From IMG/VR virus record IMGVR_UViG_3300029448_000014, positions 9,052-73,051 of that record: 64,000 nt of DNA; one strand, given 5' to 3'. The position numbers and the translations under genes were made by a program. Source of the DNA: a virus. Below, piece after piece: positions 1 through 64,000 of this stretch. The first letter of the stretch is position 1. Every line of letters starts with the position of its first letter. The notes under the pieces were generated by a model that worked only from the letters and a program-made list of their open reading frames with translations, had not been told where the DNA came from and did no database searches.

Positions 1-41
1 CTCCGCTCGTTCATCGTAAATGTGATTTCTGTTTGCTCCAT
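1..41 (-). CDS. hypothetical protein, 5' part only (MEQTEITFTMNER..., runs off window)
   Basis: ATG at 41, 14 nt after the polymerase stop; open to the window edge. Confidence 0.4.
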   Translation of the reverse strand, partial: MEQTEITFTMNER

Positions 42-55
42 AGATAATAGTATAT

Positions 56-1357
56 CTAATGTGTATCTTGCCAACTAGCACCGGTATCAGCAGCAGCTGT
101 AATCGGCACACGGAACTTGTAATACTGACCTGCAATAGGTGCAGCTTTAACAAGTAGTTCTGCTACATGGTCAGCTTCAGTCGGCACAACAGATAGCTGA
201 ACTTCATCGTGCACATACGCACAACGGGTGTAGTCACGGTCGTATGTAAGACCTGCTTGATCAAGTAAGTCCTGCCCAACTACCACCCAACGCTTGCTGA
301 GGATGGCGCCACATGACTGGAGTAAATAGTTGAGTGACGCATGCTCTGCGCGACAGAAAATAGGGCGGCCATCGAGGCCCCTAAGACGACCGGTATTACG
401 GACTTTTTGTTTAACAGCATCAATAAGTGGCTCCAAACCTGGGATAGCATCAAGGAATTTGCGGCGTAACTCTTGCCCCAGATGTTTCTTCTGTGCATCT
501 GACAAAGCAGGCTGCAGAATATGAGCTAATTTTAGATCTCCAGCTCCATAGATGAACCCATAGACTAAACTTTTGACCTCAGATCTTGTGCAACCAACAC
601 GGTCAGCATTCTGCTGATGTATATCACCATTCAGCACAACGTCAGCAAAAGCTCCCTCGTCAAAGACTGATAGGTAGTGCCCGAGCGCTCGAAGTTCGAG
701 GCCCTCTAGGTCAGCACCGACCATGACGTGGCCAGGATGCGGAATGAAAAGTTGACGTGCCCACGGTGCAGAAACGACCTGTCCGAGATTCGGACCACGG
801 TGTGCGTTACGCCCTGTCTGCGTAGCGAGGCTGCAGCTGTGATGGATGCAGTTGTCTTGTTCAATCGTGTTGAACCAAGAGTTAGCACCCTCAGACAGCT
901 GTCCAAGCCACTTCTGCAGGGTGAGTAGACGAATGAACATCTCGCACTCTTCATGGAGTAGATCGTTTTTCTGCTGCAGTGCAAGGTCACGGATCTCAGC
1001 TAAGCAAGCTTCATCCACCTTTGGCTTACCGCTGTCAGTGAGCTTGGTGAAACGAGCACCACGGAACTGCTGTAACGCCCAGGCGATGTTCAGTCTGCTA
1101 GTCGGATTAAAGTCGATCAGCTTTGTAAAGGGAGCGCCAGCCACATAACCCTTTGCTTTGTTCTGTCGTTTAGGCGTAAACACTTTTCCAGGCACGTAAG
1201 GGAAGCGCTTGAGAATTGCAGCTTCAAGGTCTTGCATTTCTGCAGAGAGCTCATTACGAACACGTTCAGCTGCTGCTATGTCAAAGCGGAAGCCTGAAGC
1301 TTCTTGTTGAGACATAATCTCAGCCATACGCATTTCAAGTTCAACACAATCAAGCAT
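56..1357 (-). CDS. polA: DNA polymerase family A, polymerase domain (T7-like)
   Basis: Motif A ADLEGLELR, motif B RSEVKSLVYGFIYG, motif C VHDE, TGR motif, T7-like YVAGAP...FNPTS thumb segment; GGAGA RBS upstream. Confidence 0.95.
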   Translation of the reverse strand: MLDCVELEMRMAEIMSQQEASGFRFDIAAAERVRNELSAEMQDLEAAILKRFPYVPGKVFTPKRQNKAKGYVAGAPFTKLIDFNPTSRLNIAWALQQFRGARFTKLTDSGKPKVDEACLAEIRDLALQQKNDLLHEECEMFIRLLTLQKWLGQLSEGANSWFNTIEQDNCIHHSCSLATQTGRNAHRGPNLGQVVSAPWARQLFIPHPGHVMVGADLEGLELRALGHYLSVFDEGAFADVVLNGDIHQQNADRVGCTRSEVKSLVYGFIYGAGDLKLAHILQPALSDAQKKHLGQELRRKFLDAIPGLEPLIDAVKQKVRNTGRLRGLDGRPIFCRAEHASLNYLLQSCGAILSKRWVVVGQDLLDQAGLTYDRDYTRCAYVHDEVQLSVVPTEADHVAELLVKAAPIAGQYYKFRVPITAAADTGASWQDTH

Positions 1358-1433
1358 CTAGTTTCTCCATAATTGATTAAATCTAAATTTGAGTTTTTCT
1401 CTTCACCAGGTTTATTAGTAGAAAGCTAATTTG

Positions 1434-1958
1434 TTAGGCATAGTCGTTCATTCTGCGAAGCATTAGTTCATATAATTTGACAGTAACTTCTGTATCTTGA
1501 ATACAGTAGTCAAGCATTTCTGGTGTGTATACATCCCAGGCAGCTTCGTGTTTACCGAAGTCACCTTTAAAGCACTTAAGGCGGTAGCCCCATGCTTCTA
1601 GACTATGTCGTCCATAGAGTTTTTGTGGCATACCGTAAGGCCTACGCTCTTGATCTCGCTCCATGATGTGTGGATAAAATAATCTGCTAAGAACAAGCGT
1701 GTCGATAGCTTGTCCTTGGAAATTAAAATCATACGCTTCTTTGATTAAGGGGATGTCATAACCAAGAATGTTATGACCAATGAGTACATCTGCACGACAT
1801 AGAGTATCAATGCCATCATCAATATCAAGACGTGGAGCGTCCCAGACAATTGGTTTATCAGCTTGACTTAGGTCTCGTGCGACAATACAGTGAATTTTAG
1901 ATCCACGGCGAAGTAAGCCCGTTGATTCCAGATCAAAAAGTAGTGCTTTCTTGGTCAT
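1434..1958 (-). CDS. DNA polymerase A 3'-5' exonuclease domain, encoded as a separate gene
   Basis: ExoI FDLES, ExoII GHNILGYD, HSLEAWGYRL, ExoIII YCIQD; start likely 1958 or 1973. Confidence 0.9.
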   Translation of the reverse strand: MTKKALLFDLESTGLLRRGSKIHCIVARDLSQADKPIVWDAPRLDIDDGIDTLCRADVLIGHNILGYDIPLIKEAYDFNFQGQAIDTLVLSRLFYPHIMERDQERRPYGMPQKLYGRHSLEAWGYRLKCFKGDFGKHEAAWDVYTPEMLDYCIQDTEVTVKLYELMLRRMNDYA

Positions 1959-2517
1959 TGGTTTGTTCGTCATGTAGTGAAGATTCGATACGGCTTGGTT
2001 CTGTCGGGATATGAACGTAGAGGTCTTTGTTGTCAAATTGCTCTTCGCGGTCGTCGAATCTTGGTGCTTGATTGTTGGTACTGAAACGTTCGTCTTCATT
2101 ATCAAATAGTGGTTCAATGGATATAAAAAGTTCTCGGGCTAATCGTGCCGCACGTCTAAATTCATCTTTGTAGTATGGTTCCCAATCGTGAGCTAGAACC
2201 ATAATTTTACGAATGCCCATCAGGTACAACTGAAAGACAGATGCAGAGAAGGGATAGCGAGTCGAGTAAATGACAGCTCCAGTAATTGGAGTGCCTCGTT
2301 TGCAAGCAGTGGCAATAGCATACGTTATGCAATCAAGTTCAACTTTGCAGTCGGCAAGGATACTGCGGCCATCACCACATATTTCACGATCACGAATAAT
2401 CACGCAACCACCTGGTGCGATTGGATGTGTACTAGCAGTAGCTACTTGCTTGGCTAAATTCATGAAGTATTTATCTTTGTTTTTGATAAATGTTGGATCT
2501 GACTTAGGTGCAGGCAT
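1933..2517 (-). CDS. dCMP-deaminase-like protein lacking Zn ligands
   Basis: KYFMNLA...GCVIIRDREI...GAVIYST..P matches the dCMP deaminase scaffold; HAE replaced by DCI, PCxxC by PFSAS. Confidence 0.75.
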   Translation of the reverse strand: MPAPKSDPTFIKNKDKYFMNLAKQVATASTHPIAPGGCVIIRDREICGDGRSILADCKVELDCITYAIATACKRGTPITGAVIYSTRYPFSASVFQLYLMGIRKIMVLAHDWEPYYKDEFRRAARLARELFISIEPLFDNEDERFSTNNQAPRFDDREEQFDNKDLYVHIPTEPSRIESSLHDEQTNDQESTTF

Positions 2518-2567
2518 ATCTCACATATAGAGTCGGTTGTTTCTATATTAGATAGGCAGGCTAATAA

Positions 2568-2963
2568 ATGAGACATATGGATTACGATGAGTTCAAGAAA
2601 GAATATAAAACATATATGGAAAATGATATGTGGAATTTCAACCAAGAGGAAGATTCTATTGAGCCTGAAGGTGTTTCGAGACTTACTGATTTTTTAGAGC
2701 GTCGTAACAAAGTAGTTTCATTATCTAAAAACTATACAAGTCCAAACGATATGGTCAACAGTCCTGCACACTACACTCGTGGTAGTCAAGAGGTTATTGA
2801 CATTATCGAGCAAGCTATCAGTGACGCACCCAGTAATACAGAAGGGTATTTACAGGGGCAAGCACTGAAGTATTTACTTCGTGTTTGGCTGAAGGATAAT
2901 CCGAAACAAGATTGTGAAAAAGCTATGTGGTATATGAATCGATTAATTGATAAGCTCGACTAA
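2568..2963 (+). CDS. DUF3310-like phage protein
   Basis: DMVNSPAHYT...EVIDII...GQALKYLLR...DCEKAMWY signature. Confidence 0.85.
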   Translation: MRHMDYDEFKKEYKTYMENDMWNFNQEEDSIEPEGVSRLTDFLERRNKVVSLSKNYTSPNDMVNSPAHYTRGSQEVIDIIEQAISDAPSNTEGYLQGQALKYLLRVWLKDNPKQDCEKAMWYMNRLIDKLD

Positions 2964-2984
2964 GACAGTGCCGGCGTTAGCCGG

Positions 2985-3404
2985 CTAACATCGTTGAAAG
3001 TATAGATTACCATCAGCATGTGAGAGAGATTCGAACTCTTGAATATGGGGGCTAATTTTTTCTAATACAGTTTTAGTGTCTATAGAGGCGTGTCGAAAGG
3101 TACATGCATAACCCTCGGCAAAAGGGTGATGCTCGTGTATTGGTATGTACCACATTAAAGGTATTAAACAATCCCATAGTTCTAGGCCTTGCGATGCCCA
3201 GCAATTAAGCTCTTCCAATCGAGCCGCTGTTTTGATGATATGGGCTTCGTGAGCTTCAGTTTCAGGTAGAAACAGTTCTTGGTAGGGAGATACAAGAGCA
3301 TGTCTCCACATAATTGTCCCATCCCGATGTATTAGCCGGGAGTGATGCACTTGATTTCCAGAAGGTAAAGTGTAAAAAGAAGAAGCTACGAGATGCTTAA
3401 CCAT
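2985..3404 (-). CDS. hypothetical protein resembling a degenerate peptidase M15A
   Basis: LPETEAHEAHIIKTAARLEEL...WYIP...GYACTF resembles cyanobacterial M15A (IPET..NIIKxARRLEE..SWYRP..HxxGxAxDF); metal ligands absent. Confidence 0.55.
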   Translation of the reverse strand: MVKHLVASSFYTLPSGNQVHHSRLIHRDGTIMWRHALVSPYQELFLPETEAHEAHIIKTAARLEELNCWASQGLELWDCLIPLMWYIPIHEHHPFAEGYACTFRHASIDTKTVLEKISPHIQEFESLSHADGNLYFQRC

Positions 3405-4072
3405 CAGACATTACCTTTGCGTTCTTCGTAATATTCAAGATCTCTTTGCCAGGAATCACCAGTAAACTCATTTAATACTACTCTGCCGATATCACGGAAA
3501 GTATTATAAAAAAGTGAAACTTTATCGACCGAAGTTATCATGACATCAATGGGAGGTCCGTAAATGATCAAGTTCCAGGTAGACGGACAAACTGGCTCAA
3601 ATCCCTTAGCTGTTGCTCTAAGTTGTTTTACCCGCTTGAATGGTATGCAGAATGGATAATCAAGCAGAGCGGGAGCTGCTCGTATAATTTCCGAAGCACT
3701 AGTAAAGAATACAAAACTATTAATATAATGATTACGATATTCATTAATGGTTTTGTTTAGCCAAATTCGATTTGTACGTACTGCACCTTTAGGTGAGACG
3801 AAGACATTTCCATGCCAATGTTCTTGCAAAGGATTTGCTTCAACAGAGGGCACAGATGTTGCATCAACAAGTACCTGCTGAACTGGATCAGACGTGGGGT
3901 CAAAATCAATTGATCCCATAACTGTACGAGCTCGCTCAATGATTTCAGGTGTTGGATATAGCGGTAGTTTTAATCCAGATGCTTTTAGCTTATCCGCTAA
4001 ATTCTGCTGTGACCGCTCGGAGGCTTTCTTGGCCCCCTCCTGCTTCGATACTAAATGTTCTTGTTCCAGCAT
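3404..4072 (-). CDS. phage Dam-type N6-adenine methyltransferase homologue with degenerate catalytic motif
   Basis: YPTPEIIERARTVMGSIDFDPTS...WHGNVFVSPKG aligns to WYTP...IDLDPAS...WxGxVFxNPPY; NPPY replaced by SPKG. Confidence 0.7.
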   Translation of the reverse strand: MLEQEHLVSKQEGAKKASERSQQNLADKLKASGLKLPLYPTPEIIERARTVMGSIDFDPTSDPVQQVLVDATSVPSVEANPLQEHWHGNVFVSPKGAVRTNRIWLNKTINEYRNHYINSFVFFTSASEIIRAAPALLDYPFCIPFKRVKQLRATAKGFEPVCPSTWNLIIYGPPIDVMITSVDKVSLFYNTFRDIGRVVLNEFTGDSWQRDLEYYEERKGNV

Positions 4073-4412
4073 TACTGATCAGTGTAATTAATACGTTTTT
4101 AGACCAGTCATTCTCGTCAATTTGCTCAAGCAGCGAACGTAAGAACTCCACAATTTCTGTATCCTCTTCGCGTTCAGCAGAGACTAAATCAGATTCAACA
4201 TCATGCCCAGACATATATGTTGTGGAGTCGTTGACTAAATTGATAACTAAGGAACCTGCGCCATTGGCTTCAACTCCATTCATTGCAACGTTAATTAAGT
4301 CTGTAAGTATAAGCTCAGCAGTAGCGGCCAAAAATTTTTGTTCGTTATCTTTCTCTTCTCCGAATTTATCAGATTGAAGAAGTTGCTGAAGTAGATCTGT
4401 ACGTCTAGACAT
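3990..4412 (-). CDS. hypothetical protein
   Basis: 140 aa acidic ORF in operon context. Confidence 0.7.
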   Translation of the reverse strand: MSRRTDLLQQLLQSDKFGEEKDNEQKFLAATAELILTDLINVAMNGVEANGAGSLVINLVNDSTTYMSGHDVESDLVSAEREEDTEIVEFLRSLLEQIDENDWSKNVLITLISNAGTRTFSIEAGGGQESLRAVTAEFSG

Positions 4413-4444
4413 AATTGAATGACTCTTTAATAAGGATAAGTAAT

Positions 4445-5260
4445 TTAATGTTCTTCTGTGGGGTTACTATCGTTTTCCTCTATATCTGTTGGAGCACGAA
4501 ATAGTCCAGGATCAGAAGGCTCTGTTTGAGAAATATGAGTACCGGATAACATATCGTTCATGACAGCTTCAAACCGGTCTGCAAATGCAGTAGATGGATC
4601 TAGAAGAAGAGCTGCTCTAGCTTCAATTTCTTCTGTATTGTCATTCTTCTGCTCTTCTTTTAATGCCTCTTCAATCACATACTCAGCAACCTGCTGGCGT
4701 AATGTGTGAAGCTGACATGCAAGTTCAAATGAATCAATATAACTGTCTTGATCTACAAATACACCAACATGCTGCGGAATTAGATGGAACGGGTTACAGC
4801 AATATTTTTCGCCACATGTTGTTTTGACACCAGTGAAACCTAAGTCACCCCACGTTAACCACATTGCAACTCGCTGAGGATGATGCTGAGTGGAAGTAGA
4901 GATTCCAGGCCTACGCCATGAAAACTGAGGTTGCTTTGTTCTAGGATTAACAACCCCATTCCACAACCAGCATTCATCAGGCTGACCTATATCAACTTGA
5001 GACCAGAACTTTAATGCCTTACTTCTATATTTTTTAAGCAGTCGGTCAATATCAAAGGAAAGCATTCCTTCTCTTGCTGAGGCAACACAACGAACACAAG
5101 CTTGATGGCTGTCGTAACGCATTGAGTGTGAACTAAATCGTCCTAGCGAATGTCCACTGTAGATGCATAATTCACCCTCTTCGGCAGTATTGGACATTTG
5201 CATATGACGTCTGCCATATGCATGTCCTCCTACCCGTTTGTTAGGTTTTGCTTCAGCCAT
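4445..5260 (-). CDS. Zn-finger/HNH-like protein lacking the catalytic His
   Basis: KFWSQVD..DECWLW..RVA...C....CCNPFHL is the HNH_3 pattern; VLHxCDN replaced by VKTTCGE; N-terminal Cys/His cluster; acidic C-terminus. Confidence 0.7.
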   Translation of the reverse strand: MAEAKPNKRVGGHAYGRRHMQMSNTAEEGELCIYSGHSLGRFSSHSMRYDSHQACVRCVASAREGMLSFDIDRLLKKYRSKALKFWSQVDIGQPDECWLWNGVVNPRTKQPQFSWRRPGISTSTQHHPQRVAMWLTWGDLGFTGVKTTCGEKYCCNPFHLIPQHVGVFVDQDSYIDSFELACQLHTLRQQVAEYVIEEALKEEQKNDNTEEIEARAALLLDPSTAFADRFEAVMNDMLSGTHISQTEPSDPGLFRAPTDIEENDSNPTEEH

Positions 5261-5261
5261 A

Positions 5262-5498
5262 TTAACTTTTTACATGTGGATTAACATAGGATCCACCCAA
5301 TGCTGGATACTGATCTTCATTAGGTAATGCGCTTAACTGATGATTGATCATGTATTCATAACGAGTGCTATTTTCATACTTTATACGAACAAGCTTCGAT
5401 TTGGGAGTGTAATACTCAGGATTGCCTACAACTAATGCAGTCATGTCATTAGGCGACACGAGCACTCGTAAGCCGATTTTAATATCAGTTGATTCCAT
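5262..5498 (-). CDS. small hypothetical protein (possibly SH3/KOW-like)
   Basis: IKIGLRVLV..G...VRIKY beta-strand pattern; operon context. Confidence 0.65.
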   Translation of the reverse strand: MESTDIKIGLRVLVSPNDMTALVVGNPEYYTPKSKLVRIKYENSTRYEYMINHQLSALPNEDQYPALGGSYVNPHVKS

Positions 5499-5518
5499 TT
5501 TAAAAAAAAATATATTGT

Positions 5519-7732
5519 TTAGAAGTCGTTGAGAATATGATCTTCTGTTAGTGGATCATCAGATGGACGAATCCATAGACGAATAGACTTAACTTTATTA
5601 GTCACAGGATCTTTACGTGAAGTATTTAATCGTCGCCAGCCAAGTGTCTGTAGGACATCAGCTACACGTCGAGCTTCCCGCCTCCCTTGTTGCCTAGGGT
5701 CAAGGTCAAGAGCTTTGGTAAGAACCTCAGCAGCAGTAACCTCTTCTCTAATTGTGACATAGTGACTAATTTTTTCCATCCAAGGATCTGGATCACCAAA
5801 CTCTTGAATGTACTCAGCTATTTGTGCAATTTCCCCACTATTGAATTCATATGAATTGCCATTTCGATAGGCTTGAACAGCTGAAGCCCAAAGGGAATCA
5901 CGTTCATCGCTAATCTGCTTCCAAGGAATAAGGAAGCCACTGCCAATTTCAAGAGGTACAAAGCGACGATTCCCTGTACTGTCAACCAGAAACTGATTAC
6001 GATTAGTCGTGCCAATCATAACAAAGCGACGAAGAAGTCGCTCTGGAAGACTAGCATAAGGACGCCTTACTTCATCACAACGTGTTGTAATTAGATTCTT
6101 AAAGTTCTCAATATTACGAGACTGAAAGAAGTGATCAATCTCAGGAAGCTCTAGCAACCAAGCAACGTGCAATCTATATTGCTCTTTCATTAAGGTCTCC
6201 AATGGTGTAGAGACTTCAGCAAAGAGCTTCTCAGGAACAAGGCTACGGCTAAACATTGACTTACCGACGCCTTGTGCACCGACTAAGATCGGAAGCCAGG
6301 ACATAGAGCAGCCAGGGTTATAAGCACGAGCTACTGCACCAATCATCATCCGCTGCATAGCTAGGGTTGCTAGTTGATGCTTATTACCAAGAAATACTTC
6401 TCCTATGGAATCCCAGTCTTTATGTGGAATTGCATGTGCAGAACAGGAATCTAAGTAGCTCTTGATAGGGCAGTACTTGTTTTTACCTGCTGCATATTGA
6501 ATAGCTGACTTGATACGTTGCTCAGGAATAAAGACGCCATACTCACAAGCTAGCTTGGTAGTCATTAAGTCAAGGTCACTACCCTCTAACTCAATAGTTC
6601 GACCTTGAGCGTTGTTATATTCAATAGCCCCAGTAAGTTGATTTTTTCGTAAGTTACTGAGAATTTCTTTGACTTTGTTTACATCAGCTTCACGTTCTTT
6701 TGCAGCATCACTACTAGAACGCTTAGGTCTTCCTTTAGTTCTTTTGGCTAGAGAAGAATCGGGAATAGGTTCGAATACAGGATCCAATTTCATCTCCATG
6801 TTATTTATTACTTCATCAAAATTTGGCAGAGCATCAAACTCTATATAACCTACCGCTGAACCGACTGCACCAAAGCGTAGCTCTGGAGGTAATTGTGATG
6901 ACCAATTACTACTTTGTCGTTTAGCTAGTGAGTACAATTTAGCAGGGCCACTATGGTTACCGAGACCACGCCATTTAAATGGTTGTATATTTTCTGGTTT
7001 TTCTCCATGGTGCCCACGTAATACCCAGTCAACCCAATCATCAAAGAGTGGTTGGCCTATGGCCGCACAGGCTGCCATAACTGGCACAAAACGTGTTTCA
7101 TATTCGCCGTCTTCTGATGGCACTAAAAAGTTTTTAAGTAGCCACTGACATCTTTTGACATCTGTATCAGTTACATCGGACGCTACAAAATCTGTAGGGT
7201 CGTCATAGTCAATATCAGTCAGTAAGAACTCAGGGACAAGAGCACCTTCATTAGTGAGCCAGTCAGCATTGGTGTTGCCATACCAAAGACGCTCTGACTT
7301 TTGACCACAGTTATCTTTAATAGTTTCAATACCGAGGTCAGCAAACAAACGGTTAACGACAAGCCAGTAAGCACCACGATGCTGTGACGTAGAAGTCAGT
7401 TGCAACCCCAGGGGGAATAAAGCACGGAACCTGTGCTCTGCTTCCGTATGACTAGCAGTGGTGTAGGTAGCAACACACCAATTACGTGCAGTATCTGTTT
7501 TCCAGAATGCATCAAGAGTAGTGTCACCATCAATATCTACAACAACTAAGTTGCTGCCTGATGCATTATCTACACGTCTGTGACGTTCAACAAAATGAGT
7601 GGCACACCAGCCGTAGCCGGCTTCCACCCATCCTCGTAGCCAAGTAAGGCTTTCTTCAATGTTTAGCCAGCCATGAGCTGGTTGCTTTTCTTTGTTTCGG
7701 CAGTCTTTATGTACTGCTATCCGCAGCTTCAT
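5519..7732 (-). CDS. primase-helicase (primase-like N-terminus, PriCT-like domain, VirE-type P-loop domain)
   Basis: VVVDIDG, YTTASH..HRFRALF; Walker A GAQGVGKS; IGTTN..FLVDSTGNRRF VirE signature. Confidence 0.9.
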   Translation of the reverse strand: MKLRIAVHKDCRNKEKQPAHGWLNIEESLTWLRGWVEAGYGWCATHFVERHRRVDNASGSNLVVVDIDGDTTLDAFWKTDTARNWCVATYTTASHTEAEHRFRALFPLGLQLTSTSQHRGAYWLVVNRLFADLGIETIKDNCGQKSERLWYGNTNADWLTNEGALVPEFLLTDIDYDDPTDFVASDVTDTDVKRCQWLLKNFLVPSEDGEYETRFVPVMAACAAIGQPLFDDWVDWVLRGHHGEKPENIQPFKWRGLGNHSGPAKLYSLAKRQSSNWSSQLPPELRFGAVGSAVGYIEFDALPNFDEVINNMEMKLDPVFEPIPDSSLAKRTKGRPKRSSSDAAKEREADVNKVKEILSNLRKNQLTGAIEYNNAQGRTIELEGSDLDLMTTKLACEYGVFIPEQRIKSAIQYAAGKNKYCPIKSYLDSCSAHAIPHKDWDSIGEVFLGNKHQLATLAMQRMMIGAVARAYNPGCSMSWLPILVGAQGVGKSMFSRSLVPEKLFAEVSTPLETLMKEQYRLHVAWLLELPEIDHFFQSRNIENFKNLITTRCDEVRRPYASLPERLLRRFVMIGTTNRNQFLVDSTGNRRFVPLEIGSGFLIPWKQISDERDSLWASAVQAYRNGNSYEFNSGEIAQIAEYIQEFGDPDPWMEKISHYVTIREEVTAAEVLTKALDLDPRQQGRREARRVADVLQTLGWRRLNTSRKDPVTNKVKSIRLWIRPSDDPLTEDHILNDF

Positions 7733-8480
7733 TATTATCTTCCTCAGGGTAAAGTTCGTGAAACATTTTTGCTCTTTTTAAAAAGCGTGATTCATAAAGA
7801 TCAAGCTGATCTCCATCAATGAAGATTGCTTGAGTAGTTTCTTCAGTAGCAACAAGGATGAGTGCTACATCACAGAGATAACCAACACGTTCGTTAAGAG
7901 CGTATCGGTATGCAGCCATTTGTTGCGCACACTTTTGAAACTTACGCCATCCTCCATATCCAATTCGATCTCCCCTGTCAGGTGAGAAAGCAGAGTAAGG
8001 AGCGTTACTTGTTTTGAAGTCAGCGATGATTTTGACACCACCGATTTCTCCAATTAAATCTGGACAACCAGCATATAAATGTTCTGTACTCCAAACATAT
8101 GCAACCTCTTTATCATCACTACGTAAATGATTCCAGTCAGGACGAAGCGGACGTTCCGACCAATGAATTGTATCAAACCAATCGAGATAAGTTGAGAGTC
8201 CGTTCCAAAAACTTTGATATTCTTCAGGAACTCCAGGATCAAGGCCACGAAGATAGTTTTCGCAACCAAGATGAATGGCAGTTCCACGAATACCAGCAGC
8301 TTCTAAGGCTCCTGGGTTTTTATCTTGCCACTGACGTAAGCCTGCCTTTGATTTTTCACTCTCAGTACCGGAAAGGACCGTCGTAACTGACGGCATATAT
8401 AGGCCGGAGCATAAGTATTTACGGTGTCCTGCGCTTGTTTGTATACGATAAGGCTTATCATGTGTTGTGGAAGATGTCAT
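7707..8480 (-). CDS. PD-(D/E)XK family exonuclease
   Basis: PSVTTVLS, RGTAIH, YAGCPD...ADFKTS, QMAAY. Confidence 0.85.
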   Translation of the reverse strand: MTSSTTHDKPYRIQTSAGHRKYLCSGLYMPSVTTVLSGTESEKSKAGLRQWQDKNPGALEAAGIRGTAIHLGCENYLRGLDPGVPEEYQSFWNGLSTYLDWFDTIHWSERPLRPDWNHLRSDDKEVAYVWSTEHLYAGCPDLIGEIGGVKIIADFKTSNAPYSAFSPDRGDRIGYGGWRKFQKCAQQMAAYRYALNERVGYLCDVALILVATEETTQAIFIDGDQLDLYESRFLKRAKMFHELYPEEDNNEAADSST

Positions 8481-8899
8481 TAATAATCTGCGTCTTGTTC
8501 TACGCTTTGTGTGAAGGTGTCGCTGTACGTTGGGCCTTGGCGAGGCGCCGCCCCTGCCGCATTAGCTTGGGCTGACGGTTGAAACATTTGATATAGAGTT
8601 CCAACGGCTTGGCCGACTGCATCAACAACATTTGAATTAGCGTCAATTTGTTGCATAAGTTGTGCAACTTCATTGCGCATATCGGCAATTTCTCCACGCA
8701 AATCAATGATGTGATCCATCAAAGAAGGTGGTCGTGTAGCAAGTAAGTCTGGATTGGTAAGTCCGACTTGTGGTTGTGGAACAATAGGTGGAGCAGGTAC
8801 AGGTGCAGCCGGAGCATTACCTGTGATTTGCTGCCCTGCCATAATTTGTGCAAGACGCTCCTGCATTTCAGGAGGTAAATTTTGAAGTGCGTTAGTCAT
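8480..8899 (-). CDS. hypothetical coiled-coil protein
   Basis: 139 aa ORF translationally coupled to neighbours. Confidence 0.7.
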   Translation of the reverse strand: MTNALQNLPPEMQERLAQIMAGQQITGNAPAAPVPAPPIVPQPQVGLTNPDLLATRPPSLMDHIIDLRGEIADMRNEVAQLMQQIDANSNVVDAVGQAVGTLYQMFQPSAQANAAGAAPRQGPTYSDTFTQSVEQDADY

Positions 8900-8901
8900 A
8901 A

Positions 8902-9639
8902 TTAAAACTCAGTGTTATCTTGTTCTGGTACAGCATTAGTTACAGTCGGTGCGACTACAGCGCCTCGCTTATCCTGTCCGCCAGCAGGGAGACCTTTTTC
9001 GTTAGTTGCACGGCCCTCAAAAGGATCCTTTCCTTCAAAGAAATTGGGGAGCCAAATACTATCTCGTGAGGTCTTCCACTCTTCAGCAATTTTCGCCGGT
9101 ACTTTACGTACTTTCGGAAGAATACTATATGTAGTTTCCAGCCCAGCTCCCTTACGGCTAATTTTAATCGAAAAATTTGCCAAGCCTTCTTCTGTCCAAG
9201 TGTAGTCTTCAATTTCTTGAAGGACTTCTGTAAGTTGATCACGGATTGATTTCTGCTCAATAAATAAAACTTCTAATCGTGCACGTGTTGCTGAGGTTGC
9301 AACCCATGCAAGGAAGCGGCGGGGTTTGACATAACTTCCGTCGATTTTGGGGCGATCTGGTTTGGACCAGTCGGTTTCACGGGCAATATCAGTAGGAGAA
9401 CCAGGGTGGCTCCTAGTAACGACGTAACCATTAAAGCGGAGGTCACCGGTCTTAGGATCTTGGATTTCTGATGCATACTGCCAGCCTGTAATAGCGTGAC
9501 CTGTTTCATAACATCCAAGAAGTCTAAATTCCTCTGATTCTCCATCTTTTAGTGAACTAGGTTTCCAGTATGGTTGTGGTTCTTGTGTTGTAATTTTGTT
9601 GTCCGCCAGTAATTCTGGTGGAAGGACTTGTAGGTTCAT
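8902..9639 (-). CDS. putative ssDNA-binding/recombination protein
   Basis: FRLLG...ISRKGAGLETTYSILP resembles gp32-like phage SSBs; acidic-aromatic tail EQDNTEF; next to the exonuclease. Confidence 0.55.
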   Translation of the reverse strand: MNLQVLPPELLADNKITTQEPQPYWKPSSLKDGESEEFRLLGCYETGHAITGWQYASEIQDPKTGDLRFNGYVVTRSHPGSPTDIARETDWSKPDRPKIDGSYVKPRRFLAWVATSATRARLEVLFIEQKSIRDQLTEVLQEIEDYTWTEEGLANFSIKISRKGAGLETTYSILPKVRKVPAKIAEEWKTSRDSIWLPNFFEGKDPFEGRATNEKGLPAGGQDKRGAVVAPTVTNAVPEQDNTEF

Positions 9640-9702
9640 ATGAAGTGACTATCAACTATTCAAATATACTTAGTACAATAAGTAAATGTGAGTTAATTAG
9701 TC

Positions 9703-9927
9703 ATGCGATTTGCTAAAGAATACGTAGATCCAGAGTTGCTTGAAGCTCTTCTACCAGATCTAGGTAGACCAGGCACGAATTACGACCAATATGAAATCTT
9801 AACTCCACCAGCGGAAGGTGGCTATTCAACATTCAAATTAACTCCAGAGTTGGAAGATTTTTTTGCTAGTCAACGTGGTTTTAGACACCATGGGTGGATG
9901 GGCGGACCAACACCAGACCAATACTAA
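9703..9927 (+). CDS. hypothetical protein
   Basis: 74 aa ORF with TACAAT 29 nt upstream. Confidence 0.6.
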   Translation: MRFAKEYVDPELLEALLPDLGRPGTNYDQYEILTPPAEGGYSTFKLTPELEDFFASQRGFRHHGWMGGPTPDQY

Positions 9928-10018
9928 TTTTTCAAATCACCTTTCTTTGAAGCGTTTCCAGAGCGTTAATCGCTTCAGCTACACTCATTAAAAAAGCCGG
10001 TGCTAACCGGCAGTATTA

Positions 10019-10678
10019 TTAGTAATCTGGCGTCGGATCAAGTTCTGTATATCCTACTGCTGAACCACTTGATTGTGGATTATTAGACTGACGTTGCTGA
10101 TCAGCTCTGGTACTAAAGTCAGTTGCAACAATAGCTCGATATGGACTATCTGAATCATCTTTACGATATTCGCGAAGATAACCTTGGACGCAAATAGCAC
10201 GACCTTTTCGGCACCTTTCAGTTAGCTTTTTCTTACGTGATTCGTGAGTCTCTAAGTAAAGCCAGGTAGTGACACTAGAGTTATCTAGTGAAGTACCGAT
10301 TTTGACAGCAATTTGACTATTCTTGCGTTCTTTAATTTCATCGCTACCAAAGAATGCATTTCCAAGAACGACTTGATTGCAATACATATCTTGTGGGATA
10401 TTGGTTTCTATCGTAGTGATAATCAGATCCAATGGCTTAGATGTATCGTCACTAAAGTGAATGTTGCCAGTCACTAAAGCTCTGGTGCCTGCTTTCCAGT
10501 TTTGGAAAGTTGTAAGTTTGGCACCGGCTTTGTCGTAACAGAGTAGACGTAGTTTGACCTCTGAGCCACTGTTACCAGCGGGCACAATAGCGTCAGCACC
10601 CCGATAGTCCAACCCATAAGCGTTGATTGGATCGTTAATGGGAGATTTGAATTCAACGGTTGCTGCTATAAAGTTCAT
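10019..10678 (-). CDS. SSB-like protein with tandem OB folds
   Basis: Two OB-like halves (KAGTRALVTGNI; RKGRAICVQGYLR); acidic tail ELDPTPDY. Confidence 0.6.
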   Translation of the reverse strand: MNFIAATVEFKSPINDPINAYGLDYRGADAIVPAGNSGSEVKLRLLCYDKAGAKLTTFQNWKAGTRALVTGNIHFSDDTSKPLDLIITTIETNIPQDMYCNQVVLGNAFFGSDEIKERKNSQIAVKIGTSLDNSSVTTWLYLETHESRKKKLTERCRKGRAICVQGYLREYRKDDSDSPYRAIVATDFSTRADQQRQSNNPQSSGSAVGYTELDPTPDY

Positions 10679-10717
10679 TTAGACAGATATAGATATTATC
10701 AGTCTCAATCATATACA

Positions 10718-11350
10718 TTAACCCCACATTGCGCGAGATATATTTGGAAGTTCAGTGTCAAGAATTTCACCAACTGACCTTGCAATCTTCATATGCTCTT
10801 TTTGGGTACCATTTTCTCCGCGTAAAGCTACGTAATGAAGCCAACTTCGGATTGTTCCTGACATATAAAGCCTGGTCACAGTATTTAGTGGCAGAACAGC
10901 ACGTGCACATTCTTTAGCTACATCTGAATGCAACAGAGATTCATACAAATTGACTGACTCTCGAAAGTGATCGTCGATTCTATTCTTATAATATTCTAAA
11001 GTTTCTTTAGGTAGGTCATCAATAGAGTTCTGCCTATTGCTTGTGTCTTGTCTGCGTAATTCAGGAAGAACAGTTGCAAAAGTGTCTGTAGGAATCGCGT
11101 ACCGTTGAGAAAACTCTTGAAAAGAAAAACTACGATGACGCAAAATCTGTGAAGAAATAGCGCGAGTCGTATGAATTTCAATGCACATTGATGCCATTTC
11201 GAATGGGCTCCAATGCTTATGTTTGATTAGATACTTAAGTAGTTTCTTTGAATCAGGATTGTTTTCATTAGAAGGATTGGAAACTCTAGCAATTTTTCCA
11301 ATAAGTTGTTCAGCATCTGGAGTTACCCAGATGAGTTTAGCGCTGTGCAT
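10718..11350 (-). CDS. thyX: flavin-dependent thymidylate synthase
   Basis: HWSPFE, RHRSFSFQEFSQRY, KECARAVLP. Confidence 0.97.
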   Translation of the reverse strand: MHSAKLIWVTPDAEQLIGKIARVSNPSNENNPDSKKLLKYLIKHKHWSPFEMASMCIEIHTTRAISSQILRHRSFSFQEFSQRYAIPTDTFATVLPELRRQDTSNRQNSIDDLPKETLEYYKNRIDDHFRESVNLYESLLHSDVAKECARAVLPLNTVTRLYMSGTIRSWLHYVALRGENGTQKEHMKIARSVGEILDTELPNISRAMWG

Positions 11351-11374
11351 AACTTGTCAAAAATTTTTTAAGAT

Positions 11375-11593
11375 TTAGGAGTCTTCATGTGTTGGGATTG
11401 TAGATTCCAATTTATCCTCTACTCTATCCAATTCAAGTATTTGGTTGACGTGATATTTTCGCCAATCATCGATAGCGAGTTTAAACCCTAATACAAGATT
11501 ATTGCCAAAATCAGGCGAATCGTGCTGAATGTCTGCAATAAAATCAGCAAACATCTCTGCGTAGTATTTAGTTGTTCCATATTCACTTGTCAT
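11375..11593 (-). CDS. hypothetical protein
   Basis: 72 aa ORF in operon. Confidence 0.65.
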   Translation of the reverse strand: MTSEYGTTKYYAEMFADFIADIQHDSPDFGNNLVLGFKLAIDDWRKYHVNQILELDRVEDKLESTIPTHEDS

Positions 11594-11883
11594 TCTTCTT
11601 TCCCTCCAGTTTGAATTCTTCCATACATATTTGGTCTGATGTTGCCGTAGCCAGATTTGACAGTCTTTACTTTACCTTTGAGAGGCTGTACTTTATCGTA
11701 GTAAGCATCAAAGATATCAACCTTATTGTAGGCACGTACAGCGTCATATAAGATTTTACCTTCAATTTGATACATAACAATGTGTGTATCTGAAGGCAAA
11801 CCTTTGTGGTCAAAAGTCTCTGGGTCTATTTCTTGATCAAGTATTTGTATTCTGTTCAGTTCTTGTTTAGTAAATTCAAGCAT
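11590..11883 (-). CDS. hypothetical cyanophage protein
   Basis: 97 aa ORF (LPSDTHIV..YDAVRA..VDIFDAYYD..GYGNIRP) directly after nrdB. Confidence 0.7.
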   Translation of the reverse strand: MLEFTKQELNRIQILDQEIDPETFDHKGLPSDTHIVMYQIEGKILYDAVRAYNKVDIFDAYYDKVQPLKGKVKTVKSGYGNIRPNMYGRIQTGGKEE

Positions 11884-12618
11884 TTATGCGTATTGAGGTA
11901 AGTTTTGGTTGGCAGTTTCAAAAAAAGCTGGCATTCTGCTAGCTCTTGTTTCCGCTAGACCTTCGGCTTTTCCACGGGTGTACAAGCTATCTGAACATCC
12001 CAGCCAGAAGTTCGACGAGAGATGCTTGTTATCTGCTTCCCCTTTAAGGGATTGAAGCACCCAAGCAACCGTAGCTCTTCTAAGGTTATTGAGCTCTTTG
12101 TCAGACGTAAGACCGAGCTCTTGGCAGACGAGGGTGTTGGCTGCGACGTGGGTAGTTTCGTCTCTGCTGATATCGGCGCTTGTAGTACGTAATCCTGTAT
12201 CTCCGAGGAATCGGAAGATGGGGAGGAGAACGAAGAAAACACTACGCTCCAACACAACTGCCTTGAGGACTGGATGTCGGTCGAGTTCGAGCCACGCTTT
12301 AGTAATGCGCGAAGCTTCCTTCTCAATCCGATCGGGGATTCGATGCGCTTTAGCAGCGAAATTGAGGGCAATATCATGGTTATCTTCATCTTTAACGTTA
12401 GAAAGCAGCAGTTCTTTACATCCTTCAATATTAGGTAAGTCGCCTTTCATTGCCTCTGCAATAAAGTTACCAACAGGAATCTCTAAACTTCGCAATGCAA
12501 GTGCTCGTTGTACTGCTTCTTCACCACCAATTAGTAGTTTACCAGCAGATACTTGAACAGGTGTCCAAGTTCTTTTACGCTGATGAAGGTGAATATAAGG
12601 TGTTGCTGCTTTTGTCAT
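11884..12618 (-). CDS. nrdB: ribonucleotide reductase class I beta subunit, short cyanophage type
   Basis: Ferritin-like ligands LE, DEDNH, LERSVFF, DISRDETTH; adjacent to the alpha subunit. Confidence 0.85.
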   Translation of the reverse strand: MTKAATPYIHLHQRKRTWTPVQVSAGKLLIGGEEAVQRALALRSLEIPVGNFIAEAMKGDLPNIEGCKELLLSNVKDEDNHDIALNFAAKAHRIPDRIEKEASRITKAWLELDRHPVLKAVVLERSVFFVLLPIFRFLGDTGLRTTSADISRDETTHVAANTLVCQELGLTSDKELNNLRRATVAWVLQSLKGEADNKHLSSNFWLGCSDSLYTRGKAEGLAETRASRMPAFFETANQNLPQYA

Positions 12619-12636
12619 TGGTATATACGGTGTAGT

Positions 12637-14064
12637 TTATTCAGCACAACCGACACAAAGTGTTGGGTCAGTGAATTGATCTAGGTTAGGTACAGCATCA
12701 GTCTCATCATCAATATCATTGAAGTCAAATAAATCACCAAACTGATTATCGAGTGCAACCATGGCATCGTCTTTAGCTTGTGTATTTTGATTTACTTGTA
12801 ATGAGTAATACATACTTGTTTGCGGTGAAGTTAACCACTCATCAATAAATTGATCAGTATAGGAAACTACATCGCTCCAAGTGTTGTAGCTGTAACCGTG
12901 ACATAGATTAGTACGCATCAGCATTTCCATAATGCCGTTAACAACTTGTGTGTAAACAGGCCAACCAACTTGATCAGCTGTTTCAACGTTGCCGTAGTCA
13001 TAATGTTCTACGCCAAATGTAGAGCTGTCCCTATCAACTTTGCGCCCAATCGGTGGTGCGATTTCGGGTGCAGTTGTATAGCCTGCTCGGTCTTTGTAGC
13101 GATATGAGCAAGAGGCCGTTGGTGCAATTGCAAATGCTCGATCCATGTTGGCGGATTTAGCAATGTCAGCTGCAGCATTGATACCTGCTTGAAGTGCTTT
13201 TACAATCTTAATAGCTTCAGGAGTCACTAAATAATCACCATCAGCATAGAGGTGATAGTTAAGCGCATCAGCAAATTGAGCATATGTAACCCCTTCCAAT
13301 GAAAGGAGATTAGCAAGACCAAGCATTCCTAAACCTACTTGTCTATCATCTTCTTGAGAAAGATACTCGCCAGTTTTCTCAACACCGGTTTTTGCATGAA
13401 GCTCGATGAGCTGTGTCATTCCCGTAGAGAATGCACCAACAATATCTTCTGGACGACAACCGCCTAGTGATATGTGTTGTAACAAGCAAGTGCCCCTTGA
13501 TTTGAGAAAAACTTCAAGGCAAACGTTGGCATAAATACGTTCGCCTTTATTATCTTTTCGAATCTTCGCTAACCAAATATCGCCACGTGAGATGCCCTTA
13601 AGAATTGCATTACGTACTTCTTCATTTGCATTGTTCCACATCTTTTCATTAAGATTAATGCAACGTTTAGCCCATGGAATTTCGTGACGTGGTGTCTCAA
13701 TGAACTCAAGGATATCTTTGTGTTCAAGGTCTAGATGCAGGACAACCGCACCATTTTTGTAGACACCGCCTCTGCGGAGCTGCTCATTAAGACAGCTATA
13801 TATTTTGCCAAAAGAGACTGGACCAGAAGCTACCAGACCTTTACCGTTGTCTTCACCTGCAGCACGAAGCTTACTTAAATGAACAGCTACTCCTGCCCCA
13901 AATCTCAATCCGTGGCTGACATAGCGCCAGCTAGCCTCAATGCCATTACGGCCTTCCATACTATCTTCAACTACAAAAACGGTACATGAAACGGGCAAGC
14001 GGCTAGTAGGGTCATCAATCCAATTTTGAACGCGACCAGTGCGGGCTATTAAATTATTTTCCAT
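12637..14064 (-). CDS. nrdA: ribonucleotide reductase alpha subunit, compact cyanophage type
   Basis: PVSCTVF, ANVCLE, GLGMLG, IAPTASCS, YYS pair, C-terminal CVGCAE. Confidence 0.93.
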   Translation of the reverse strand: MENNLIARTGRVQNWIDDPTSRLPVSCTVFVVEDSMEGRNGIEASWRYVSHGLRFGAGVAVHLSKLRAAGEDNGKGLVASGPVSFGKIYSCLNEQLRRGGVYKNGAVVLHLDLEHKDILEFIETPRHEIPWAKRCINLNEKMWNNANEEVRNAILKGISRGDIWLAKIRKDNKGERIYANVCLEVFLKSRGTCLLQHISLGGCRPEDIVGAFSTGMTQLIELHAKTGVEKTGEYLSQEDDRQVGLGMLGLANLLSLEGVTYAQFADALNYHLYADGDYLVTPEAIKIVKALQAGINAAADIAKSANMDRAFAIAPTASCSYRYKDRAGYTTAPEIAPPIGRKVDRDSSTFGVEHYDYGNVETADQVGWPVYTQVVNGIMEMLMRTNLCHGYSYNTWSDVVSYTDQFIDEWLTSPQTSMYYSLQVNQNTQAKDDAMVALDNQFGDLFDFNDIDDETDAVPNLDQFTDPTLCVGCAE

Positions 14065-14494
14065 AGGTATCGTAGTCAGTTGATGTTGTTTGTGGAACGC
14101 AGTCTTGGAGATTCGGAGGCATATAATTAGGACCTTTCAATACCTTACCGTCAGCCCTATAGATGGGTTTTCCTTGTTCATCTAGTTTACTCATATTAGA
14201 ATCGTAAACGCGCTGCATTGCTTCATCTAGGTCAAGATTAAACGCAGCAGCAAACTGATAGCAAACAAAAACAACGTCAGATAGTTCTTTGAGAAGATTT
14301 ATTCGTTTTGCATTGTTTTCGGGGTCTGCATATACTTCATCAGATGCATCTAAAAATTCCTTTGACTCTTCACAGATAAGGCCAACTTGCATGTCCCATA
14401 ATTGCTTTTTGACGAAACCATAACGGGACAGATTGTCAAGTGATTCTTGATTAAATGTTTCGCGGAATATTTGTGCTTGTTCTTGTAATGTCAT
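14054..14494 (-). CDS. mazG: MazG-like (PRA-PH family) nucleotide pyrophosphohydrolase
   Basis: LICEESKEF, LKELSDVVFV, SNMSKL..GKPIYRADGKVLKGPNY. Confidence 0.85.
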   Translation of the reverse strand: MTLQEQAQIFRETFNQESLDNLSRYGFVKKQLWDMQVGLICEESKEFLDASDEVYADPENNAKRINLLKELSDVVFVCYQFAAAFNLDLDEAMQRVYDSNMSKLDEQGKPIYRADGKVLKGPNYMPPNLQDCVPQTTSTDYDTYGK

Positions 14495-14495
14495 T

Positions 14496-14723
14496 TTATT
14501 TTTCTCTTAAGATAATGCGTCCTCTTGTTAAGTCAAAAGGGCTAAGTTCGACAGTGACACGGTCACCAACTAATAGTTGAATCTTCCGTGTAATAAGTTT
14601 ACCTGAAGCACGACACAAGCATTTGTGTCCTTCAGGCTCCTCTAATTCAACGTTAAAAAAACCGTTGCCACTCTCTTTAAAAATCAGCCCCTTCGCTGAT
14701 ATTACGTTTGTTTTTTTGGACAT
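14496..14723 (-). CDS. infA: translation initiation factor IF-1
   Basis: NGFFNVEL..GH...ASGK...KIQLLVGDRVTVELSPFDLTRGRII S1-type IF-1 signature. Confidence 0.92.
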   Translation of the reverse strand: MSKKTNVISAKGLIFKESGNGFFNVELEEPEGHKCLCRASGKLITRKIQLLVGDRVTVELSPFDLTRGRIILREK

Positions 14724-14844
14724 AAGGCAAGTAATAAAAAATATATGTGATTAATCCAGTTGCTTCGTTTTCAGTTATGAATTTCCAGTCAATAGGACAT
14801 TCAGAAAGCCATTTGTTAAATTGTTTGCGTTCTGTTTCGTTCAT
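14677..14844 (-). CDS. hypothetical protein, 55 aa (MNETERKQFNKWLSECPIDW...)
   Basis: Translated manually; below the ORF-track cut-off; fills an operon gap. Confidence 0.5.
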   Translation of the reverse strand: MNETERKQFNKWLSECPIDWKFITENEATGLITYIFYYLPYVQKNKRNISEGADF

Positions 14845-14849
14845 TCAGC

Positions 14850-15008
14850 TCATAAATTATCATCTATTTTGAGGCCATAGTATGTATAAGAATGTACTAC
14901 TGCATTTTCATAATCAGCAGTAGCACATATCTCTTCTAACAGATGTTCGATCAGACTGGGTTTACAGTCAATGATCATTTCAACTTTAAACTTCTTACGC
15001 TGTTGCAT
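14850..15008 (-). CDS. hypothetical protein, 52 aa (MQQRKKFKVEMIID...)
   Basis: Translated manually; coupled to the upstream stop. Confidence 0.55.
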   Translation of the reverse strand: MQQRKKFKVEMIIDCKPSLIEHLLEEICATADYENAVVHSYTYYGLKIDDNL

Positions 15009-15259
15009 TATTTTTGTGAGACGATGGGGCGCATTGAATCCATAAAAGAAACCGCATCTTCAGTGCCATATTTTTTTAGAACGTATAAAAGACATTTAGC
15101 TAACTGATTGTCAGCTATTTTTTGAACCAATTCTTGTTCTTGTTCTTCAAGCCATCCGTCTTTAGATAATGGATAGAGATAATCGTCACCATTACCAATA
15201 GGCGATGGATCAAAGTCATCCAAGTATTCTTGGTAGGCTTTGCGTTGTTCAGGTGTCAT
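15008..15259 (-). CDS. hypothetical protein
   Basis: Coupled ORF in operon. Confidence 0.65.
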   Translation of the reverse strand: MTPEQRKAYQEYLDDFDPSPIGNGDDYLYPLSKDGWLEEQEQELVQKIADNQLAKCLLYVLKKYGTEDAVSFMDSMRPIVSQK

Positions 15260-15444
15260 TCAGGAGAGATTGGTAGAGATACATGTAAATATTCAGCTTC
15301 TTCTATTAATTCAGACGGGGAGTATTCGCCCCATCCGTCATATAGAAGTTGTTGAGCAATTTCAAAGATTTCTTCTTTAGAAGCATCTTTTAAAATAGCA
15401 TCAGTAAGTGCAAACTTGAGTTCTTGAATTTGTTCGTCTGTCAT
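15256..15444 (-). CDS. hypothetical acidic protein
   Basis: Coupled ORF (ATGA overlap). Confidence 0.65.
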   Translation of the reverse strand: MTDEQIQELKFALTDAILKDASKEEIFEIAQQLLYDGWGEYSPSELIEEAEYLHVSLPISPE

Positions 15445-15791
15445 TCAGGAGGATTTGCGTAGGTATAAGCTTCAATGGTGCTATCAAGTGCATCGATGAT
15501 TGCATTGGCACCAATGAATGTTTCAACAGGTTCTTCTGTATAGTCACAGTCTTCATCACCCTCGGCGTCAACTTCACAGTGGAGACCTTCGTAGGTAACA
15601 ACCAAGGTAGGTGTTAGCTCGACTCCAAGCTCCTCTGCAAGGGCTGTGTAGTTACCGTTAGGTGCACGTAGAGGTACGTAATGCAACGCACTCTGTTGAG
15701 CTTCTGTAAGGCAACTTACGTGAGCTTTAAGTCGTTCGCAAGGCGGACAACCTGGTTGAGTGAAGACATATAGTTCGTACTGTTTCATCAT
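15441..15791 (-). CDS. thioredoxin/glutaredoxin-like protein
   Basis: LYVFTQPGCPPC, cis-Pro motif TPTLVV, acidic insertion. Confidence 0.85.
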   Translation of the reverse strand: MMKQYELYVFTQPGCPPCERLKAHVSCLTEAQQSALHYVPLRAPNGNYTALAEELGVELTPTLVVTYEGLHCEVDAEGDEDCDYTEEPVETFIGANAIIDALDSTIEAYTYANPPE

Positions 15792-16096
15792 GCTTTGGTT
15801 CCATCTGTGTAATAGAAACCTCCTAAGCAGTTTCTACTATTTGATACAATCACGTTCCTATTATGCTTATAAGAACGCATACCATGATGATAAACTAACA
15901 TGACAGGTTCACCGACATTTACGGTGTCAAGTCTGGAACACAAGATAGTTTTTATCTCGTTTGGTTTACGTTTGTATTGCATCTCTGCTTCATAAGCAAG
16001 ATGCTGAGTCTCTTCCAACGTATTTGAGTTAAACACAGCTACCATATGTGGTTTAGACACAGGGATAGCTTCCATCTCAGTGATGTAAGGGTTCAT
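15788..16096 (-). CDS. hypothetical protein
   Basis: Coupled ORF. Confidence 0.65.
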   Translation of the reverse strand: MNPYITEMEAIPVSKPHMVAVFNSNTLEETQHLAYEAEMQYKRKPNEIKTILCSRLDTVNVGEPVMLVYHHGMRSYKHNRNVIVSNSRNCLGGFYYTDGTKA

Positions 16097-16281
16097 GATT
16101 TTGTAGTAATCAAAGGTTCGTTGTATTTATCAATTTGAGAAGTTACAACTGTGTTTCCCATCCAACGGTTGTAAGCATCAGGCAGTTCGATCATGAGCTT
16201 GCGGCGCATGTCAGACTGCATATGACTTTTAAGAAACTCAAGCAAGAGTTCTTTTTGTAAGTACGTTAGAGGTTCTGTCAT
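16093..16281 (-). CDS. hypothetical protein
   Basis: Coupled ORF. Confidence 0.65.
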   Translation of the reverse strand: MTEPLTYLQKELLLEFLKSHMQSDMRRKLMIELPDAYNRWMGNTVVTSQIDKYNEPLITTKS

Positions 16282-16481
16282 TAACTTTTAAAAGTGATGC
16301 TTAGGAATGCTGCGTCATCTAGTAGTTGTTTTCGTACTTCACCACTTTCAACATCAGAGCCACGAAAGTGATACTCAGCTACATTTTCAAGGTAGTAATT
16401 AATTTCGTTGTGGACATGGTCATCCAGTGATGCCATGAGAAACGTACGAAAGTTTCTTTGTTGCACTTGATTGAGTGTCAT
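16281..16481 (-). CDS. hypothetical protein
   Basis: Coupled ORF. Confidence 0.65.
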   Translation of the reverse strand: MTLNQVQQRNFRTFLMASLDDHVHNEINYYLENVAEYHFRGSDVESGEVRKQLLDDAAFLSITFKS

Positions 16482-16747
16482 AAACTGTCAGTGATGATTG
16501 ATTGTGCTGCTGCGTTAGAACTTGCTTCGTTGGGACGCACAAGCTTCAACGGAGGCAGATACTTTTTCTCAGCAAGATAGACTTCGATTTCTTCTCGCAT
16601 TCCAGGATATTTAAAAGCGTCAAGACGCCCAAGTATTTCGTTGACATAGAACGAAGGAAGCTCTGGTGAGTCCTGGGCCAATGCTGCGTGGCACAGGCAT
16701 ACGAGATCGAACAGCTCATAATCTGGAATTTTGATTGTTGTAGACAT
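16478..16747 (-). CDS. hypothetical protein
   Basis: Coupled ORF. Confidence 0.65.
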   Translation of the reverse strand: MSTTIKIPDYELFDLVCLCHAALAQDSPELPSFYVNEILGRLDAFKYPGMREEIEVYLAEKKYLPPLKLVRPNEASSNAAAQSIITDSL

Positions 16748-16907
16748 TTAATAGCTCGTAGTATTCTTTTGGATTTTCAGCAAAGTGATCGAGCATTACA
16801 AGCAGAGTTGCAACAGTTGTCTCACGTGTATCGATGGGAAGGTTAAGAAGTACGGCGGTTAGATTCCTCCGTACGTTTCTCAAGCGTCCGACAGTGTCAG
16901 CTGTCAT
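16716..16907 (-). CDS. hypothetical protein
   Basis: ORF in operon. Confidence 0.6.
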   Translation of the reverse strand: MTADTVGRLRNVRRNLTAVLLNLPIDTRETTVATLLVMLDHFAENPKEYYELLNVYNNQNSRL

Positions 16908-17121
16908 CCTCTTGTTCTTTCTTTAGTAGATTTAGTTGTTCTTTGGCATAATGACTAACGACTTCGTCTACAACATCCTGAAGATGTTCAGCATCGAACC
17001 ATTCAAGAGCCAATGCACAGACAGAACGACGTGTTGCCATATTCATAACCGGGTAGTTTTCTACTAGATAAGAATTAATATCAAAAGAAAACTCCCGATC
17101 GTAATCAGGATTAATAGGCAT
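16897..17121 (-). CDS. hypothetical protein
   Basis: Coupled ORF. Confidence 0.65.
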   Translation of the reverse strand: MPINPDYDREFSFDINSYLVENYPVMNMATRRSVCALALEWFDAEHLQDVVDEVVSHYAKEQLNLLKKEQEDDS

Positions 17122-17771
17122 CAGAAATCTTTTACAACTTCGGTCACAACAGTCTCAATAACATTTTGTGGTGAAGTTTCAGAAAGTGCAGTATTGATAA
17201 GTGTTACAGCATCACGCATAAGAGCGTCAGTTTTTGCCTTGTCTTTGTCACTACGTGCTTCCGTAAGTGCTTGATACATATCATTGCTAGTCGCTTTAAT
17301 GCCACCATTGCGGACAGCAGCAAAGCAAGGCTTCATTGCTGAAGTACCTTTCCAGGTGTCGATGGCAATGAAGCTATTCAGTGATTCGCCTTCGAACAAG
17401 CCCATAAGGCTAGTCATGAGGCACTGAGACCAAATAGTCACCAGACCAGAAGTAAGCATGACAGTGCGGTCGCTTTGCGTTGTCAAAAAGACATTGAGCT
17501 TGCTACCGCTGAAGCCTGCTTCAGCATATACGTCATCAACAATGCTTAGACCAGTCAGCCGGACATTACCGATGCGAGATACAGGTTTACCTGATGATTC
17601 AAGTAGTGCAACTTTTTGGTCATCACCTACGTACTGGAAGTAAACAGCTTCACTATCCTTGACTAGGCCAACGCCAATCATGAGATCTACAGATTGTGTT
17701 GCTTGTCCTCCAAACTCGGCAACGATTGAAGCGGTTTCGACAGAAGGATTAGCAGTTGAAATAACAGTCAT
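17121..17771 (-). CDS. hypothetical protein
   Basis: Long ORF; likely start MTVISTANP at 17771, downstream of hairpins. Confidence 0.75.
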   Translation of the reverse strand: MTVISTANPSVETASIVAEFGGQATQSVDLMIGVGLVKDSEAVYFQYVGDDQKVALLESSGKPVSRIGNVRLTGLSIVDDVYAEAGFSGSKLNVFLTTQSDRTVMLTSGLVTIWSQCLMTSLMGLFEGESLNSFIAIDTWKGTSAMKPCFAAVRNGGIKATSNDMYQALTEARSDKDKAKTDALMRDAVTLINTALSETSPQNVIETVVTEVVKDF

Positions 17772-17846
17772 TTTATTTTTAGATAGGTTGAACGACTGCC
17801 CCTTAAGGGGCATTAATGTAAACAGCCGGCGTTAGCCGGCATAGGG

Positions 17847-18017
17847 TTATACGGTTGGCGTTAACTCACCAGCAAGCTCAGCTTGTTTGGCAACAGCTAA
17901 ACACTCAATGATTTTCCAGACCATTTCACCAGATAACTGATGAAGATCACATGCATACTCAATCGTGTCTTCGATCACCTCGGTGAGTTCGTTCAACACG
18001 TCTGAAGAAATTTTCAT
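17847..18017 (-). CDS. small acidic cyanophage protein, 56 aa (MKISSDVLNELTEVIEDTIEYACD...SGEMVW)
   Basis: Translated manually; bracketed by two hairpin repeats. Confidence 0.65.
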   Translation of the reverse strand: MKISSDVLNELTEVIEDTIEYACDLHQLSGEMVWKIIECLAVAKQAELAGELTPTV

Positions 18018-18130
18018 TTAGCTCAAGATATAATTTGCTTTAGCCCTTTCGGACACTTTTAACTATAGCCGGCATTTGCCGGCCATGGGCTGCTACTTTG
18101 ATGAATTAAATATTAAGTATCAGCTAGTTG

Positions 18131-18325
18131 TTAAAAGATGCCAGGGATAAGATCACCTGTCAGTGCATAAGCACCAATTGCTGCAATAACACCAAGCATT
18201 GCTAGGCGCCCGTTGAGCTTTTCTGCTTTTTCGTTGTGTGTCACGGAAATCTCCATTACTTGCATTTGAGGCTCTGTGGCGTAAATATTTGTACGTCCGC
18301 CGTCTTCAGTTACTGTTGTCATCAT
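18131..18325 (-). CDS. hli: high-light-inducible protein
   Basis: AEKLNGRLAMLG...TGDLIPGIF; AGGAG RBS. Confidence 0.96.
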   Translation of the reverse strand: MMTTVTEDGGRTNIYATEPQMQVMEISVTHNEKAEKLNGRLAMLGVIAAIGAYALTGDLIPGIF

Positions 18326-18355
18326 AACTCCTTAATTATTAATTATTGTAACGGA

Positions 18356-18661
18356 TCAATGCTGGCTAAGTGAGATTCTGTCCAGCTTACTTTCGATCCT
18401 TATCATGTGAGCTTCTACCTTAGCTATGATTTCACTAAGATCTTTTTTGCTTACATATTGTTCTGCTAGTCGTAACTCTAGATTATCGACACGTCTATCA
18501 ATTTCAGACAGATGTTCTTTGGTAACGTACTTATCTACAATTCGTAATTCAATAGAATCAAGACGCCTATCAACATGATTGATGCGTCCATGGACTCTAT
18601 TAGTAAGTGCGCCGAGGCCTGTAATTATGCCAATGGCTCCAACAATTGTAGCTTCAAGCAT
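18356..18661 (-). CDS. membrane-anchored coiled-coil protein with internal 25-aa duplication
   Basis: N-terminal hydrophobic helix; DRRLDSIELRIVDKYVTK / DRRVDNLELRLAEQYVSK. Confidence 0.7.
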   Translation of the reverse strand: MLEATIVGAIGIITGLGALTNRVHGRINHVDRRLDSIELRIVDKYVTKEHLSEIDRRVDNLELRLAEQYVSKKDLSEIIAKVEAHMIRIESKLDRISLSQH

Positions 18662-18696
18662 TGTCCCATTAGTAAAACGTAGTTCCTTTCATTTTA

Positions 18697-18930
18697 TCAG
18701 TTATCTGCTGAGATACATTCAGCAAGTGACTCTTCAGCCCACTCAATAAATGCTGTACGTTTGAATTGATGATTGTCCTTGGATTCGACTATTGCGTTTT
18801 CTACAATTGCAACAATTAAATTGAATTCTTTGAAGCGTGGATTGTTAACACTGATGTTGTGATTTTGATAATGCTTGAGAGCATTAATCACATCACGCAT
18901 TTGTTCTGTTGTAAGTTTAATCATAGTCAC
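18697..18930 (-). CDS. hypothetical protein
   Basis: 77 aa ORF. Confidence 0.6.
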   Translation of the reverse strand: MTMIKLTTEQMRDVINALKHYQNHNISVNNPRFKEFNLIVAIVENAIVESKDNHQFKRTAFIEWAEESLAECISADN

Positions 18931-18983
18931 CTATATATTATTTAGGCATTACAGTAAGAATGTAAGCAATACCAAGAATAGTT

Positions 18984-19370
18984 GTGAAGACCTGCAGTAT
19001 ATGCAGGCAATCGTTGTCAGAAGATAAATTCCACAAGAGAACTTATAAGACTGGAAAGATTGGCCTGCAAGCAAAGTGTAAATCATGTTGCACTAAAGTG
19101 CGACGAGAAAAATACTACAAGCCTCATTCGTCTATAAGACTAAAGCTAAAGCTTAGTCAAAGTGAAGTAGATGAATTGCTAGCTCCAGGTAAATGTCAAT
19201 GTTGTGGCGCTAAAGATAGAAAACTATGCATAGACCACAATCACGACACTGAAAAACCTAGAGGCTTACTGTGTCACAACTGCAACACTGCTCTAGGTCT
19301 GTTAGGAGATAACGTTGAAACTATCCTATCGCTCAGCCGATACTTGGCGCAACGAGAGCCACTGGTGTAG
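18984..19370 (+). CDS. endonuclease VII-family free-standing homing endonuclease (F-CphI-like)
   Basis: CSIC..CKSC finger plus [22 protein letters not shown]; convergent with psbA and overlapping its 3' end. Confidence 0.85.
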
Positions 19371-20421
19371 TGGTTGCTGATGCCAAATCAAGAGGAAAGT
19401 TATGTGCATTTCTCTCATGAATCACTTCTAGCCCAAGACCAGCGCGATTAAGAATATCGCCCCAGGTGTTGACGACGTGACCCTGGCTGTCCTGAATGGA
19501 CTGGTTGAAATTGAAGCCATTTAGGTTGAAAGCCATTGTACTTACACCAAGTGCAGTAAACCAAATACCAACCACAGGCCAAGCAGCGAGGAAGAAGTGA
19601 AGGCTACGGCTGTTATTAAAGGAAGCGTACTGGAAGATAAGCCTACCAAAATAACCGTGAGCAGCGACAATATTATAAGTCTCTTCTTCTTGGCCAAATT
19701 TATATCCATTGTTATGACTTTCGTTTTCAGTTGTCTCACGAACAAGTGAGCTTGTAACAAGACTTCCGTGCATAGCACTAAAAAGAGAACCACCAAAGAT
19801 GCCTGCGACACCCAGCATATGAAACGGGTGCATAAGGATATTATGTTCTGCTTGGAATACCAACATATAGTTGAATGTTCCGCTGATTCCGAGTGGCATT
19901 GCATCGGAGAATGAGCCTTGTCCAAAGGGATATACCAGAAAAACTGCAGAGGCTGCGGCAACTGGTGCGCTATATGCAACCATGATCCAGGGGCGCATAC
20001 CTAAACGATAACTAAGTTCCCATTCGCGTCCCATATAGCAAAAGATGCCAATAAGGAAGTGAAAGATGACTAATTGGAATGGGCCTCCGTTGTAAAGCCA
20101 TTCATCAAGGGAAGCAGCTTCCCAAATTGGATAAAAGTGTAGACCGATTGCATTACTGCTAGGCACAACAGCACCAGAGATGATGTTGTTGCCATACATT
20201 AGTGATCCGGCAACAGGTTCACGGATGCCATCGATGTCCACAGGAGGAGCAGCGATAAAGGCGACGATGAAACATGTTGTAGCAGCAAGCAGTGTAGGGA
20301 TCATCAAGACTCCAAACCAACCGACATAGAGGCGATTGTTGGTGCTTGTTACCCAGTCAGTGAAAGAATCCCAAGTATCTTTAAGCGGATTAGACTTGGG
20401 AAATAGTGTTGTAGTAGACAT
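19333..20421 (-). CDS. psbA: photosystem II D1 protein
   Basis: Full-length D1: [41 protein letters not shown]. Confidence 0.99.
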
Positions 20422-20523
20422 TAAAATAAGACATTGTTTGTGTATTAAAGGTAAGTACTCGGCACGAAAGCCTACGCAACAATTCTACACTTTAATGTGT
20501 GAATATGGTGACAGTAGTTATAC

Positions 20524-20766
20524 TTAGTCGTCAAAGAAAGTTTCAGCAAATGATGAAGCCTTTAGGTCGTCGAAGTCTGTAGGAATATAACGAGATAGAC
20601 GATTAACAGGAGAAATACTAACTTGATGTAATCGAGCATCTGTTTGTAGACCATTAAGTTGACGGCGTTCGCTCATCGTATGTGGATGCCTAAGTCCAGT
20701 ACTGGACTCAGGATTGTGGCGATAAGTTCTAGACATAATTAACTCCATTTCGTATAACAGGAGCAT
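20524..20766 (-). CDS. hypothetical protein (likely start MSRTYRH)
   Basis: MSRTYR...RHPHTMSERR basic N-terminus typical of small phage proteins. Confidence 0.6.
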   Translation of the reverse strand: MLLLYEMELIMSRTYRHNPESSTGLRHPHTMSERRQLNGLQTDARLHQVSISPVNRLSRYIPTDFDDLKASSFAETFFDD

Positions 20767-20836
20767 GGGATCTGCTCCCGCTTATTTACAGTTTATGTTG
20801 AAAAGCTAACGGTTGTGGTTGTCAGAAGAGGTGGAA

Positions 20837-21178
20837 TTAAAGGTAAGTAATTCTTACGTAATCTACACCAGGTCCAGTTAATCCAATTGCCTCAGCAGCA
20901 CCACGAGATAAGTCGAGCTCACGAGCCCCAATGTACGGACCACGGTCGTTAATTCGGACGTTGACACATCCTTGATAACAGACCTTTAGTCGCGTTCCGA
21001 AAGGGAGCGTCTTATGTGCTCCGGTAAATCCCATTTGGTCATACACTTCTCCGTTAGCGGTGAGGCGACCGTGAAAGCCTGGTCCATACCAACTGGTGAG
21101 CATAGAGCCACCAGCGGATACGGATGTAGACAGAGTTAATAGAAGAGCACTAGAAGTGCAAAGAATTTTAGATAACAT
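20837..21178 (-). CDS. rlpA: RlpA-like lytic transglycosylase (DPBB) with signal peptide
   Basis: SWYGPGFHGRLTANGE, AHKTLPFGT, VRINDRGPY, LDLSRGAA. Confidence 0.92.
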   Translation of the reverse strand: MLSKILCTSSALLLTLSTSVSAGGSMLTSWYGPGFHGRLTANGEVYDQMGFTGAHKTLPFGTRLKVCYQGCVNVRINDRGPYIGARELDLSRGAAEAIGLTGPGVDYVRITYL

Positions 21179-21253
21179 AGGTTACTCATATTATTTTCTA
21201 AACTTAAGTTAGCAAATAGGGAACACATTTACGTGCTCCCAATTGTATAACTA

Positions 21254-22225
21254 TCACGCAGTGACTAAGTCACGTGCAACAGCAAAAGCACGCTTGCTAA
21301 TCTGTGCTCCAGCACCGAAAGTGCCACGTGCAAACTGAGCGCGACCCTTGGCAGCTGTAGTGCCACGAGTGCTTGTTTCTACCTGGGTGATGGCATTAAT
21401 ACCATTCCAGAGACTATCTGGTGCGTAAGCAATAGCGCCGTAGCCTTGTTGAAAGGCACGCTCAAGCGCTTGACGTTTACGGAAGACTTGACCTTCGTCA
21501 ATATTGTAAACCTCGTCAAGAAATTCGTTGAATTGATTGAGGTTCATAGCTTCACGAGAAAACTCACGCATCAAGTCACACTCAGTCACAAAGTCTTGAC
21601 GTGCTACATCAATACTCTCAATAAGAGCATCAAAGTTGTTGTTAGCACCATTCTTGTGAGTGATGCTGGAGTGCGCACCGCTCTCACCAAGTGCTGCAGT
21701 CAGTGTGTTCTGACAGACAACACGGATGTTGGTGAACTTTGCGCCACAGCCAGTCTTGCCGTCGTGTCCTAAGTAACCGACGATGCGACGTTTTACTGTG
21801 TCACCAGGGACGATGTCCGTCTCCGCACCACGGAGTGTGGCGGTAAAGCAGACTTTGGCACCATCCGATAAAACGATGACGCAGTCCATGTCTGCCTCTT
21901 CGCGGATGAACTCAGCCATCCGAAGGAGCGAATCGTTTTGGACGATTTCGTATTGCTTGGAGACGATACCGAGCAAAGCTTGGGTGTCAGTGCGGACAAC
22001 TCCGAATGTACCTGTTGGACGAAACTCGTCGGAAGGGAATTCGTCTTCGTTGTAGGCAGCTGAGACAGTGATTGGTAGTTGAAGCTCTCGCTTCTCGACA
22101 GTAAAGAGTGCGTCTGCAGTTTCAAACGCTTCTCGCGCCGGAAGTGTGCCTGTTGTGACGACACCCATGCCGTGCCAAGCCTGTTCCGAGTTGCCGAGCC
22201 AGCCAGATGTGAAGTTTGAGGACAT
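21254..22225 (-). CDS. DUF932 / TIGR03299-like phage protein
   Basis: AWHGMG, VRTDT..LGIVSKQYEIVQN, HDG, IRVVCQNTL, LWNGINAIT. Confidence 0.85.
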   Translation of the reverse strand: MSSNFTSGWLGNSEQAWHGMGVVTTGTLPAREAFETADALFTVEKRELQLPITVSAAYNEDEFPSDEFRPTGTFGVVRTDTQALLGIVSKQYEIVQNDSLLRMAEFIREEADMDCVIVLSDGAKVCFTATLRGAETDIVPGDTVKRRIVGYLGHDGKTGCGAKFTNIRVVCQNTLTAALGESGAHSSITHKNGANNNFDALIESIDVARQDFVTECDLMREFSREAMNLNQFNEFLDEVYNIDEGQVFRKRQALERAFQQGYGAIAYAPDSLWNGINAITQVETSTRGTTAAKGRAQFARGTFGAGAQISKRAFAVARDLVTA

Positions 22226-22262
22226 AGGATTAGATCCATATATACGATTTACCCCGATTGGG

Positions 22263-22295
22263 GCACATAAAAAAAGAGCAGCCGTTAGGCCGCCC
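22263..22295 (-). terminator. intrinsic terminator-like hairpin with UAAC loop
   Basis: GCGGCC-UAAC-GGCUGC followed by U7 on the minus strand. Confidence 0.6.
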
Positions 22296-22354
22296 TTATT
22301 ATGTTGATTTCAGACTTACTTGTATCAATGAAATATCAAAATGTTCAGACATAT

Positions 22355-22744
22355 TTATTCATTAACACAGATAGGGGTGTATTTTGATGCTTTATCGGAT
22401 ACTTCCCAGGTTCCGTTATATGCCCCAACTCGACAGGCAGTTTGGTGCTTACAGCAGAAGCAGCCGTGTCCGTAACATTCTTTAGATAAGCGCTTATCTT
22501 TTGCAATGCCCTTTATTTGAAATAAAGAACTTATGTACCCACAGCAAAGAGAATGCTTTTGAACATAGGAACGCATCGCTTCATACATGACTTCTGACAT
22601 AGTCACACCAAAAGCATTGGCATAGTCTTTGAGCATACTGTGACATTGGTCAGGCATTTGAACTTGCAGTTTTTTCAAGTCATTTCCAAAAAGGTATAGT
22701 CGGATTCTAATTACATTGATAAGTAAATTTGCGCAGTAAGACAC
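22355..22744 (-). CDS. ribbon-helix-helix protein with Cys-rich C-terminal domain (true start probably ~22678)
   Basis: KKLQVQMPDQCHSMLKDYANAFGVTMSEVMYEAM RHH pattern; CCG, CYGHGCFCCKH, CRVG. Confidence 0.65.
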   Translation of the reverse strand: MSYCANLLINVIRIRLYLFGNDLKKLQVQMPDQCHSMLKDYANAFGVTMSEVMYEAMRSYVQKHSLCCGYISSLFQIKGIAKDKRLSKECYGHGCFCCKHQTACRVGAYNGTWEVSDKASKYTPICVNE

Positions 22745-22774
22745 CGAATGGAAACATTTAAGTTACCTTAAGTT

Positions 22775-22933
22775 TTAATGTGAATCAATTTCTACATTTT
22801 GCTGTAAATACATTTCAATAGCATTTGCCATGACATCGTTCATTGTGACATTGATTTGAGCTGCATGAATTTTTAATTTCAAGTGAGTTTCCGTGTCTAG
22901 AAGAACCGTAACTCGTTTTTTAGGCGACATCAT
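22775..22933 (-). CDS. ribbon-helix-helix (CopG/ParG-like) protein, 52 aa
   Basis: Translated manually: MMSPKKRVTVLLDTETHLKLKIHAAQINVTMNDVMANAIEMYL... Confidence 0.75.
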   Translation of the reverse strand: MMSPKKRVTVLLDTETHLKLKIHAAQINVTMNDVMANAIEMYLQQNVEIDSH

Positions 22934-22983
22934 GAGATTCATGTGCCCACACTATAGGGGATTTGCTTAACAAAACTACAGAT

Positions 22984-23197
22984 CACTGTAAAAATGTTTT
23001 TACAGTGCGTTTTTGCCACGTTACTGCTGTGGTTTCTAGATCCATTGCAATGACTGCAATTCAGGCAATAATTTAGGCAAAAACCACGTTTGCCACATTC
23101 GATTCTCTATATACTTCTTTTTTAATACATAGTCCTTTCTATAGACTATTTATTTTGCAGTTTATAGTAAGTAGTGCAGCAAGCGTGGTTTTGTAGT
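22984..23197. promoter_or_regulatory. origin-like element A (inverted CCAC iterons around an AT-rich core)
   Basis: 11-bp perfect IR at 22984-23007; AAAACCACGTTTGCCACA vs TGCAGCAAGCGTGGTTTT imperfect IR; AT-rich centre. Confidence 0.5.
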
Positions 23198-23208
23198 TTA
23201 GATGGAAA

Positions 23209-23757
23209 TTAAGTCCTATTGCTAGGGACAAGCATATTGCCAAGATTTAATTTATAATTATCAGCAAAGGATTGCGCCTCTTTGTTTTTGTCAGGCTTAT
23301 TTATATATGACTTTCTATTTTCTTGTAAATTAGAACCATACTGCTGATCAAAGTTATCTTTTACTGATTCATCGCCAAAAATATAATTACCTTTGTAGGG
23401 AAGAACTTTTCTTTCATAGGCATCTGTATAAGCATTAGCCTCTGCTGCCCGTTCAGATAGCTTGACAGGTAATTCAGGTTCAGGTTCAGGTGTAGGTTTA
23501 GGAGCTACAGGTTCAGGAGCTGGCGGAGCAGGAGCAGGGGGGGCTGCCTGATAAATAGGCATGTCAAATGTTCTTTCTTGGTTAGCGGATCGTTTCCATC
23601 CATCGATACGGATCGGCTCGTAGCCAGTAAGGTTACGTCCTTCTGCTTTTGCCTTTTTATCCGCTTCAGACTTTTGCCGACTTAAGTCTTGTAAAATTAC
23701 ATGTAAATCTCTCCCAGTGTTCTCTTTGCTACCATCTGCGTAATAAAGAGTTGCCAT
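23209..23757 (-). CDS. hypothetical protein, paralogue A (Pro-rich linker)
   Basis: Shares PELPVKLSERAAxANAYTDAYERKVLPYKGNYIFGDESV with the next ORF. Confidence 0.8.
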   Translation of the reverse strand: MATLYYADGSKENTGRDLHVILQDLSRQKSEADKKAKAEGRNLTGYEPIRIDGWKRSANQERTFDMPIYQAAPPAPAPPAPEPVAPKPTPEPEPELPVKLSERAAEANAYTDAYERKVLPYKGNYIFGDESVKDNFDQQYGSNLQENRKSYINKPDKNKEAQSFADNYKLNLGNMLVPSNRT

Positions 23758-23809
23758 CAGCTTATCCTGCTAATAAAAAGTGTAGATTAATCTTACTTCC
23801 TATTTTAAC

Positions 23810-24388
23810 TTAGTATTCACCAAGTTTAAGAGAGTAATCAAGCTTTTCCCTATCGTTAGCTTTAATTTCTTTAGCTTTATCGTCAAGAATGTTTGGATTC
23901 TTTGTTTTTAGTTCGTTTGTAAGGTTAGTTTGGTATTGATTCTTAAAATTCTGCTCAACTGATTCATCACCAAAAATATAATTACCTTTATATGGAAGAA
24001 CCTTTCTTTCATATGCATCTGTATAAGCATTAGCATCAGCTGCTCGTTCGGATAGTTTGACAGGTAATTCAGGTTTAGGTTCAGGCGTAGGTTCTGGAGT
24101 AGGTGCTGGTTCAGGGGCTGGAGTAGAAGCAGGTTCAGGTTGTGGGATTTTATAAATAGGAATAACTTCATCGTAGTCATTGTCATCTATTCCGCCTGAG
24201 CCCCAATCGTCGAATGTAAATGCAGGTTTAGCACCACCGTGTGGCTGGTATAGTGTATATTGTTCTGGATTTTTTTGAGCAGCAGTTATATGTTTCAAGT
24301 CTTCTGTTCGGCCATACTTAGCGTCATGCTTCGCGTGCGTTGTACGTGTTCCCCATTGATAGTCATTAATGCCAAAAAGGTCAGCCAT
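23810..24388 (-). CDS. hypothetical protein, paralogue B (Pro-rich linker)
   Basis: Same shared segment; duplicated upstream region. Confidence 0.8.
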   Translation of the reverse strand: MADLFGINDYQWGTRTTHAKHDAKYGRTEDLKHITAAQKNPEQYTLYQPHGGAKPAFTFDDWGSGGIDDNDYDEVIPIYKIPQPEPASTPAPEPAPTPEPTPEPKPELPVKLSERAADANAYTDAYERKVLPYKGNYIFGDESVEQNFKNQYQTNLTNELKTKNPNILDDKAKEIKANDREKLDYSLKLGEY

Positions 24389-24464
24389 AGTATTTCACTT
24401 TGCTAGTAAAAAGTGTAGATTAATCCCAATTCCTATATTAACTTAGTATTTAAGCAAAGTGATA

Positions 24465-24535
24465 CGAGACATACCAGATTCGAACTGGTACAAACTGCGA
24501 ATAGGCAGTCGTGATAGCCATTTCACTAATGTCCC
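24465..24535 (-). tRNA. atypical tRNA with 6-nt anticodon loop (CUAUUC); identity uncertain, possibly Asn-derived
   Basis: Acceptor GGGACAT/ATGTCTC, D arm GTGA/TCAC with TGG, anticodon stem ACTGC/GCAGT, T arm ACCAG-TTCGAAT-CTGGT, G discriminator, no encoded CCA. Confidence 0.75.
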
Positions 24536-24538
24536 AAT

Positions 24539-24591
24539 AAGAAATGGGGAGGAATTGCACCTCCCCTAGTTTCAGCTATCTGTCATCTCTT
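24539..24591 (-). ncRNA. mini tRNA-like element (acceptor stem plus T-arm-like hairpin)
   Basis: AAGAGAT...ATTTCTT pairing around GGGGAGG-TGCAATT-CCTCCCC; ends 3 nt before the tRNA. Confidence 0.45.
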
Positions 24592-24808
24592 AGTTAAGGT
24601 GACTTTCTAAAGTTTGCAAAATATCGCGCATGGTTGCACGTGCAAAGCCATTAGCACCTATAACAGATTCTGTTGGTTCAGTTTTAGTATGGTAAAGCTC
24701 ATATTTCGTTAAAAAACGAGCTTTTTCACAGTATGTTGCTGATTCATCTAGCTGCATGATGAGTTTCTCAACAAGTGGTCGAGAGATACGAATCATCTCT
24801 GGTTCCAT
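24590..24808 (-). CDS. hypothetical protein
   Basis: 72 aa ORF downstream of a hairpin repeat. Confidence 0.65.
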   Translation of the reverse strand: MEPEMIRISRPLVEKLIMQLDESATYCEKARFLTKYELYHTKTEPTESVIGANGFARATMRDILQTLESHLN

Positions 24809-25101
24809 GGCTGTTACCTGATGTTGGACACAAATATCGAACCCCGGCGTTAGCCGGGTAAAGCTACTAAATTTGTGTACTTAATCAATGGAAAATTAAT
24901 GAGGCAGTGATACAGCCTACAGAAAAGCCTGAAAATAAGCTCAACACAATTGTAGTACTCATTAAATCAATAGCTGCTATTTATTTAATTTAGCGTTGAT
25001 TTTTGCCGCTTTCTTAAGTATTTTCTGCCCTGTTTTGCGATCAACACAGTGGGCAGCTAAATTCATTACTTTAATTAATTTTGCGTATTGTTTGGAGTAA
25101 T

Positions 25102-25626
25102 TCATAGACCATAAGCATAGGTTAATTCGGGGTGTTTATCCCAATATTCGTTGTTAGTATTCAGTTGAATAGTATCAACACCCTGTAGTTCAGCACCACG
25201 GATATTGGCTGGTGAATCATCAAACAATGTACCGACCATGCGGTATTTCTGTTGCAAGTATTGAATCATTGCCTGCTTAACAACACTAGAGGTTTCACCT
25301 TCGGTACTAAGTAAGAGTACGTCAAAGGGTATGTTGTTTCGCTGTAGCCATTCAAAGGTTTCAGGTAAACGACTTGAAGGCCTTGCAGTTGCAATAGCAA
25401 TGGCGTCACCAAAGCTGTGCAGCATTTGAACTAACTCAACCATAACGTTATTTGCTGGAAAATTACGCGAGGCATCAAAGAACAAGTCTTTAGTCATGCC
25501 AGCGTTGTTAAATCCAGCAGGTTTACAAGTAAGAGTGTCATCAACATCAATTACGTGCACGACTTGATCCTTAGAGGGATCAGTCATTGAAAGTCCTGTG
25601 AACAGGTCGCTTCCGATTGTATTCAT
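25102..25626 (-). CDS. HAD-family phosphatase (resembles the polynucleotide kinase 3'-phosphatase domain)
   Basis: IDVDDTL, ATAR, conserved K, FDDSPANI. Confidence 0.85.
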   Translation of the reverse strand: MNTIGSDLFTGLSMTDPSKDQVVHVIDVDDTLTCKPAGFNNAGMTKDLFFDASRNFPANNVMVELVQMLHSFGDAIAIATARPSSRLPETFEWLQRNNIPFDVLLLSTEGETSSVVKQAMIQYLQQKYRMVGTLFDDSPANIRGAELQGVDTIQLNTNNEYWDKHPELTYAYGL

Positions 25627-25819
25627 AAATAAATTTCAAAGTTCATTGAGATTAACAGCCGGAGTTATTCGGCATTGACTGTTCTTAGACGACATAAATG
25701 CCTTTGCTTACTAATAAGCAAGCGTCTTAATTTGTTTTAGTTAGTTATACAAACTATCTAAAATAAAGAGGTAAGTAAGTAATACCTAGATGAATAAATA
25801 GTCATAGGTATGTGTATGG

Positions 25820-26983
25820 GTGCAGATCAATCCTGGGTATAGAAGTAATTTGTCCAATAGGGAAATTGCTCGTATCAATACGTTATCTCCAACAAAAAGG
25901 GCTCAGATTCGGCATAGTTTGCAATATTCAAACAATGATGCGCTTGATGATTTATTGCGTAATTACGCTGGTGGAACAGATGATCCTGTGATTCAATTAT
26001 TGTTAGATCAAGAATTTAAGGACGCAATAGTTCACGGTGCTTCTGGTGAAGGATATAGGTATCAAGATACTAAGCCTGGAACAAGAGGCGAAGGTAATGG
26101 TAAATATCTATTGATGGCCGATAAACCTACGGATTACGGTCCTGAAGAGCAGGCTGCATTAGAAATTCTTGCATTAAGAAAAGAACTTGACTATGTACAG
26201 GGTGGAAGGATTGATCCTATTGACCCTGAAAGCGCCTTATACCAAATGATTGCTCGTCACAATGCTGCTAACATTAGGCCTACTTCAATTAAAGCAATAG
26301 GTGAAGGAGGCATTGATAAAGACAGAAGAATGCATCCTGATTTGCCACCTCAAACTCTTGCAAATGCTACTGTTGCAACTAATAACCAATTAATAGACAA
26401 TTTACTGGGTAACGAAAGGTACGAACAATCAATTACCGATGTAGATAAAAATGGTATTAGAAGCGGTATTCCAGTAGAGCATAAACTTTCATTTGATGGT
26501 CATGAAGCTTTAGGCAGGGAGCCAAGTAACAGAATGCTGGGAAGTACAGTTAAAAACAGTGTACTTAGATCAGAAGGTGATCCATACCGCCAGCAAATAT
26601 TGTTACTTAGAAAAGCTGCAGAACTTGAAGACGCTTTTAGATTAAATCATGGTAGAGATGTAAGGGAATATATGGTTGATAATGATTGGGATTATAAGCC
26701 TTATCAAACAGTTATGCCAAAGCTTGAGGATTTCGGTACAGTAGATAAAGGCGCAAGAAAGTTAACTTCTGACAAATCTATTATGAAATCCCCATTACGA
26801 ATGGCAGGTACTCGACCTGAAATGGTAAGACTTGCTTCTGGCAAACGTTACGAAAGCCCTGGAGAAAGTAAGGAGCGTGGCCTCTATGTGGATAGTGGCG
26901 GTGGTGATGTAACCATTGGAGAAGGCGCTCTTCGAAGCAATGGTAATGGCAACGGTAAGCGTAAGAATGGCAATGGCCACTAA
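25820..26983 (+). CDS. hypothetical protein, possible HNH-like motif
   Basis: 387 aa ORF; VEHKLSF...SNRMLGSTVKN; contains RMAG; NG-repeat tail. Confidence 0.7.
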   Translation: MQINPGYRSNLSNREIARINTLSPTKRAQIRHSLQYSNNDALDDLLRNYAGGTDDPVIQLLLDQEFKDAIVHGASGEGYRYQDTKPGTRGEGNGKYLLMADKPTDYGPEEQAALEILALRKELDYVQGGRIDPIDPESALYQMIARHNAANIRPTSIKAIGEGGIDKDRRMHPDLPPQTLANATVATNNQLIDNLLGNERYEQSITDVDKNGIRSGIPVEHKLSFDGHEALGREPSNRMLGSTVKNSVLRSEGDPYRQQILLLRKAAELEDAFRLNHGRDVREYMVDNDWDYKPYQTVMPKLEDFGTVDKGARKLTSDKSIMKSPLRMAGTRPEMVRLASGKRYESPGESKERGLYVDSGGGDVTIGEGALRSNGNGNGKRKNGNGH

Positions 26984-27007
26984 AGGCAAGGCTGTTTAAA
27001 TAAAAGT

Positions 27008-27035
27008 AAAAAAGCCTCCGGTGTTAACCGGAGGT
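27008..27035 (-). terminator. terminator-like member of the hairpin family
   Basis: CCTCCGGT-TAAC-ACCGGAGG plus U-tract between convergent genes. Confidence 0.65.
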
Positions 27036-27041
27036 GCAGGA

Positions 27042-27494
27042 TCAGAAGACGGGAGATTCGTCAATTACAGCTTCTGCTGGTTGAGCGTCTGCTGGTCGTA
27101 CAACAACGCCAGTCTTACGTACAGCATTCTCAACTTTGTCCTTAGGCATAGCACCTAAGCCACCAGTTGGGACTTGAACGTCAAGCATCTCAATTGTAGG
27201 ACGCTTAAGCATTACAACTTCACCTTGTGAGTTAGTGTATGTTTCTGCAATGGACTTGATATGTCCAGTGAGAGTAATCATACGACCTACAGGGAGTTTG
27301 CCATTGTTGTACAAGGCAAGCAAACCGTTGCTATTCAAGAACTTGATGTTTGCGCCTTCGTCATCATTCATAAAATTCGTGATGACAGTGACGGCGATAA
27401 ACTCTCCGTTCCGTCCATTCACCAAGTCAATGTTGCTAATGCGGCCATTGACGGTGAAAGTGTTAAATGCAGCGTAAGTTTTGTAGTCTGTCAA
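27042..27494 (-). CDS. SSB-like OB-fold protein
   Basis: FTVNGRI...VGRMITLTGHI; C-terminal DESPVF tail. Confidence 0.6.
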   Translation of the reverse strand: MTDYKTYAAFNTFTVNGRISNIDLVNGRNGEFIAVTVITNFMNDDEGANIKFLNSNGLLALYNNGKLPVGRMITLTGHIKSIAETYTNSQGEVVMLKRPTIEMLDVQVPTGGLGAMPKDKVENAVRKTGVVVRPADAQPAEAVIDESPVF

Positions 27495-27562
27495 GGTTGT
27501 TACCTGTTAGTTGGACATGAAAAAACACAACCGGTGTTAACCGGAAGTGTTGGGTTAGGGAT

Positions 27563-27802
27563 TTAGACTTGGGCTAAAAAAGCACCAGCGTCATGGATTT
27601 TCTCGCCAACAATGGCAAGTACAAGTCCGACGTTGTTAACGCCACCACGGCAGCGTTGACGTACTTCTTTCCAATCGACCTGCTTAATCCAGACAATAGT
27701 GTCTGATACAGGAGGGAAGCTTTTAAATGCACCTTCGTCAAGTGACCACTCAGGGTCGCCACTTACGATTCGTGCATTAGCTTCAAAGTCTGAACTAGTC
27801 AT
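27563..27802 (-). CDS. early hypothetical protein
   Basis: Between hairpin repeats; likely start MTSSDF. Confidence 0.65.
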   Translation of the reverse strand: MTSSDFEANARIVSGDPEWSLDEGAFKSFPPVSDTIVWIKQVDWKEVRQRCRGGVNNVGLVLAIVGEKIHDAGAFLAQV

Positions 27803-27967
27803 CAATTTATTGATTGAAGAACAAGAAAAAACACAGCCGGTGTTAACCGGCGTGTATTTCAAAGGTTTCTTCCATTGGTAAGAGTGGCAGCAAAGCCAAT
27901 CCACACAGTGGTGCTTCAAAATTAAGAGCTAAAGTTAGTGCAGCATAAAATGTGATTGCGATACGGT

Positions 27968-28330
27968 TCAAGAGACATTGCAATCGCAAGGGTCTTCACC
28001 GAGATCTACTTTATCGAGGCATGAATATGCTATATGAATAAGCTTTTCATCACCTGCCCATAGTAGGCAAGTATCATCTTTCTCACTAAACTTCTTGTCA
28101 GCTATAACATCGTGCCATGCACCTAAGTGACTAAGGATGCGAAGACCAAGAGCTTTTGCAGCAATTGGACCTGGATGATCTTCTTGAAGTGTTTCTATGA
28201 GTGCATCAATATATACATCTAAATCGACTTTAGCTCCGTCAGAAGTTTCTGCAGGGACAAAGTCTGGTTCAGCATCGACTTGAAGACTGAGCAGCTGATT
28301 TCGTGAAATGCTGTCAGGTATGAATGTCAT
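27968..28330 (-). CDS. early acidic hypothetical protein
   Basis: 120 aa ORF downstream of a hairpin repeat. Confidence 0.7.
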   Translation of the reverse strand: MTFIPDSISRNQLLSLQVDAEPDFVPAETSDGAKVDLDVYIDALIETLQEDHPGPIAAKALGLRILSHLGAWHDVIADKKFSEKDDTCLLWAGDEKLIHIAYSCLDKVDLGEDPCDCNVS

Positions 28331-28388
28331 TATTTATTGACTAAGAACATAAAAAACCAAGGCCGTCGTTAGATCGGCCAAGGTTGGA

Positions 28389-28556
28389 TTAAAACGGAAG
28401 GTGGACTATTCCACTCCCGTTATGTATGTACAACAAAGGTTCAATGTTGTGATTCTTACGAAGGGAGTGAGCTGCATGTGTAGCTAAGTCCTTATCTCCG
28501 TAAGGTAGTACATTTGTAGACCCACGGGGGGTCTTGTACTGCAGGTAGTAGGTCAT
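28389..28556 (-). CDS. early hypothetical protein
   Basis: Start MTYYLQY coupled to the upstream TGA; AGGAGG RBS. Confidence 0.65.
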   Translation of the reverse strand: MTYYLQYKTPRGSTNVLPYGDKDLATHAAHSLRKNHNIEPLLYIHNGSGIVHLPF

Positions 28557-28714
28557 CAAGGATGAGGCCTCCTGCATGTTCGAATGTCTTCGTCGTAGTC
28601 ATCATAAAGACTTTCAATCCACGCAAGATGGACTGCACGTCTATGCTCTACATTTTCGCGCCACTCAGAAGTACCGGGATGGTCTTCAGGATCTAGCGCA
28701 GGTTCATAAGCCAT
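28556..28714 (-). CDS. early hypothetical protein, 52 aa (MAYEPALDPEDHPG...)
   Basis: Translated manually. Confidence 0.55.
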   Translation of the reverse strand: MAYEPALDPEDHPGTSEWRENVEHRRAVHLAWIESLYDDYDEDIRTCRRPHP

Positions 28715-28748
28715 ATTAGATAAACAAAGGATATGAAGTTGTTACGCC

Positions 28749-28961
28749 TCAGACGAGGGATGTGCTCAATTGAGCCCAACCTGCATCGGAAATAAAGTTT
28801 CCGACGTTGTCTGTAAAGAGTGGAGCGGAACCATCTGGTAGGACGGCGCACTGTGCCTCTTCAGTGAGGTAGTTGTAAGCATCTTCGTTTAGAGGCATAA
28901 CCAACGAGAGTCCAGGAATAGCTGTGTTGCTAATGATCTGGAAGTCTGTGGTTACTGCCAT
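28749..28961 (-). CDS. early hypothetical protein
   Basis: 70 aa ORF downstream of a hairpin repeat. Confidence 0.65.
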   Translation of the reverse strand: MAVTTDFQIISNTAIPGLSLVMPLNEDAYNYLTEEAQCAVLPDGSAPLFTDNVGNFISDAGWAQLSTSLV

Positions 28962-29079
28962 TTAGGTTTTGAAGTTATAGAACATTAAAACCAACTCCCG
29001 GTATTAACCGGGAAGGCTGTGAGGTTGTTCAGGCTGTTATTTAGCAAACCTGCTTGTTTCTATTTATAGCACCTATTTC

Positions 29080-29202
29080 TTACTGGTATTTACCTGAGCC
29101 GGTCCTATTACGTGAGAATCCGTACATAAGGACAACAGCAGTTGAGGTAACCCCTATTAGCCCAATTACAGCGAGAATAATGTTTGATTCAGAGAAGATC
29201 AT
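29080..29202 (-). CDS. small membrane protein, 40 aa (MIFSESNIILAVIGLIGVTSTAVVLMYGFSRNRTGSGKYQ)
   Basis: Translated manually; single TM helix with basic tail; downstream of a hairpin repeat. Confidence 0.6.
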   Translation of the reverse strand: MIFSESNIILAVIGLIGVTSTAVVLMYGFSRNRTGSGKYQ

Positions 29203-29303
29203 GGTTATAGATTAAAGTTCGTTAAAACCTATGACCGGCGTTAGCTCGGCAAAGGTTGGTTTAGAGTTAGTTTGGGCACCTACTTGTTTCTATTACCGCA
29301 TTT

Positions 29304-29519
29304 TTATAAGCCCGCTACCCAACCGCTATTAATGCAGTTAGTAATGACTTGATGAGCTTCATCGTAGGTAATAATACCTTCGTGAGCGGCAATATTTAGC
29401 TCGACAGCTATTTCATAACAGATGTTAGAAGGCTCATGTTCAATGACAGGTATTTCTATGGGACTAGCAGTTACGGGAGCAACTATTAGCAATAGCCATA
29501 TACAAGGTAGAAGCATCAT
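29304..29519 (-). CDS. small secreted or membrane hypothetical protein
   Basis: Signal-peptide-like N-terminus, two Cys in the mature part. Confidence 0.6.
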   Translation of the reverse strand: MMLLPCIWLLLIVAPVTASPIEIPVIEHEPSNICYEIAVELNIAAHEGIITYDEAHQVITNCINSGWVAGL

Positions 29520-29598
29520 AGTGTTCTTTATAGTGGGTTCTTTATATTGTCTTAATGTCGCCTAACATTTACAATAGGCGTATGTACATCATACGAAT

Positions 29599-29964
29599 AT
29601 GCGACACAAATTAAGAGATAGAATAATGTCCGTCGGACGGAATATACGCAACTTCGATGATGCATACAGTCAAGAGATTGCGCAGATGTACGAAGGAGCT
29701 AATCCAGTCGTAAGAGCTGCCAGTTACATGGTAGGAGGAGCACATCCTTCATTTCGGAAAGGCGAATTGAGTAAAGGGATGGGTCCTGAAACACGTAGAG
29801 AGCAGATGCTACGTAACGCGATGGAGTACGGGGTACCAGCAATGAACGCTGTCCCCAAATACGTAGTACCAGTCGCCGGAGTGACGCTGGCAGGGAGGGG
29901 GTTGATTGATCTAACGAATGCGTTCACCAATCAACAGACCCCAAACACTGTTATGCCTGACTAG
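29599..29964 (+). CDS. hypothetical protein, late-type gene inside the early region
   Basis: 121 aa ORF; TACAAT 29 nt upstream. Confidence 0.7.
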   Translation: MRHKLRDRIMSVGRNIRNFDDAYSQEIAQMYEGANPVVRAASYMVGGAHPSFRKGELSKGMGPETRREQMLRNAMEYGVPAMNAVPKYVVPVAGVTLAGRGLIDLTNAFTNQQTPNTVMPD

Positions 29965-30060
29965 ACATAGCTACCAAGCATGTAAAAAAGAGCCCAGCGT
30001 TAGCCGGCCTCTTGTGAACTCCTAATCTTGAGTAAATTAGGAGACGATTAGAAATATGTC

Positions 30061-30318
30061 CTACGCAGCTACTGGTGGAGCAGCTTCTGTAGGAACAGTA
30101 ACCGTCTGCTTATCAGCATCGTTCTTCTTAGCTTTGTTAGCGTCTGCTTGACGAGCAAGAGACTTGGCATAGCTGAAGGAGCCACCAACGACAACACTGT
30201 CGATGGAGCCATCTTCTTGTTGAAGTCCAACGTCGAAAATGTCGTACTGAGAATCAGTAGTGCCGACACGCTCGAAAAGACGGACAGAAACATCTTGTCC
30301 AGGGATCTTGAAAATCAT
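30061..30318 (-). CDS. early hypothetical protein
   Basis: Between hairpin repeats. Confidence 0.65.
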   Translation of the reverse strand: MIFKIPGQDVSVRLFERVGTTDSQYDIFDVGLQQEDGSIDSVVVGGSFSYAKSLARQADANKAKKNDADKQTVTVPTEAAPPVAA

Positions 30319-30393
30319 ATGCTTAATAACGAAGTGAACTGCTCTGATAGAGCATAAAAACCATGCCCGGCATTAGCCGGGTAAGGTGGCTGT

Positions 30394-30684
30394 TCAAACA
30401 GAGAGCAGTTCAAGCTCTTGCTGTAGATGGCTAGGTAGCTCAGTAGACCATGGGTCATTGAGAAATACCTTCTTATGAATTGGCTTAGTAGGTACTAGTC
30501 CAGGTTCATAGCCATAGCTGATCCATGACTTGTAGCAAGAGCGAAGCTCAGCTAACGAAGCAAAGGCTTTACACGAAGGTTTGCAACCGCCAAAGGCGAA
30601 GAAGCAACCGTCGTCAGTCTGAACGAAACGCCAGACAGAAAGACCTTGCTTGGTCATTTTGGATACAACAGCTAAATTAGTCAT
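30394..30684 (-). CDS. early hypothetical protein
   Basis: Between hairpin repeats. Confidence 0.65.
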   Translation of the reverse strand: MTNLAVVSKMTKQGLSVWRFVQTDDGCFFAFGGCKPSCKAFASLAELRSCYKSWISYGYEPGLVPTKPIHKKVFLNDPWSTELPSHLQQELELLSV

Positions 30685-30799
30685 TTGAATTTATGAAAAG
30701 AACACTAATAAGAAAACCCGGCGTTAGCCGGGGTAGATAGTTAGGAACCTATCACCACCATCCAAAGGATGACAGTGAAGGTTAGTAAGAAATAGATGA

Positions 30800-30988
30800 T
30801 CAAAGGTACTTAATAGATACACAGTATTTAGTTGTGCCAGAAAAGCCACGTACAGATATCAATGTATGAGTAGTGGATTGAGCTTGACAATCACGTGAGG
30901 CAATCTCATTGTTCATTGCAGTAAGAGGAATGAGTGAGATAAATCCCATGGTGATGCCAAACAAGATGGCGGAGGAATACTTGAACAT
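30800..30988 (-). CDS. early small membrane protein
   Basis: N-terminal TM helix, two Cys. Confidence 0.6.
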   Translation of the reverse strand: MFKYSSAILFGITMGFISLIPLTAMNNEIASRDCQAQSTTHTLISVRGFSGTTKYCVSIKYL

Positions 30989-31044
30989 TAGTGAAAGCAA
31001 ATGATTACATAGAAATAGAAGCCCGGTATTTGCCGGGCAATGTG

Positions 31045-31221
31045 TCAGTTCCCGTTGAGGAACTCAGCAATTTCCCAGTCGTAGTCTGCTTCACAAGCGA
31101 AGTAGCGACCGTGGATGGTACAAGGAAATGTACGCTTAGTAGGAGACGTAGACTGATGAACTTCACGTTCAGTCATTCCAGTCTGCTGCATTATGTTAGT
31201 CACATAAGGATTAGTGGACAT
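31045..31221 (-). CDS. early hypothetical protein
   Basis: Start MSTNPY preceded by ATTAACTACT, shared with the neighbouring gene. Confidence 0.65.
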   Translation of the reverse strand: MSTNPYVTNIMQQTGMTEREVHQSTSPTKRTFPCTIHGRYFACEADYDWEIAEFLNGN

Positions 31222-31285
31222 AGTAGTTAATGAGATATAGAACAATAAAAAACACAACCGGCATTAGCCGGAGTGTTGGCAGTTG

Positions 31286-31468
31286 TTAGAAAGGGATGTC
31301 AGTGTCGTTGGGAGCAACTATCTTGTGGACACTGGTTTCAGCGTTTACATCTTCGTATGTAGCAGCATATGCATCTGCTTCATCGCGAGAGTTGAACTCG
31401 AAGTAGTTGTCCTCGGCGTAACCATCGTCACAGGACATGGTACTTACACGACACATGTAGATAAACAT
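31286..31468 (-). CDS. first gene of the left arm: small acidic protein ending in DTDIPF
   Basis: Start preceded by ATTAACTACT; SSB-like C-terminal tip. Confidence 0.65.
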   Translation of the reverse strand: MFIYMCRVSTMSCDDGYAEDNYFEFNSRDEADAYAATYEDVNAETSVHKIVAPNDTDIPF

Positions 31469-31519
31469 AGTAGTTAATTGATTAAGATCACAAGACATAG
31501 AGCCGTTGTTAAACGGCGA

Positions 31520-32200
31520 AGGGTTATGGATGTTCGGTAGGTGTGGTAGGAGAATATACTTATGGGTAACTGATTGAGACTAAGGATCACTTAAGAAACA
31601 CACAAGTATTGGGTAAATGTTGCAACGGAAGTAAGACTTAAGTTGCTAATTGCAATAACTTATGTGAACGCAAGATGGAAACGAAAGTTAATTCGTAAGA
31701 AAACTTATGCATGATACGAAATCGTATCGCAAAAGAATTAACTTGAGTTTACTTGCGTGAATCGTGAGTGAAATCGTAAGTGTAACTTACGGTTGATCGA
31801 ACAAATGCATACGTGAACGAGCGAAGCGAGTGAACAACTGTAGTTATACACTAACTTTTAATCGTAAGTGCAAACGGTTGTTATAACGGCTGTTCTTCCC
31901 TTTTTTTTGTTTGAGTAACCTGATGGGTAGTGAGTATATTAGACCAGTCGAGAAAATCATATTAATTTACGGTTCCTATAGGGTTTTTTGTCAATAAGCC
32001 GCGTGCGTATATAACTATAAAATATTTTTTCAACTTTTTTGCCGCCCATAGAAAGTTTCTTGCCAAAGACTCACGTGCTCTGCTTATTTGGCAAACGAAT
32101 GTTCGTCCACTACCTAACTCATACCGACTACGGATAAAGGCTGTGTTTTGATACCCACAAATTCCACAGATAGTGCATGTTTGCGCAATTTATTGGAGTC
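31520..32200. other. non-coding divergence region with iterated motifs and mini-hairpins (possible origin or genome terminus)
   Basis: No ORF of 60 aa or more; AATCGT(A/G)AGTG x3, hairpins at 31713-31728 and 31775-31791, GCGAAGC at 31821; coding-strand switch. Confidence 0.6.
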
Positions 32201-32210
32201 GAGCACTAAT

Positions 32211-32332
32211 AACCACGCAAACCACGGTAAAACACGTTAATCCCTATAAACCTATTCCGTTATTCCTCTCTCTGTACCCCTATTTAAAAATGCTCTTTAT
32301 AGAGAGTAGTGTGGTAAGTGTGGTTTTGTAGT
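32211..32332. promoter_or_regulatory. origin-like element B
   Basis: ACCAC repeats at 9-bp period, inverted GTGG repeats on the right arm; 31/37 nt identical to 23161-23197. Confidence 0.5.
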
Positions 32333-32365
32333 AGTTACTATTGAGTTGATAGAAGCGGCATCTCA

Positions 32366-32692
32366 ATGTTTAAAACTAGTGAAGACAGATGGAGAGATAG
32401 AAGCTTGCGATTAGCTTTCGGAGATGATATAGGATATGACGCTGCTAAAAATGCCCTAAAACAACGTTATGGTGTAGGGAAAATAGTAAAAGGACCATCT
32501 AATCCATCTGTAAGAATTCCTGATGGAAAAACTACGGAGATCGCAACACCAATTCAGTCAATACCTACTGCATATGCAGAAGAAACAGTAATGCCTGCCT
32601 ATTTGACTGCTGATACTAGAGAAAATACTGAGGCCGCACAAAAAGCACAAGCTGTTTTACGGCAATATCTTTCAACGATGAAGGATCGTTAA
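32366..32692 (+). CDS. hypothetical protein
   Basis: 108 aa ORF, TACTAT 30 nt upstream. Confidence 0.7.
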   Translation: MFKTSEDRWRDRSLRLAFGDDIGYDAAKNALKQRYGVGKIVKGPSNPSVRIPDGKTTEIATPIQSIPTAYAEETVMPAYLTADTRENTEAAQKAQAVLRQYLSTMKDR

Positions 32693-32718
32693 ACTAAAGG
32701 TACTGTAATATCAGATTA

Positions 32719-33009
32719 ATGCGTAACATAGCTGAAGAAAGTAGACAACGTAATTTCTTGAAGAGAAGTCGTCAGGAAATGATTGACAAGGCTATGTGTA
32801 AGCCTGGATATACCTGGAATGAAACTCTGAAGAGGTGCCTGCCTGCTTATGTCGGTGATATGGATAATGTAATCGAAATTCCAGAACAACCAATAGAAAA
32901 ACCTGTGCCGGAAACAATCGCGATGCCAAAATCAGAGATGCCACAACTTAAGGCTCCGGATAAGGCAATTGCTAAAGAAGTAAGTAAAAGGTCAATTAAA
33001 AAAAGATAA
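32719..33009 (+). CDS. hypothetical protein
   Basis: 96 aa; CKPGYTWNETLKRC motif. Confidence 0.7.
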   Translation: MRNIAEESRQRNFLKRSRQEMIDKAMCKPGYTWNETLKRCLPAYVGDMDNVIEIPEQPIEKPVPETIAMPKSEMPQLKAPDKAIAKEVSKRSIKKR

Positions 33010-33050
33010 AATGATTGTAGAATTAAGTTATTAAGACATTAAATTGAGCA

Positions 33051-34118
33051 ATGAATTCATACGGAAATGAACCGACCTTTCAGCAGCTTATTGCAAAAGG
33101 CCTTAATTATTATAATAATAATTTATACGGTGAGAATGGGGGATATTTCAACAAAATAAATCAAACGCCTGGGAAAAAATATTTAAATAAGGATGTAACT
33201 CTAAACAACGTTTATGGAAGTCTACCTTCAGACTATAAAAGAACTGAACTTTTGGCAAGAGGTGACATTTATGGAGCTCTACCTTCAGACTATAAATCAA
33301 CAGAATTAGCAACCCGTAATGTAACAAAAGATAGTGGCGCAAAAGGTACTCAAACCAGCCCTGGTCGTGGGATGAATATCATGTCTATGAAGAATGCTGA
33401 TGATTTGTATAAAGAGCTTGGACTAGGCCCATATCATCAGAATAATCCGTTTTCTCAAAAGCTTGATACTTCAAACACTAATTTCCCTACTGAACCAATC
33501 ACTGGCATTGATACAGGTGAGATGGGAGATTATATGGGACCGGCTAGCACTAATTTTTTCAATAATGAAGCTGCATCAAATATTGAGGGAATCCCTACAG
33601 CAAAATTATTTTCTAAGGAATTAGATCTAGATATTGCTGACAAGCCTGAAACACAAAGGGAGCGTGCAAGGAGAGCGTTTCTTGACACCGATGAATCCAT
33701 GAAAGCGCTTCGTGCCCGTGACAGAGAATTAGGCATGATGTATGCAGGTGGAAACTATTATGAATTAGGAGATGACGGTGAATTCCAAAAAAATGCAGAT
33801 GGAAAAACAAACAAACCCCTTACTGCTGAAGAGTTTAAAGATAGATTTAAAAATAATTTAATTTCAAGTAAAGCATCAGAAAACCCCTTTGCTCAGCAAC
33901 CAGCTCCAGCCTCATTTGATACTGAATTTAATACTGAGAGAAAAGTTGATATCGGAACTACACAAGATCTCGGGAATCAATTTGACATGGAGAATGCGTT
34001 TGACTTTAATAATCCAGAAACTCCAAAATACAAAGATGAATATTTTAATGGTGAGATTGATTTAAGTAAAATACTAGGTGAAGATTTCAATAGAACCCCT
34101 TATATGAGATCCAAATAA
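33051..34118 (+). CDS. putative internal virion protein
   Basis: 355 aa, low complexity; 19-aa internal repeat YGxLPSDYKxTEL. Confidence 0.7.
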   Translation: MNSYGNEPTFQQLIAKGLNYYNNNLYGENGGYFNKINQTPGKKYLNKDVTLNNVYGSLPSDYKRTELLARGDIYGALPSDYKSTELATRNVTKDSGAKGTQTSPGRGMNIMSMKNADDLYKELGLGPYHQNNPFSQKLDTSNTNFPTEPITGIDTGEMGDYMGPASTNFFNNEAASNIEGIPTAKLFSKELDLDIADKPETQRERARRAFLDTDESMKALRARDRELGMMYAGGNYYELGDDGEFQKNADGKTNKPLTAEEFKDRFKNNLISSKASENPFAQQPAPASFDTEFNTERKVDIGTTQDLGNQFDMENAFDFNNPETPKYKDEYFNGEIDLSKILGEDFNRTPYMRSK

Positions 34119-34167
34119 AGTTAATACAAAACTTTCTACAATAGGTTTAGGTTTATAAGTAACGAAT

Positions 34168-36237
34168 GTGTCTTTAGAAGATATTCAACGCATCCATAAT
34201 CGGGTCATTACCGGTATAGGTAATACATCTGCTAGCAATAACTTTAAGCAGCATAAAAATGACCTCAATAGTAAGCTAATTGCAAGTGCAGAAGCATTTG
34301 CTGCTGGTCGAACACTTGGGATGAGCGAAGAAGAGACACTTGCTGCTATCTCAAGAAGCCTACGTAAGCAAAAACGCGCTGATGACAGGGTTTCACAAGA
34401 TGATATTGAGCGTAGATTAATACAATCTTCAAAAACCCTCACTGATCCAGCCAATCCTGCTGAAATTAAAGGTGTATCACTACGAGAAGAGCCTGAAGTA
34501 GACCCATTCGGGCAAGATCAGGGTCAATATTATGAATATAGGGAAGGAGATAGTCAATATACAGACCAACAACGTAGAAATACGCTCGAAGCCATGGCTG
34601 ACATGGAAGCTCGGGACGAAATGGGACAAAGAGTTTACGATCGCTACGGTGTTCAGCTAAACAACAACGTCAATCCAGCTGATTACGACGAATTAGCTGC
34701 TGAATTGGAAACATTACGAGGAACAAGTGCAAGTGCAGGCGACAGATCGCCAGTTGCTCCACAATCTGCACTCAGAGACGCTGTTGCACGCCTCAATGCC
34801 GCTGAATCTCAACAATCAGGCTTAATGTCTAAAGTCAGAGGACTAATTGGCGGTAATCCAGAAGAAATTCCTGGATTAGTCGGCATAAGAGGCGAATTAG
34901 AGGATGAACTACAGGCTGGCAAGGTTCAACGTGATGCTGATTCTGCATTATCCCAAGAAATGGTCCGAAGAGATAACGAGAGGTTCTCTGGTCGTCGTGC
35001 AGGCTATAGCAACGTAAAAGCTGCGATGGAAGCAGAAGATATCGGTGAAACAATGTATCGCCCTTCATCTACTTATCCAGGAATTGAGCTGCCTGCAGTA
35101 CGTGCAGATAAAACAATAGCTGCTATCGGAGCTGCAAATCCACGTCAATTCCCAGTCGCAGGCTTCAATGATGGAGGTATCGCGTTAGATCCAGCTACCG
35201 GTAACCCAATCGGTATGCAGGGTATGGATATTTATACAGGTCCTAATACGGATTCTGGTTCAACTCTAAATGCACCTATGACGACTAGGGCATGGATGGT
35301 TGAGAAACAACCAGGATATAGAGAAGGCGGAAGAATGTTTGGAGACTTCCCTCAAGCAGGTGTAACTGCAGCAACATCTTTATTTGCAGACCGTATCCGG
35401 GGAATGGAAGGAGCAGAAGAGGGATCACGACCATTCAGTAATGTGTCACCAAACATTCGAAGTATCAGCGAACTTCAACGCGCTGCTGATGCCGTTATTG
35501 CCGATACACCTGGACCTTTTTACACAAAAGAGGTAAATCCAGAAGGTGGTCGGATGATTAGTAGAAAGCAGCAGATCCCAGATATTCGAGGTGTTCTAGG
35601 CAAATTACGTTATACACCTGCCCAAGAAGCTGAACTAGCAAATGCAATGTATCAATTGGAAGTAGCTCAGGCAACTGAAATCAATCAAAACGGAAAAGGT
35701 CAGTACTACACGCGAACTGGCCCAATGGGCAAATTAGAACCAACTGGTTTCGGAGGCACAACACCAGGTGGAGCAAAAGTCTTCTTTAACTCACCTGAAG
35801 CAATTGACCCTCGTGCTGGACAAGCTCCTGTTGCACGAATGAATCCAGGTCAAACAATTGAAGGCCGTGACATTGTCACCGCATTTAAGGGTCTGCCATC
35901 ACCAGGAGCTCAACAACCATTCATTGGTCAAGTTGCTGATGAACCTCCACGTATGAATAGATTTAATAGTACAGGTCAAACATCGCCTGAAGGTATTGAG
36001 CAAGCACTACGGCAACAGGAACAGGAGTTTGCATTTAAGAGGCAAAAGACAGCAGCAAAGAAAGATCCACGCACAATCGTAAGACCAGTTGAACAGCAAC
36101 CAGTAGATGAATCAGCGCTTCGAGGTAAAGTAGTAAAAGCACAACTTACGCAAGAACGTGCTAATCGTGACGCTAAAAAACGTCAGGCCAAACAGACCGA
36201 AATTATGCAGTACATTCCACGTAGGTTCAGAGGTTAA
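34168..36237 (+). CDS. putative internal virion protein
   Basis: 689 aa, no Cys, G/A/Q/P-rich. Confidence 0.75.
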   Translation: MSLEDIQRIHNRVITGIGNTSASNNFKQHKNDLNSKLIASAEAFAAGRTLGMSEEETLAAISRSLRKQKRADDRVSQDDIERRLIQSSKTLTDPANPAEIKGVSLREEPEVDPFGQDQGQYYEYREGDSQYTDQQRRNTLEAMADMEARDEMGQRVYDRYGVQLNNNVNPADYDELAAELETLRGTSASAGDRSPVAPQSALRDAVARLNAAESQQSGLMSKVRGLIGGNPEEIPGLVGIRGELEDELQAGKVQRDADSALSQEMVRRDNERFSGRRAGYSNVKAAMEAEDIGETMYRPSSTYPGIELPAVRADKTIAAIGAANPRQFPVAGFNDGGIALDPATGNPIGMQGMDIYTGPNTDSGSTLNAPMTTRAWMVEKQPGYREGGRMFGDFPQAGVTAATSLFADRIRGMEGAEEGSRPFSNVSPNIRSISELQRAADAVIADTPGPFYTKEVNPEGGRMISRKQQIPDIRGVLGKLRYTPAQEAELANAMYQLEVAQATEINQNGKGQYYTRTGPMGKLEPTGFGGTTPGGAKVFFNSPEAIDPRAGQAPVARMNPGQTIEGRDIVTAFKGLPSPGAQQPFIGQVADEPPRMNRFNSTGQTSPEGIEQALRQQEQEFAFKRQKTAAKKDPRTIVRPVEQQPVDESALRGKVVKAQLTQERANRDAKKRQAKQTEIMQYIPRRFRG

Positions 36238-36239
36238 TC

Positions 36240-36524
36240 ATGGCATTTGATCCAAAGGTAGTTCTACAAGGAAATGCCGATAAAAAGAAACTTGAAGAAA
36301 ATCCAACCGTAGGATTTACTGCAAGCGGTGCAAGTAGTCCTGAACCTACCGAGATATTAGGCCAAGACACTACGCGAATGGCAGGACCAGGTGGAGCCTT
36401 TGCATTCAAGATGATGCAAGATCCAGCTTTCGCCGAAAACATACAAGGCTGGAATGCGTTATTTGCACAATCAAACCAAGGCATGGAATTTAACCGAGCT
36501 AAAAATCAAATGGGAGCTGTTTAA
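36240..36524 (+). CDS. hypothetical protein (RMAG motif)
   Basis: Coupled ORF. Confidence 0.7.
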   Translation: MAFDPKVVLQGNADKKKLEENPTVGFTASGASSPEPTEILGQDTTRMAGPGGAFAFKMMQDPAFAENIQGWNALFAQSNQGMEFNRAKNQMGAV

Positions 36525-36526
36525 TC

Positions 36527-37033
36527 ATGGGTTTAAGAATTGCAGGTAATGCACTAAAGGGGTTAAGCGGTGGTGCTAAGAACCTTCTGTTCGGCGACAT
36601 GGGTAAAAAGGCGATTGCAAAGAGATTGGCCTTTGATGCATTCTTTGGCGGTATGTCTGCAGTTCAAACTCCAGGTGATTTAGTAGACAAACTGATTGCT
36701 GGTGGGTCAACGTTTGCAGGAGGAGGCTTAACCGGTCTTGCGGCTGGTGGCATTGCTAGACGCACTCCAGGATTACGTAAGTTAGAAGGTGCAGCAGATT
36801 TGGTGGGTAGTTTTGGTGGTGATTATTTAGGAATGATGGCCGGCGACCAACTGCAACGTGGAAAAGACGTATTGATGGGCGGTGAAGGTCGCACTGCTTG
36901 GGAAAGAATGAGTGCTGAACAGCAGGCGCAATATGCAGAGGAGCTAGAGCAACAAATTATGGCTCAGTACGGAATCATCCCAGGAACACGTGAACAGTAT
37001 GCAGACCCAACCACGGGTTATGGAGTTGCGTAA
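36527..37033 (+). CDS. Gly-rich putative ejection/virion protein
   Basis: Glycine-zipper-like helices; N-terminal RIAG. Confidence 0.7.
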   Translation: MGLRIAGNALKGLSGGAKNLLFGDMGKKAIAKRLAFDAFFGGMSAVQTPGDLVDKLIAGGSTFAGGGLTGLAAGGIARRTPGLRKLEGAADLVGSFGGDYLGMMAGDQLQRGKDVLMGGEGRTAWERMSAEQQAQYAEELEQQIMAQYGIIPGTREQYADPTTGYGVA

Positions 37034-38226
37034 TGGTCAAGAAAACAGGAAGGCTTGCAAGATTTACAGAAGCCTTTAACGATGCTTATGGTGAAGGTCG
37101 TGAGGAGTGGACAAGGTCTTTTCGTCAAGGAAGGAAGGCTGAGGGCTTAGCAGAGAATGCGCCTCGCATGACTGAGATGACAGGTGCCTATCCAACAGGC
37201 ATTCGTCTAGCTGAAGTCTTTCAAGATGCAGTAGGTCGCGGAGTAACACCACAGGAGGCTGCTAGACGTCAGATCAGAGACGACCTAGGTATTGGCGCGA
37301 AAGAAGGGTCTGTAGAGCGAGCAGGGCAATTGCTAGGTACAGTTGGAGCAGACTTAACCCAAGACAACACTCGTAATTTCTACTGGTTAATGAATGCCGC
37401 TCAGGCTACGGGTAATGTTCTTGCTGAATCTGCAATGGGCAGTAAGCGTCTAGGAAATCCCAAGCTTTATGGCAAAAGCCAGATCAGGGATGAGAAAGGT
37501 ATCCCATTTAGTATGAAGAACAAAGATGATGTTGAAATCGCAAAAGAACGGGGTTTTCTAGATTCCAAAGGAAATCCAACAAAAGGTGTATCTATTGGAG
37601 ATACAAATGAAAAGCTTTTAGAGAAGCGTAACTTTGAACCCGGCCACTTAGCTGCCTTAATGATTCCAACTGGAGTTGCTATTAATACAGGATTAGGATT
37701 GATGTCTCCGTTTGGTGGAGCTGAAGGTTATTGGGCAGCACTTCCTAGTTCAGAAGATCCCACAGTTACAGACAATGTATTAGGTGAAGTAGCCCTAAAA
37801 TATTTCATGGGTAAAACAGGTAATCTATTGCCATACGATGAGTTCTCAAAAATAAGACCTGATGTAAGTCCTGAAGAATATGGACAATACAAAGCATGGA
37901 AATATAAAAGGGGTGAAGACTGGAATCCATTAGATGATGGAAAAACAAGTATGGGTGCTGGGCTGATCCGCACCACAAATGAAGGTATCCATGGTCCTGA
38001 ACTTCAGTTTATGGGACGAAGCCTTCCTGTTACTACTGGAATCGTGCCTTACATCGGAGCACTTGCTGGTGGCATTGCTGGCGTCAGAGCACAGAGACCA
38101 ATTCGAGGTGGAATGATCGGTGGCCTCGGTGGACTAGCTGCTGGCCAAGTTGTAGGACAATTACTTGAAAGTGAGCGTAGGCGTAGAAATCAAATTGAAA
38201 ACCAATCTAACATTCCTCAGTATTGA
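37033..38226 (+). CDS. putative virion/ejection protein with hydrophobic Gly-rich segments
   Basis: 397 aa; GALAGGIAG, GGLGGLAAG. Confidence 0.75.
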   Translation: MVKKTGRLARFTEAFNDAYGEGREEWTRSFRQGRKAEGLAENAPRMTEMTGAYPTGIRLAEVFQDAVGRGVTPQEAARRQIRDDLGIGAKEGSVERAGQLLGTVGADLTQDNTRNFYWLMNAAQATGNVLAESAMGSKRLGNPKLYGKSQIRDEKGIPFSMKNKDDVEIAKERGFLDSKGNPTKGVSIGDTNEKLLEKRNFEPGHLAALMIPTGVAINTGLGLMSPFGGAEGYWAALPSSEDPTVTDNVLGEVALKYFMGKTGNLLPYDEFSKIRPDVSPEEYGQYKAWKYKRGEDWNPLDDGKTSMGAGLIRTTNEGIHGPELQFMGRSLPVTTGIVPYIGALAGGIAGVRAQRPIRGGMIGGLGGLAAGQVVGQLLESERRRRNQIENQSNIPQY

Positions 38227-38256
38227 TAAACTATAAGAATATATGACTAAATTCCA

Positions 38257-38673
38257 ATGACAAGAATGGCGGGTAGTGTTAAAGGTATCTCAAGTTTCTT
38301 GAACCTGAAGCCCGGATATGGAAATATTGGAGGTCAAGGGATACAAGATACAGCACAAGAAATTGCAACAATAATGCAAGGAAATGAAATGGCAGCAGAT
38401 GCAGGATTGAACGCAGTAACAGATACAACATCAGCAAAAAACTTTGGTTCTAGCATAAACAGTATTGCAGGCTACGAAGCTGGTGCTGACATATTTGGGA
38501 GTGTTATGGACAATGTAGTAACACCACTTGGAAACGTAGCTATTTCCAAATTTGGTAAACCTAAAGATACTACACAAGGTACAACATTTGGTACATTTGG
38601 TGATTACTCTGGCGGCTTAAAGAATTACGATCCAGGAGTTTGGACCACTAACCTCAGATTTGGAAAAAGCTAA
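38257..38673 (+). CDS. putative virion protein
   Basis: N-terminal RMAG; TAAACT 30 nt upstream. Confidence 0.7.
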   Translation: MTRMAGSVKGISSFLNLKPGYGNIGGQGIQDTAQEIATIMQGNEMAADAGLNAVTDTTSAKNFGSSINSIAGYEAGADIFGSVMDNVVTPLGNVAISKFGKPKDTTQGTTFGTFGDYSGGLKNYDPGVWTTNLRFGKS

Positions 38674-38699
38674 AATGAATAAAGGCAGGACTTAAACAA

Positions 38700-39380
38700 A
38701 TGGCTATTGGTGGAATAAGAACAGGAATAGGCTTTAGCGATTTTACGCCAACAGCATCGAAACAGATGCAAGGTGGAGCTGGAGCTGCTGAACTAGCATC
38801 TGTTGGTGAAAATTTTAATGCACTACGATCAGGTGCTGTTAACTTTGGCAGCCAAGCCCAGGCAGGCATTGCAGCTGAATCATTAAAGCGACGCGCAATA
38901 ATGGATTCTAATTCAGAAGGTGCTGAAAATGCTCTAGATGCTATATCCACAGTAAAAAGTAAAAAAATATTAGATGAATATGCGAAGGCTGCAGCAAGAA
39001 AAGCAGCTGGTGCATCTAAGTTTGGAAGCTTTCTTCAAGCCGGTGGCTCTTTGATTGCTTCAGCAATAATGAGCGATGAAACGGTAAAAAATAATATTGA
39101 GCAAATTGGTGATGCCCTAGCGACTTTACGTGAATTACGTCCAGTCACTTTTTACTACAATGAAGAATATAGTTCAAGTCCTGAAAGACTTCATCACGGG
39201 TTCGTTGCTCAGGAGTATGCAAAGCATATGCCAGATGCAACTTATTACGATGAAAGTATTGACAAGCTGTGTATCGACACTACCGAACTTATTGCCCTAC
39301 TTGTACGTTCTGTACAGCAGTTAGAAACAAAGGTTGCCCGCATGGAAGCACAAACAGCATTAGCAGGAGTTAAGTCATGA
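38700..39380 (+). CDS. virion protein with C-terminal intramolecular chaperone (peptidase S74) domain
   Basis: SDETVKNNI...LRPVTFYY...GFVAQE...LLVRSVQQL. Confidence 0.85.
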   Translation: MAIGGIRTGIGFSDFTPTASKQMQGGAGAAELASVGENFNALRSGAVNFGSQAQAGIAAESLKRRAIMDSNSEGAENALDAISTVKSKKILDEYAKAAARKAAGASKFGSFLQAGGSLIASAIMSDETVKNNIEQIGDALATLRELRPVTFYYNEEYSSSPERLHHGFVAQEYAKHMPDATYYDESIDKLCIDTTELIALLVRSVQQLETKVARMEAQTALAGVKS

Positions 39381-39871
39381 CTGTCGGACACTCTAGAGAA
39401 GACCTTCAATTTCTCATGGATAAAATTGGAGCTACAAGTGTAGATGACGTTCTGAGGTATCTAGGCGGTAAACCTACACAAGGGCAGGTAATGAGCGGCA
39501 TGGAGAAAACGCTTAATGACGTGACGTTTAAAAAATTACCTACAAAGGTTGGACGGTTTGCAGGATCATCAATTGGTCGTGGAATTGCCCGAGTAATTCC
39601 TGGTTTAGCCCTTTTAGGTAATGTCACTGATGCAGCGGATATTGTTGCCGGCGACGATAGCTTAGGAAATAAGGCAATGGATGCAACAGCCATGGTTGTC
39701 GGGGGAACAGCAGGGGCACTACTTGGTGGACCACTTGGTGCTTCTTTTGGTGCAAGTGCAGGCAAGATGCTTAGCGACGGCACACAGTTCTTGTTCGGCG
39801 GAGGTAAGTCTCCTGAAGAACGTAGAATGGAAGAAGCATTGTTAGCACTACGTGGAGTACAAATATCATGA
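39377..39871 (+). CDS. glycine-zipper putative ejection protein
   Basis: VVGGTAGALLGGPLGASFGASAG. Confidence 0.7.
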   Translation: MTVGHSREDLQFLMDKIGATSVDDVLRYLGGKPTQGQVMSGMEKTLNDVTFKKLPTKVGRFAGSSIGRGIARVIPGLALLGNVTDAADIVAGDDSLGNKAMDATAMVVGGTAGALLGGPLGASFGASAGKMLSDGTQFLFGGGKSPEERRMEEALLALRGVQIS

Positions 39872-40599
39872 GACAACTTCCAATTGGTGGATTAGCCGGT
39901 TACAACACAGATGCAAGTACCCATAGAAACTGGGCAGATAATTTTGGAGATTTCTTTGCGGGAGATGCACGTAGCGTTGCCAACAAACGTGAGTTAATTG
40001 ATGGGCAGGTAGAAGCCAATTGGTGGGATCGGTTGATGAACAAGTCAACTGAAGAGTTGACTAATGCCAAAATGAAGAGCTTAGCTGATGAGCTTAGACG
40101 AGATCCAAGAGTTCAAAATATTATCGACAAAGGGGGTAAGGTTAATGTAAATGACTCCCAGAGAAGTATTTTAAATAGGAACAACGAACTTGTGAAACTA
40201 GATGCCGCCAAAGAAAATGCATCACTTTTACTAGGAGATAGGTATTACGAAGTAGCGGATTTGAATAACTCAAGAGCTGTTAACGCCAAAGTAAAAGAGT
40301 TACAAAAAGCAGAAGCAGAAAGAGTATCTAATGAAAGGGGAGGTTCAAAATATAATGCTGAGCAGGCTGAAAAAAGGTATGAAGCTGAGCGTGAATACAG
40401 ACGTTCACAAGATGAAAACCTTCGTCTTGACCGTAATCTTCAACGCCAGCTATCTGCTGAAAACAACAAGATGCAGCTGCAACTAGAATACGCACGTCTA
40501 GGACAAGCTGATAAGTTCAGAGTGCAAGACCGAAAGGATCAAGCAATTATGGCACTGATGAGTGGACTTTCAAATCTAGGTGCAGGATTCGCTCTCTAA
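39868..40599 (+). CDS. coiled-coil putative virion protein
   Basis: 243 aa, helical, hydrophobic C-terminus. Confidence 0.7.
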   Translation: MRQLPIGGLAGYNTDASTHRNWADNFGDFFAGDARSVANKRELIDGQVEANWWDRLMNKSTEELTNAKMKSLADELRRDPRVQNIIDKGGKVNVNDSQRSILNRNNELVKLDAAKENASLLLGDRYYEVADLNNSRAVNAKVKELQKAEAERVSNERGGSKYNAEQAEKRYEAEREYRRSQDENLRLDRNLQRQLSAENNKMQLQLEYARLGQADKFRVQDRKDQAIMALMSGLSNLGAGFAL

Positions 40600-40699
40600 C
40601 CAGCACTATAGATTCGCCATGCTTCATCAGGTGTTAAGCCGCCCTGACCGTAAAATGAAGTACCAGTCTTGAGTAGGTATAGCTTTAACAATCTAAGAC

Positions 40700-41590
40700 T
40701 TACATCTTATTTTTATAAATACCTTCGTTGTAGACTGTCCAATCAACAAACCCTCCACTCGCATCATGGAGGTATTTTGCTGCCTTCATATTTTTAACTG
40801 GATCAAATAAGTCTTCTCTTGAATTAATGCCAAGTTTTTGAAGCCAACCCCTGTCTTTGTGATAACCCCAGTTAATTTGCATTAAGCCGACGCTATCTTC
40901 TCCAGTGGAATCATATAAACCACCTTTAAGTCGTCTAGTACTGTTACTAGGATCATAACCGCTTTCACCTCCAGCAATACCAACAACAACAGCTGCATCT
41001 TGTGGTGAGAATCCCTGTGAAATTGCTAAATCTCTAATCGCCCCTTTTGACATAACTCCACTACTGTTAGCAGATTGCTGTGCAGAAATGTTAGTACTTA
41101 CTGATTCACCTTGATCAGGCTTAGTATTGGCAGGAACAGAAGTAGGTTTTTTAATCGCTGCTCTAATCTTCTCTGCTTCAATCTTTAAGTCCTCAATACG
41201 ATTATCATATGTCCCCATTTGCTGCATCAGTGACCCAAGCATTTCATTAGGCTCAGTCTTCTGACGCATCTTCATAGCGCCAATACCAAGCAATGCAGCA
41301 CCACCAGCTAGTTTGCCTGCCTTACGTGCACTACGTACTGAATTATCAAATGATTTATCACGATCGACCTCAATATTAGTCAGCTTGATGTTTGTAGCTG
41401 CATTTGTGGCAGCTTTAGCTACTTTCGCATTTGAAGCAATGATCGCAGCTTTATCTTGAGCTGCTGCACGTATTGATGCCTGCCCAAGAGCACCAAAGTC
41501 AGTTTTATTATCTGCCAGTGTTTTTCGTATAGCAACTGCTTTTCTAACAGCTGCATTACCAGCTCTAATATAATTATTGACGTTTGCCAT
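40700..41590 (-). CDS. virion-associated lytic transglycosylase (SLT/lysozyme-like)
   Basis: IAGGESG, SVGLMQIN, LFDPVKNMKAAKYL, DWTVY; helical N-terminus. Confidence 0.85.
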   Translation of the reverse strand: MANVNNYIRAGNAAVRKAVAIRKTLADNKTDFGALGQASIRAAAQDKAAIIASNAKVAKAATNAATNIKLTNIEVDRDKSFDNSVRSARKAGKLAGGAALLGIGAMKMRQKTEPNEMLGSLMQQMGTYDNRIEDLKIEAEKIRAAIKKPTSVPANTKPDQGESVSTNISAQQSANSSGVMSKGAIRDLAISQGFSPQDAAVVVGIAGGESGYDPSNSTRRLKGGLYDSTGEDSVGLMQINWGYHKDRGWLQKLGINSREDLFDPVKNMKAAKYLHDASGGFVDWTVYNEGIYKNKM

Positions 41591-41658
41591 ATCTTATTCA
41601 GATTAGATAACTACATTCTAACTTTGTAGAATAAAGGGAGACATAGAAAAAAAAGTAG

Positions 41659-43530
41659 ATGGCTCAAACTCCTTATGATAATATAAAAAATCCTGATTAC
41701 AAAGAACCGGATGGGGATGCTGGCAAAACAGGAACTAATACAGGCTTATTCAATTTTCAGTCCATTATGGACCAATTTTTTGGTTGGGAACCGGGGCCAG
41801 ATGATACTGCAGGTCAGGCACTAAAAAATACTTTTTTGGCAGATAATGTTCAAACAGTAATAAACAATCAGATGGCCAAGGACTTAGCATACACTAATGC
41901 TGAGATTGCAACAGGCCAAATGGCAACTGCTGCACAGCTTGAGCTCGCAAACACATCAGCTGTAATGGCGGATGAGTTAGATTATGGCTTGCAAAAGATG
42001 GGAACAGAATATGACTACCAGTCTAAGTTTGCGGTTGATGAAGCAAATCGCGGTCTAAATGCTGCTGCACAAGCTGGTGATATACAACAGAATCAAACGT
42101 TGCTTGAAGGAGATGAAAATAGACTTAATATTGCAGCTCAGGGTCGAGAAGAGCTTGAGCAAATTAGTGCCCAGGGTCAACAAGATCAAGCTTTACAAGG
42201 TCAAGCCTTAACTTCTCAAGAGAAACAGATTGGGTTAAGTGGCGCTGAAGACCTTAAAAAGATTGAAGCGCAACAGTTTGCTGACGAGAAAATAACAAAA
42301 GTCAAAGCTGATGCAGAAAAAATGCTAATTCTTGAACAAGGTGGGGTTGATGTGAGTAAGATTAAAGCTCAAGGTGGCATTGATAAGTGGTTGCAGACTG
42401 CAGCTGGTAAACAACAGATGGCTCAATTAGAGAAACAAGGTAATATTGATGTGAGTAAAATTCTGAAGCAAGGTGGAGTAGACATTGATAAAATTGAAGC
42501 ACAAGGAGCTGTTGAAGCAGGAATGCAGAAGGCTCAAATTGGAAGTGACCAAAAGATGCAAAAAGTATCTGGTCAACAGGCTATGGAGCAACTAAAAGCT
42601 TCTAACGCTAGCCAAGAGCAAATTCAGAAGTTACAAAATAGTGGACAGCTGAACAATATAAAAACTCAAGGTGATATTGATAAATTACTAGCAAAAGAAG
42701 GTATCCAAAGTCAAGAGAAGATGCAAGGTAAGGATATTGCTAGCCAGGAGCAGATGCAACAAGTATCTGGTCAACAGGCTATGGCGCAACTAAAAGCGTC
42801 TAACGCTAGCCAGGAACAAATCCAGAAATTACAAAATAGTGGACAGCTTGACAATATCAAAACTCAAGGTGATATTGATAAGTTAATGCAGTCCTCAGGC
42901 ATCACAAGTCAAGAAAAGATGCAAGGGAAGGATATTGCTAGCCAACAGCAGATGCAAAAGGAGCAAGGGAAGATTGATATCAGTAAAATTACTGAGGCAG
43001 GATCACAGGATCTGTTAAAGATTGATGCTCAAGCTAGTGCTGATGAAGGAAATATATATGCCCAAGGCAATGTTGACAAAGCAAGCATTATTGCCAGTGG
43101 TGGACAAGAAAGAGAGACACAAGCCCAAGCCTTAGCTTCTCAGGAAAATCAGATTGGGTTAAGGGGTGCAGAGGACAGAGCAACACAAGGTCAATCCTTA
43201 GCCTCTCAAGAGAGACAGATTGGGTTAAGTGGCTCAGAGGACAGAGCAACACAAGGTCAAGCCTTAGCTTCACAAGAAAAGCAGATTGGGTTAACCGGTG
43301 CTCAAGACGTTAAGAGGATTGATGCACAAGGATACATGGATCAAAAACTGCAGGAGGTAAAAGGAAAAACTGATCTTGATAGTATTTCAGCAACAGGCGA
43401 CCAAGGTGTCCGCACAATTGGAGCGCAAGGAGACCAAGATCGTAAAACCATGATGCAAAAAACTAAAGAAGAAGGCAAAACGGCTACTAGACAAAGTAAG
43501 TATGCACGTAGTCTTGCAGGTATGTTCTGA
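41659..43530 (+). CDS. repetitive 11/22-aa-periodic virion protein (tape-measure or ejection-like)
   Basis: QGxID.. and SQExQIGLxG repeats; 198-nt and 66-nt tandem DNA repeats. Confidence 0.75.
   Translation: MAQTPYDNIKNPDYKEPDGDAGKTGTNTGLFNFQSIMDQFFGWEPGPDDTAGQALKNTFLADNVQTVINNQMAKDLAYTNAEIATGQMATAAQLELANTSAVMADELDYGLQKMGTEYDYQSKFAVDEANRGLNAAAQAGDIQQNQTLLEGDENRLNIAAQGREELEQISAQGQQDQALQGQALTSQEKQIGLSGAEDLKKIEAQQFADEKITKVKADAEKMLILEQGGVDVSKIKAQGGIDKWLQTAAGKQQMAQLEKQGNIDVSKILKQGGVDIDKIEAQGAVEAGMQKAQIGSDQKMQKVSGQQAMEQLKASNASQEQIQKLQNSGQLNNIKTQGDIDKLLAKEGIQSQEKMQGKDIASQEQMQQVSGQQAMAQLKASNASQEQIQKLQNSGQLDNIKTQGDIDKLMQSSGITSQEKMQGKDIASQQQMQKEQGKIDISKITEAGSQDLLKIDAQASADEGNIYAQGNVDKASIIASGGQERETQAQALASQENQIGLRGAEDRATQGQSLASQERQIGLSGSEDRATQGQALASQEKQIGLTGAQDVKRIDAQGYMDQKLQEVKGKTDLDSISATGDQGVRTIGAQGDQDRKTMMQKTKEEGKTATRQSKYARSLAGMF
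42555..42950 (+). repeat. tandem 198-nt coding repeat, 2 copies
   Basis: Copies start at 42555 and 42753. Confidence 0.85.
43120..43300 (+). repeat. tandem 66-nt coding repeat, about 3 copies
   Basis: CAGATTGGGTTAA at 43150, 43216, 43282 (also 42226). Confidence 0.85.
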
Positions 43531-44066
43531 TGACTACATCAACAGCAAAAGGTTCAAAGGTCTACCTTACGTTTGTAGACCAATGGCTGGACACACTACC
43601 AGCATCAGAGAGCGAAGAGTTCAAAGAATTTGCTGAGTACACTCCATCAATTATTGAGATTTGGGTATACTCAGGCATTCTTGGTTATCCAGGCACGTTT
43701 AATGACCTGTCTAGATGGGTAAAGATGAAATATAAGAAGCTGAACAGACGTGAAATCCTGAATAGTGAAATAGCCGCACTGCATTGTGATATTCAAGAGT
43801 TACGCATGGCTGTAACCTCAGGAGAAATTAAAGGAGATAATGGAGCTGCACGATTGGCAGCACTAGAGAAAGAACTCCGATCACACATTGAAGTAAGTGA
43901 ACGACTTAACCGATCTACAGATAAAAGAGGATTAATCCTTGCAGGTGCTGATCGAGTAATGCGTGAGATGACAAACATTTTTAAGGACGATCCACAATTT
44001 GCAGAACCTATTGATAATGCAATGAATGCCGTGTGGGCTAAAGTTTATAGTGAGGTAAGCAGCTAA
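43530..44066 (+). CDS. putative terminase small subunit
   Basis: 178 aa helical protein two genes upstream of terL; inferred from position only. Confidence 0.45.
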   Translation: MTTSTAKGSKVYLTFVDQWLDTLPASESEEFKEFAEYTPSIIEIWVYSGILGYPGTFNDLSRWVKMKYKKLNRREILNSEIAALHCDIQELRMAVTSGEIKGDNGAARLAALEKELRSHIEVSERLNRSTDKRGLILAGADRVMREMTNIFKDDPQFAEPIDNAMNAVWAKVYSEVSS

Positions 44067-44353
44067 TGATGATTCCAGAGTTACCAGAACTTCCTGAAAT
44101 TATCGATCATAGTTCACGTGCTATAAGATTACGTAGCACAATTCAAGCAACACTTCCTGGTATGGAAAATTTAGATATTAAAGAATTTTATTCAGTTGAT
44201 CCTCGCATTATAGAGAGACAAAGATTTTTAGAGGCCATGAGGATTGCATATGAGATTACACGTAGACAAAATCAAATTCAAGCTACTCGTGCAGCTTATG
44301 CCGACAGAAGGATGCAGTATCAAGCAGAGCGAAAACGGGGATGGTGGCGTTAG
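44066..44353 (+). CDS. hypothetical protein
   Basis: Coupled ORF. Confidence 0.65.
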   Translation: MMIPELPELPEIIDHSSRAIRLRSTIQATLPGMENLDIKEFYSVDPRIIERQRFLEAMRIAYEITRRQNQIQATRAAYADRRMQYQAERKRGWWR

Positions 44354-44380
44354 ACTATAAACACTATTTAATATATATAT

Positions 44381-45919
44381 ATGGCAGTTCCAAGTGTCGC
44401 TTTAGCATACAGAAGAACGGCACTAATGAATGCCACAAAAGTAACAGTTAAACCGCCATCTCCAGAAGTTCTAAAAGCCAGAGACAACTTTCAAGACTTC
44501 TGTGTATTAATGGGAAAACCTCCAGCAAAGCACATGCTGGAGTGGCATGCTCAGCTGTGTACAGGCAAGGACAGCGAATGTCTGATTGGCATTGGTGGAG
44601 CAAATACTTCAATCCTTGCCCCTCGTGGCTCTGCAAAATCCACTGTTCTTGGATTATTTGCTGCATGGATGATTGGTAGACATACCGCAGCCAAGAAAAT
44701 GCTGAGGATACTATATATTGCTTACATGGTGGATATTAGTCGTGCAAAGTCTGCCACGATAAAAGGAATATTAGCTAGTAGTAAGTATCGAGAAATATTT
44801 CCAATGGTTAGGTTATCTAAGATAAAACGTAGTGATGAATATTGGAGTATTGACTATGAATTTGCGGGTATTGATACAGCGGGTGAGGAAGCTTTTACCA
44901 TTGCGTGTGGAGGTCTTAAGGGTGCAATCACCTCCAAACGATCCCAGCTGGTTCTTATCGATGACCCTATTAAATCCGCTGCGTCAATCAATAACCCGGA
45001 TATTCGCCGTGAGATGGAACAGACATGGAGTAACGTTATTGCGCCCACTATGTTTCAGGGAGCACGTGCCGTTTGTTTGGGCACACGTTTTCACTTTGAC
45101 GACATCCACGCCACGTTGTTTGTTCCAAAAAATAATTGGAGGCAGATTGTACAAAAGGCAGTAATAACAGACAGTGAAGGACGACAACGTTCGTACTGGC
45201 CTGAGTTTTGGTCAATGAAATATCTCAATGAACGTAAGTTAGAGAATCGAGTTGCCTTTGCTTATCAGTATTTGAACACCGCAGTTCAATCTAGTGATGT
45301 TGGAATATCGCCAGATCTCATTGTGCATGGTGAAGTACCTGAAGACTATGACTGTATTGGTGTAGGAATTGATCTGAGTGCAGGATTAAGTGAAAAGAAT
45401 GATTGGACAGTATTTACGTTAGGTGGCATTAAAGACGGAAAGATCTATATGATTGACCAACGTCGTGTTAGGAGCATGGGTAATCTTGAAAAGATGGACA
45501 CGTTATGTGAGATGCTTGCTGATTGGAATATTGTTCTTGAAAATGATGAAGGTCAATATTTTCCATCCATGTCAACATGTATGATTTGGCCTGAAGCTGT
45601 TGCATATCAATCATCATTTGAGGGTGATTTTAAACGTGTTATGTTCGATCAACGTGCATTATATAATTTAAGCTGTTCACCAGTAAAAGGATTTAAAGGC
45701 GACAAATTAGCAAGACTACGAGGAGTGCTTGGACTATATGAACATCGAAAAGTAGTATGGAATAAATGGCGTAAGTGGAATATTCTAGAAGACGAACTGA
45801 TTAACTTTGGCCATTCGCCACATGATGATGCTGTTGATTCAATGGTGCTTACTATGGGTGGATTATTAAGGCGTGGTGTACTCCAGATGGAGTTCAATGA
45901 AAATAGTAACTTAGTATAG
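44381..45919 (+). CDS. terL: terminase large subunit
   Basis: Walker A APRGSAKST, Walker B LVLIDDP, motif III GTRF, nuclease GIDLS, HDDAVDS. Confidence 0.93.
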   Translation: MAVPSVALAYRRTALMNATKVTVKPPSPEVLKARDNFQDFCVLMGKPPAKHMLEWHAQLCTGKDSECLIGIGGANTSILAPRGSAKSTVLGLFAAWMIGRHTAAKKMLRILYIAYMVDISRAKSATIKGILASSKYREIFPMVRLSKIKRSDEYWSIDYEFAGIDTAGEEAFTIACGGLKGAITSKRSQLVLIDDPIKSAASINNPDIRREMEQTWSNVIAPTMFQGARAVCLGTRFHFDDIHATLFVPKNNWRQIVQKAVITDSEGRQRSYWPEFWSMKYLNERKLENRVAFAYQYLNTAVQSSDVGISPDLIVHGEVPEDYDCIGVGIDLSAGLSEKNDWTVFTLGGIKDGKIYMIDQRRVRSMGNLEKMDTLCEMLADWNIVLENDEGQYFPSMSTCMIWPEAVAYQSSFEGDFKRVMFDQRALYNLSCSPVKGFKGDKLARLRGVLGLYEHRKVVWNKWRKWNILEDELINFGHSPHDDAVDSMVLTMGGLLRRGVLQMEFNENSNLV

Positions 45920-45956
45920 CTCTAGTTATAATAAAGAAAATAAAAGTATCTCACTC

Positions 45957-47171
45957 ATGGCCATAAAGCGTACTAATTACAGCCGGATACACCAGTTAAT
46001 ATTACAAAATCAATCTAAAAAGGCACCAAAACGACCAGAGGGTTTTACGAAATCAAAAACTGAACTAGCCAAAGAGAAGGCTGCAGCATATAATAACAAA
46101 GAAGAAGCTAAGAAGAAGGCTTTTGCACTTAGGTCGCAAAAACAAGATCCCAAGGCAAAAACTTTGCGGAAAGAGTCAGCCAAAGAAAAGGCTGTAGCAT
46201 ATAAAGGGAATTCAAATATTCAGGTTAAAGGTAACGATAATTCTAATATTGGTAATAATTATAGTAACAATAATGGTCGATCACGACCTGTTGTTTCTCG
46301 ACCAGTAGTCCAACCTCCAGAGAACAATAGACCTGTACAACAACCAAGCGTTGATACTAGTACTCCTAGGAAACAACTCAGTGGTGGTTATGGTAATTAT
46401 GAAGAATGGAGCAAGAATAGATTCCAAATGCGCACCGCGGACTGGCAAGATTATGATAACGATGGTATAGACAATAGAGATCAAGCTGGTCCCGGTCAAC
46501 CTCGTTTTAGTGATTATGTAGATGGCAAACCACCATCCTCGGGAAATGATCAGCTATCTCAAGATCAAGGGCTGGATCGCGTCGCCTTCGCGAAGGAGAT
46601 GCCTAATAGGGAATCTGCACAAAAAAGATACAGGGAATCAATGCAACAATTCAAAGATCAGTACACTTCTAATTTAAAGAGGAGAGGCGTTGGAAATAAA
46701 TCCACGAATATTGATGTAACAGGAAACAACAATAGCAATGTAGGAAATGACTATAGTAATAACACAACTAATCAAAACGATTACAGTGTGAATATTTCAG
46801 GCAACAATCGTGGAAGATATGGTGGTTTCAGCAATATGCAGGGTGCTGCTGCCTATTCAGCATTAAACAATAATCAGTCACGACGCTCAAACAGTGAACT
46901 AAGTGGAAGTACTCGTGCAGCTCAAGCATCGGAAGATGCTGACAGGATTGTTGACGGAAGGGGACGTGCTAAAAGATTGTATAATATGACTGGTTTTGAC
47001 CAAAATTATTGGCGCTCAAAAGCAGACGCTCAGCAGAATTTCTACTTAGGTGACATATTTAAAATGAACTTAGGTGATTATAAGTTACCATCGCCACCAT
47101 CTAATCCTTTTGACAACGATAAGACAGATAAATATTACGATGATGCTATAGAGAGGATAGAGAACATCTAA
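45957..47171 (+). CDS. low-complexity Asn-rich putative virion protein
   Basis: 404 aa; repeated GNxNSN(I/V)GNxYSNN; DYDNDGIDNRD Ca-binding-like motif. Confidence 0.7.
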   Translation: MAIKRTNYSRIHQLILQNQSKKAPKRPEGFTKSKTELAKEKAAAYNNKEEAKKKAFALRSQKQDPKAKTLRKESAKEKAVAYKGNSNIQVKGNDNSNIGNNYSNNNGRSRPVVSRPVVQPPENNRPVQQPSVDTSTPRKQLSGGYGNYEEWSKNRFQMRTADWQDYDNDGIDNRDQAGPGQPRFSDYVDGKPPSSGNDQLSQDQGLDRVAFAKEMPNRESAQKRYRESMQQFKDQYTSNLKRRGVGNKSTNIDVTGNNNSNVGNDYSNNTTNQNDYSVNISGNNRGRYGGFSNMQGAAAYSALNNNQSRRSNSELSGSTRAAQASEDADRIVDGRGRAKRLYNMTGFDQNYWRSKADAQQNFYLGDIFKMNLGDYKLPSPPSNPFDNDKTDKYYDDAIERIENI

Positions 47172-47214
47172 TGACTACTGACGCTAGACTTAATAATATA
47201 ATTATGAAATAAAG

Positions 47215-49467
47215 ATGTCTAACAATAATGCTCAGTTTCAGGAGATTTTGAATGCAGCAAAAGAGAAACGTGGTGATTTACCAGTAGACACAATGATTGT
47301 GTCATCACATCTTGCGCAAATGCGTTTGTTCATTCTTCGTCGAGGCGTAGAGTTTTTCTGTGATCAAGATACATATGGTGATCGACGAGAATTCTTAAGT
47401 AAGGTTTATGAGAGCAATATGCTCGAAATGAAGCTTGATAGCATCATTGATTATTTCTTGTGTGATGGTCAAGGTCTATTTTATTTCAGACCTTCAGGAG
47501 ATACATATCAACTTTTATATTTTCCAAAGGATAGTTACAGGTGTTATCGCGATCAAGTTAATGATATTGAACATGTCGAGCTTATCTATACCTTTGCTGT
47601 AAAAGAGCCAAGCATGATGGACGCATATGCCACGCCTGGCCAGCGCGGCGGAAGAAAAAAATATATCAAGCTTAAGGTCTATAAAGATCGAATTGAACAA
47701 ACTATCTCAAATGAAAAGATAGAGTTTGAGAATTCTGGTGGTGCAATGATGATGCAGCAGCCAGGTCAAACCGAGACACTTAGTAATAGCCTTGGATTTA
47801 TCCCTGCCGTTGAAGTATTTAACCATTTGGATTGTACAGGCGAATCCACAGGTACAGGTGAGTTCGATTGGATGTCTAATCAAATCTTGTTCCACGACGA
47901 GCTAGTACGAAATGTGCGTAAGAACATGAAGTTCTTCGGCAACCCCACATTGGTATCTAGCCGGCCACGACACGACATTCTTGAGAGTGGCGATGAAGGT
48001 GCAATGCGACCAACCATCAGCTCACAAGCTGGATTTTACGCGATGGATAGGCCTAGCACTCGCACTAGTCAACCAGGTTTCAGTGCAGGTGCTGATGGAC
48101 AAATCAAAGTGCCAAGGGTGATTGCAAATCTTGAGCCAACTGACCGTGTCTCATACATGACACCTGATGCAGTCAGTGGTGATCAGAACATGTACGTTAA
48201 ACAGTACAGGTCTGAAATTCGTTTAGCACTCGGTGGAGTTGATGACCTTGACTTCAATATGGCATCTTCTGCTTATGAAATGAAGTCTTTATACGGTAGA
48301 TGCGCAGCTACTGCAGAGAAGAAAGCGAAAGCACTTTTTGAGTTTGGACTGTGTAAGTTGTTTGCATTAATGATTCAGCATGAAGAATACCTGTTTGAAC
48401 AGTCATTTGCTACAGCAATGGGGCTAGTGAATCCAGAACCACCCCTAGAAGAACAGTTCGAAAGTACTGAAGACTTTGAACAGGCACTACTTGCTTATCA
48501 ACAGGAACAGAAAAATTTCTTAGATACAAGAGCTCAATTGTTTTCTGCTAGTATTGAGTCAGGTAATATACCTAATGGGGTTATTGGACTAATCCCAGAT
48601 GGCAGTAGCAAAGTTAATTGGCGCTGGACCGGAGAAATTTTCGAAGAGGATTCCCAAGGCATTCTAAATAACAGTATTGTCGTAAGGAACCTACAAGAAT
48701 TAGGTGTTGATTCTATTGAGGCACTTAAGTATCTCTTCCCCAGTAAAACTGATGAAGAACGCGCTGCTATGTTAACTGGATATCCATTTAGGATGGTTCA
48801 GCAGTCACAACAAGCTTTCAATACATTCATACAGATGCTTGGTCAGTTGTATCAATTGCCGCATCCACAAATGCCCAATCAGCCATTAGCAGCTGACCCG
48901 AATCTTGATATCACAGGGTTCCTATATAGATCACTAGAGTTTTTACGTAAGGAGTTAAGTTACAGTGGAAAGTACAAGTCCGATGATGGCGAGCAACGCC
49001 CCAACAAGCTCAGCGACGCCGACCGTAAGCGCGCCAAGCTTGGCCTCCCAACCAGGGATGAGCGCCCCGTCCAGTTACCAGGCAGCACCCCAGGTAACAC
49101 CCCAGGCACCAACGGGTTACCAGCCAATGGCGGCCCAGCAGGCTTCGGCGGCCCCGGCAGCAGCAGCCAATCCTTGGCAGGAAGCGTTCCAGGCACTGAG
49201 CGCAAGCCTGAATACGCCTCAAGCATCCCCGGCCCCGGCGTCGTACTCGGCGTATCAAACACCGACAGCACAGAGCAATACCCAGGCCAGTTGGGGCTAT
49301 CAACCCCAGCAGGAATTGGTAAGTCAGGCTCAGCAGACCTACGCTCCGCAAGCTTCAACCCAGGGTTATTCGGCCCAGGAGCTCAGCCAAATCCAGCAGC
49401 TGGTCAGCCAGCAACAACAGGCAGCGCAGGCTCAGTATCTAAGCCAAGGCGCAAGCGATCCAAGTGA
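47215..49467 (+). CDS. portal protein with long low-complexity C-terminal extension
   Basis: Size and position after terL; NSLGFIPAVEVFN..G.GEFD and FFGNPTLV are SPP1-like portal patterns. Confidence 0.75.
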   Translation: MSNNNAQFQEILNAAKEKRGDLPVDTMIVSSHLAQMRLFILRRGVEFFCDQDTYGDRREFLSKVYESNMLEMKLDSIIDYFLCDGQGLFYFRPSGDTYQLLYFPKDSYRCYRDQVNDIEHVELIYTFAVKEPSMMDAYATPGQRGGRKKYIKLKVYKDRIEQTISNEKIEFENSGGAMMMQQPGQTETLSNSLGFIPAVEVFNHLDCTGESTGTGEFDWMSNQILFHDELVRNVRKNMKFFGNPTLVSSRPRHDILESGDEGAMRPTISSQAGFYAMDRPSTRTSQPGFSAGADGQIKVPRVIANLEPTDRVSYMTPDAVSGDQNMYVKQYRSEIRLALGGVDDLDFNMASSAYEMKSLYGRCAATAEKKAKALFEFGLCKLFALMIQHEEYLFEQSFATAMGLVNPEPPLEEQFESTEDFEQALLAYQQEQKNFLDTRAQLFSASIESGNIPNGVIGLIPDGSSKVNWRWTGEIFEEDSQGILNNSIVVRNLQELGVDSIEALKYLFPSKTDEERAAMLTGYPFRMVQQSQQAFNTFIQMLGQLYQLPHPQMPNQPLAADPNLDITGFLYRSLEFLRKELSYSGKYKSDDGEQRPNKLSDADRKRAKLGLPTRDERPVQLPGSTPGNTPGTNGLPANGGPAGFGGPGSSSQSLAGSVPGTERKPEYASSIPGPGVVLGVSNTDSTEQYPGQLGLSTPAGIGKSGSADLRSASFNPGLFGPGAQPNPAAGQPATTGSAGSVSKPRRKRSK

Positions 49468-49999
49468 TTCTTACCTCAGTCAGATTTCTGACGTAAGTCT
49501 TGAAGTACTTGAGCACTTTGGGTCCGAAGCACCAGCTCTACTCAATAACTATGCCTGTGCTGTAGAAGATGCACTAATTGAACAGGTTGGCCGTAACGGC
49601 ACAATGAACCTGATGCTTGATGCAGCTTCAGAAGAACGTGCAGCAATGAATATCATGCTGACCAATCCTGATGTTTTGTCTGATTACGTCAATGGCTTCT
49701 TTGGTCAAGAAGGTCCTTATCCAGTTCCGACTGCTGCTGAAACAGCCGCAATTAACGAGCAACAGGCACGTGAACAGTTTGCACAAGAAATTGCTCAACA
49801 GGAAGAGCGTGGAGTTCCTACAAACTTCCAACGCCCTGTAATGGATATGCCTACACCAGGTCGTCAACAAAGCGCATCCACCTCCTTCTGGGGTGACTTC
49901 AGCGCTCTGATGGATAACAACCCTGAAAACGCATGGCAGTACCTTTCCGGTGCACCTGCTCAGGCTTTCCAAAGCAAAATGCTTGTCCAAGACTACTGA
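48965..49999 (+). CDS. putative capsid scaffolding protein
   Basis: Q/A/P-rich N-terminus, acidic helical C-terminus; AAGGAG 10 nt before the GTG; terminator-like hairpin follows. Confidence 0.65.
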   Translation: MESTSPMMASNAPTSSATPTVSAPSLASQPGMSAPSSYQAAPQVTPQAPTGYQPMAAQQASAAPAAAANPWQEAFQALSASLNTPQASPAPASYSAYQTPTAQSNTQASWGYQPQQELVSQAQQTYAPQASTQGYSAQELSQIQQLVSQQQQAAQAQYLSQGASDPSDSYLSQISDVSLEVLEHFGSEAPALLNNYACAVEDALIEQVGRNGTMNLMLDAASEERAAMNIMLTNPDVLSDYVNGFFGQEGPYPVPTAAETAAINEQQAREQFAQEIAQQEERGVPTNFQRPVMDMPTPGRQQSASTSFWGDFSALMDNNPENAWQYLSGAPAQAFQSKMLVQDY

Positions 50000-50010
50000 T
50001 AAATAACTGT

Positions 50011-50043
50011 AGGGGGGTTACTTAAAGTAGTCCCCTTTCCTTT
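50011..50043 (+). terminator. putative intrinsic terminator
   Basis: AGGGG..TTAC/GTAG..CCCCT stem followed by a T-rich tail. Confidence 0.5.
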
Positions 50044-50106
50044 AATAAGACAAATCCTTATTTAAAGATATGTTATTACAATAGAACTATAGATTGTTGA
50101 TTAAAA

Positions 50107-50598
50107 ATGGCACAACGTATTTCTCAATTACCAAGTGAAGCTATTCCTTTTGCACAGGAAGCTCTGCCTTATTCCTCAGTAGCACAAGGCATTGGTGCAA
50201 TGACTTTGCCTAATGTAGGTATGAAGAATATTCAAGACGGTGGAGCCTATACAAAGTTGCAAGTTAACCCTCAAGGTCAACGTATGCAACAGCAGCAAAT
50301 GCAAGAAGTACAGCAGAATGCCCTTGCACAACAAGGACAGATGGCAGCAGCGGCATCAGGTCTAGTAGATAAAGCGTTACTAGAGCAAAGTAATGCAGAT
50401 TATAAAGCTCAGATTGGAATGAACAGCTATATTGCAAACATTATGGATTTAACTGATAGTGGTATGGCAACAAGAGAAATGGGTAATCCCGTGTTGTTTG
50501 ACAAACGTATGAATGATATTGCTGTTAATCGTGCAATAGCTTCAATGCAAGCGGCAGAACTTGGACAACTTCAAGCAGAGGCTGGACGCTACAGTTAA
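50107..50598 (+). CDS. Gln-rich hypothetical virion protein
   Basis: 163 aa ORF, TACAAT 30 nt upstream. Confidence 0.7.
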   Translation: MAQRISQLPSEAIPFAQEALPYSSVAQGIGAMTLPNVGMKNIQDGGAYTKLQVNPQGQRMQQQQMQEVQQNALAQQGQMAAAASGLVDKALLEQSNADYKAQIGMNSYIANIMDLTDSGMATREMGNPVLFDKRMNDIAVNRAIASMQAAELGQLQAEAGRYS

Positions 50599-50643
50599 AG
50601 AATTTATTAGAATATACAGATAGGTGTATAGACGGTAAAACTT

Positions 50644-50934
50644 GTGCGATTAGCTGGTCAAAATGCAGATGCAAATCCAGAAGTATTCCAAACTATATGG
50701 AAGCATCTGAGGACTGATGGTGTGCCTGATCAGGCTGCTAATCAGATGACAGCTGAGATGCTGACACATGGAGAAGACTTTGAGAGCTCAGTAGAGAAGT
50801 ATCAACAATACGAAGACAACTATAAGTCAAAAGGTTTTAACGAGCATGCTGCACAAGCAATGGCCGTTGAAGCATTAGAGGGAAGAGAAGAGGCACCTTC
50901 AGAATCAATTAGGTTTGCAAGGATTAATTTTTAG
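50644..50934 (+). CDS. hypothetical protein (N-terminal RLAG, internal duplication)
   Basis: DGVPDQAANQMTAEML / KGFNEHAAQAMAVEAL. Confidence 0.7.
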   Translation: MRLAGQNADANPEVFQTIWKHLRTDGVPDQAANQMTAEMLTHGEDFESSVEKYQQYEDNYKSKGFNEHAAQAMAVEALEGREEAPSESIRFARINF

Positions 50935-50936
50935 TG

Positions 50937-50966
50937 TTGACAATAGTAAGAATTAGGGGCTATAGT
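50937..50966 (+). promoter_or_regulatory. sigma70-type promoter of the phage sigma-factor gene
   Basis: TTGACA-N18-TATAGT. Confidence 0.7.
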
Positions 50967-50989
50967 TAGTACATAGGCGAGTCATTTAT

Positions 50990-51931
50990 ATGTCAAACAT
51001 AAAACTATCAGGGGACTCAGTTCGTTCATACTTGCGTGATATTGGGCGGATTCCACTGCTAGAGCATGAAGAAGAAATCTTGCTAGGACGCAAGGTCCAA
51101 CGACTGATGGAGATAAAAGAGATTGAAAAAGAAATGGTGATTAAGGATCAAGATGATTTGGCTAGGATCCTTGGTATTGGCAATAAGGAACTGAAACGTC
51201 AACTGAGAGAGGGTGAAAAGGCAAAAGAAAAAATGGTGACTGCAAACCTAAGGTTGGTTGTCAGTGTTGCCAAGAAATATACCAAACGCAATATGGAGCT
51301 ATTAGACATAATTCAGGAAGGGACAATTGGCCTCGTTCGTGGGGTTGAGAAATTTGATCCTGGTCGTGGCTATAAATTCAGCACTTATGCTTACTGGTGG
51401 ATTCGACAAGGAATTACAAGAGCTATTGCAGAAAAATCACGAGCTATACGGTTGCCAATTCATGTAACAGAGAACCTCAATAAACTCAAGAAAGCTCAGC
51501 GTGAATTAAGTCAAATTAATGGAGAAATGCCAACGGTTTATCAAGTTGCTGAGTACCTCGACTATTCAGTTGATGAGATCAAAGATCTTATGTGTAAGGC
51601 ACGTCAACCTACGTCACTTGAAATTAAAATTGGTGAAAACCGAGATACAGCATTAATTGATCTGCTTGAAGATGAGACGCAGCTACCGGAGATGTTGATG
51701 GAGCGCCAAGCGATCAAAGAGGATATGAGAGCAGTAATTTCCGAATTACCTGAAATGCAAGCTGCCGTTATCAGGATGAGATACGGTATCGGGGAGGAAG
51801 TGTTTGAGCCAATGTCAATGACTGCAATTGGCCAAGTGCTTAATATGAGCCGTGACCGGGTGCGGACTCTAGAAAATAAAGCTCTTAAATTTATACGTGA
51901 GTGTCCTGATACGTTAATTGCACATCTTTAA
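50990..51931 (+). CDS. rpoD: RNA polymerase sigma-70 factor, RpoD/group 2-like
   Basis: DSVRSYLRDIGRIPLL, ANLRLVVSVAKKY, DIIQEGTIGL, GYKFSTYAYWWIRQGITRAIA, region 4 SRDRVRTLE; no region 1.1. Confidence 0.95.
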   Translation: MSNIKLSGDSVRSYLRDIGRIPLLEHEEEILLGRKVQRLMEIKEIEKEMVIKDQDDLARILGIGNKELKRQLREGEKAKEKMVTANLRLVVSVAKKYTKRNMELLDIIQEGTIGLVRGVEKFDPGRGYKFSTYAYWWIRQGITRAIAEKSRAIRLPIHVTENLNKLKKAQRELSQINGEMPTVYQVAEYLDYSVDEIKDLMCKARQPTSLEIKIGENRDTALIDLLEDETQLPEMLMERQAIKEDMRAVISELPEMQAAVIRMRYGIGEEVFEPMSMTAIGQVLNMSRDRVRTLENKALKFIRECPDTLIAHL

Positions 51932-51960
51932 TACAATAGAAAAAACAGCATATATGGCAA

Positions 51961-52653
51961 ATGAATGTCACCAAAGAGATAAACAATAATTATATTGTTT
52001 ATGGTGCAAGTGAGTACACTGCAAGCAAGGGACTTTCGGCCAGTAAACAGCTTAACTACGCCGCTGGTCCATCACTTACTAATCCTGAAAAACAGACGGT
52101 AAGTGTTATTCCGCATACGTTTAAGTATAAGGATAGTGTTGGCTTGATGGGGGCTGAAAACTATTTTACGAAGGTAATCCTTACTATTGCCGGTGATATT
52201 GTCAGATCTTGCTTTGAAGAAGAATATTGGTCATGTGCCAAAATAACACCTGGAAGTGATGCATTAGATCCAAACTATAGTGGTGGAATTGTTGATTTCG
52301 GTAGTTTTGCAACTGTAAATACTTACGTTGAAGCTGTTGCCGCTGAGGACAGTTTACCTTTTCTGCCAGGAGCAAGAGGGTTTCTTAGTGTTGATCTAAG
52401 CAACCTTAAGACTGGTAATGCATATGTAGATAAAGATCTAGATGTTCGTTTATACACAATGGATAGGGAAGAACATCCATTTGACAAAATGTATTTACAA
52501 GCCAATGATTATTTTTACATTGGCTTTCATGCACGAAATACTAAAAGGATAAATTATGACATTGAATGCACGATTGGGACTGAACTCAGAAGCTATGATT
52601 CGATCGCGGATAAAACACTAATTATGAGGAAGATAAACTCAGGCTGTTATTAG
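51961..52653 (+). CDS. hypothetical (structural?) protein
   Basis: 230 aa ORF, TACAAT 29 nt upstream. Confidence 0.7.
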   Translation: MNVTKEINNNYIVYGASEYTASKGLSASKQLNYAAGPSLTNPEKQTVSVIPHTFKYKDSVGLMGAENYFTKVILTIAGDIVRSCFEEEYWSCAKITPGSDALDPNYSGGIVDFGSFATVNTYVEAVAAEDSLPFLPGARGFLSVDLSNLKTGNAYVDKDLDVRLYTMDREEHPFDKMYLQANDYFYIGFHARNTKRINYDIECTIGTELRSYDSIADKTLIMRKINSGCY

Positions 52654-53336
52654 TCACTGTCTTCGTCGATCTCTACTGCTACTACACGGTATCCAGAAGG
52701 TGAAGCGTCACTCTCAGATATATCGTCAGATGAGATAGTACAGGTCACACCAACGCTTGATGAACCAAGTACAACTTCCACTGTTTTGTTAGTGGTTTTT
52801 CCAGAAAAAGTGGCATTGCCAGTAAGAGTCCATTGATAGGTTAATTGTGATGCATTACCATCATTTGAAGCAGTAAAGGTACAAACATCACCTTCCTTAC
52901 CTGAGGAAGGACCACTTACATTAACTACACCAATTGACTTTGTTGTTGGACGAACTGCTGCAGTTGGTGGAGTTACAGTCATAATTTTTCCGCCACTAAT
53001 TTTGGGAAATACATAATGCTCAATGATCTGCTTATCTTCTGTAAACAGGGCTGCTCTAGCTACGCCATTACAGATATAGAAGTTAAAGTTAAAATTTCCG
53101 TCATGATCGATACGAATAGTTGACAGAGAACTTGCATCAATTGCTAACAGTACCGAATTTCCATCAACAGTAACTTTAAAAAGTGCGCAAGATGCATATT
53201 GAACACTACCCGCATTGACAGCCCACCACTTTTTAATAGGAAACTCAGTCCCACTCCTTGGACGTTGCAGCTTCATTTCTGTACCAGTATGCTTTTTAAC
53301 TTCTTTAAAGCCTTTAAGCACAAGACTATCAGCCAT
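52650..53336 (-). CDS. structural protein with C-terminal Ig/PKD-like domain
   Basis: IGVVNVSGPSS..TFTAS..LTYQWT..GVTCTISS. Confidence 0.7.
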   Translation of the reverse strand: MADSLVLKGFKEVKKHTGTEMKLQRPRSGTEFPIKKWWAVNAGSVQYASCALFKVTVDGNSVLLAIDASSLSTIRIDHDGNFNFNFYICNGVARAALFTEDKQIIEHYVFPKISGGKIMTVTPPTAAVRPTTKSIGVVNVSGPSSGKEGDVCTFTASNDGNASQLTYQWTLTGNATFSGKTTNKTVEVVLGSSSVGVTCTISSDDISESDASPSGYRVVAVEIDEDSD

Positions 53337-53341
53337 CAGAT

Positions 53342-53713
53342 TTACATATAACTTTCTTCTATTTTAGTCCATTTAAGATTGTCTATAGTGTTATTTAATT
53401 TATCACCATCAATATGCTTAATTCTGCTGCTTGTCCTATATTTACCGAGAGGTGTTGGTGGTGATTCAAGAAATGCCAAGGCGACTAACTTATGAACCGC
53501 AACTGTTATTGTTTGTTTGCGTCCTATACGTTGAGTTAGATTGACTTGTGAATAACCATTCTTATTTCTTCGAGCTTTAAGGATACGTTCAACAATTCCC
53601 TTGGTACTTTTGACTTCTCCTAAACAGTTCACATAGTACTCAATACAACACTCAAAGCCTGGCAGTAAATGTATCGGCTTCCAAACACTGTCATCTATAA
53701 ATTCCATTACCAT
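53342..53713 (-). CDS. NUMOD4-HNH homing endonuclease-like protein, C-terminally short
   Basis: WKPI..YYVN..GEVKS..GYSQVNL..VHKLVALAFL..HIDGDKLNNTIDNLKWT. Confidence 0.8.
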   Translation of the reverse strand: MVMEFIDDSVWKPIHLLPGFECCIEYYVNCLGEVKSTKGIVERILKARRNKNGYSQVNLTQRIGRKQTITVAVHKLVALAFLESPPTPLGKYRTSSRIKHIDGDKLNNTIDNLKWTKIEESYM

Positions 53714-53819
53714 AATATTTTGGGGTTCTATTAATAAATACTAGCAATTATTATTAATATCTAATTATGTGGCTAAGTCGAAGTCACTTATATAACTATT
53801 AGTTTGGAGTTACGATCCT

Positions 53820-54968
53820 ATGTGGATTGATAATGACTTTCCCAAACTTCTTGGTGCAGAACTTTACCGTCCTCATCCTGCTTACATCATTGAGATGGCA
53901 GTTGAGCCAGTAGTCGTACACGATTTCTCAAAGCAGCCCGGCCAGACCGTTCAGCTTGATCGTTACCGCTTCTGGGGTAAGCCTGGCACTAAGGAGTCCC
54001 GTGAGCGCACAGCCGACCAAACCCTCGGTACCGCTTCCGCCCGCAATATTGTCAAGGACAAAGTGCTTGTCACTCTGCGTGAATACACCGGCCCCGCCGA
54101 TACTCGCGACAGCGCACAGCCTTCTACTTTCAAGGTTGCTCGTGAAACCCTGATCACTGCTCAGCGTCTTCTACTTGACACTGGCAATCTCAACGTCTTC
54201 CACCAGTCGATTGGAAGCTTGACCCTTTTGGATGATTACCGCCGCTGGCGCGATCGCGTCTTCGCGAACGAACTGCTTAAAGCAGAAGCTGCCGGTCAAG
54301 CATCTAAAGAACAAGGCGGCTACTACCTTCCCGGTGGTAAAGCCAAAGGTGGTTCAGGTGGCACCCTAGGTGTTACTTACGCTGCTGGCGAATCTGCCAA
54401 GTTTGACATCACAACTGACCTTCTTGAAGTTGTAAAGGACATGCGTAAGCGCAACGTCCCAACCTTCTCAGATGGTTACTACCGCTGCATCGTGGACCCC
54501 ACGGCAATGATGCACTTGCGCCAGAACAACGACTTCCGCGAGATTGCTCGTTATCCCGGCACAGGCATGATCAACCCCATGCAGCCAAACCAGGCACCCA
54601 ACGCTAATTTCTACCAAGGAATGGGTCCTGCTTATGGACAAGCCGGCTTTGTTGCTGGTCAGCCCGTAATGCCAACTGGCTTCCTCTTCGAGGGCGTCCG
54701 CTGGTTCGAGTCCACCAACCTGCCTGAAACTTCATACAACCTTATTGTTACTGACCAAGCCAGTGGCGCAGCTGATTACAGCGCTAGCCAGCTGATCTTC
54801 TTCGGTCCTCAAGCTGTAGGCGTTGGCATCGGTGGTAATAACGCTCAGATTCTTCTCAACAACAATGATGATTTCTCACGTTTCATCATTATGATTTGGA
54901 GTCTGTTCGCCGGTTTTGAAACCCTGAATAAGGATTTCATCACGGTTGGTTACTCTTTCGTATATTGA
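53820..54968 (+). CDS. major capsid protein
   Basis: 382 aa, strong codon bias, PGQTVQLDRY..., YRCIVDP, GFLFEGVRWFESTNLP HK97-like patterns. Confidence 0.85.
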   Translation: MWIDNDFPKLLGAELYRPHPAYIIEMAVEPVVVHDFSKQPGQTVQLDRYRFWGKPGTKESRERTADQTLGTASARNIVKDKVLVTLREYTGPADTRDSAQPSTFKVARETLITAQRLLLDTGNLNVFHQSIGSLTLLDDYRRWRDRVFANELLKAEAAGQASKEQGGYYLPGGKAKGGSGGTLGVTYAAGESAKFDITTDLLEVVKDMRKRNVPTFSDGYYRCIVDPTAMMHLRQNNDFREIARYPGTGMINPMQPNQAPNANFYQGMGPAYGQAGFVAGQPVMPTGFLFEGVRWFESTNLPETSYNLIVTDQASGAADYSASQLIFFGPQAVGVGIGGNNAQILLNNNDDFSRFIIMIWSLFAGFETLNKDFITVGYSFVY

Positions 54969-54984
54969 TAGGAGCTAACTAATC

Positions 54985-55629
54985 ATGACTGTAATTTTTC
55001 CAGGTAACTATGTCACACAACTGAACGCATATCGCGATCAGGGTGTTGTGGCCCTCCCCGGTGTTGAGTTCTACCGTCTCGTCGGTGCACTTGTACTTAA
55101 CCCTGACACTGATAGTGTCACAACAACTGCTGGTGTTCTGAATGCTGGTGATTACCAGCCTCAGATCCTGTCTCCAGACCTTCGTCAGGATGACAAGCCA
55201 CGCTTGGATAAGCTTATGACTATCCCTGCAAATGCCGTTGTTTATCGCACATCTGTTTCTGCACCTGGTGTTAAAGCTAATGCTTCTGCAGACACTATCA
55301 AGATCAAAGCTCTTGGTGCGAATGCTCCAGGTAACACAGGTAGTGAAACTACACTGACTGCTGGTTCTGACAAGTTCTTCCCTGCAAACGGTGTATCTTC
55401 CGTACTAACCAGTATTATTGACGGAACAGCAATCAGCACATCCGCTGTAACCAACGTTGAAGTCACTACATCAGCTGCATTTACTGCAGAACTGAAGGAC
55501 TCAGCAGGTGCAGGACGTAACGCTCCTTCAGCAATCATTGTTGAAGTTTGCTACTACATCCCTGCTCCAGCTCCTGGCTACGACGATGTCAGCATTCCAT
55601 ATGCAATTGAAGCTGGTCAAGGTACTTGA
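54985..55629 (+). CDS. putative capsid decoration or other major structural protein
   Basis: Follows the MCP; AGGAG RBS; T/A-rich; followed by a terminator. Confidence 0.65.
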   Translation: MTVIFPGNYVTQLNAYRDQGVVALPGVEFYRLVGALVLNPDTDSVTTTAGVLNAGDYQPQILSPDLRQDDKPRLDKLMTIPANAVVYRTSVSAPGVKANASADTIKIKALGANAPGNTGSETTLTAGSDKFFPANGVSSVLTSIIDGTAISTSAVTNVEVTTSAAFTAELKDSAGAGRNAPSAIIVEVCYYIPAPAPGYDDVSIPYAIEAGQGT

Positions 55630-55650
55630 TCTCTTTAATTATCTAATCTC

Positions 55651-55677
55651 AAGAGGTCCTAAGGGGCCTCTTTTTTT
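55651..55677 (+). terminator. intrinsic terminator
   Basis: AAGAGGTCC-TAAG-GGGCCTCTT plus T-run. Confidence 0.8.
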
Positions 55678-55711
55678 GTGCCTATAATAATGAAGTGTAG
55701 TAAGTATAGTA

Positions 55712-56143
55712 ATGAGTAACTTATTTCAAGATCAAAAAACAGGAAAGCTTGTCGAATTTATCAATAAGCACGATAAAGAATTTGCGATGGTTCGTGATGC
55801 CGGAGGGCAGATCACTTACGTTAATTTAGAGCAACTAGTACCCTACGATCGCGACAAAGGGCGCTTAGCAAAAATTGCCGCTCCGCAAATAGCATTAGAG
55901 CCAGAAGAGCAACTACCATCAACTGTAGTTCCTATTGAAGATGCACGTCTAAATCTCAATACCGCGCCTGCTGAACAAATTGCCAAACGCCTTCCTGGTG
56001 TTGGCTATGCAACAGCAAAAAGGATTGTAGAACTTCGAATGTCGTTAAGTGGTGAACGGTTTGCCAACTTAAAGCAGTTAGAAAATATTCCACGTGTTAA
56101 CTGGGAACAACTCATTGAAGAGGACTTAATTTTTATTAGCTAA
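55712..56143 (+). CDS. helix-hairpin-helix (ComEA-like) DNA-binding protein
   Basis: LNLNTAPAEQIAKRLPGVGYATAKRIV..F..LKQLENIPRV. Confidence 0.8.
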   Translation: MSNLFQDQKTGKLVEFINKHDKEFAMVRDAGGQITYVNLEQLVPYDRDKGRLAKIAAPQIALEPEEQLPSTVVPIEDARLNLNTAPAEQIAKRLPGVGYATAKRIVELRMSLSGERFANLKQLENIPRVNWEQLIEEDLIFIS

Positions 56144-56163
56144 AATATAAGTAAATAGTTTAA

Positions 56164-56568
56164 ATGATAATGGACCCACGTATTGAACAAGTGCTTTTAG
56201 CTCAAGCTGCAAAAGAAGCAGAAGAGGGTCCAGGCCTTAATGAGGCGATCGCATTAGGCGCTGGTGGAGGTGCAGCAATAGGTGCATTGGGTGGATCAGT
56301 ACCACATGCTTTAGGCAAGGGCATAGGCCACCTGCGTGGTACTAATCAATTCATGAAGCCTGGCCTACGAATGGCGGGAAGTCTTGTTGGAACACTTCTC
56401 GGCGGAGGATTAGGTGCTGCAGCACAAGCTCAAGCAATAAGCGAAGCAGGACCTGCTGGTGCATTGCTCGCCAAAATTCAATCACAAGGTGGCTTAATGC
56501 CAGGCGACGAGGCAAGACTAGAGGCCGTTCTGCGTGACGCTTATTCACAACAGGGGTTAATTGGCTGA
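56164..56568 (+). CDS. glycine-zipper putative virion protein (RMAG motif)
   Basis: GAGGGAAIGALGG, GTLLGGGLG. Confidence 0.7.
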   Translation: MIMDPRIEQVLLAQAAKEAEEGPGLNEAIALGAGGGAAIGALGGSVPHALGKGIGHLRGTNQFMKPGLRMAGSLVGTLLGGGLGAAAQAQAISEAGPAGALLAKIQSQGGLMPGDEARLEAVLRDAYSQQGLIG

Positions 56569-57050
56569 TGGAATTAGATGATTTACTAAAGTCAAAAGCA
56601 AGATTTCACTTAGGCATTAATGCAGGTGCTCAAATTCCAGCAGGTGATAGAGCACGGGTAGAAGAGGCAATGGCACTTATACCTGATGAATATTGGTACA
56701 ATCAAATCGTGAATCATATTCGTAGATGTGATTCAGCATGGGATAACAGTGAATATTTCCCAACCGACTCAAGCGGGTCACCTAATTACAGCCGATTAGA
56801 GCAGATTGCTGGAGATGTCCAACGAACCATTTCAACGTCAGATCCATTAAAAGGTGACGAATATTTTAGGGAAATCTATCTTAGAGAAGTTGATCGATTA
56901 GCAGAAACCTTATACGTCGCCAATTATCGGAGACCAGAAGTAAGACGCTATGTATTTGATCGTTCAGGATCTGAATTTATTATGGCAGTTCCAGGTCCAG
57001 CCGATACTGCGGTAGGGACAAGAATGATGCTAAATAATATGTGGCGTTAA
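56568..57050 (+). CDS. putative head completion/adaptor protein
   Basis: KSKARFHLG N-terminus; position after the capsid genes. Confidence 0.5.
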   Translation: MELDDLLKSKARFHLGINAGAQIPAGDRARVEEAMALIPDEYWYNQIVNHIRRCDSAWDNSEYFPTDSSGSPNYSRLEQIAGDVQRTISTSDPLKGDEYFREIYLREVDRLAETLYVANYRRPEVRRYVFDRSGSEFIMAVPGPADTAVGTRMMLNNMWR

Positions 57051-57084
57051 CGGTAGAATAAACATAGGAAATAATTGTGCAATT

Positions 57085-57528
57085 ATGGGAACTCAAAAAA
57101 TCACAATGGGTCGCGGTAGAGATACTGACTACGAATCCAAAAAAACCGCTGCTCTAGCACAAGCTGGAATGGGTGGTGATTATATGTGGGGCCTTCAGTC
57201 TGGAATGGAGCAAGTGTATGAAAATGGCACTGGCCAAGCATCAAAAGCTTCTCGCAATCCTCGGTACGGAAACGTAAATATCACAACGGGGGATGCATTA
57301 GATGGTGCATACGGCAATTTCAAGCCTATGCACGACAATGCCGGCAATCAACTTGCAGCAGAACCACAAAATCAAACTGGATACTTGGAAGGAAGTTATT
57401 CTCAAACAATCCAACCCCAAGTAGATAATGAAATAGCAGCACAACAAGCTGTTGAAAGGGTCCAATTGATGGCGCAAGGACGTCAGTATCTAGGCCTCAA
57501 TGACCGCCAACAAATGTATCAGGTATAA
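57085..57528 (+). CDS. hypothetical virion protein
   Basis: 147 aa ORF, TAGAAT 31 nt upstream. Confidence 0.7.
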   Translation: MGTQKITMGRGRDTDYESKKTAALAQAGMGGDYMWGLQSGMEQVYENGTGQASKASRNPRYGNVNITTGDALDGAYGNFKPMHDNAGNQLAAEPQNQTGYLEGSYSQTIQPQVDNEIAAQQAVERVQLMAQGRQYLGLNDRQQMYQV

Positions 57529-57530
57529 TC

Positions 57531-58232
57531 ATGGCAAACGAAAATAAACGTAATCGTCGAATGCAGTTGGATAAAGATCCAAATGCACAGACAGTCTCTA
57601 CTGATACTACAAGTGGTATTCCATCTCAACCAATCCCAGGAATGCCTCAAGGTGCAGGCAACATGATGAATAATCCTCAGGTTGCTCAGTCAATGGGAGG
57701 AGGGAGACCACAGCCAGGTGGATTAGATCCAAATAATCCTCGATCACCATATGGAGATCCAGTATTTACACAAGATCAATTGGCGCAAACAGGAAGTATA
57801 GGCTTTACGCAGAACTCTGGTAACAATCAAAATTTTGTTCCAGGTCGAAGATTAAATTCACAAGCTTATAACAGTGTTATGCAGCCTGAAGAAGGGATGT
57901 CAATGGATATGCTTCTTCCACAAGGTCTTGCAATGGAAGCAACAACACGTGCGCAGAAACTGTATGCAGCTGGAAGTGGTGATCCAACACCTTCGTATAA
58001 AGTAGGTCCTCTAGGCATGATGGGTACACCTATAGAATCTCAATTGGGAGGTGAAGTGAATCCAGGTCAGATGATGCCTACTATGAGTGGACAAACAAAT
58101 ACAACTATGCCCTTGCAAGGTAATAATACTCAAACATTATCAATGGGGAATACAAATAGTTTAGGACCTGAGAATACTGGAAATCTAGGCATGAATACAG
58201 GCCGTGGCGGCGGTCGCAATCAACTCGCATAA
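57531..58232 (+). CDS. low-complexity (G/Q/P/M/N) hypothetical virion protein
   Basis: 233 aa coupled ORF. Confidence 0.7.
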   Translation: MANENKRNRRMQLDKDPNAQTVSTDTTSGIPSQPIPGMPQGAGNMMNNPQVAQSMGGGRPQPGGLDPNNPRSPYGDPVFTQDQLAQTGSIGFTQNSGNNQNFVPGRRLNSQAYNSVMQPEEGMSMDMLLPQGLAMEATTRAQKLYAAGSGDPTPSYKVGPLGMMGTPIESQLGGEVNPGQMMPTMSGQTNTTMPLQGNNTQTLSMGNTNSLGPENTGNLGMNTGRGGGRNQLA

Positions 58233-58243
58233 GGTAAATAACA

Positions 58244-58762
58244 ATGGCATCAACCTCTACTAACAAACAACCACTTTTAGTCGATCATGTATTACATGAG
58301 GTCGTCGATCTAGCTGGTGCAACAGTTGCACAAAATGCAGGAGTAGATATTGCAGGTACTAACAATGCCTCAATCATTATTGATAGTACAACCAATGACG
58401 GTTGCATTATTGAAGACATCTATGCAATTGCGAGAACAATTAGTACTGGATATAAAATCAACTTGTACTTAAGCTCAGCAGCAGATTATTTAAGACAGCA
58501 GCAAGGAGTATTTGTCGCAACGCTTACTGGAGGAACAACTGTAGGTACTCGGACACATATCGAAGCGTTGCCATATATCTTGGCACCTGTACCACAGACA
58601 GGGAATGTAGGTACTGCACTGGCCTCTAGCAATTTCTCCTTTCGATTTAGAGCACTGTATGTTCCTAAAGGAAAGGCACTATGGGCAGCTGTTGAACAGC
58701 AGTCTGCAGGAGATCAGGCAACAGCAGCGCCCCTGCTTGGTGTGCAAGGTGGATATTACTAA
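58244..58762 (+). CDS. putative tail structural protein
   Basis: MASTSTNKQPL...LYVPKGKALWA...QGGYY beta-rich structural pattern. Confidence 0.65.
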   Translation: MASTSTNKQPLLVDHVLHEVVDLAGATVAQNAGVDIAGTNNASIIIDSTTNDGCIIEDIYAIARTISTGYKINLYLSSAADYLRQQQGVFVATLTGGTTVGTRTHIEALPYILAPVPQTGNVGTALASSNFSFRFRALYVPKGKALWAAVEQQSAGDQATAAPLLGVQGGYY

Positions 58763-60546
58763 TGGCTAAAAGGCAAAATGGCTTTGGTAAAACCAAGTCT
58801 TTTGCGTTTAAAGGACTAGCTCCTATTAATGTCGGCAAAAAGGGGCAAAACGCTGGTCTAGCCCCATCTGTTCGTAGCTTTGGTACAACTGTAAAAAAAT
58901 CTATTATTCAGAAATATAATCTGAACTCAGACTGGGTAAAATGGCGAAAAGGATATGAATACTACAATCGTGCTGCTTGGTATGAATTAGAAACATACGA
59001 TAATTTAACAGAGCAATATTCAAGAACATCACTAGATTCAAAGTTATATCAAGGCACGCCGAATGAGGTAGATGTTACTTTTGAAGGATACAAATTTGCA
59101 ACAAAGAACTCAGACAGTAACAACCACTATGTAATGAAGCGAAAGAGTACATCTAACGTAAACATAGGTACGATCAGTAGTGTACAAAATAATCCTTATT
59201 TACATCTATTAAATCAACAAAATAAAGAAATATGGTGTGAATTTACAAGCGGTCCCAACTACGAGATATTGCTACAGATGATGGGTGAACGCATTGATGA
59301 TAGTGAAACTGAAGCAACAATTTCTTATCTATTAAATTCTTCTAAATATCCTGCAATCTATATTGGAAAATCAAGTTCTCCATCGACAACCGTTGAAGTA
59401 ACTATACCACTAGCAGATTTAACTTACCAATCAAATGTTGAACCAATTCAGGACTATAATTCATTAATCGATCAAATAGTATATATACCTTCTTTCTTTG
59501 TCAATAAAAACAAAACTCAAATTGATAGTTTAAATTGGACGGATGGCGTAGAAACTTTTACAGTTGCATTAGAAGATACTGCATCAAATCAATCTTTAGA
59601 AATCTTGAATAGAAATACAAACGAACTACCACCGTCGTTATTAGATATAACAAGTCTTGCAAATACAGTTAGCACTGCAAATGCCACATATACCGTAAAA
59701 GGTGAATTTTTATTTAACAAGCCAAATTATCAGAGATTTTTTGGCAAACAGTACTTAACAGCTGATTTGGTTGATTTAAATACTGATAAAGCGGCATATA
59801 CAATAATGCCATTTAGTATTTTGGGGGTAGAGGTTTCAGGTGGAAACCTAATTCTTAAATCTGTACCGGCAAGAACAGAACTTAAAATTACTTCAGATCC
59901 AACAAATGGAACAATAATATTTACTGACTATAGTTTTACCAAAATAAGTACTGATACCTACAGTGGTCAGTATTACCATGTTGATGATATAGCCGATGAA
60001 CAGTGGTTGTTATTAGATACAGATGTAGATCCATGGATGGATGAAGTGTTTACCAAAGGTATTCCGCTTAAGCCATCAACGGTCTTTGCATGTAGTTGTC
60101 CAAATTATTCTCAAGCAATTCTTAGTGCGCCACAGTCCACACAAGACAGCGGAACGAGAAAGATTAATAGACAACGTAGGTACCCTCTTCCAACAGCGAT
60201 GAGTCCAGATGATTTTTCAGTGGAAGGACGCAATCAAGCAGCTGGCAAGACTACTAGTTGGGAGAAAAGAGAACACAGGATGAAGTTCAAAATGTGTAAG
60301 CATACAATTGCTGCTCGTTTTATTGAAAGAATTAAAACAAAAGAACCTAATGACTATCCAACAATTGAGTCCCGAGAGCAGTTTAATGAAAAGCTTGATT
60401 CGGAAATGAATGAGGTTGGAAATCGATTTGTTGAATCATACAAACGTGGCGGAATTACAACACTTGAACTCATCTTTGCCTTAGGACAAGGCTTAAACTT
60501 GGATGACGTTGAAATGGCATATGTTATTTTTGGCACTAATTACTAG
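58762..60546 (+). CDS. hypothetical protein with C-terminal SWIM-like Zn finger
   Basis: FACSCPNY...MCKHTIA. Confidence 0.7.
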   Translation: MAKRQNGFGKTKSFAFKGLAPINVGKKGQNAGLAPSVRSFGTTVKKSIIQKYNLNSDWVKWRKGYEYYNRAAWYELETYDNLTEQYSRTSLDSKLYQGTPNEVDVTFEGYKFATKNSDSNNHYVMKRKSTSNVNIGTISSVQNNPYLHLLNQQNKEIWCEFTSGPNYEILLQMMGERIDDSETEATISYLLNSSKYPAIYIGKSSSPSTTVEVTIPLADLTYQSNVEPIQDYNSLIDQIVYIPSFFVNKNKTQIDSLNWTDGVETFTVALEDTASNQSLEILNRNTNELPPSLLDITSLANTVSTANATYTVKGEFLFNKPNYQRFFGKQYLTADLVDLNTDKAAYTIMPFSILGVEVSGGNLILKSVPARTELKITSDPTNGTIIFTDYSFTKISTDTYSGQYYHVDDIADEQWLLLDTDVDPWMDEVFTKGIPLKPSTVFACSCPNYSQAILSAPQSTQDSGTRKINRQRRYPLPTAMSPDDFSVEGRNQAAGKTTSWEKREHRMKFKMCKHTIAARFIERIKTKEPNDYPTIESREQFNEKLDSEMNEVGNRFVESYKRGGITTLELIFALGQGLNLDDVEMAYVIFGTNY

Positions 60547-60593
60547 TCAGATAATTATAAGGTATAGAATGATGATGCATACAAGTTAGCTAT

Positions 60594-60806
60594 ATGTTTA
60601 ACGAATCTGACTTTCAGTTGCCATTAGAAAAACAACTAAGATTGCAAGTAATTAAATCAGAGATACAAGAGTGTACAGATATCGATGCACTCAAGGAGCA
60701 ACTATTGCCATGTGCAGAGATGTTGATGAAATACCAACATTTACTAGCAAAAGCTGTTGAGGTTAATTTAATAAATTACCTAGGCTTTGAAGTGCCTAAC
60801 GAATAA
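60594..60806 (+). CDS. nblA: NblA-like phycobilisome degradation adaptor
   Basis: 70 aa two-helix pattern, QLPLEKQLRL resembles LSLEQxFxL. Confidence 0.5.
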   Translation: MFNESDFQLPLEKQLRLQVIKSEIQECTDIDALKEQLLPCAEMLMKYQHLLAKAVEVNLINYLGFEVPNE

Positions 60807-60884
60807 TAGTACAGAAGTAAAGCATGTTAAGGGAAGAGAGTTAAAATATAAAGAGGATTATTACTCCGGTATAGGTTTTTACCA

Positions 60885-63800
60885 ATGGCAAAGATACAAC
60901 TAAAAAGATCAGTAATTTTAAACGGTTCAAATGCACAGGAACCGACTGCGAGCCAGATGACATTTGGCGAAATAGCTGTCAATTATAATTCAAATGATCC
61001 TGCTATCTTTATTAAAGACAGTACTGATTCAATTATACGTATAGCAGGTGTTAACGCAAAAGGTAATACTCCAAGTGATATTCAAGGATACCCAGATATA
61101 ACTGATGGAGAAGGCGCAACACTAGACAATAGATATTTAAAAGTTGGTGCATCTGCTGGTGCACAGGTGATACAATCCACATCCACAACTGATTTTAATG
61201 GCGGATTAAAAGTAAGTGGGGGATCTACATACTTACTTGAATTGGCTCATAGTGGATCTACAAAACTTGCTGTATTAGCCAATGGCAATGTAGGCATTGG
61301 AACTGTCTCTCCAACAACGCTTTTTGACGTAAATGGAAGCGTGAACTTTGCAGGTTCAGCTACTCTTAGTGGAATAACTTCTGATAGTACTATATATGTA
61401 AATAGAACAGGATCTACTCAAACTGCATTTCAGGCAAGCTTAAGTGGAACAACAAAAGTTGACATAACAGCAGGCGGCTCCGCCACCTTTGCTGGTACCG
61501 TTGGCATCGGCGGCACGCTCCCCTCAGCGCCGAACATCTCGCTGAATGCGGATGGCAGCGCGAGTTTTGCTGGTATAGCACGTATTGGTGACCCAGACAA
61601 TGCTGACCAAACGTCTGCTGATGCAGCGGGCGTGCGGATTTCTAATGCTGGTTTAGTTAAAGTTAAAAAATCTTCGACTGCGGGTAGTGCTATTGCTGTT
61701 GTTGACGTAAATAACTCTACTAATGCACTAATTACCGCCAGTGGCATCGCCCAGTTCAATACTCGCGTTAATATCGGAACTGAAACTGAAGGTCATGCTG
61801 ACGCTGACGAACTGACACTTGCAAGCACCGGAAACACCGGCATGACGATTAGGTCAGGAACATCTAACTCTGGAGTTATTTACTTCTCCGACTCAAATAC
61901 TGGCACTGCTGAGTATGCAGGATATATTCATTACGATCATGGTGACAGTTCGCTAAGGATTGGAAAAGCTACGTCCGAGCAAGTGCGAATCGATAGCTCG
62001 GGCAACGTCGGGATTGGCACTAGTTCGCCTGGGTCGATATTGCACACAGCAGCAAATGATCCTGAAATTCGCATCCAAGACCTCAGTGTTTCGTCGGCTA
62101 ATACTTCAGATGCAAGGGTCGGTTTTTACCATTCGGGAGGAACCAAAACTGCAGAAATTGGTTTTACTGCGACGGGAGACAATACGTCACTCAAGTTCCG
62201 GTCAACTGTTGCCACTGGTTTAGCACTTGGGACAAATTCTACAGACGCTTTGTATATTGACTCGTCACAGAACGTCGGCATCGGAGTTACTACACCCGGC
62301 GCCAAAGTACAAATTCAACATACTGCTGGTCTTCCGGTTACATCTGGTACCACCCAGACGCATGGAGCCTTGCGTTTAGGTGCAGGCGGTACCAACTCCG
62401 TCCTTGATATTGGTCATTCAGGCTCAACGGGTGCTTGGCTACAAGTAACCAATAAGACTGCACTCCTACCAGCAAACTCGTACCCGCTTCTCCTAAACCC
62501 CAACGGAGGCAACGTCGGCATCGGCACTACGAGCCCACAACAGCCACTACACATTTCAAACGCACTTCCAGTTATAAGGCTACAAGATACAAGTACAAAT
62601 GCTTATAGCGAAATTACAAGTGACAATGCAGGGAACGTCTACATCAGTGCTGACACTGGAAATAGTCAAGCAAGTACTTCCATCCGCCTTCAAGTTGATG
62701 CCGATGAGAAGATGCGAATCGATAGCTCGGGCAACGTTGGGATTAATATCACCCCTAGTGGGAATTCTAAGCTACAAGTTAATGGCAGTATGCGTTTTGC
62801 TGGAAATGGCAACGCAACTGATAGCACTAGTCCGATTATATACAGGGCATCTGGCAATGATTCTCTTGTATTTGCTAGTGGGAATGTGGAGAGAATGCGG
62901 ATTGACCAGAATGGGAACCTAGGCCTAGGTGTGTCTAATGTCGGCAATATATTAAATCGTAGTCAGATTGCAGTCGGAGGAAGCGCTGGTGGATTGATTG
63001 ACCTTCTGTATGGAGGCGCATACACCGGACGGCTGATAGCTAACTCTGATAACTTTGTAATAAGGTCCGAGAATAAACTTCGAATCCAGACCGGTGGGAG
63101 TAGCAATGACGATGTATTTATCGATAGCTCAGGCCGCGTAGGGATTGGCACTACGAGCCCTGGAGAACTACTTTCGCTTAGCCAAAATGTAACAACAGAA
63201 GCCAATTTGTTGTCTCTTACTGGCACGTCTTTGGCAGACGGAGAAAAGATTTTTACTACCTTTAAAAGAGGAGCTGTAAACCTTGCAAGAGTTGGCGCTG
63301 AAGTAGGAGGCGCTGGCACTAATGGGCAGTTAATTTTTGAAACTGCTATTTCAAACACTTCAACCGAGCGAATGCGAATCGATAGCTCAGGCAACGTCGG
63401 GATTGGTACGTCGAATCCTTTAACTAGAATACATTTAGCAGAAACAGGAGCTTCTGATGAGCCTACCTTATTAATTGAATCTGAAAACTCTAAGATTTAT
63501 CTACGAACCGCTGGTTCAAGTGGTTCATTCCCGACAGGCGGTGGCCCTAACGACGGGGAACTTGTTTATGTAGGAGGAGATTTTCGAGTCGGCGCGCAGG
63601 CGGCAGACAAGAGTCTTATATTTTTCAGCGGCGGGTATGACGAGCGAATGCGAATCGACAGCTCGGGTAACGTCCTCATCGGCGGCACTCTCCCCGCATC
63701 GCCAAACATCTCGCTGAATGCGGATGGAACTGCCGAGTTTGGTAATGATATTAATGTAGGTGGTGGCTTCGCGACTACGGACGGTGTCACCCTCCAATCA

Positions 63801-64000
63801 AATGGCGTGATAAAAGCACGTGGTGACTCTCTATCGCCAACTAATGCAGGTCTTGCTGTTTTTAGAGATGGTATCACTACTGGTGACATTACCGCTAGGA
63901 TTAATTTTGATGGATCCGCCGCGTTTGATGGAAACGTCGGCATCGGCACGGGTATAAACACGGCACGGTCCCTAGAGATTATCAGCCAAAGCGAGGCTGG
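60885..64000 (+). CDS. tail fibre protein, runs off window
   Basis: MAKIQLKRS..EPTASQMTFGEIAVNYNSNDPAIFIKD N-terminus; repeated ERMRIDSSGNVGIGT in the same frame (checked at 61983 and 63372). Confidence 0.9.
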   Translation, partial: MAKIQLKRSVILNGSNAQEPTASQMTFGEIAVNYNSNDPAIFIKDSTDSIIRIAGVNAKGNTPSDIQGYPDITDGEGATLDNRYLKVGASAGAQVIQSTSTTDFNGGLKVSGGSTYLLELAHSGSTKLAVLANGNVGIGTVSPTTLFDVNGSVNFAGSATLSGITSDSTIYVNRTGSTQTAFQASLSGTTKVDITAGGSATFAGTVGIGGTLPSAPNISLNADGSASFAGIARIGDPDNADQTSADAAGVRISNAGLVKVKKSSTAGSAIAVVDVNNSTNALITASGIAQFNTRVNIGTETEGHADADELTLASTGNTGMTIRSGTSNSGVIYFSDSNTGTAEYAGYIHYDHGDSSLRIGKATSEQVRIDSSGNVGIGTSSPGSILHTAANDPEIRIQDLSVSSANTSDARVGFYHSGGTKTAEIGFTATGDNTSLKFRSTVATGLALGTNSTDALYIDSSQNVGIGVTTPGAKVQIQHTAGLPVTSGTTQTHGALRLGAGGTNSVLDIGHSGSTGAWLQVTNKTALLPANSYPLLLNPNGGNVGIGTTSPQQPLHISNALPVIRLQDTSTNAYSEITSDNAGNVYISADTGNSQASTSIRLQVDADEKMRIDSSGNVGINITPSGNSKLQVNGSMRFAGNGNATDSTSPIIYRASGNDSLVFASGNVERMRIDQNGNLGLGVSNVGNILNRSQIAVGGSAGGLIDLLYGGAYTGRLIANSDNFVIRSENKLRIQTGGSSNDDVFIDSSGRVGIGTTSPGELLSLSQNVTTEANLLSLTGTSLADGEKIFTTFKRGAVNLARVGAEVGGAGTNGQLIFETAISNTSTERMRIDSSGNVGIGTSNPLTRIHLAETGASDEPTLLIESENSKIYLRTAGSSGSFPTGGGPNDGELVYVGGDFRVGAQAADKSLIFFSGGYDERMRIDSSGNVLIGGTLPASPNISLNADGTAEFGNDINVGGGFATTDGVTLQSNGVIKARGDSLSPTNAGLAVFRDGITTGDITARINFDGSAAFDGNVGIGTGINTARSLEIISQSEA

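Follow-up and report, generated by a model that had tools for sequence, protein, structure and literature searches.

Repeat cassettes punctuate the small leftward genes of the early and replication arm of an uncultured S-EIV1-like marine cyanophage, to which the 64,000-nt stretch of DNA analysed here (the window) belongs. Each full cassette combines a hairpin, a U-rich run and, in fixed register, a short box ahead of the next start codon. We consider it probable, with moderate confidence, that the cassette is a stop-start gene junction, in which an RNA hairpin of the intrinsic-terminator type is joined to a gene-head box that is not of the sigma70 type, and that it is also a recombination seam. 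It resembles known phage gene-cassette joints, with the TGTTC box in place of the sigma70 promoter.

All 19 copies listed in an earlier note on this DNA were recovered, 14 of them in 24843-31517 and 5 elsewhere, all on one strand and within window positions 1-31531; a 20th lies outside the window, at G000:C1:6143. The pattern CCGGYRTTARCCGG, with up to 2 mismatches, had 17 matches spanning 2971-31516 (0.66 expected by chance; 0 of 100 shuffles reached 17), 16 of them on the + strand, and the sole − match overlaps the copy at 2971. Degenerate copies at 22278, 25659 and 28362 were recognised by eye. With filters off, the window was searched with a covariance model made from 54 copies in 8 genomes; 16 of its 18 matches at E<=1 lie on the − strand between 2962 and 31531, and the other two are marginal and on the + strand (E 0.78 and 0.84). 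The copies at 27018, 29235 and 29994 did not reach E 1 in this run. The model found nothing in 32.4-64 kb, in agreement with the reported absence of copies from the 32-64 kb arm, and no Rfam family matches the hairpin.

The copies, all on the − strand, vary in completeness (means of recognition in brackets). The first, at 31475..31531 (model), precedes the first leftward gene and follows about 870 nt of non-coding DNA; it reads GCCGUU-UAAC-AACGGC with a broken U-run, UCUAUGUC, and box TGATC. The best model match, at 50.9 bits, is the full cassette 30689..30746, CCCGGC-UAAC-GCCGGG with UUUUCUUAUUAG and TGTTCTTTTCAT and an ATG 20 nt past the box; the same stem and loop recur in the full cassette 24815..24872 (pattern and model) with a weak U-run, box TGTCC and an ATG 22 nt past it. 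Full cassettes with a lower stem, all recognised by model and fold, lie at 31229..31286 (CCGGC-UAAU-GCCGG, lower stem AACAC/GUGUU, U-run, box TGTTCTATATC), 28334..28392 (divergent bulged stem GGCCGAUC-UAAC-GACGGCC, lower stem AACC/GGUU, UUUUUU, box TGTTC), 27808..27865 (GCCGGU-UAAC-ACCGGC, UUUUUU, box TGTTC, ATG 21 nt past the box) and 27502..27559 (lower stem AACAC/GUGUU, U-run, box TGTCC, TTG start 23 nt past it). The full cassette 28969..29026 (model, fold) reads UUCCCGGU-UAAU-ACCGGGAG with box TGTTCTATAAC, with which a GAACA upstream is able to pair, and that at 18040..18097 (pattern and model) has box TGTCC and a deviant AAAU loop, as does the relative G001. Second hairpins occur at the box of further full cassettes: TGCCC opens GCCCC-UUAA-GGGGC at 17797..17854 (loop UAAC, ATG 41 nt past the box; model, fold), GCCCC-AAUC-GGGGU stands at box TGCCC of 22250..22307 (stem of 10 bp including 2 G.U pairs, loop UAAC, run of 7 U; terminator scan, model, fold), and TGCTC opens GCUCU-AUC-AGAGC at 30339..30395 (loop UAAU; model). 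The cassette at 25630..25687 (by eye, then model) occupies a divergent junction, with stem CCGAA/UCCGG, box TGAAC and an ATG 19 nt past it; that at 30992..31051 (pattern; model E 0.11) has loop AAAU and box TGTAA. A degenerate cassette, CGAGC-UAAC-GCCGG with box CGAAC, lies at 29213..29248 upstream of a short ORF of about 40 aa (pattern with 2 mismatches; under the model threshold).

Four copies sit at convergent junctions, as had been claimed: those at 2971, 9997, 27018 and 29994. Together with the copy at G000:6143 they have the hairpin, no box and no downstream ORF, and a strong U-run follows in four of these five, the copy at 2971 having none. The latter (2962..2985, GCCGGC-UAAC-GCCGGC; partial model match, E 0.37) is also without a downstream gene on the same strand, while 9981..10011 (GCCGGU-UAGC-ACCGGC followed by UUUUUU) matches model positions 15-45 only, at E 0.0075. 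The terminator-only copy 27015..27034, CCUCCGGU-UAAC-ACCGGAGG followed by CUUUUUU (pattern, terminator scan, fold), faces the + strand gene 25820-26983, and another such copy, CCGGC-UAAC-GCUGG with UUUUUU, lies at 29981..30007 (pattern, terminator scan). The cassette is modular: the 15 copies that head a gene on the same strand have a box position and then a start codon.

Read as the − strand transcript and counted by hand, the tetraloops of the 19 window copies are UAAC in 13, UAAU in 3, AAAU in 2 and UAGC in 1, and the closing pairs C-G in 11, U-A in 6, A-U in 1 and C.A in 1. The minimum-energy fold contains the family hairpin in all 12 copies folded (z-scores −1.6 to −5.5). In the 54-sequence alignment every one of the six stem pairs shows double changes, and pairing holds in 97.5% of cells, a figure that is partly circular because the seeds were selected for possessing a stem. 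Within G000-G003 loop conservation exceeds stem conservation, which is not something that plain termination demands.

By sequence comparison, the most conserved part of the element in this lineage is the box and not the loop. The U-run and the AUGUUC described earlier are real, and the start codon does lie downstream; its reported distance of 30-50 nt gives way to a stricter register, the hairpin axis and the T of TGTTC being exactly 20 nt apart (a distance of 18 nt when measured from a loop of 4 nt and of 17 nt from one of 6 nt) independently of stem length. The consensus is TG(T/C)(T/C)C, extended TG(T/C)(T/C)C(TTTAYAT). Among 93 even-loop matches, T0 is present in 78, G1 in 74 and C4 in 64, and an ATG falls at +18 to +24 in 53. 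In 12 of the 15 gene-heading window copies the start codon comes 19-26 nt after the box T; in the other three it comes after 35-41 nt, with a second small hairpin in between. The next ATG of the relatives is about 19-24 nt past the box. There is no Shine-Dalgarno sequence between box and start codon. The box does not fit a −10 element or a −35 element, and the sigma factor encoded by the phage retains the canonical recognition residues.

The element is present in seven relatives, where 85 of 85 model matches (E<=0.1) lie on the transcript-sense strand and none antisense. Their stems differ and their loops are typical of each lineage (UAAC, UAUC, UUUC or UAAU), the window's clade having its own stem, CCGG, and its own loop, UAAC. 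In G003, UAAC hairpins number 21 sense against 3 antisense, on at least 9 different stems by hand count. G005 and G007 each hold at least six loop types (UAUC, AAUU, UGACUC, UAAC, UUAAUC, and UACC or UAGC), and many spacers of G005-G007 have the sequence YTATTTCAYTG, whose longest U-run is only 3; this is a poor U-tract, closer in appearance to a conserved sequence than to the tail of a terminator.

We propose that the first part of the cassette, a GC-rich hairpin of 5-10 bp whose UAAC or UAAU tetraloop is closed by C-G or U-A and followed by a U-rich run, would act as an intrinsic-terminator-type signal, ending or attenuating the message of the upstream gene and leaving it with a protective 3' hairpin. 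It shares with Rho-independent terminators the GC-rich stem, short loop and directly following U-run, and the cassettes lie just past stop codons, oriented with transcription. A generic terminator scan of 22000-33500 returned 27 sites against 8.6 expected, 12 of them − strand family copies. Unlike such terminators, the cassette has a loop and closing pair conserved within a genome and a downstream box in fixed register, and its hairpin is kept at cluster heads despite a broken U-run. The second part, the box, followed after some 19-26 nt by the next start codon, would mark the head of the next message, so that RNA 5' ends would be expected near it. No sigma70-type promoter was found inside any cassette (19 in the region against 29 expected); many terminator-like hairpins in series therefore demand a start signal of the phage's own, or else read-through with processing. 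Accordingly, polymerase may re-initiate at a non-sigma70 signal to give the message head, or an endonuclease may generate it from a read-through transcript. Since the T-run is common to both parts, they are locked in register. At the head of the dense cluster, the hairpin of the first copy is retained in five of five genomes despite a broken U-run (longest run 2), and in G000 no coding sequence precedes it, so that the hairpin may have a start function as well.

It is possible, but in our judgement unlikely, that the loop is instead bound by an RNA-binding protein of phage or host with which the loop type co-evolves in each lineage: an antiterminator passing the serial hairpins, a translational repressor, or an endoribonuclease guided by the hairpin to cut the spacer. 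According to PMC5311481, UAAC belongs to the UNAC-type tetraloops, which fold in a GNRA-like manner; all 21 sense hairpins of G003 hold it despite their differing stems, each lineage has its typical loop, and a series of about 14 genes with terminator-like hairpins at nearly every joint needs some control of read-through. The earlier note took the conserved loop to imply a specific reader, and the loop is indeed conserved in G000-G003; the argument is weakened by the loop variety of G005 and by the box being the better conserved part of the element, and a reader would have to accept the many loop types of G005 and G007 and the four within the window itself. Searches of 11 early ORFs gave no RNA-binding, antiterminator or nuclease family. 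Antitermination of the boxB type finds no support: the loops have 4 nt, the copies number about 20, and no N-like protein was found. Around the box, A at −2 or −1 and U at +2 or +3 make a loose match to the A-U clamp signature described for cyanobacterial RNase E in PMC8682795, a signature too low in information for a box of 9-12 nt.

A distinctly improbable alternative is that the hairpin extrudes from supercoiled DNA as an extra-stable mini-hairpin of the template strand and forms, with the box, a phage-specific promoter, whose reader would be a modified host polymerase or a phage polymerase that has escaped recognition, by analogy with the N4 virion RNA polymerase and its early promoters. 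In C-G-closed copies the template strand has the sequence GCGTTAGC, in G004 GCGAAAGC or CCGAAAGG, and the text of PMC13037366 and of the N4 review PMC4496689 describes GCGNNAGC with GAAA and GTTA loops as 'mini-hairpin DNA', exemplified by the N4 promoter hairpin. Because the template strand reads as such DNA (GCGTTAGC, GCGAAAGC), an N4-style promoter, among those listed in the earlier note, stays a candidate; the rigid axis-to-box distance and the retained cluster-head hairpin also suit it. According to PMC4496689, coliphage N4 early promoters P1-P3, read by an injected virion polymerase, likewise have small GC hairpins with conserved loop letters and variable but obligatorily paired stem letters ahead of early genes, and sheared G.A closure is possible on the cassette template (GCGTTAGC). 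N4 is there given a 3-nt loop centred at −11, a start about 8 nt after −8, conservation ending at +1, three copies and a 3500-aa T7-like polymerase, whereas the cassette, in about 20 copies, has loops of 4 nt, U-runs and a box at a distance of 20 nt, and no polymerase was detected for it; an N4-style start would land within the U-run. No T7/N4-type polymerase domain was detected in G000, G002, G005 or G006 at E<=1, a search that recovered the control P-SSP7 polymerase at 2.7e-69 and that a very diverged enzyme could escape. The largest ORFs without assigned function that are common to the relatives are 594-689 aa long, and a single larger one (>1038 aa) is variable and repeat-like. Among 99 model matches there are 80 four-nt loops; read on the template strand, 57 of these are GNNA (GTTA 37, GATA 15, GAAA 5), but 23 are not (ATTA, AATT and ATTT among them), and seven 6-nt loops read GAGTCA. 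The wobble cases named in the earlier note agree with its description. Copies at 25659 and 31023 and three CCGGTGTTAGCCGG copies of relatives pair better on the template strand, an A.C mismatch of the RNA becoming a G.T wobble in the first and the closing C.A mismatch a T.G in the second. G.U pairs of the sense strand at 22278, 28998 and 29994 (A.C on the template in the last), the U-runs and the box-less convergent copies suit RNA terminators instead.

We give little credence to the view that the copies are ordinary terminators only, alike by duplication and gene conversion, with the downstream likeness reflecting an AU-rich leader without Shine-Dalgarno sequence. The 12 copies passing the terminator scan would fit, as would stem and loop sub-families that resemble descent groups (GCCGC-UGACUC-GCGGC in G005 and G007, for example) and the presence of the exact G000-type cassette in only 4 viral contigs. 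Yet box and 20-nt register persist where hairpins of different lineages differ in stem and loop, T0, G1 and C4 are conserved far above the needs of a leader, the box is absent where no gene follows, and first copies retain the hairpin without a good U-run. RNase III processing sites, which in T7 lie between consecutive early genes, are very improbable despite the similar placement and the lower stem that several copies add across an internal loop: the enzyme requires roughly two helical turns, the stems have only 5-10 bp and at most about 15 interrupted pairs even with lower stems, and a conserved single-stranded box has no role in such a site.

The stop-start junction has its closest counterpart in the PeSL (promoter-early stem-loop) cassettes of the T4-type myoviruses phi1/RB49, PST/T4 and nt-1/KVP40, as presented in PMC2839356 and PMC4122927. 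The proposed PeSL likeness holds for the way of working: both are short composite stop/start units between small ORFans of an early, plastic part of the genome, with a stem-loop that ends or attenuates upstream transcription, a gene-head signal, and repeats that bound gene insertions and deletions between close relatives. Membership fails because no cassette holds a sigma70 promoter; in those sources PeSL carries consensus −35/−10 elements and a Shine-Dalgarno sequence, of which the cyanophage cassette has neither, its stem-loop varies in position relative to the promoter, whereas the TGTTC box stands rigidly 20 nt from the axis, and its lineage is T4-like, not S-EIV1-like. Because it is repeated, the cassette may act as a seam for homologous recombination by which single genes are gained or lost. 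Against this stands the collinearity, across the cluster, of near-identical populations from four metagenome runs, which show no cassette-sized indel. The comparison of relatives suggested earlier did place gene indels between G005 and G007 at cassettes: of the 22 internal boundaries between homology blocks, 8 are no more than 30 nt from one, against about 2 expected (hand count), and two additional single-gene segments of G005 have a cassette on either side.

Nearly every early gene of this phage seems to be organised as its own unit by a short cassette, made of a GC-rich hairpin, a U-run and a TG(T/C)(T/C)C box that stands at fixed register before the next leftward gene. Searching the window for the 14-mer CCGGYRTTARCCGG with at most 2 mismatches, we found 17 matches where 0.66 are expected, 16 of them on the + strand at 2971-31516. 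Adding the degenerate copies at 22278, 25659 and 28362 gives 19 copies, 14 of which lie within 24843-31517, the same count as in the earlier note; a 20th lies upstream of the window, at position 6143 of the full viral contig (G000:6143). A covariance model built on 54 copies from eight genomes, and applied to the window without filters, returned 16 matches on the - strand (2962-31531), which is the transcript-sense strand, two marginal + matches (E 0.78 and 0.84), and nothing in 32.4-64 kb. Copies 27018, 29235 and 29994 miss E 1 because the box is absent or the stem degenerate. Against Rfam, nothing matched at gathering score anywhere in the window, nor at E of 1 or below over 24500-32400. Since the cassette neither occurs equally in the late arm nor matches an Rfam family, the original observation of a left-arm element outside that catalogue stands. 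No publication describing the cassette turned up in literature listings.

The phage that carries these copies is, by sequence, a member of the S-EIV1-like lineage: in its portal-like protein it shares 44% identity with Synechococcus phage S-EIVl, the sole match among 50,697 phage records. Relatives of this protein are encoded by more than 574 viral contigs, and the early region of the phage was found in 20 metagenome runs of marine or aquatic origin, from 9 studies. Megablast of the cassette region against cultured phages gave no match, and the cassette-bearing marine clade has no member in the phage collection searched. Conservation was followed in seven relatives represented by long contigs (G001-G007), whose portal proteins are 62-84% identical to that of the window.

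The hairpin is kept in these relatives while its sequence changes. G002 has 21 copies of CCGGYRTTARCCGG, on one strand only. G003 has only 3 matches to it, yet its UAAC-loop hairpins number 21 in sense against 3 in antisense and sit on differing stems (for example GCAGGC, CCACUGGU, GGUUCUUCC/GGAAGAACC and GAUACUCUC/GAGAGUAUC), where by our estimate chance would place roughly 0.3 perfect stems of 5 bp about any one tetramer. The hairpin reads GCCAGC-UUUC-GCUGGC in G004, GGACCC-UAAU-GGGUCC in G006, and both GGCGUC-UAUC-GACGCC and GCCGC-UGACUC-GCGGC in G005 and G007. The box, TGTTC(TTTAYAT), is found in all relatives but G003, 18 nt from a 4-nt loop and 17 nt from a 6-nt loop, a distance independent of stem length; in G003 the box position mostly reads AGUAAAUUUAUAA. 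At E of 0.1 or below the covariance model finds 85 matches in the seven relatives, all on the sense strand and none antisense; 46 of the 85 are seeds of the model. S-EIVl has no family member by pattern search, de novo hairpin census or covariance model.

Base counts were taken over 99 full-length covariance matches, 14 from the window and 85 from the relatives. Their commonest loops are UAAC (37), UAUC (15), UAAU (10), UGACUC (7), AAUU (5) and UUUC (5), closed by C-G in 68 and U-A in 19. Outside the stem, the best-kept positions in the 93 even-loop matches are two T's directly after a 6-bp stem (82 and 88), followed by T0 (78), G1 (74) and C4 (64), and 53 of them have an ATG at +18 to +24. 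The seed alignment has double changes in all six stem pairs. Its cells are paired in 97.5% of cases, compared with 60% when shuffled and 29-51% with slid partners. Possession of a stem was a condition for choosing the seeds, which makes this figure partly circular; the census of G003 is free of that circularity.

In each copy a 5-10 bp stem closes a 4-nt loop and is in most cases followed by a U-rich run, with the loops in the window distributed as UAAC 13, UAAU 3, AAAU 2 and UAGC 1. A GC-rich hairpin directly followed by a U-tract, on the transcribed strand and 3' of a gene, is the pattern of an intrinsic terminator, and a generic scan for such sites over 22000-33500 returned 27 against 8.6 expected; 12 of the 19 copies pass it, the weak exceptions being 2971, 18069, 24844, 25659, 29235, 31023 and 31503. 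In all 12 copies folded, the family hairpin is part of the minimum-energy fold. Beyond the U-run comes the box, its T 13 nt after a 5-bp stem, or 20 nt from the hairpin axis. Fifteen copies head a same-strand gene, and the distance from box to start codon is 19-26 nt in 12 of these and 35-41 nt in the other three (17826, 18069 and 30367). These three and 22278 have a second small hairpin that opens with the box (17797-17812, 22250-22265 and 30339-30352, - strand; for example GCCCC-UUAA-GGGGC and GCUCU-AUC-AGAGC), and the same arrangement, as TGCCC...GGGC, occurs in G002, G004, G005 and G007. No Shine-Dalgarno sequence is visible ahead of the cassette-headed genes.

Box and downstream gene are both absent from the four copies at convergent junctions (2971, 9997, 27018 and 29994) and from G000:6143, and strong U-runs are present in four of these five. 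The cassette is therefore modular, the hairpin and U-run going with the upstream gene and the box with the downstream gene. An outer helix GAACA/UGUUC was rejected as a general feature, being found in only 10 of 33 TGTTC cassettes, with compensation in none of the 25 TGTCC or TGCCC boxes. The box was likewise rejected as a stand-alone element: its weight matrix has many matches inside coding sequence, with one strong hairpin-less case, at 29522 on the + strand (score 16.5). There, tandem box-like sequences (TGTTCTTTATAG and GGTTCTTTATAT, 29522-29550, +) lie on the opposite strand without a hairpin. The start codon of the - gene 29304-29519 is 3 nt from them, and they precede by 77 nt the + gene 29599-29964, which also has TTGTCT-17-TACAAT.

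The reading best supported by these sequence patterns is that of a stop-start gene junction which doubles as a recombination seam. An RNA hairpin of the intrinsic-terminator type would be joined to a gene-head box, the shared T-run keeping both in register, and the next message would start by re-initiation or by processing. Indels at the repeats, where the earlier note had suggested looking for gene gain or loss, are seen between the early regions of G005 and G007 (blastn): by hand count, 8 of 22 internal block boundaries fall at most 30 nt from a cassette, while cassettes and flanks make up about 8% of the compared region. Two extra segments of G005 (relative positions 1619-1772 and 4566-4778) have a cassette at both ends where G007 has one.

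The assembly of G001 is interrupted precisely where the dense cluster starts and stops, at the equivalents of window 26325 and 31595 (ends L113 and L116), probably because the repeats hinder assembly. In four metagenome runs from four studies (X2, X3, X5 and X8) a near-identical population is collinear over the cluster, and their DNA contigs hold no cassette-sized joint within 24.4-32.2 kb. Among the data sets listed as containing 24000-32000 there was none of RNA. A low-depth X3 contig joining 24269 to 31239 was given no weight; little weight is placed on variant contigs that diverge, among the loose ends listed, at the hairpin edges 27851 (X3 and X5) and 24840 (X5).

Such a junction would work in the manner of the PeSL cassette of T4-type phages (PMC2839356, PMC4122927). 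The PeSL has a stable stem-loop acting as terminator or attenuator, and the present cassettes have a predicted hairpin with a U-run; they too cluster in a plastic region beside ORFans, and insertions and deletions between relatives end at copies of the repeat. The PeSL, however, carries a consensus sigma70 early promoter (-35 and -10) inside the motif, whereas the cassettes have none, and its host is a T4-like myovirus rather than an S-EIV1-like phage. We therefore keep the two apart: of the PeSL-like cassette first proposed, the putative stop-start working and the indels at copies are retained, and the promoter and the lineage are not.

A stop-start junction of this kind calls on the hairpin as RNA. 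Consistent with this are the U-runs, the lack of a box in the convergent-junction copies, and the G.U pairs within or extending the stems at 22278, 28998 and 29994. Of 101 hairpins, 22 have G.U as their first non-Watson-Crick pair and 4 have A.C, and pairs bridged by at least two further pairs are G.U in 12 and A.C in none, a strand test that is weak because the T-rich 3' flank biases it. Closing-pair mismatches are balanced, with four sense C.A (CTAACA twice, CAAATA and CTAATA) against three G.U or U.G. UAAC belongs to the UNAC type of tetraloop, which has a GNRA-like fold (PMC5311481); UAUC, UUUC and UAAU do not belong to it.

The same sequence could also, or instead, act as DNA, with a template-strand mini-hairpin of the GCGNNAGC type and the TGTTC box forming a new class of phage promoter, a proposal that we regard as improbable. 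Here the hairpin would extrude from supercoiled DNA and direct a polymerase to a start some 20 nt away, and short, SD-less or near-leaderless messages would result. The polymerase would be either a phage enzyme that has escaped recognition or the core enzyme of the host together with a factor from the phage. The template strand does read GCGTTAGC in the clade of the window and GCGAAAGC or CCGAAAGG in G004, and such sequences are described as extraordinarily stable mini-hairpin DNA, with the N4 promoter hairpin as one case (PMC13037366, PMC4496689). On that strand 57 of 80 four-nt loops are GNNA, so that a G.A closure is possible, and copies 25659 and 31023 pair better there. At the head of the dense cluster, the first copy combines a perfect hairpin with a broken U-run (longest run 2, compared with genome means of 3.2-4.2) in 5 of 5 genomes, and the absence of coding sequence upstream of it was confirmed in G000. 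In N4-type promoters, which start transcription at a fixed distance from the hairpin in dependence on supercoiling and SSB, the template hairpin has a 5-7 bp stem and a 3-nt loop with a sheared G.A closure, and is centred at -11. Among the 99 loops of the cassette family 80 have 4 nt and only 1 has 3 nt. Moreover, no T7-like virion RNA polymerase was detected, the T7/N4-type polymerase domain (PF00940) giving no match at E of 1 or below in G000, G002, G005 and G006; the polymerase of P-SSP7, as positive control, scored 2.7e-69, and a very diverged enzyme could escape such a search. Were the proposal true, hairpin promoters, so far known from N4-like phages, would be a more general principle, at work in a cyanophage lineage that is widespread in the ocean.

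BoxB-like antitermination is not supported. The lambda nut site combines boxA with a 5-bp stem and a GNRA-like pentaloop, works with the arginine-rich N protein and occurs in few copies; the cassettes have 4-nt loops in about 20 copies, and no family match pointing to such a reader emerged from 11 early ORFs, for which PHROGs and Pfam returned one family of unknown function only. The early ORFs are without named function and patchily conserved among relatives. RNase III sites such as those of the T7 early region, which are about 20 bp of double-stranded RNA, can be set aside, the stems here being 5-10 bp and the lower stems interrupted by internal loops.

What would read the box in a stop-start junction was sought among several candidates. 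A scan for sigma70-like promoters over 22000-33500 gave 19 sites against 29.2 expected, none of them inside a cassette. The box itself was rejected as a sigma70 -10 or -35 in either orientation, as neither TAnnnT nor TTGACA agrees with its base counts, whatever the register, and the U-rich spacer was rejected as a -10 (TATTTN) with a start at TG, as the needed A is present in only 33 of 93 copies. The phage does encode a full-length sigma70-family factor, at 50990-51931 (+) inside the virion-gene arm, with regions 1.2, 2, 3 and 4 and of the cyanobacterial RpoD/SigA type (TIGR02997 cyano-RpoD, 390 bits). It is found in 7 of 7 marine relatives at 74-83% identity and was not found in S-EIVl, and its best match in a cultured phage is below 42% identity. 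Of the 8 marine genomes, all 8 have both cassette and sigma gene, whereas S-EIVl has neither, a correlation confounded by divergence. Compared with cyanobacterial SigA, the factor keeps WWIRQ..TR in region 2.4, as well as R-D-R-V-R and most recognition residues of region 4.2; we take WWIRQ..TR and R-D-R-V-R to have promoter-recognition roles. Its gene is preceded by TTGACA-17-TATAGT, and TATAAT-like boxes stand at several right-arm genes. Since the recognition residues are kept, the factor probably reads ordinary promoters rather than the box, and with its own promoter also pointing that way it was rejected as box reader. Protein Atlas look-ups of a 689-aa and a 594-aa protein gave no lead. 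The A-U clamp of cyanobacterial RNase E (PMC8682795) is matched loosely by the surroundings of the box.

If read correctly, the cassette would be a compact, portable stop-start signal that also labels the sites of gene exchange. The box is unlike a standard bacterial promoter and would point to one of three things: a novel signal at which cyanobacterial RNA polymerase starts, a phage factor or a processing code. S-EIV1-like phages are widespread, and the cassette bears on how their genes are expressed; synthetic biology in cyanobacteria could also use its parts as insulators.

The window, bases 9052-73051 of a contig of 73,051 bp, is laid out in two arms. The left half, on the - strand, encodes DNA polymerase, primase-helicase, ribonucleotide reductase and psbA, and the right half, on the + strand, encodes terminase, the portal-like protein and other virion genes. 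The arms diverge from about 870 bp of non-coding sequence at 31517-32366, which may be an origin or control region; it is rich in short (T)TACGAT / CACGAT repeats and 85-88% identical to G001, and part of it (32212-32332) recurs elsewhere in G001 and G002. In the replication arm, psbA (photosystem II D1; 19333-20421, -) lies in a part flanked by cassettes 18069 and 22278. ARAGORN reports a tRNA-like gene at 24464-24536 (-) with an irregular anticodon loop ('tRNA-???'), adjoining a terminator-like hairpin at 24546-24566 that is not of the family; variant contigs of two metagenome runs diverge within this gene, at 24503. Variant contigs also diverge around the ends of a 387-aa ORF (25820-26983, +) that interrupts the early cluster midway, on the other strand, and which has no family match and is otherwise found only in G001. 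In the virion arm, the portal-like ORF (47215-49467, +) overlaps the next head-gene ORF (48965-49999, +) by about 500 nt in a different frame. A NUMOD4/HNH homing-endonuclease-like gene (53342-53713, -) stands directly before, and on the strand opposite to, a highly conserved head gene of 382 aa (53820-54968).
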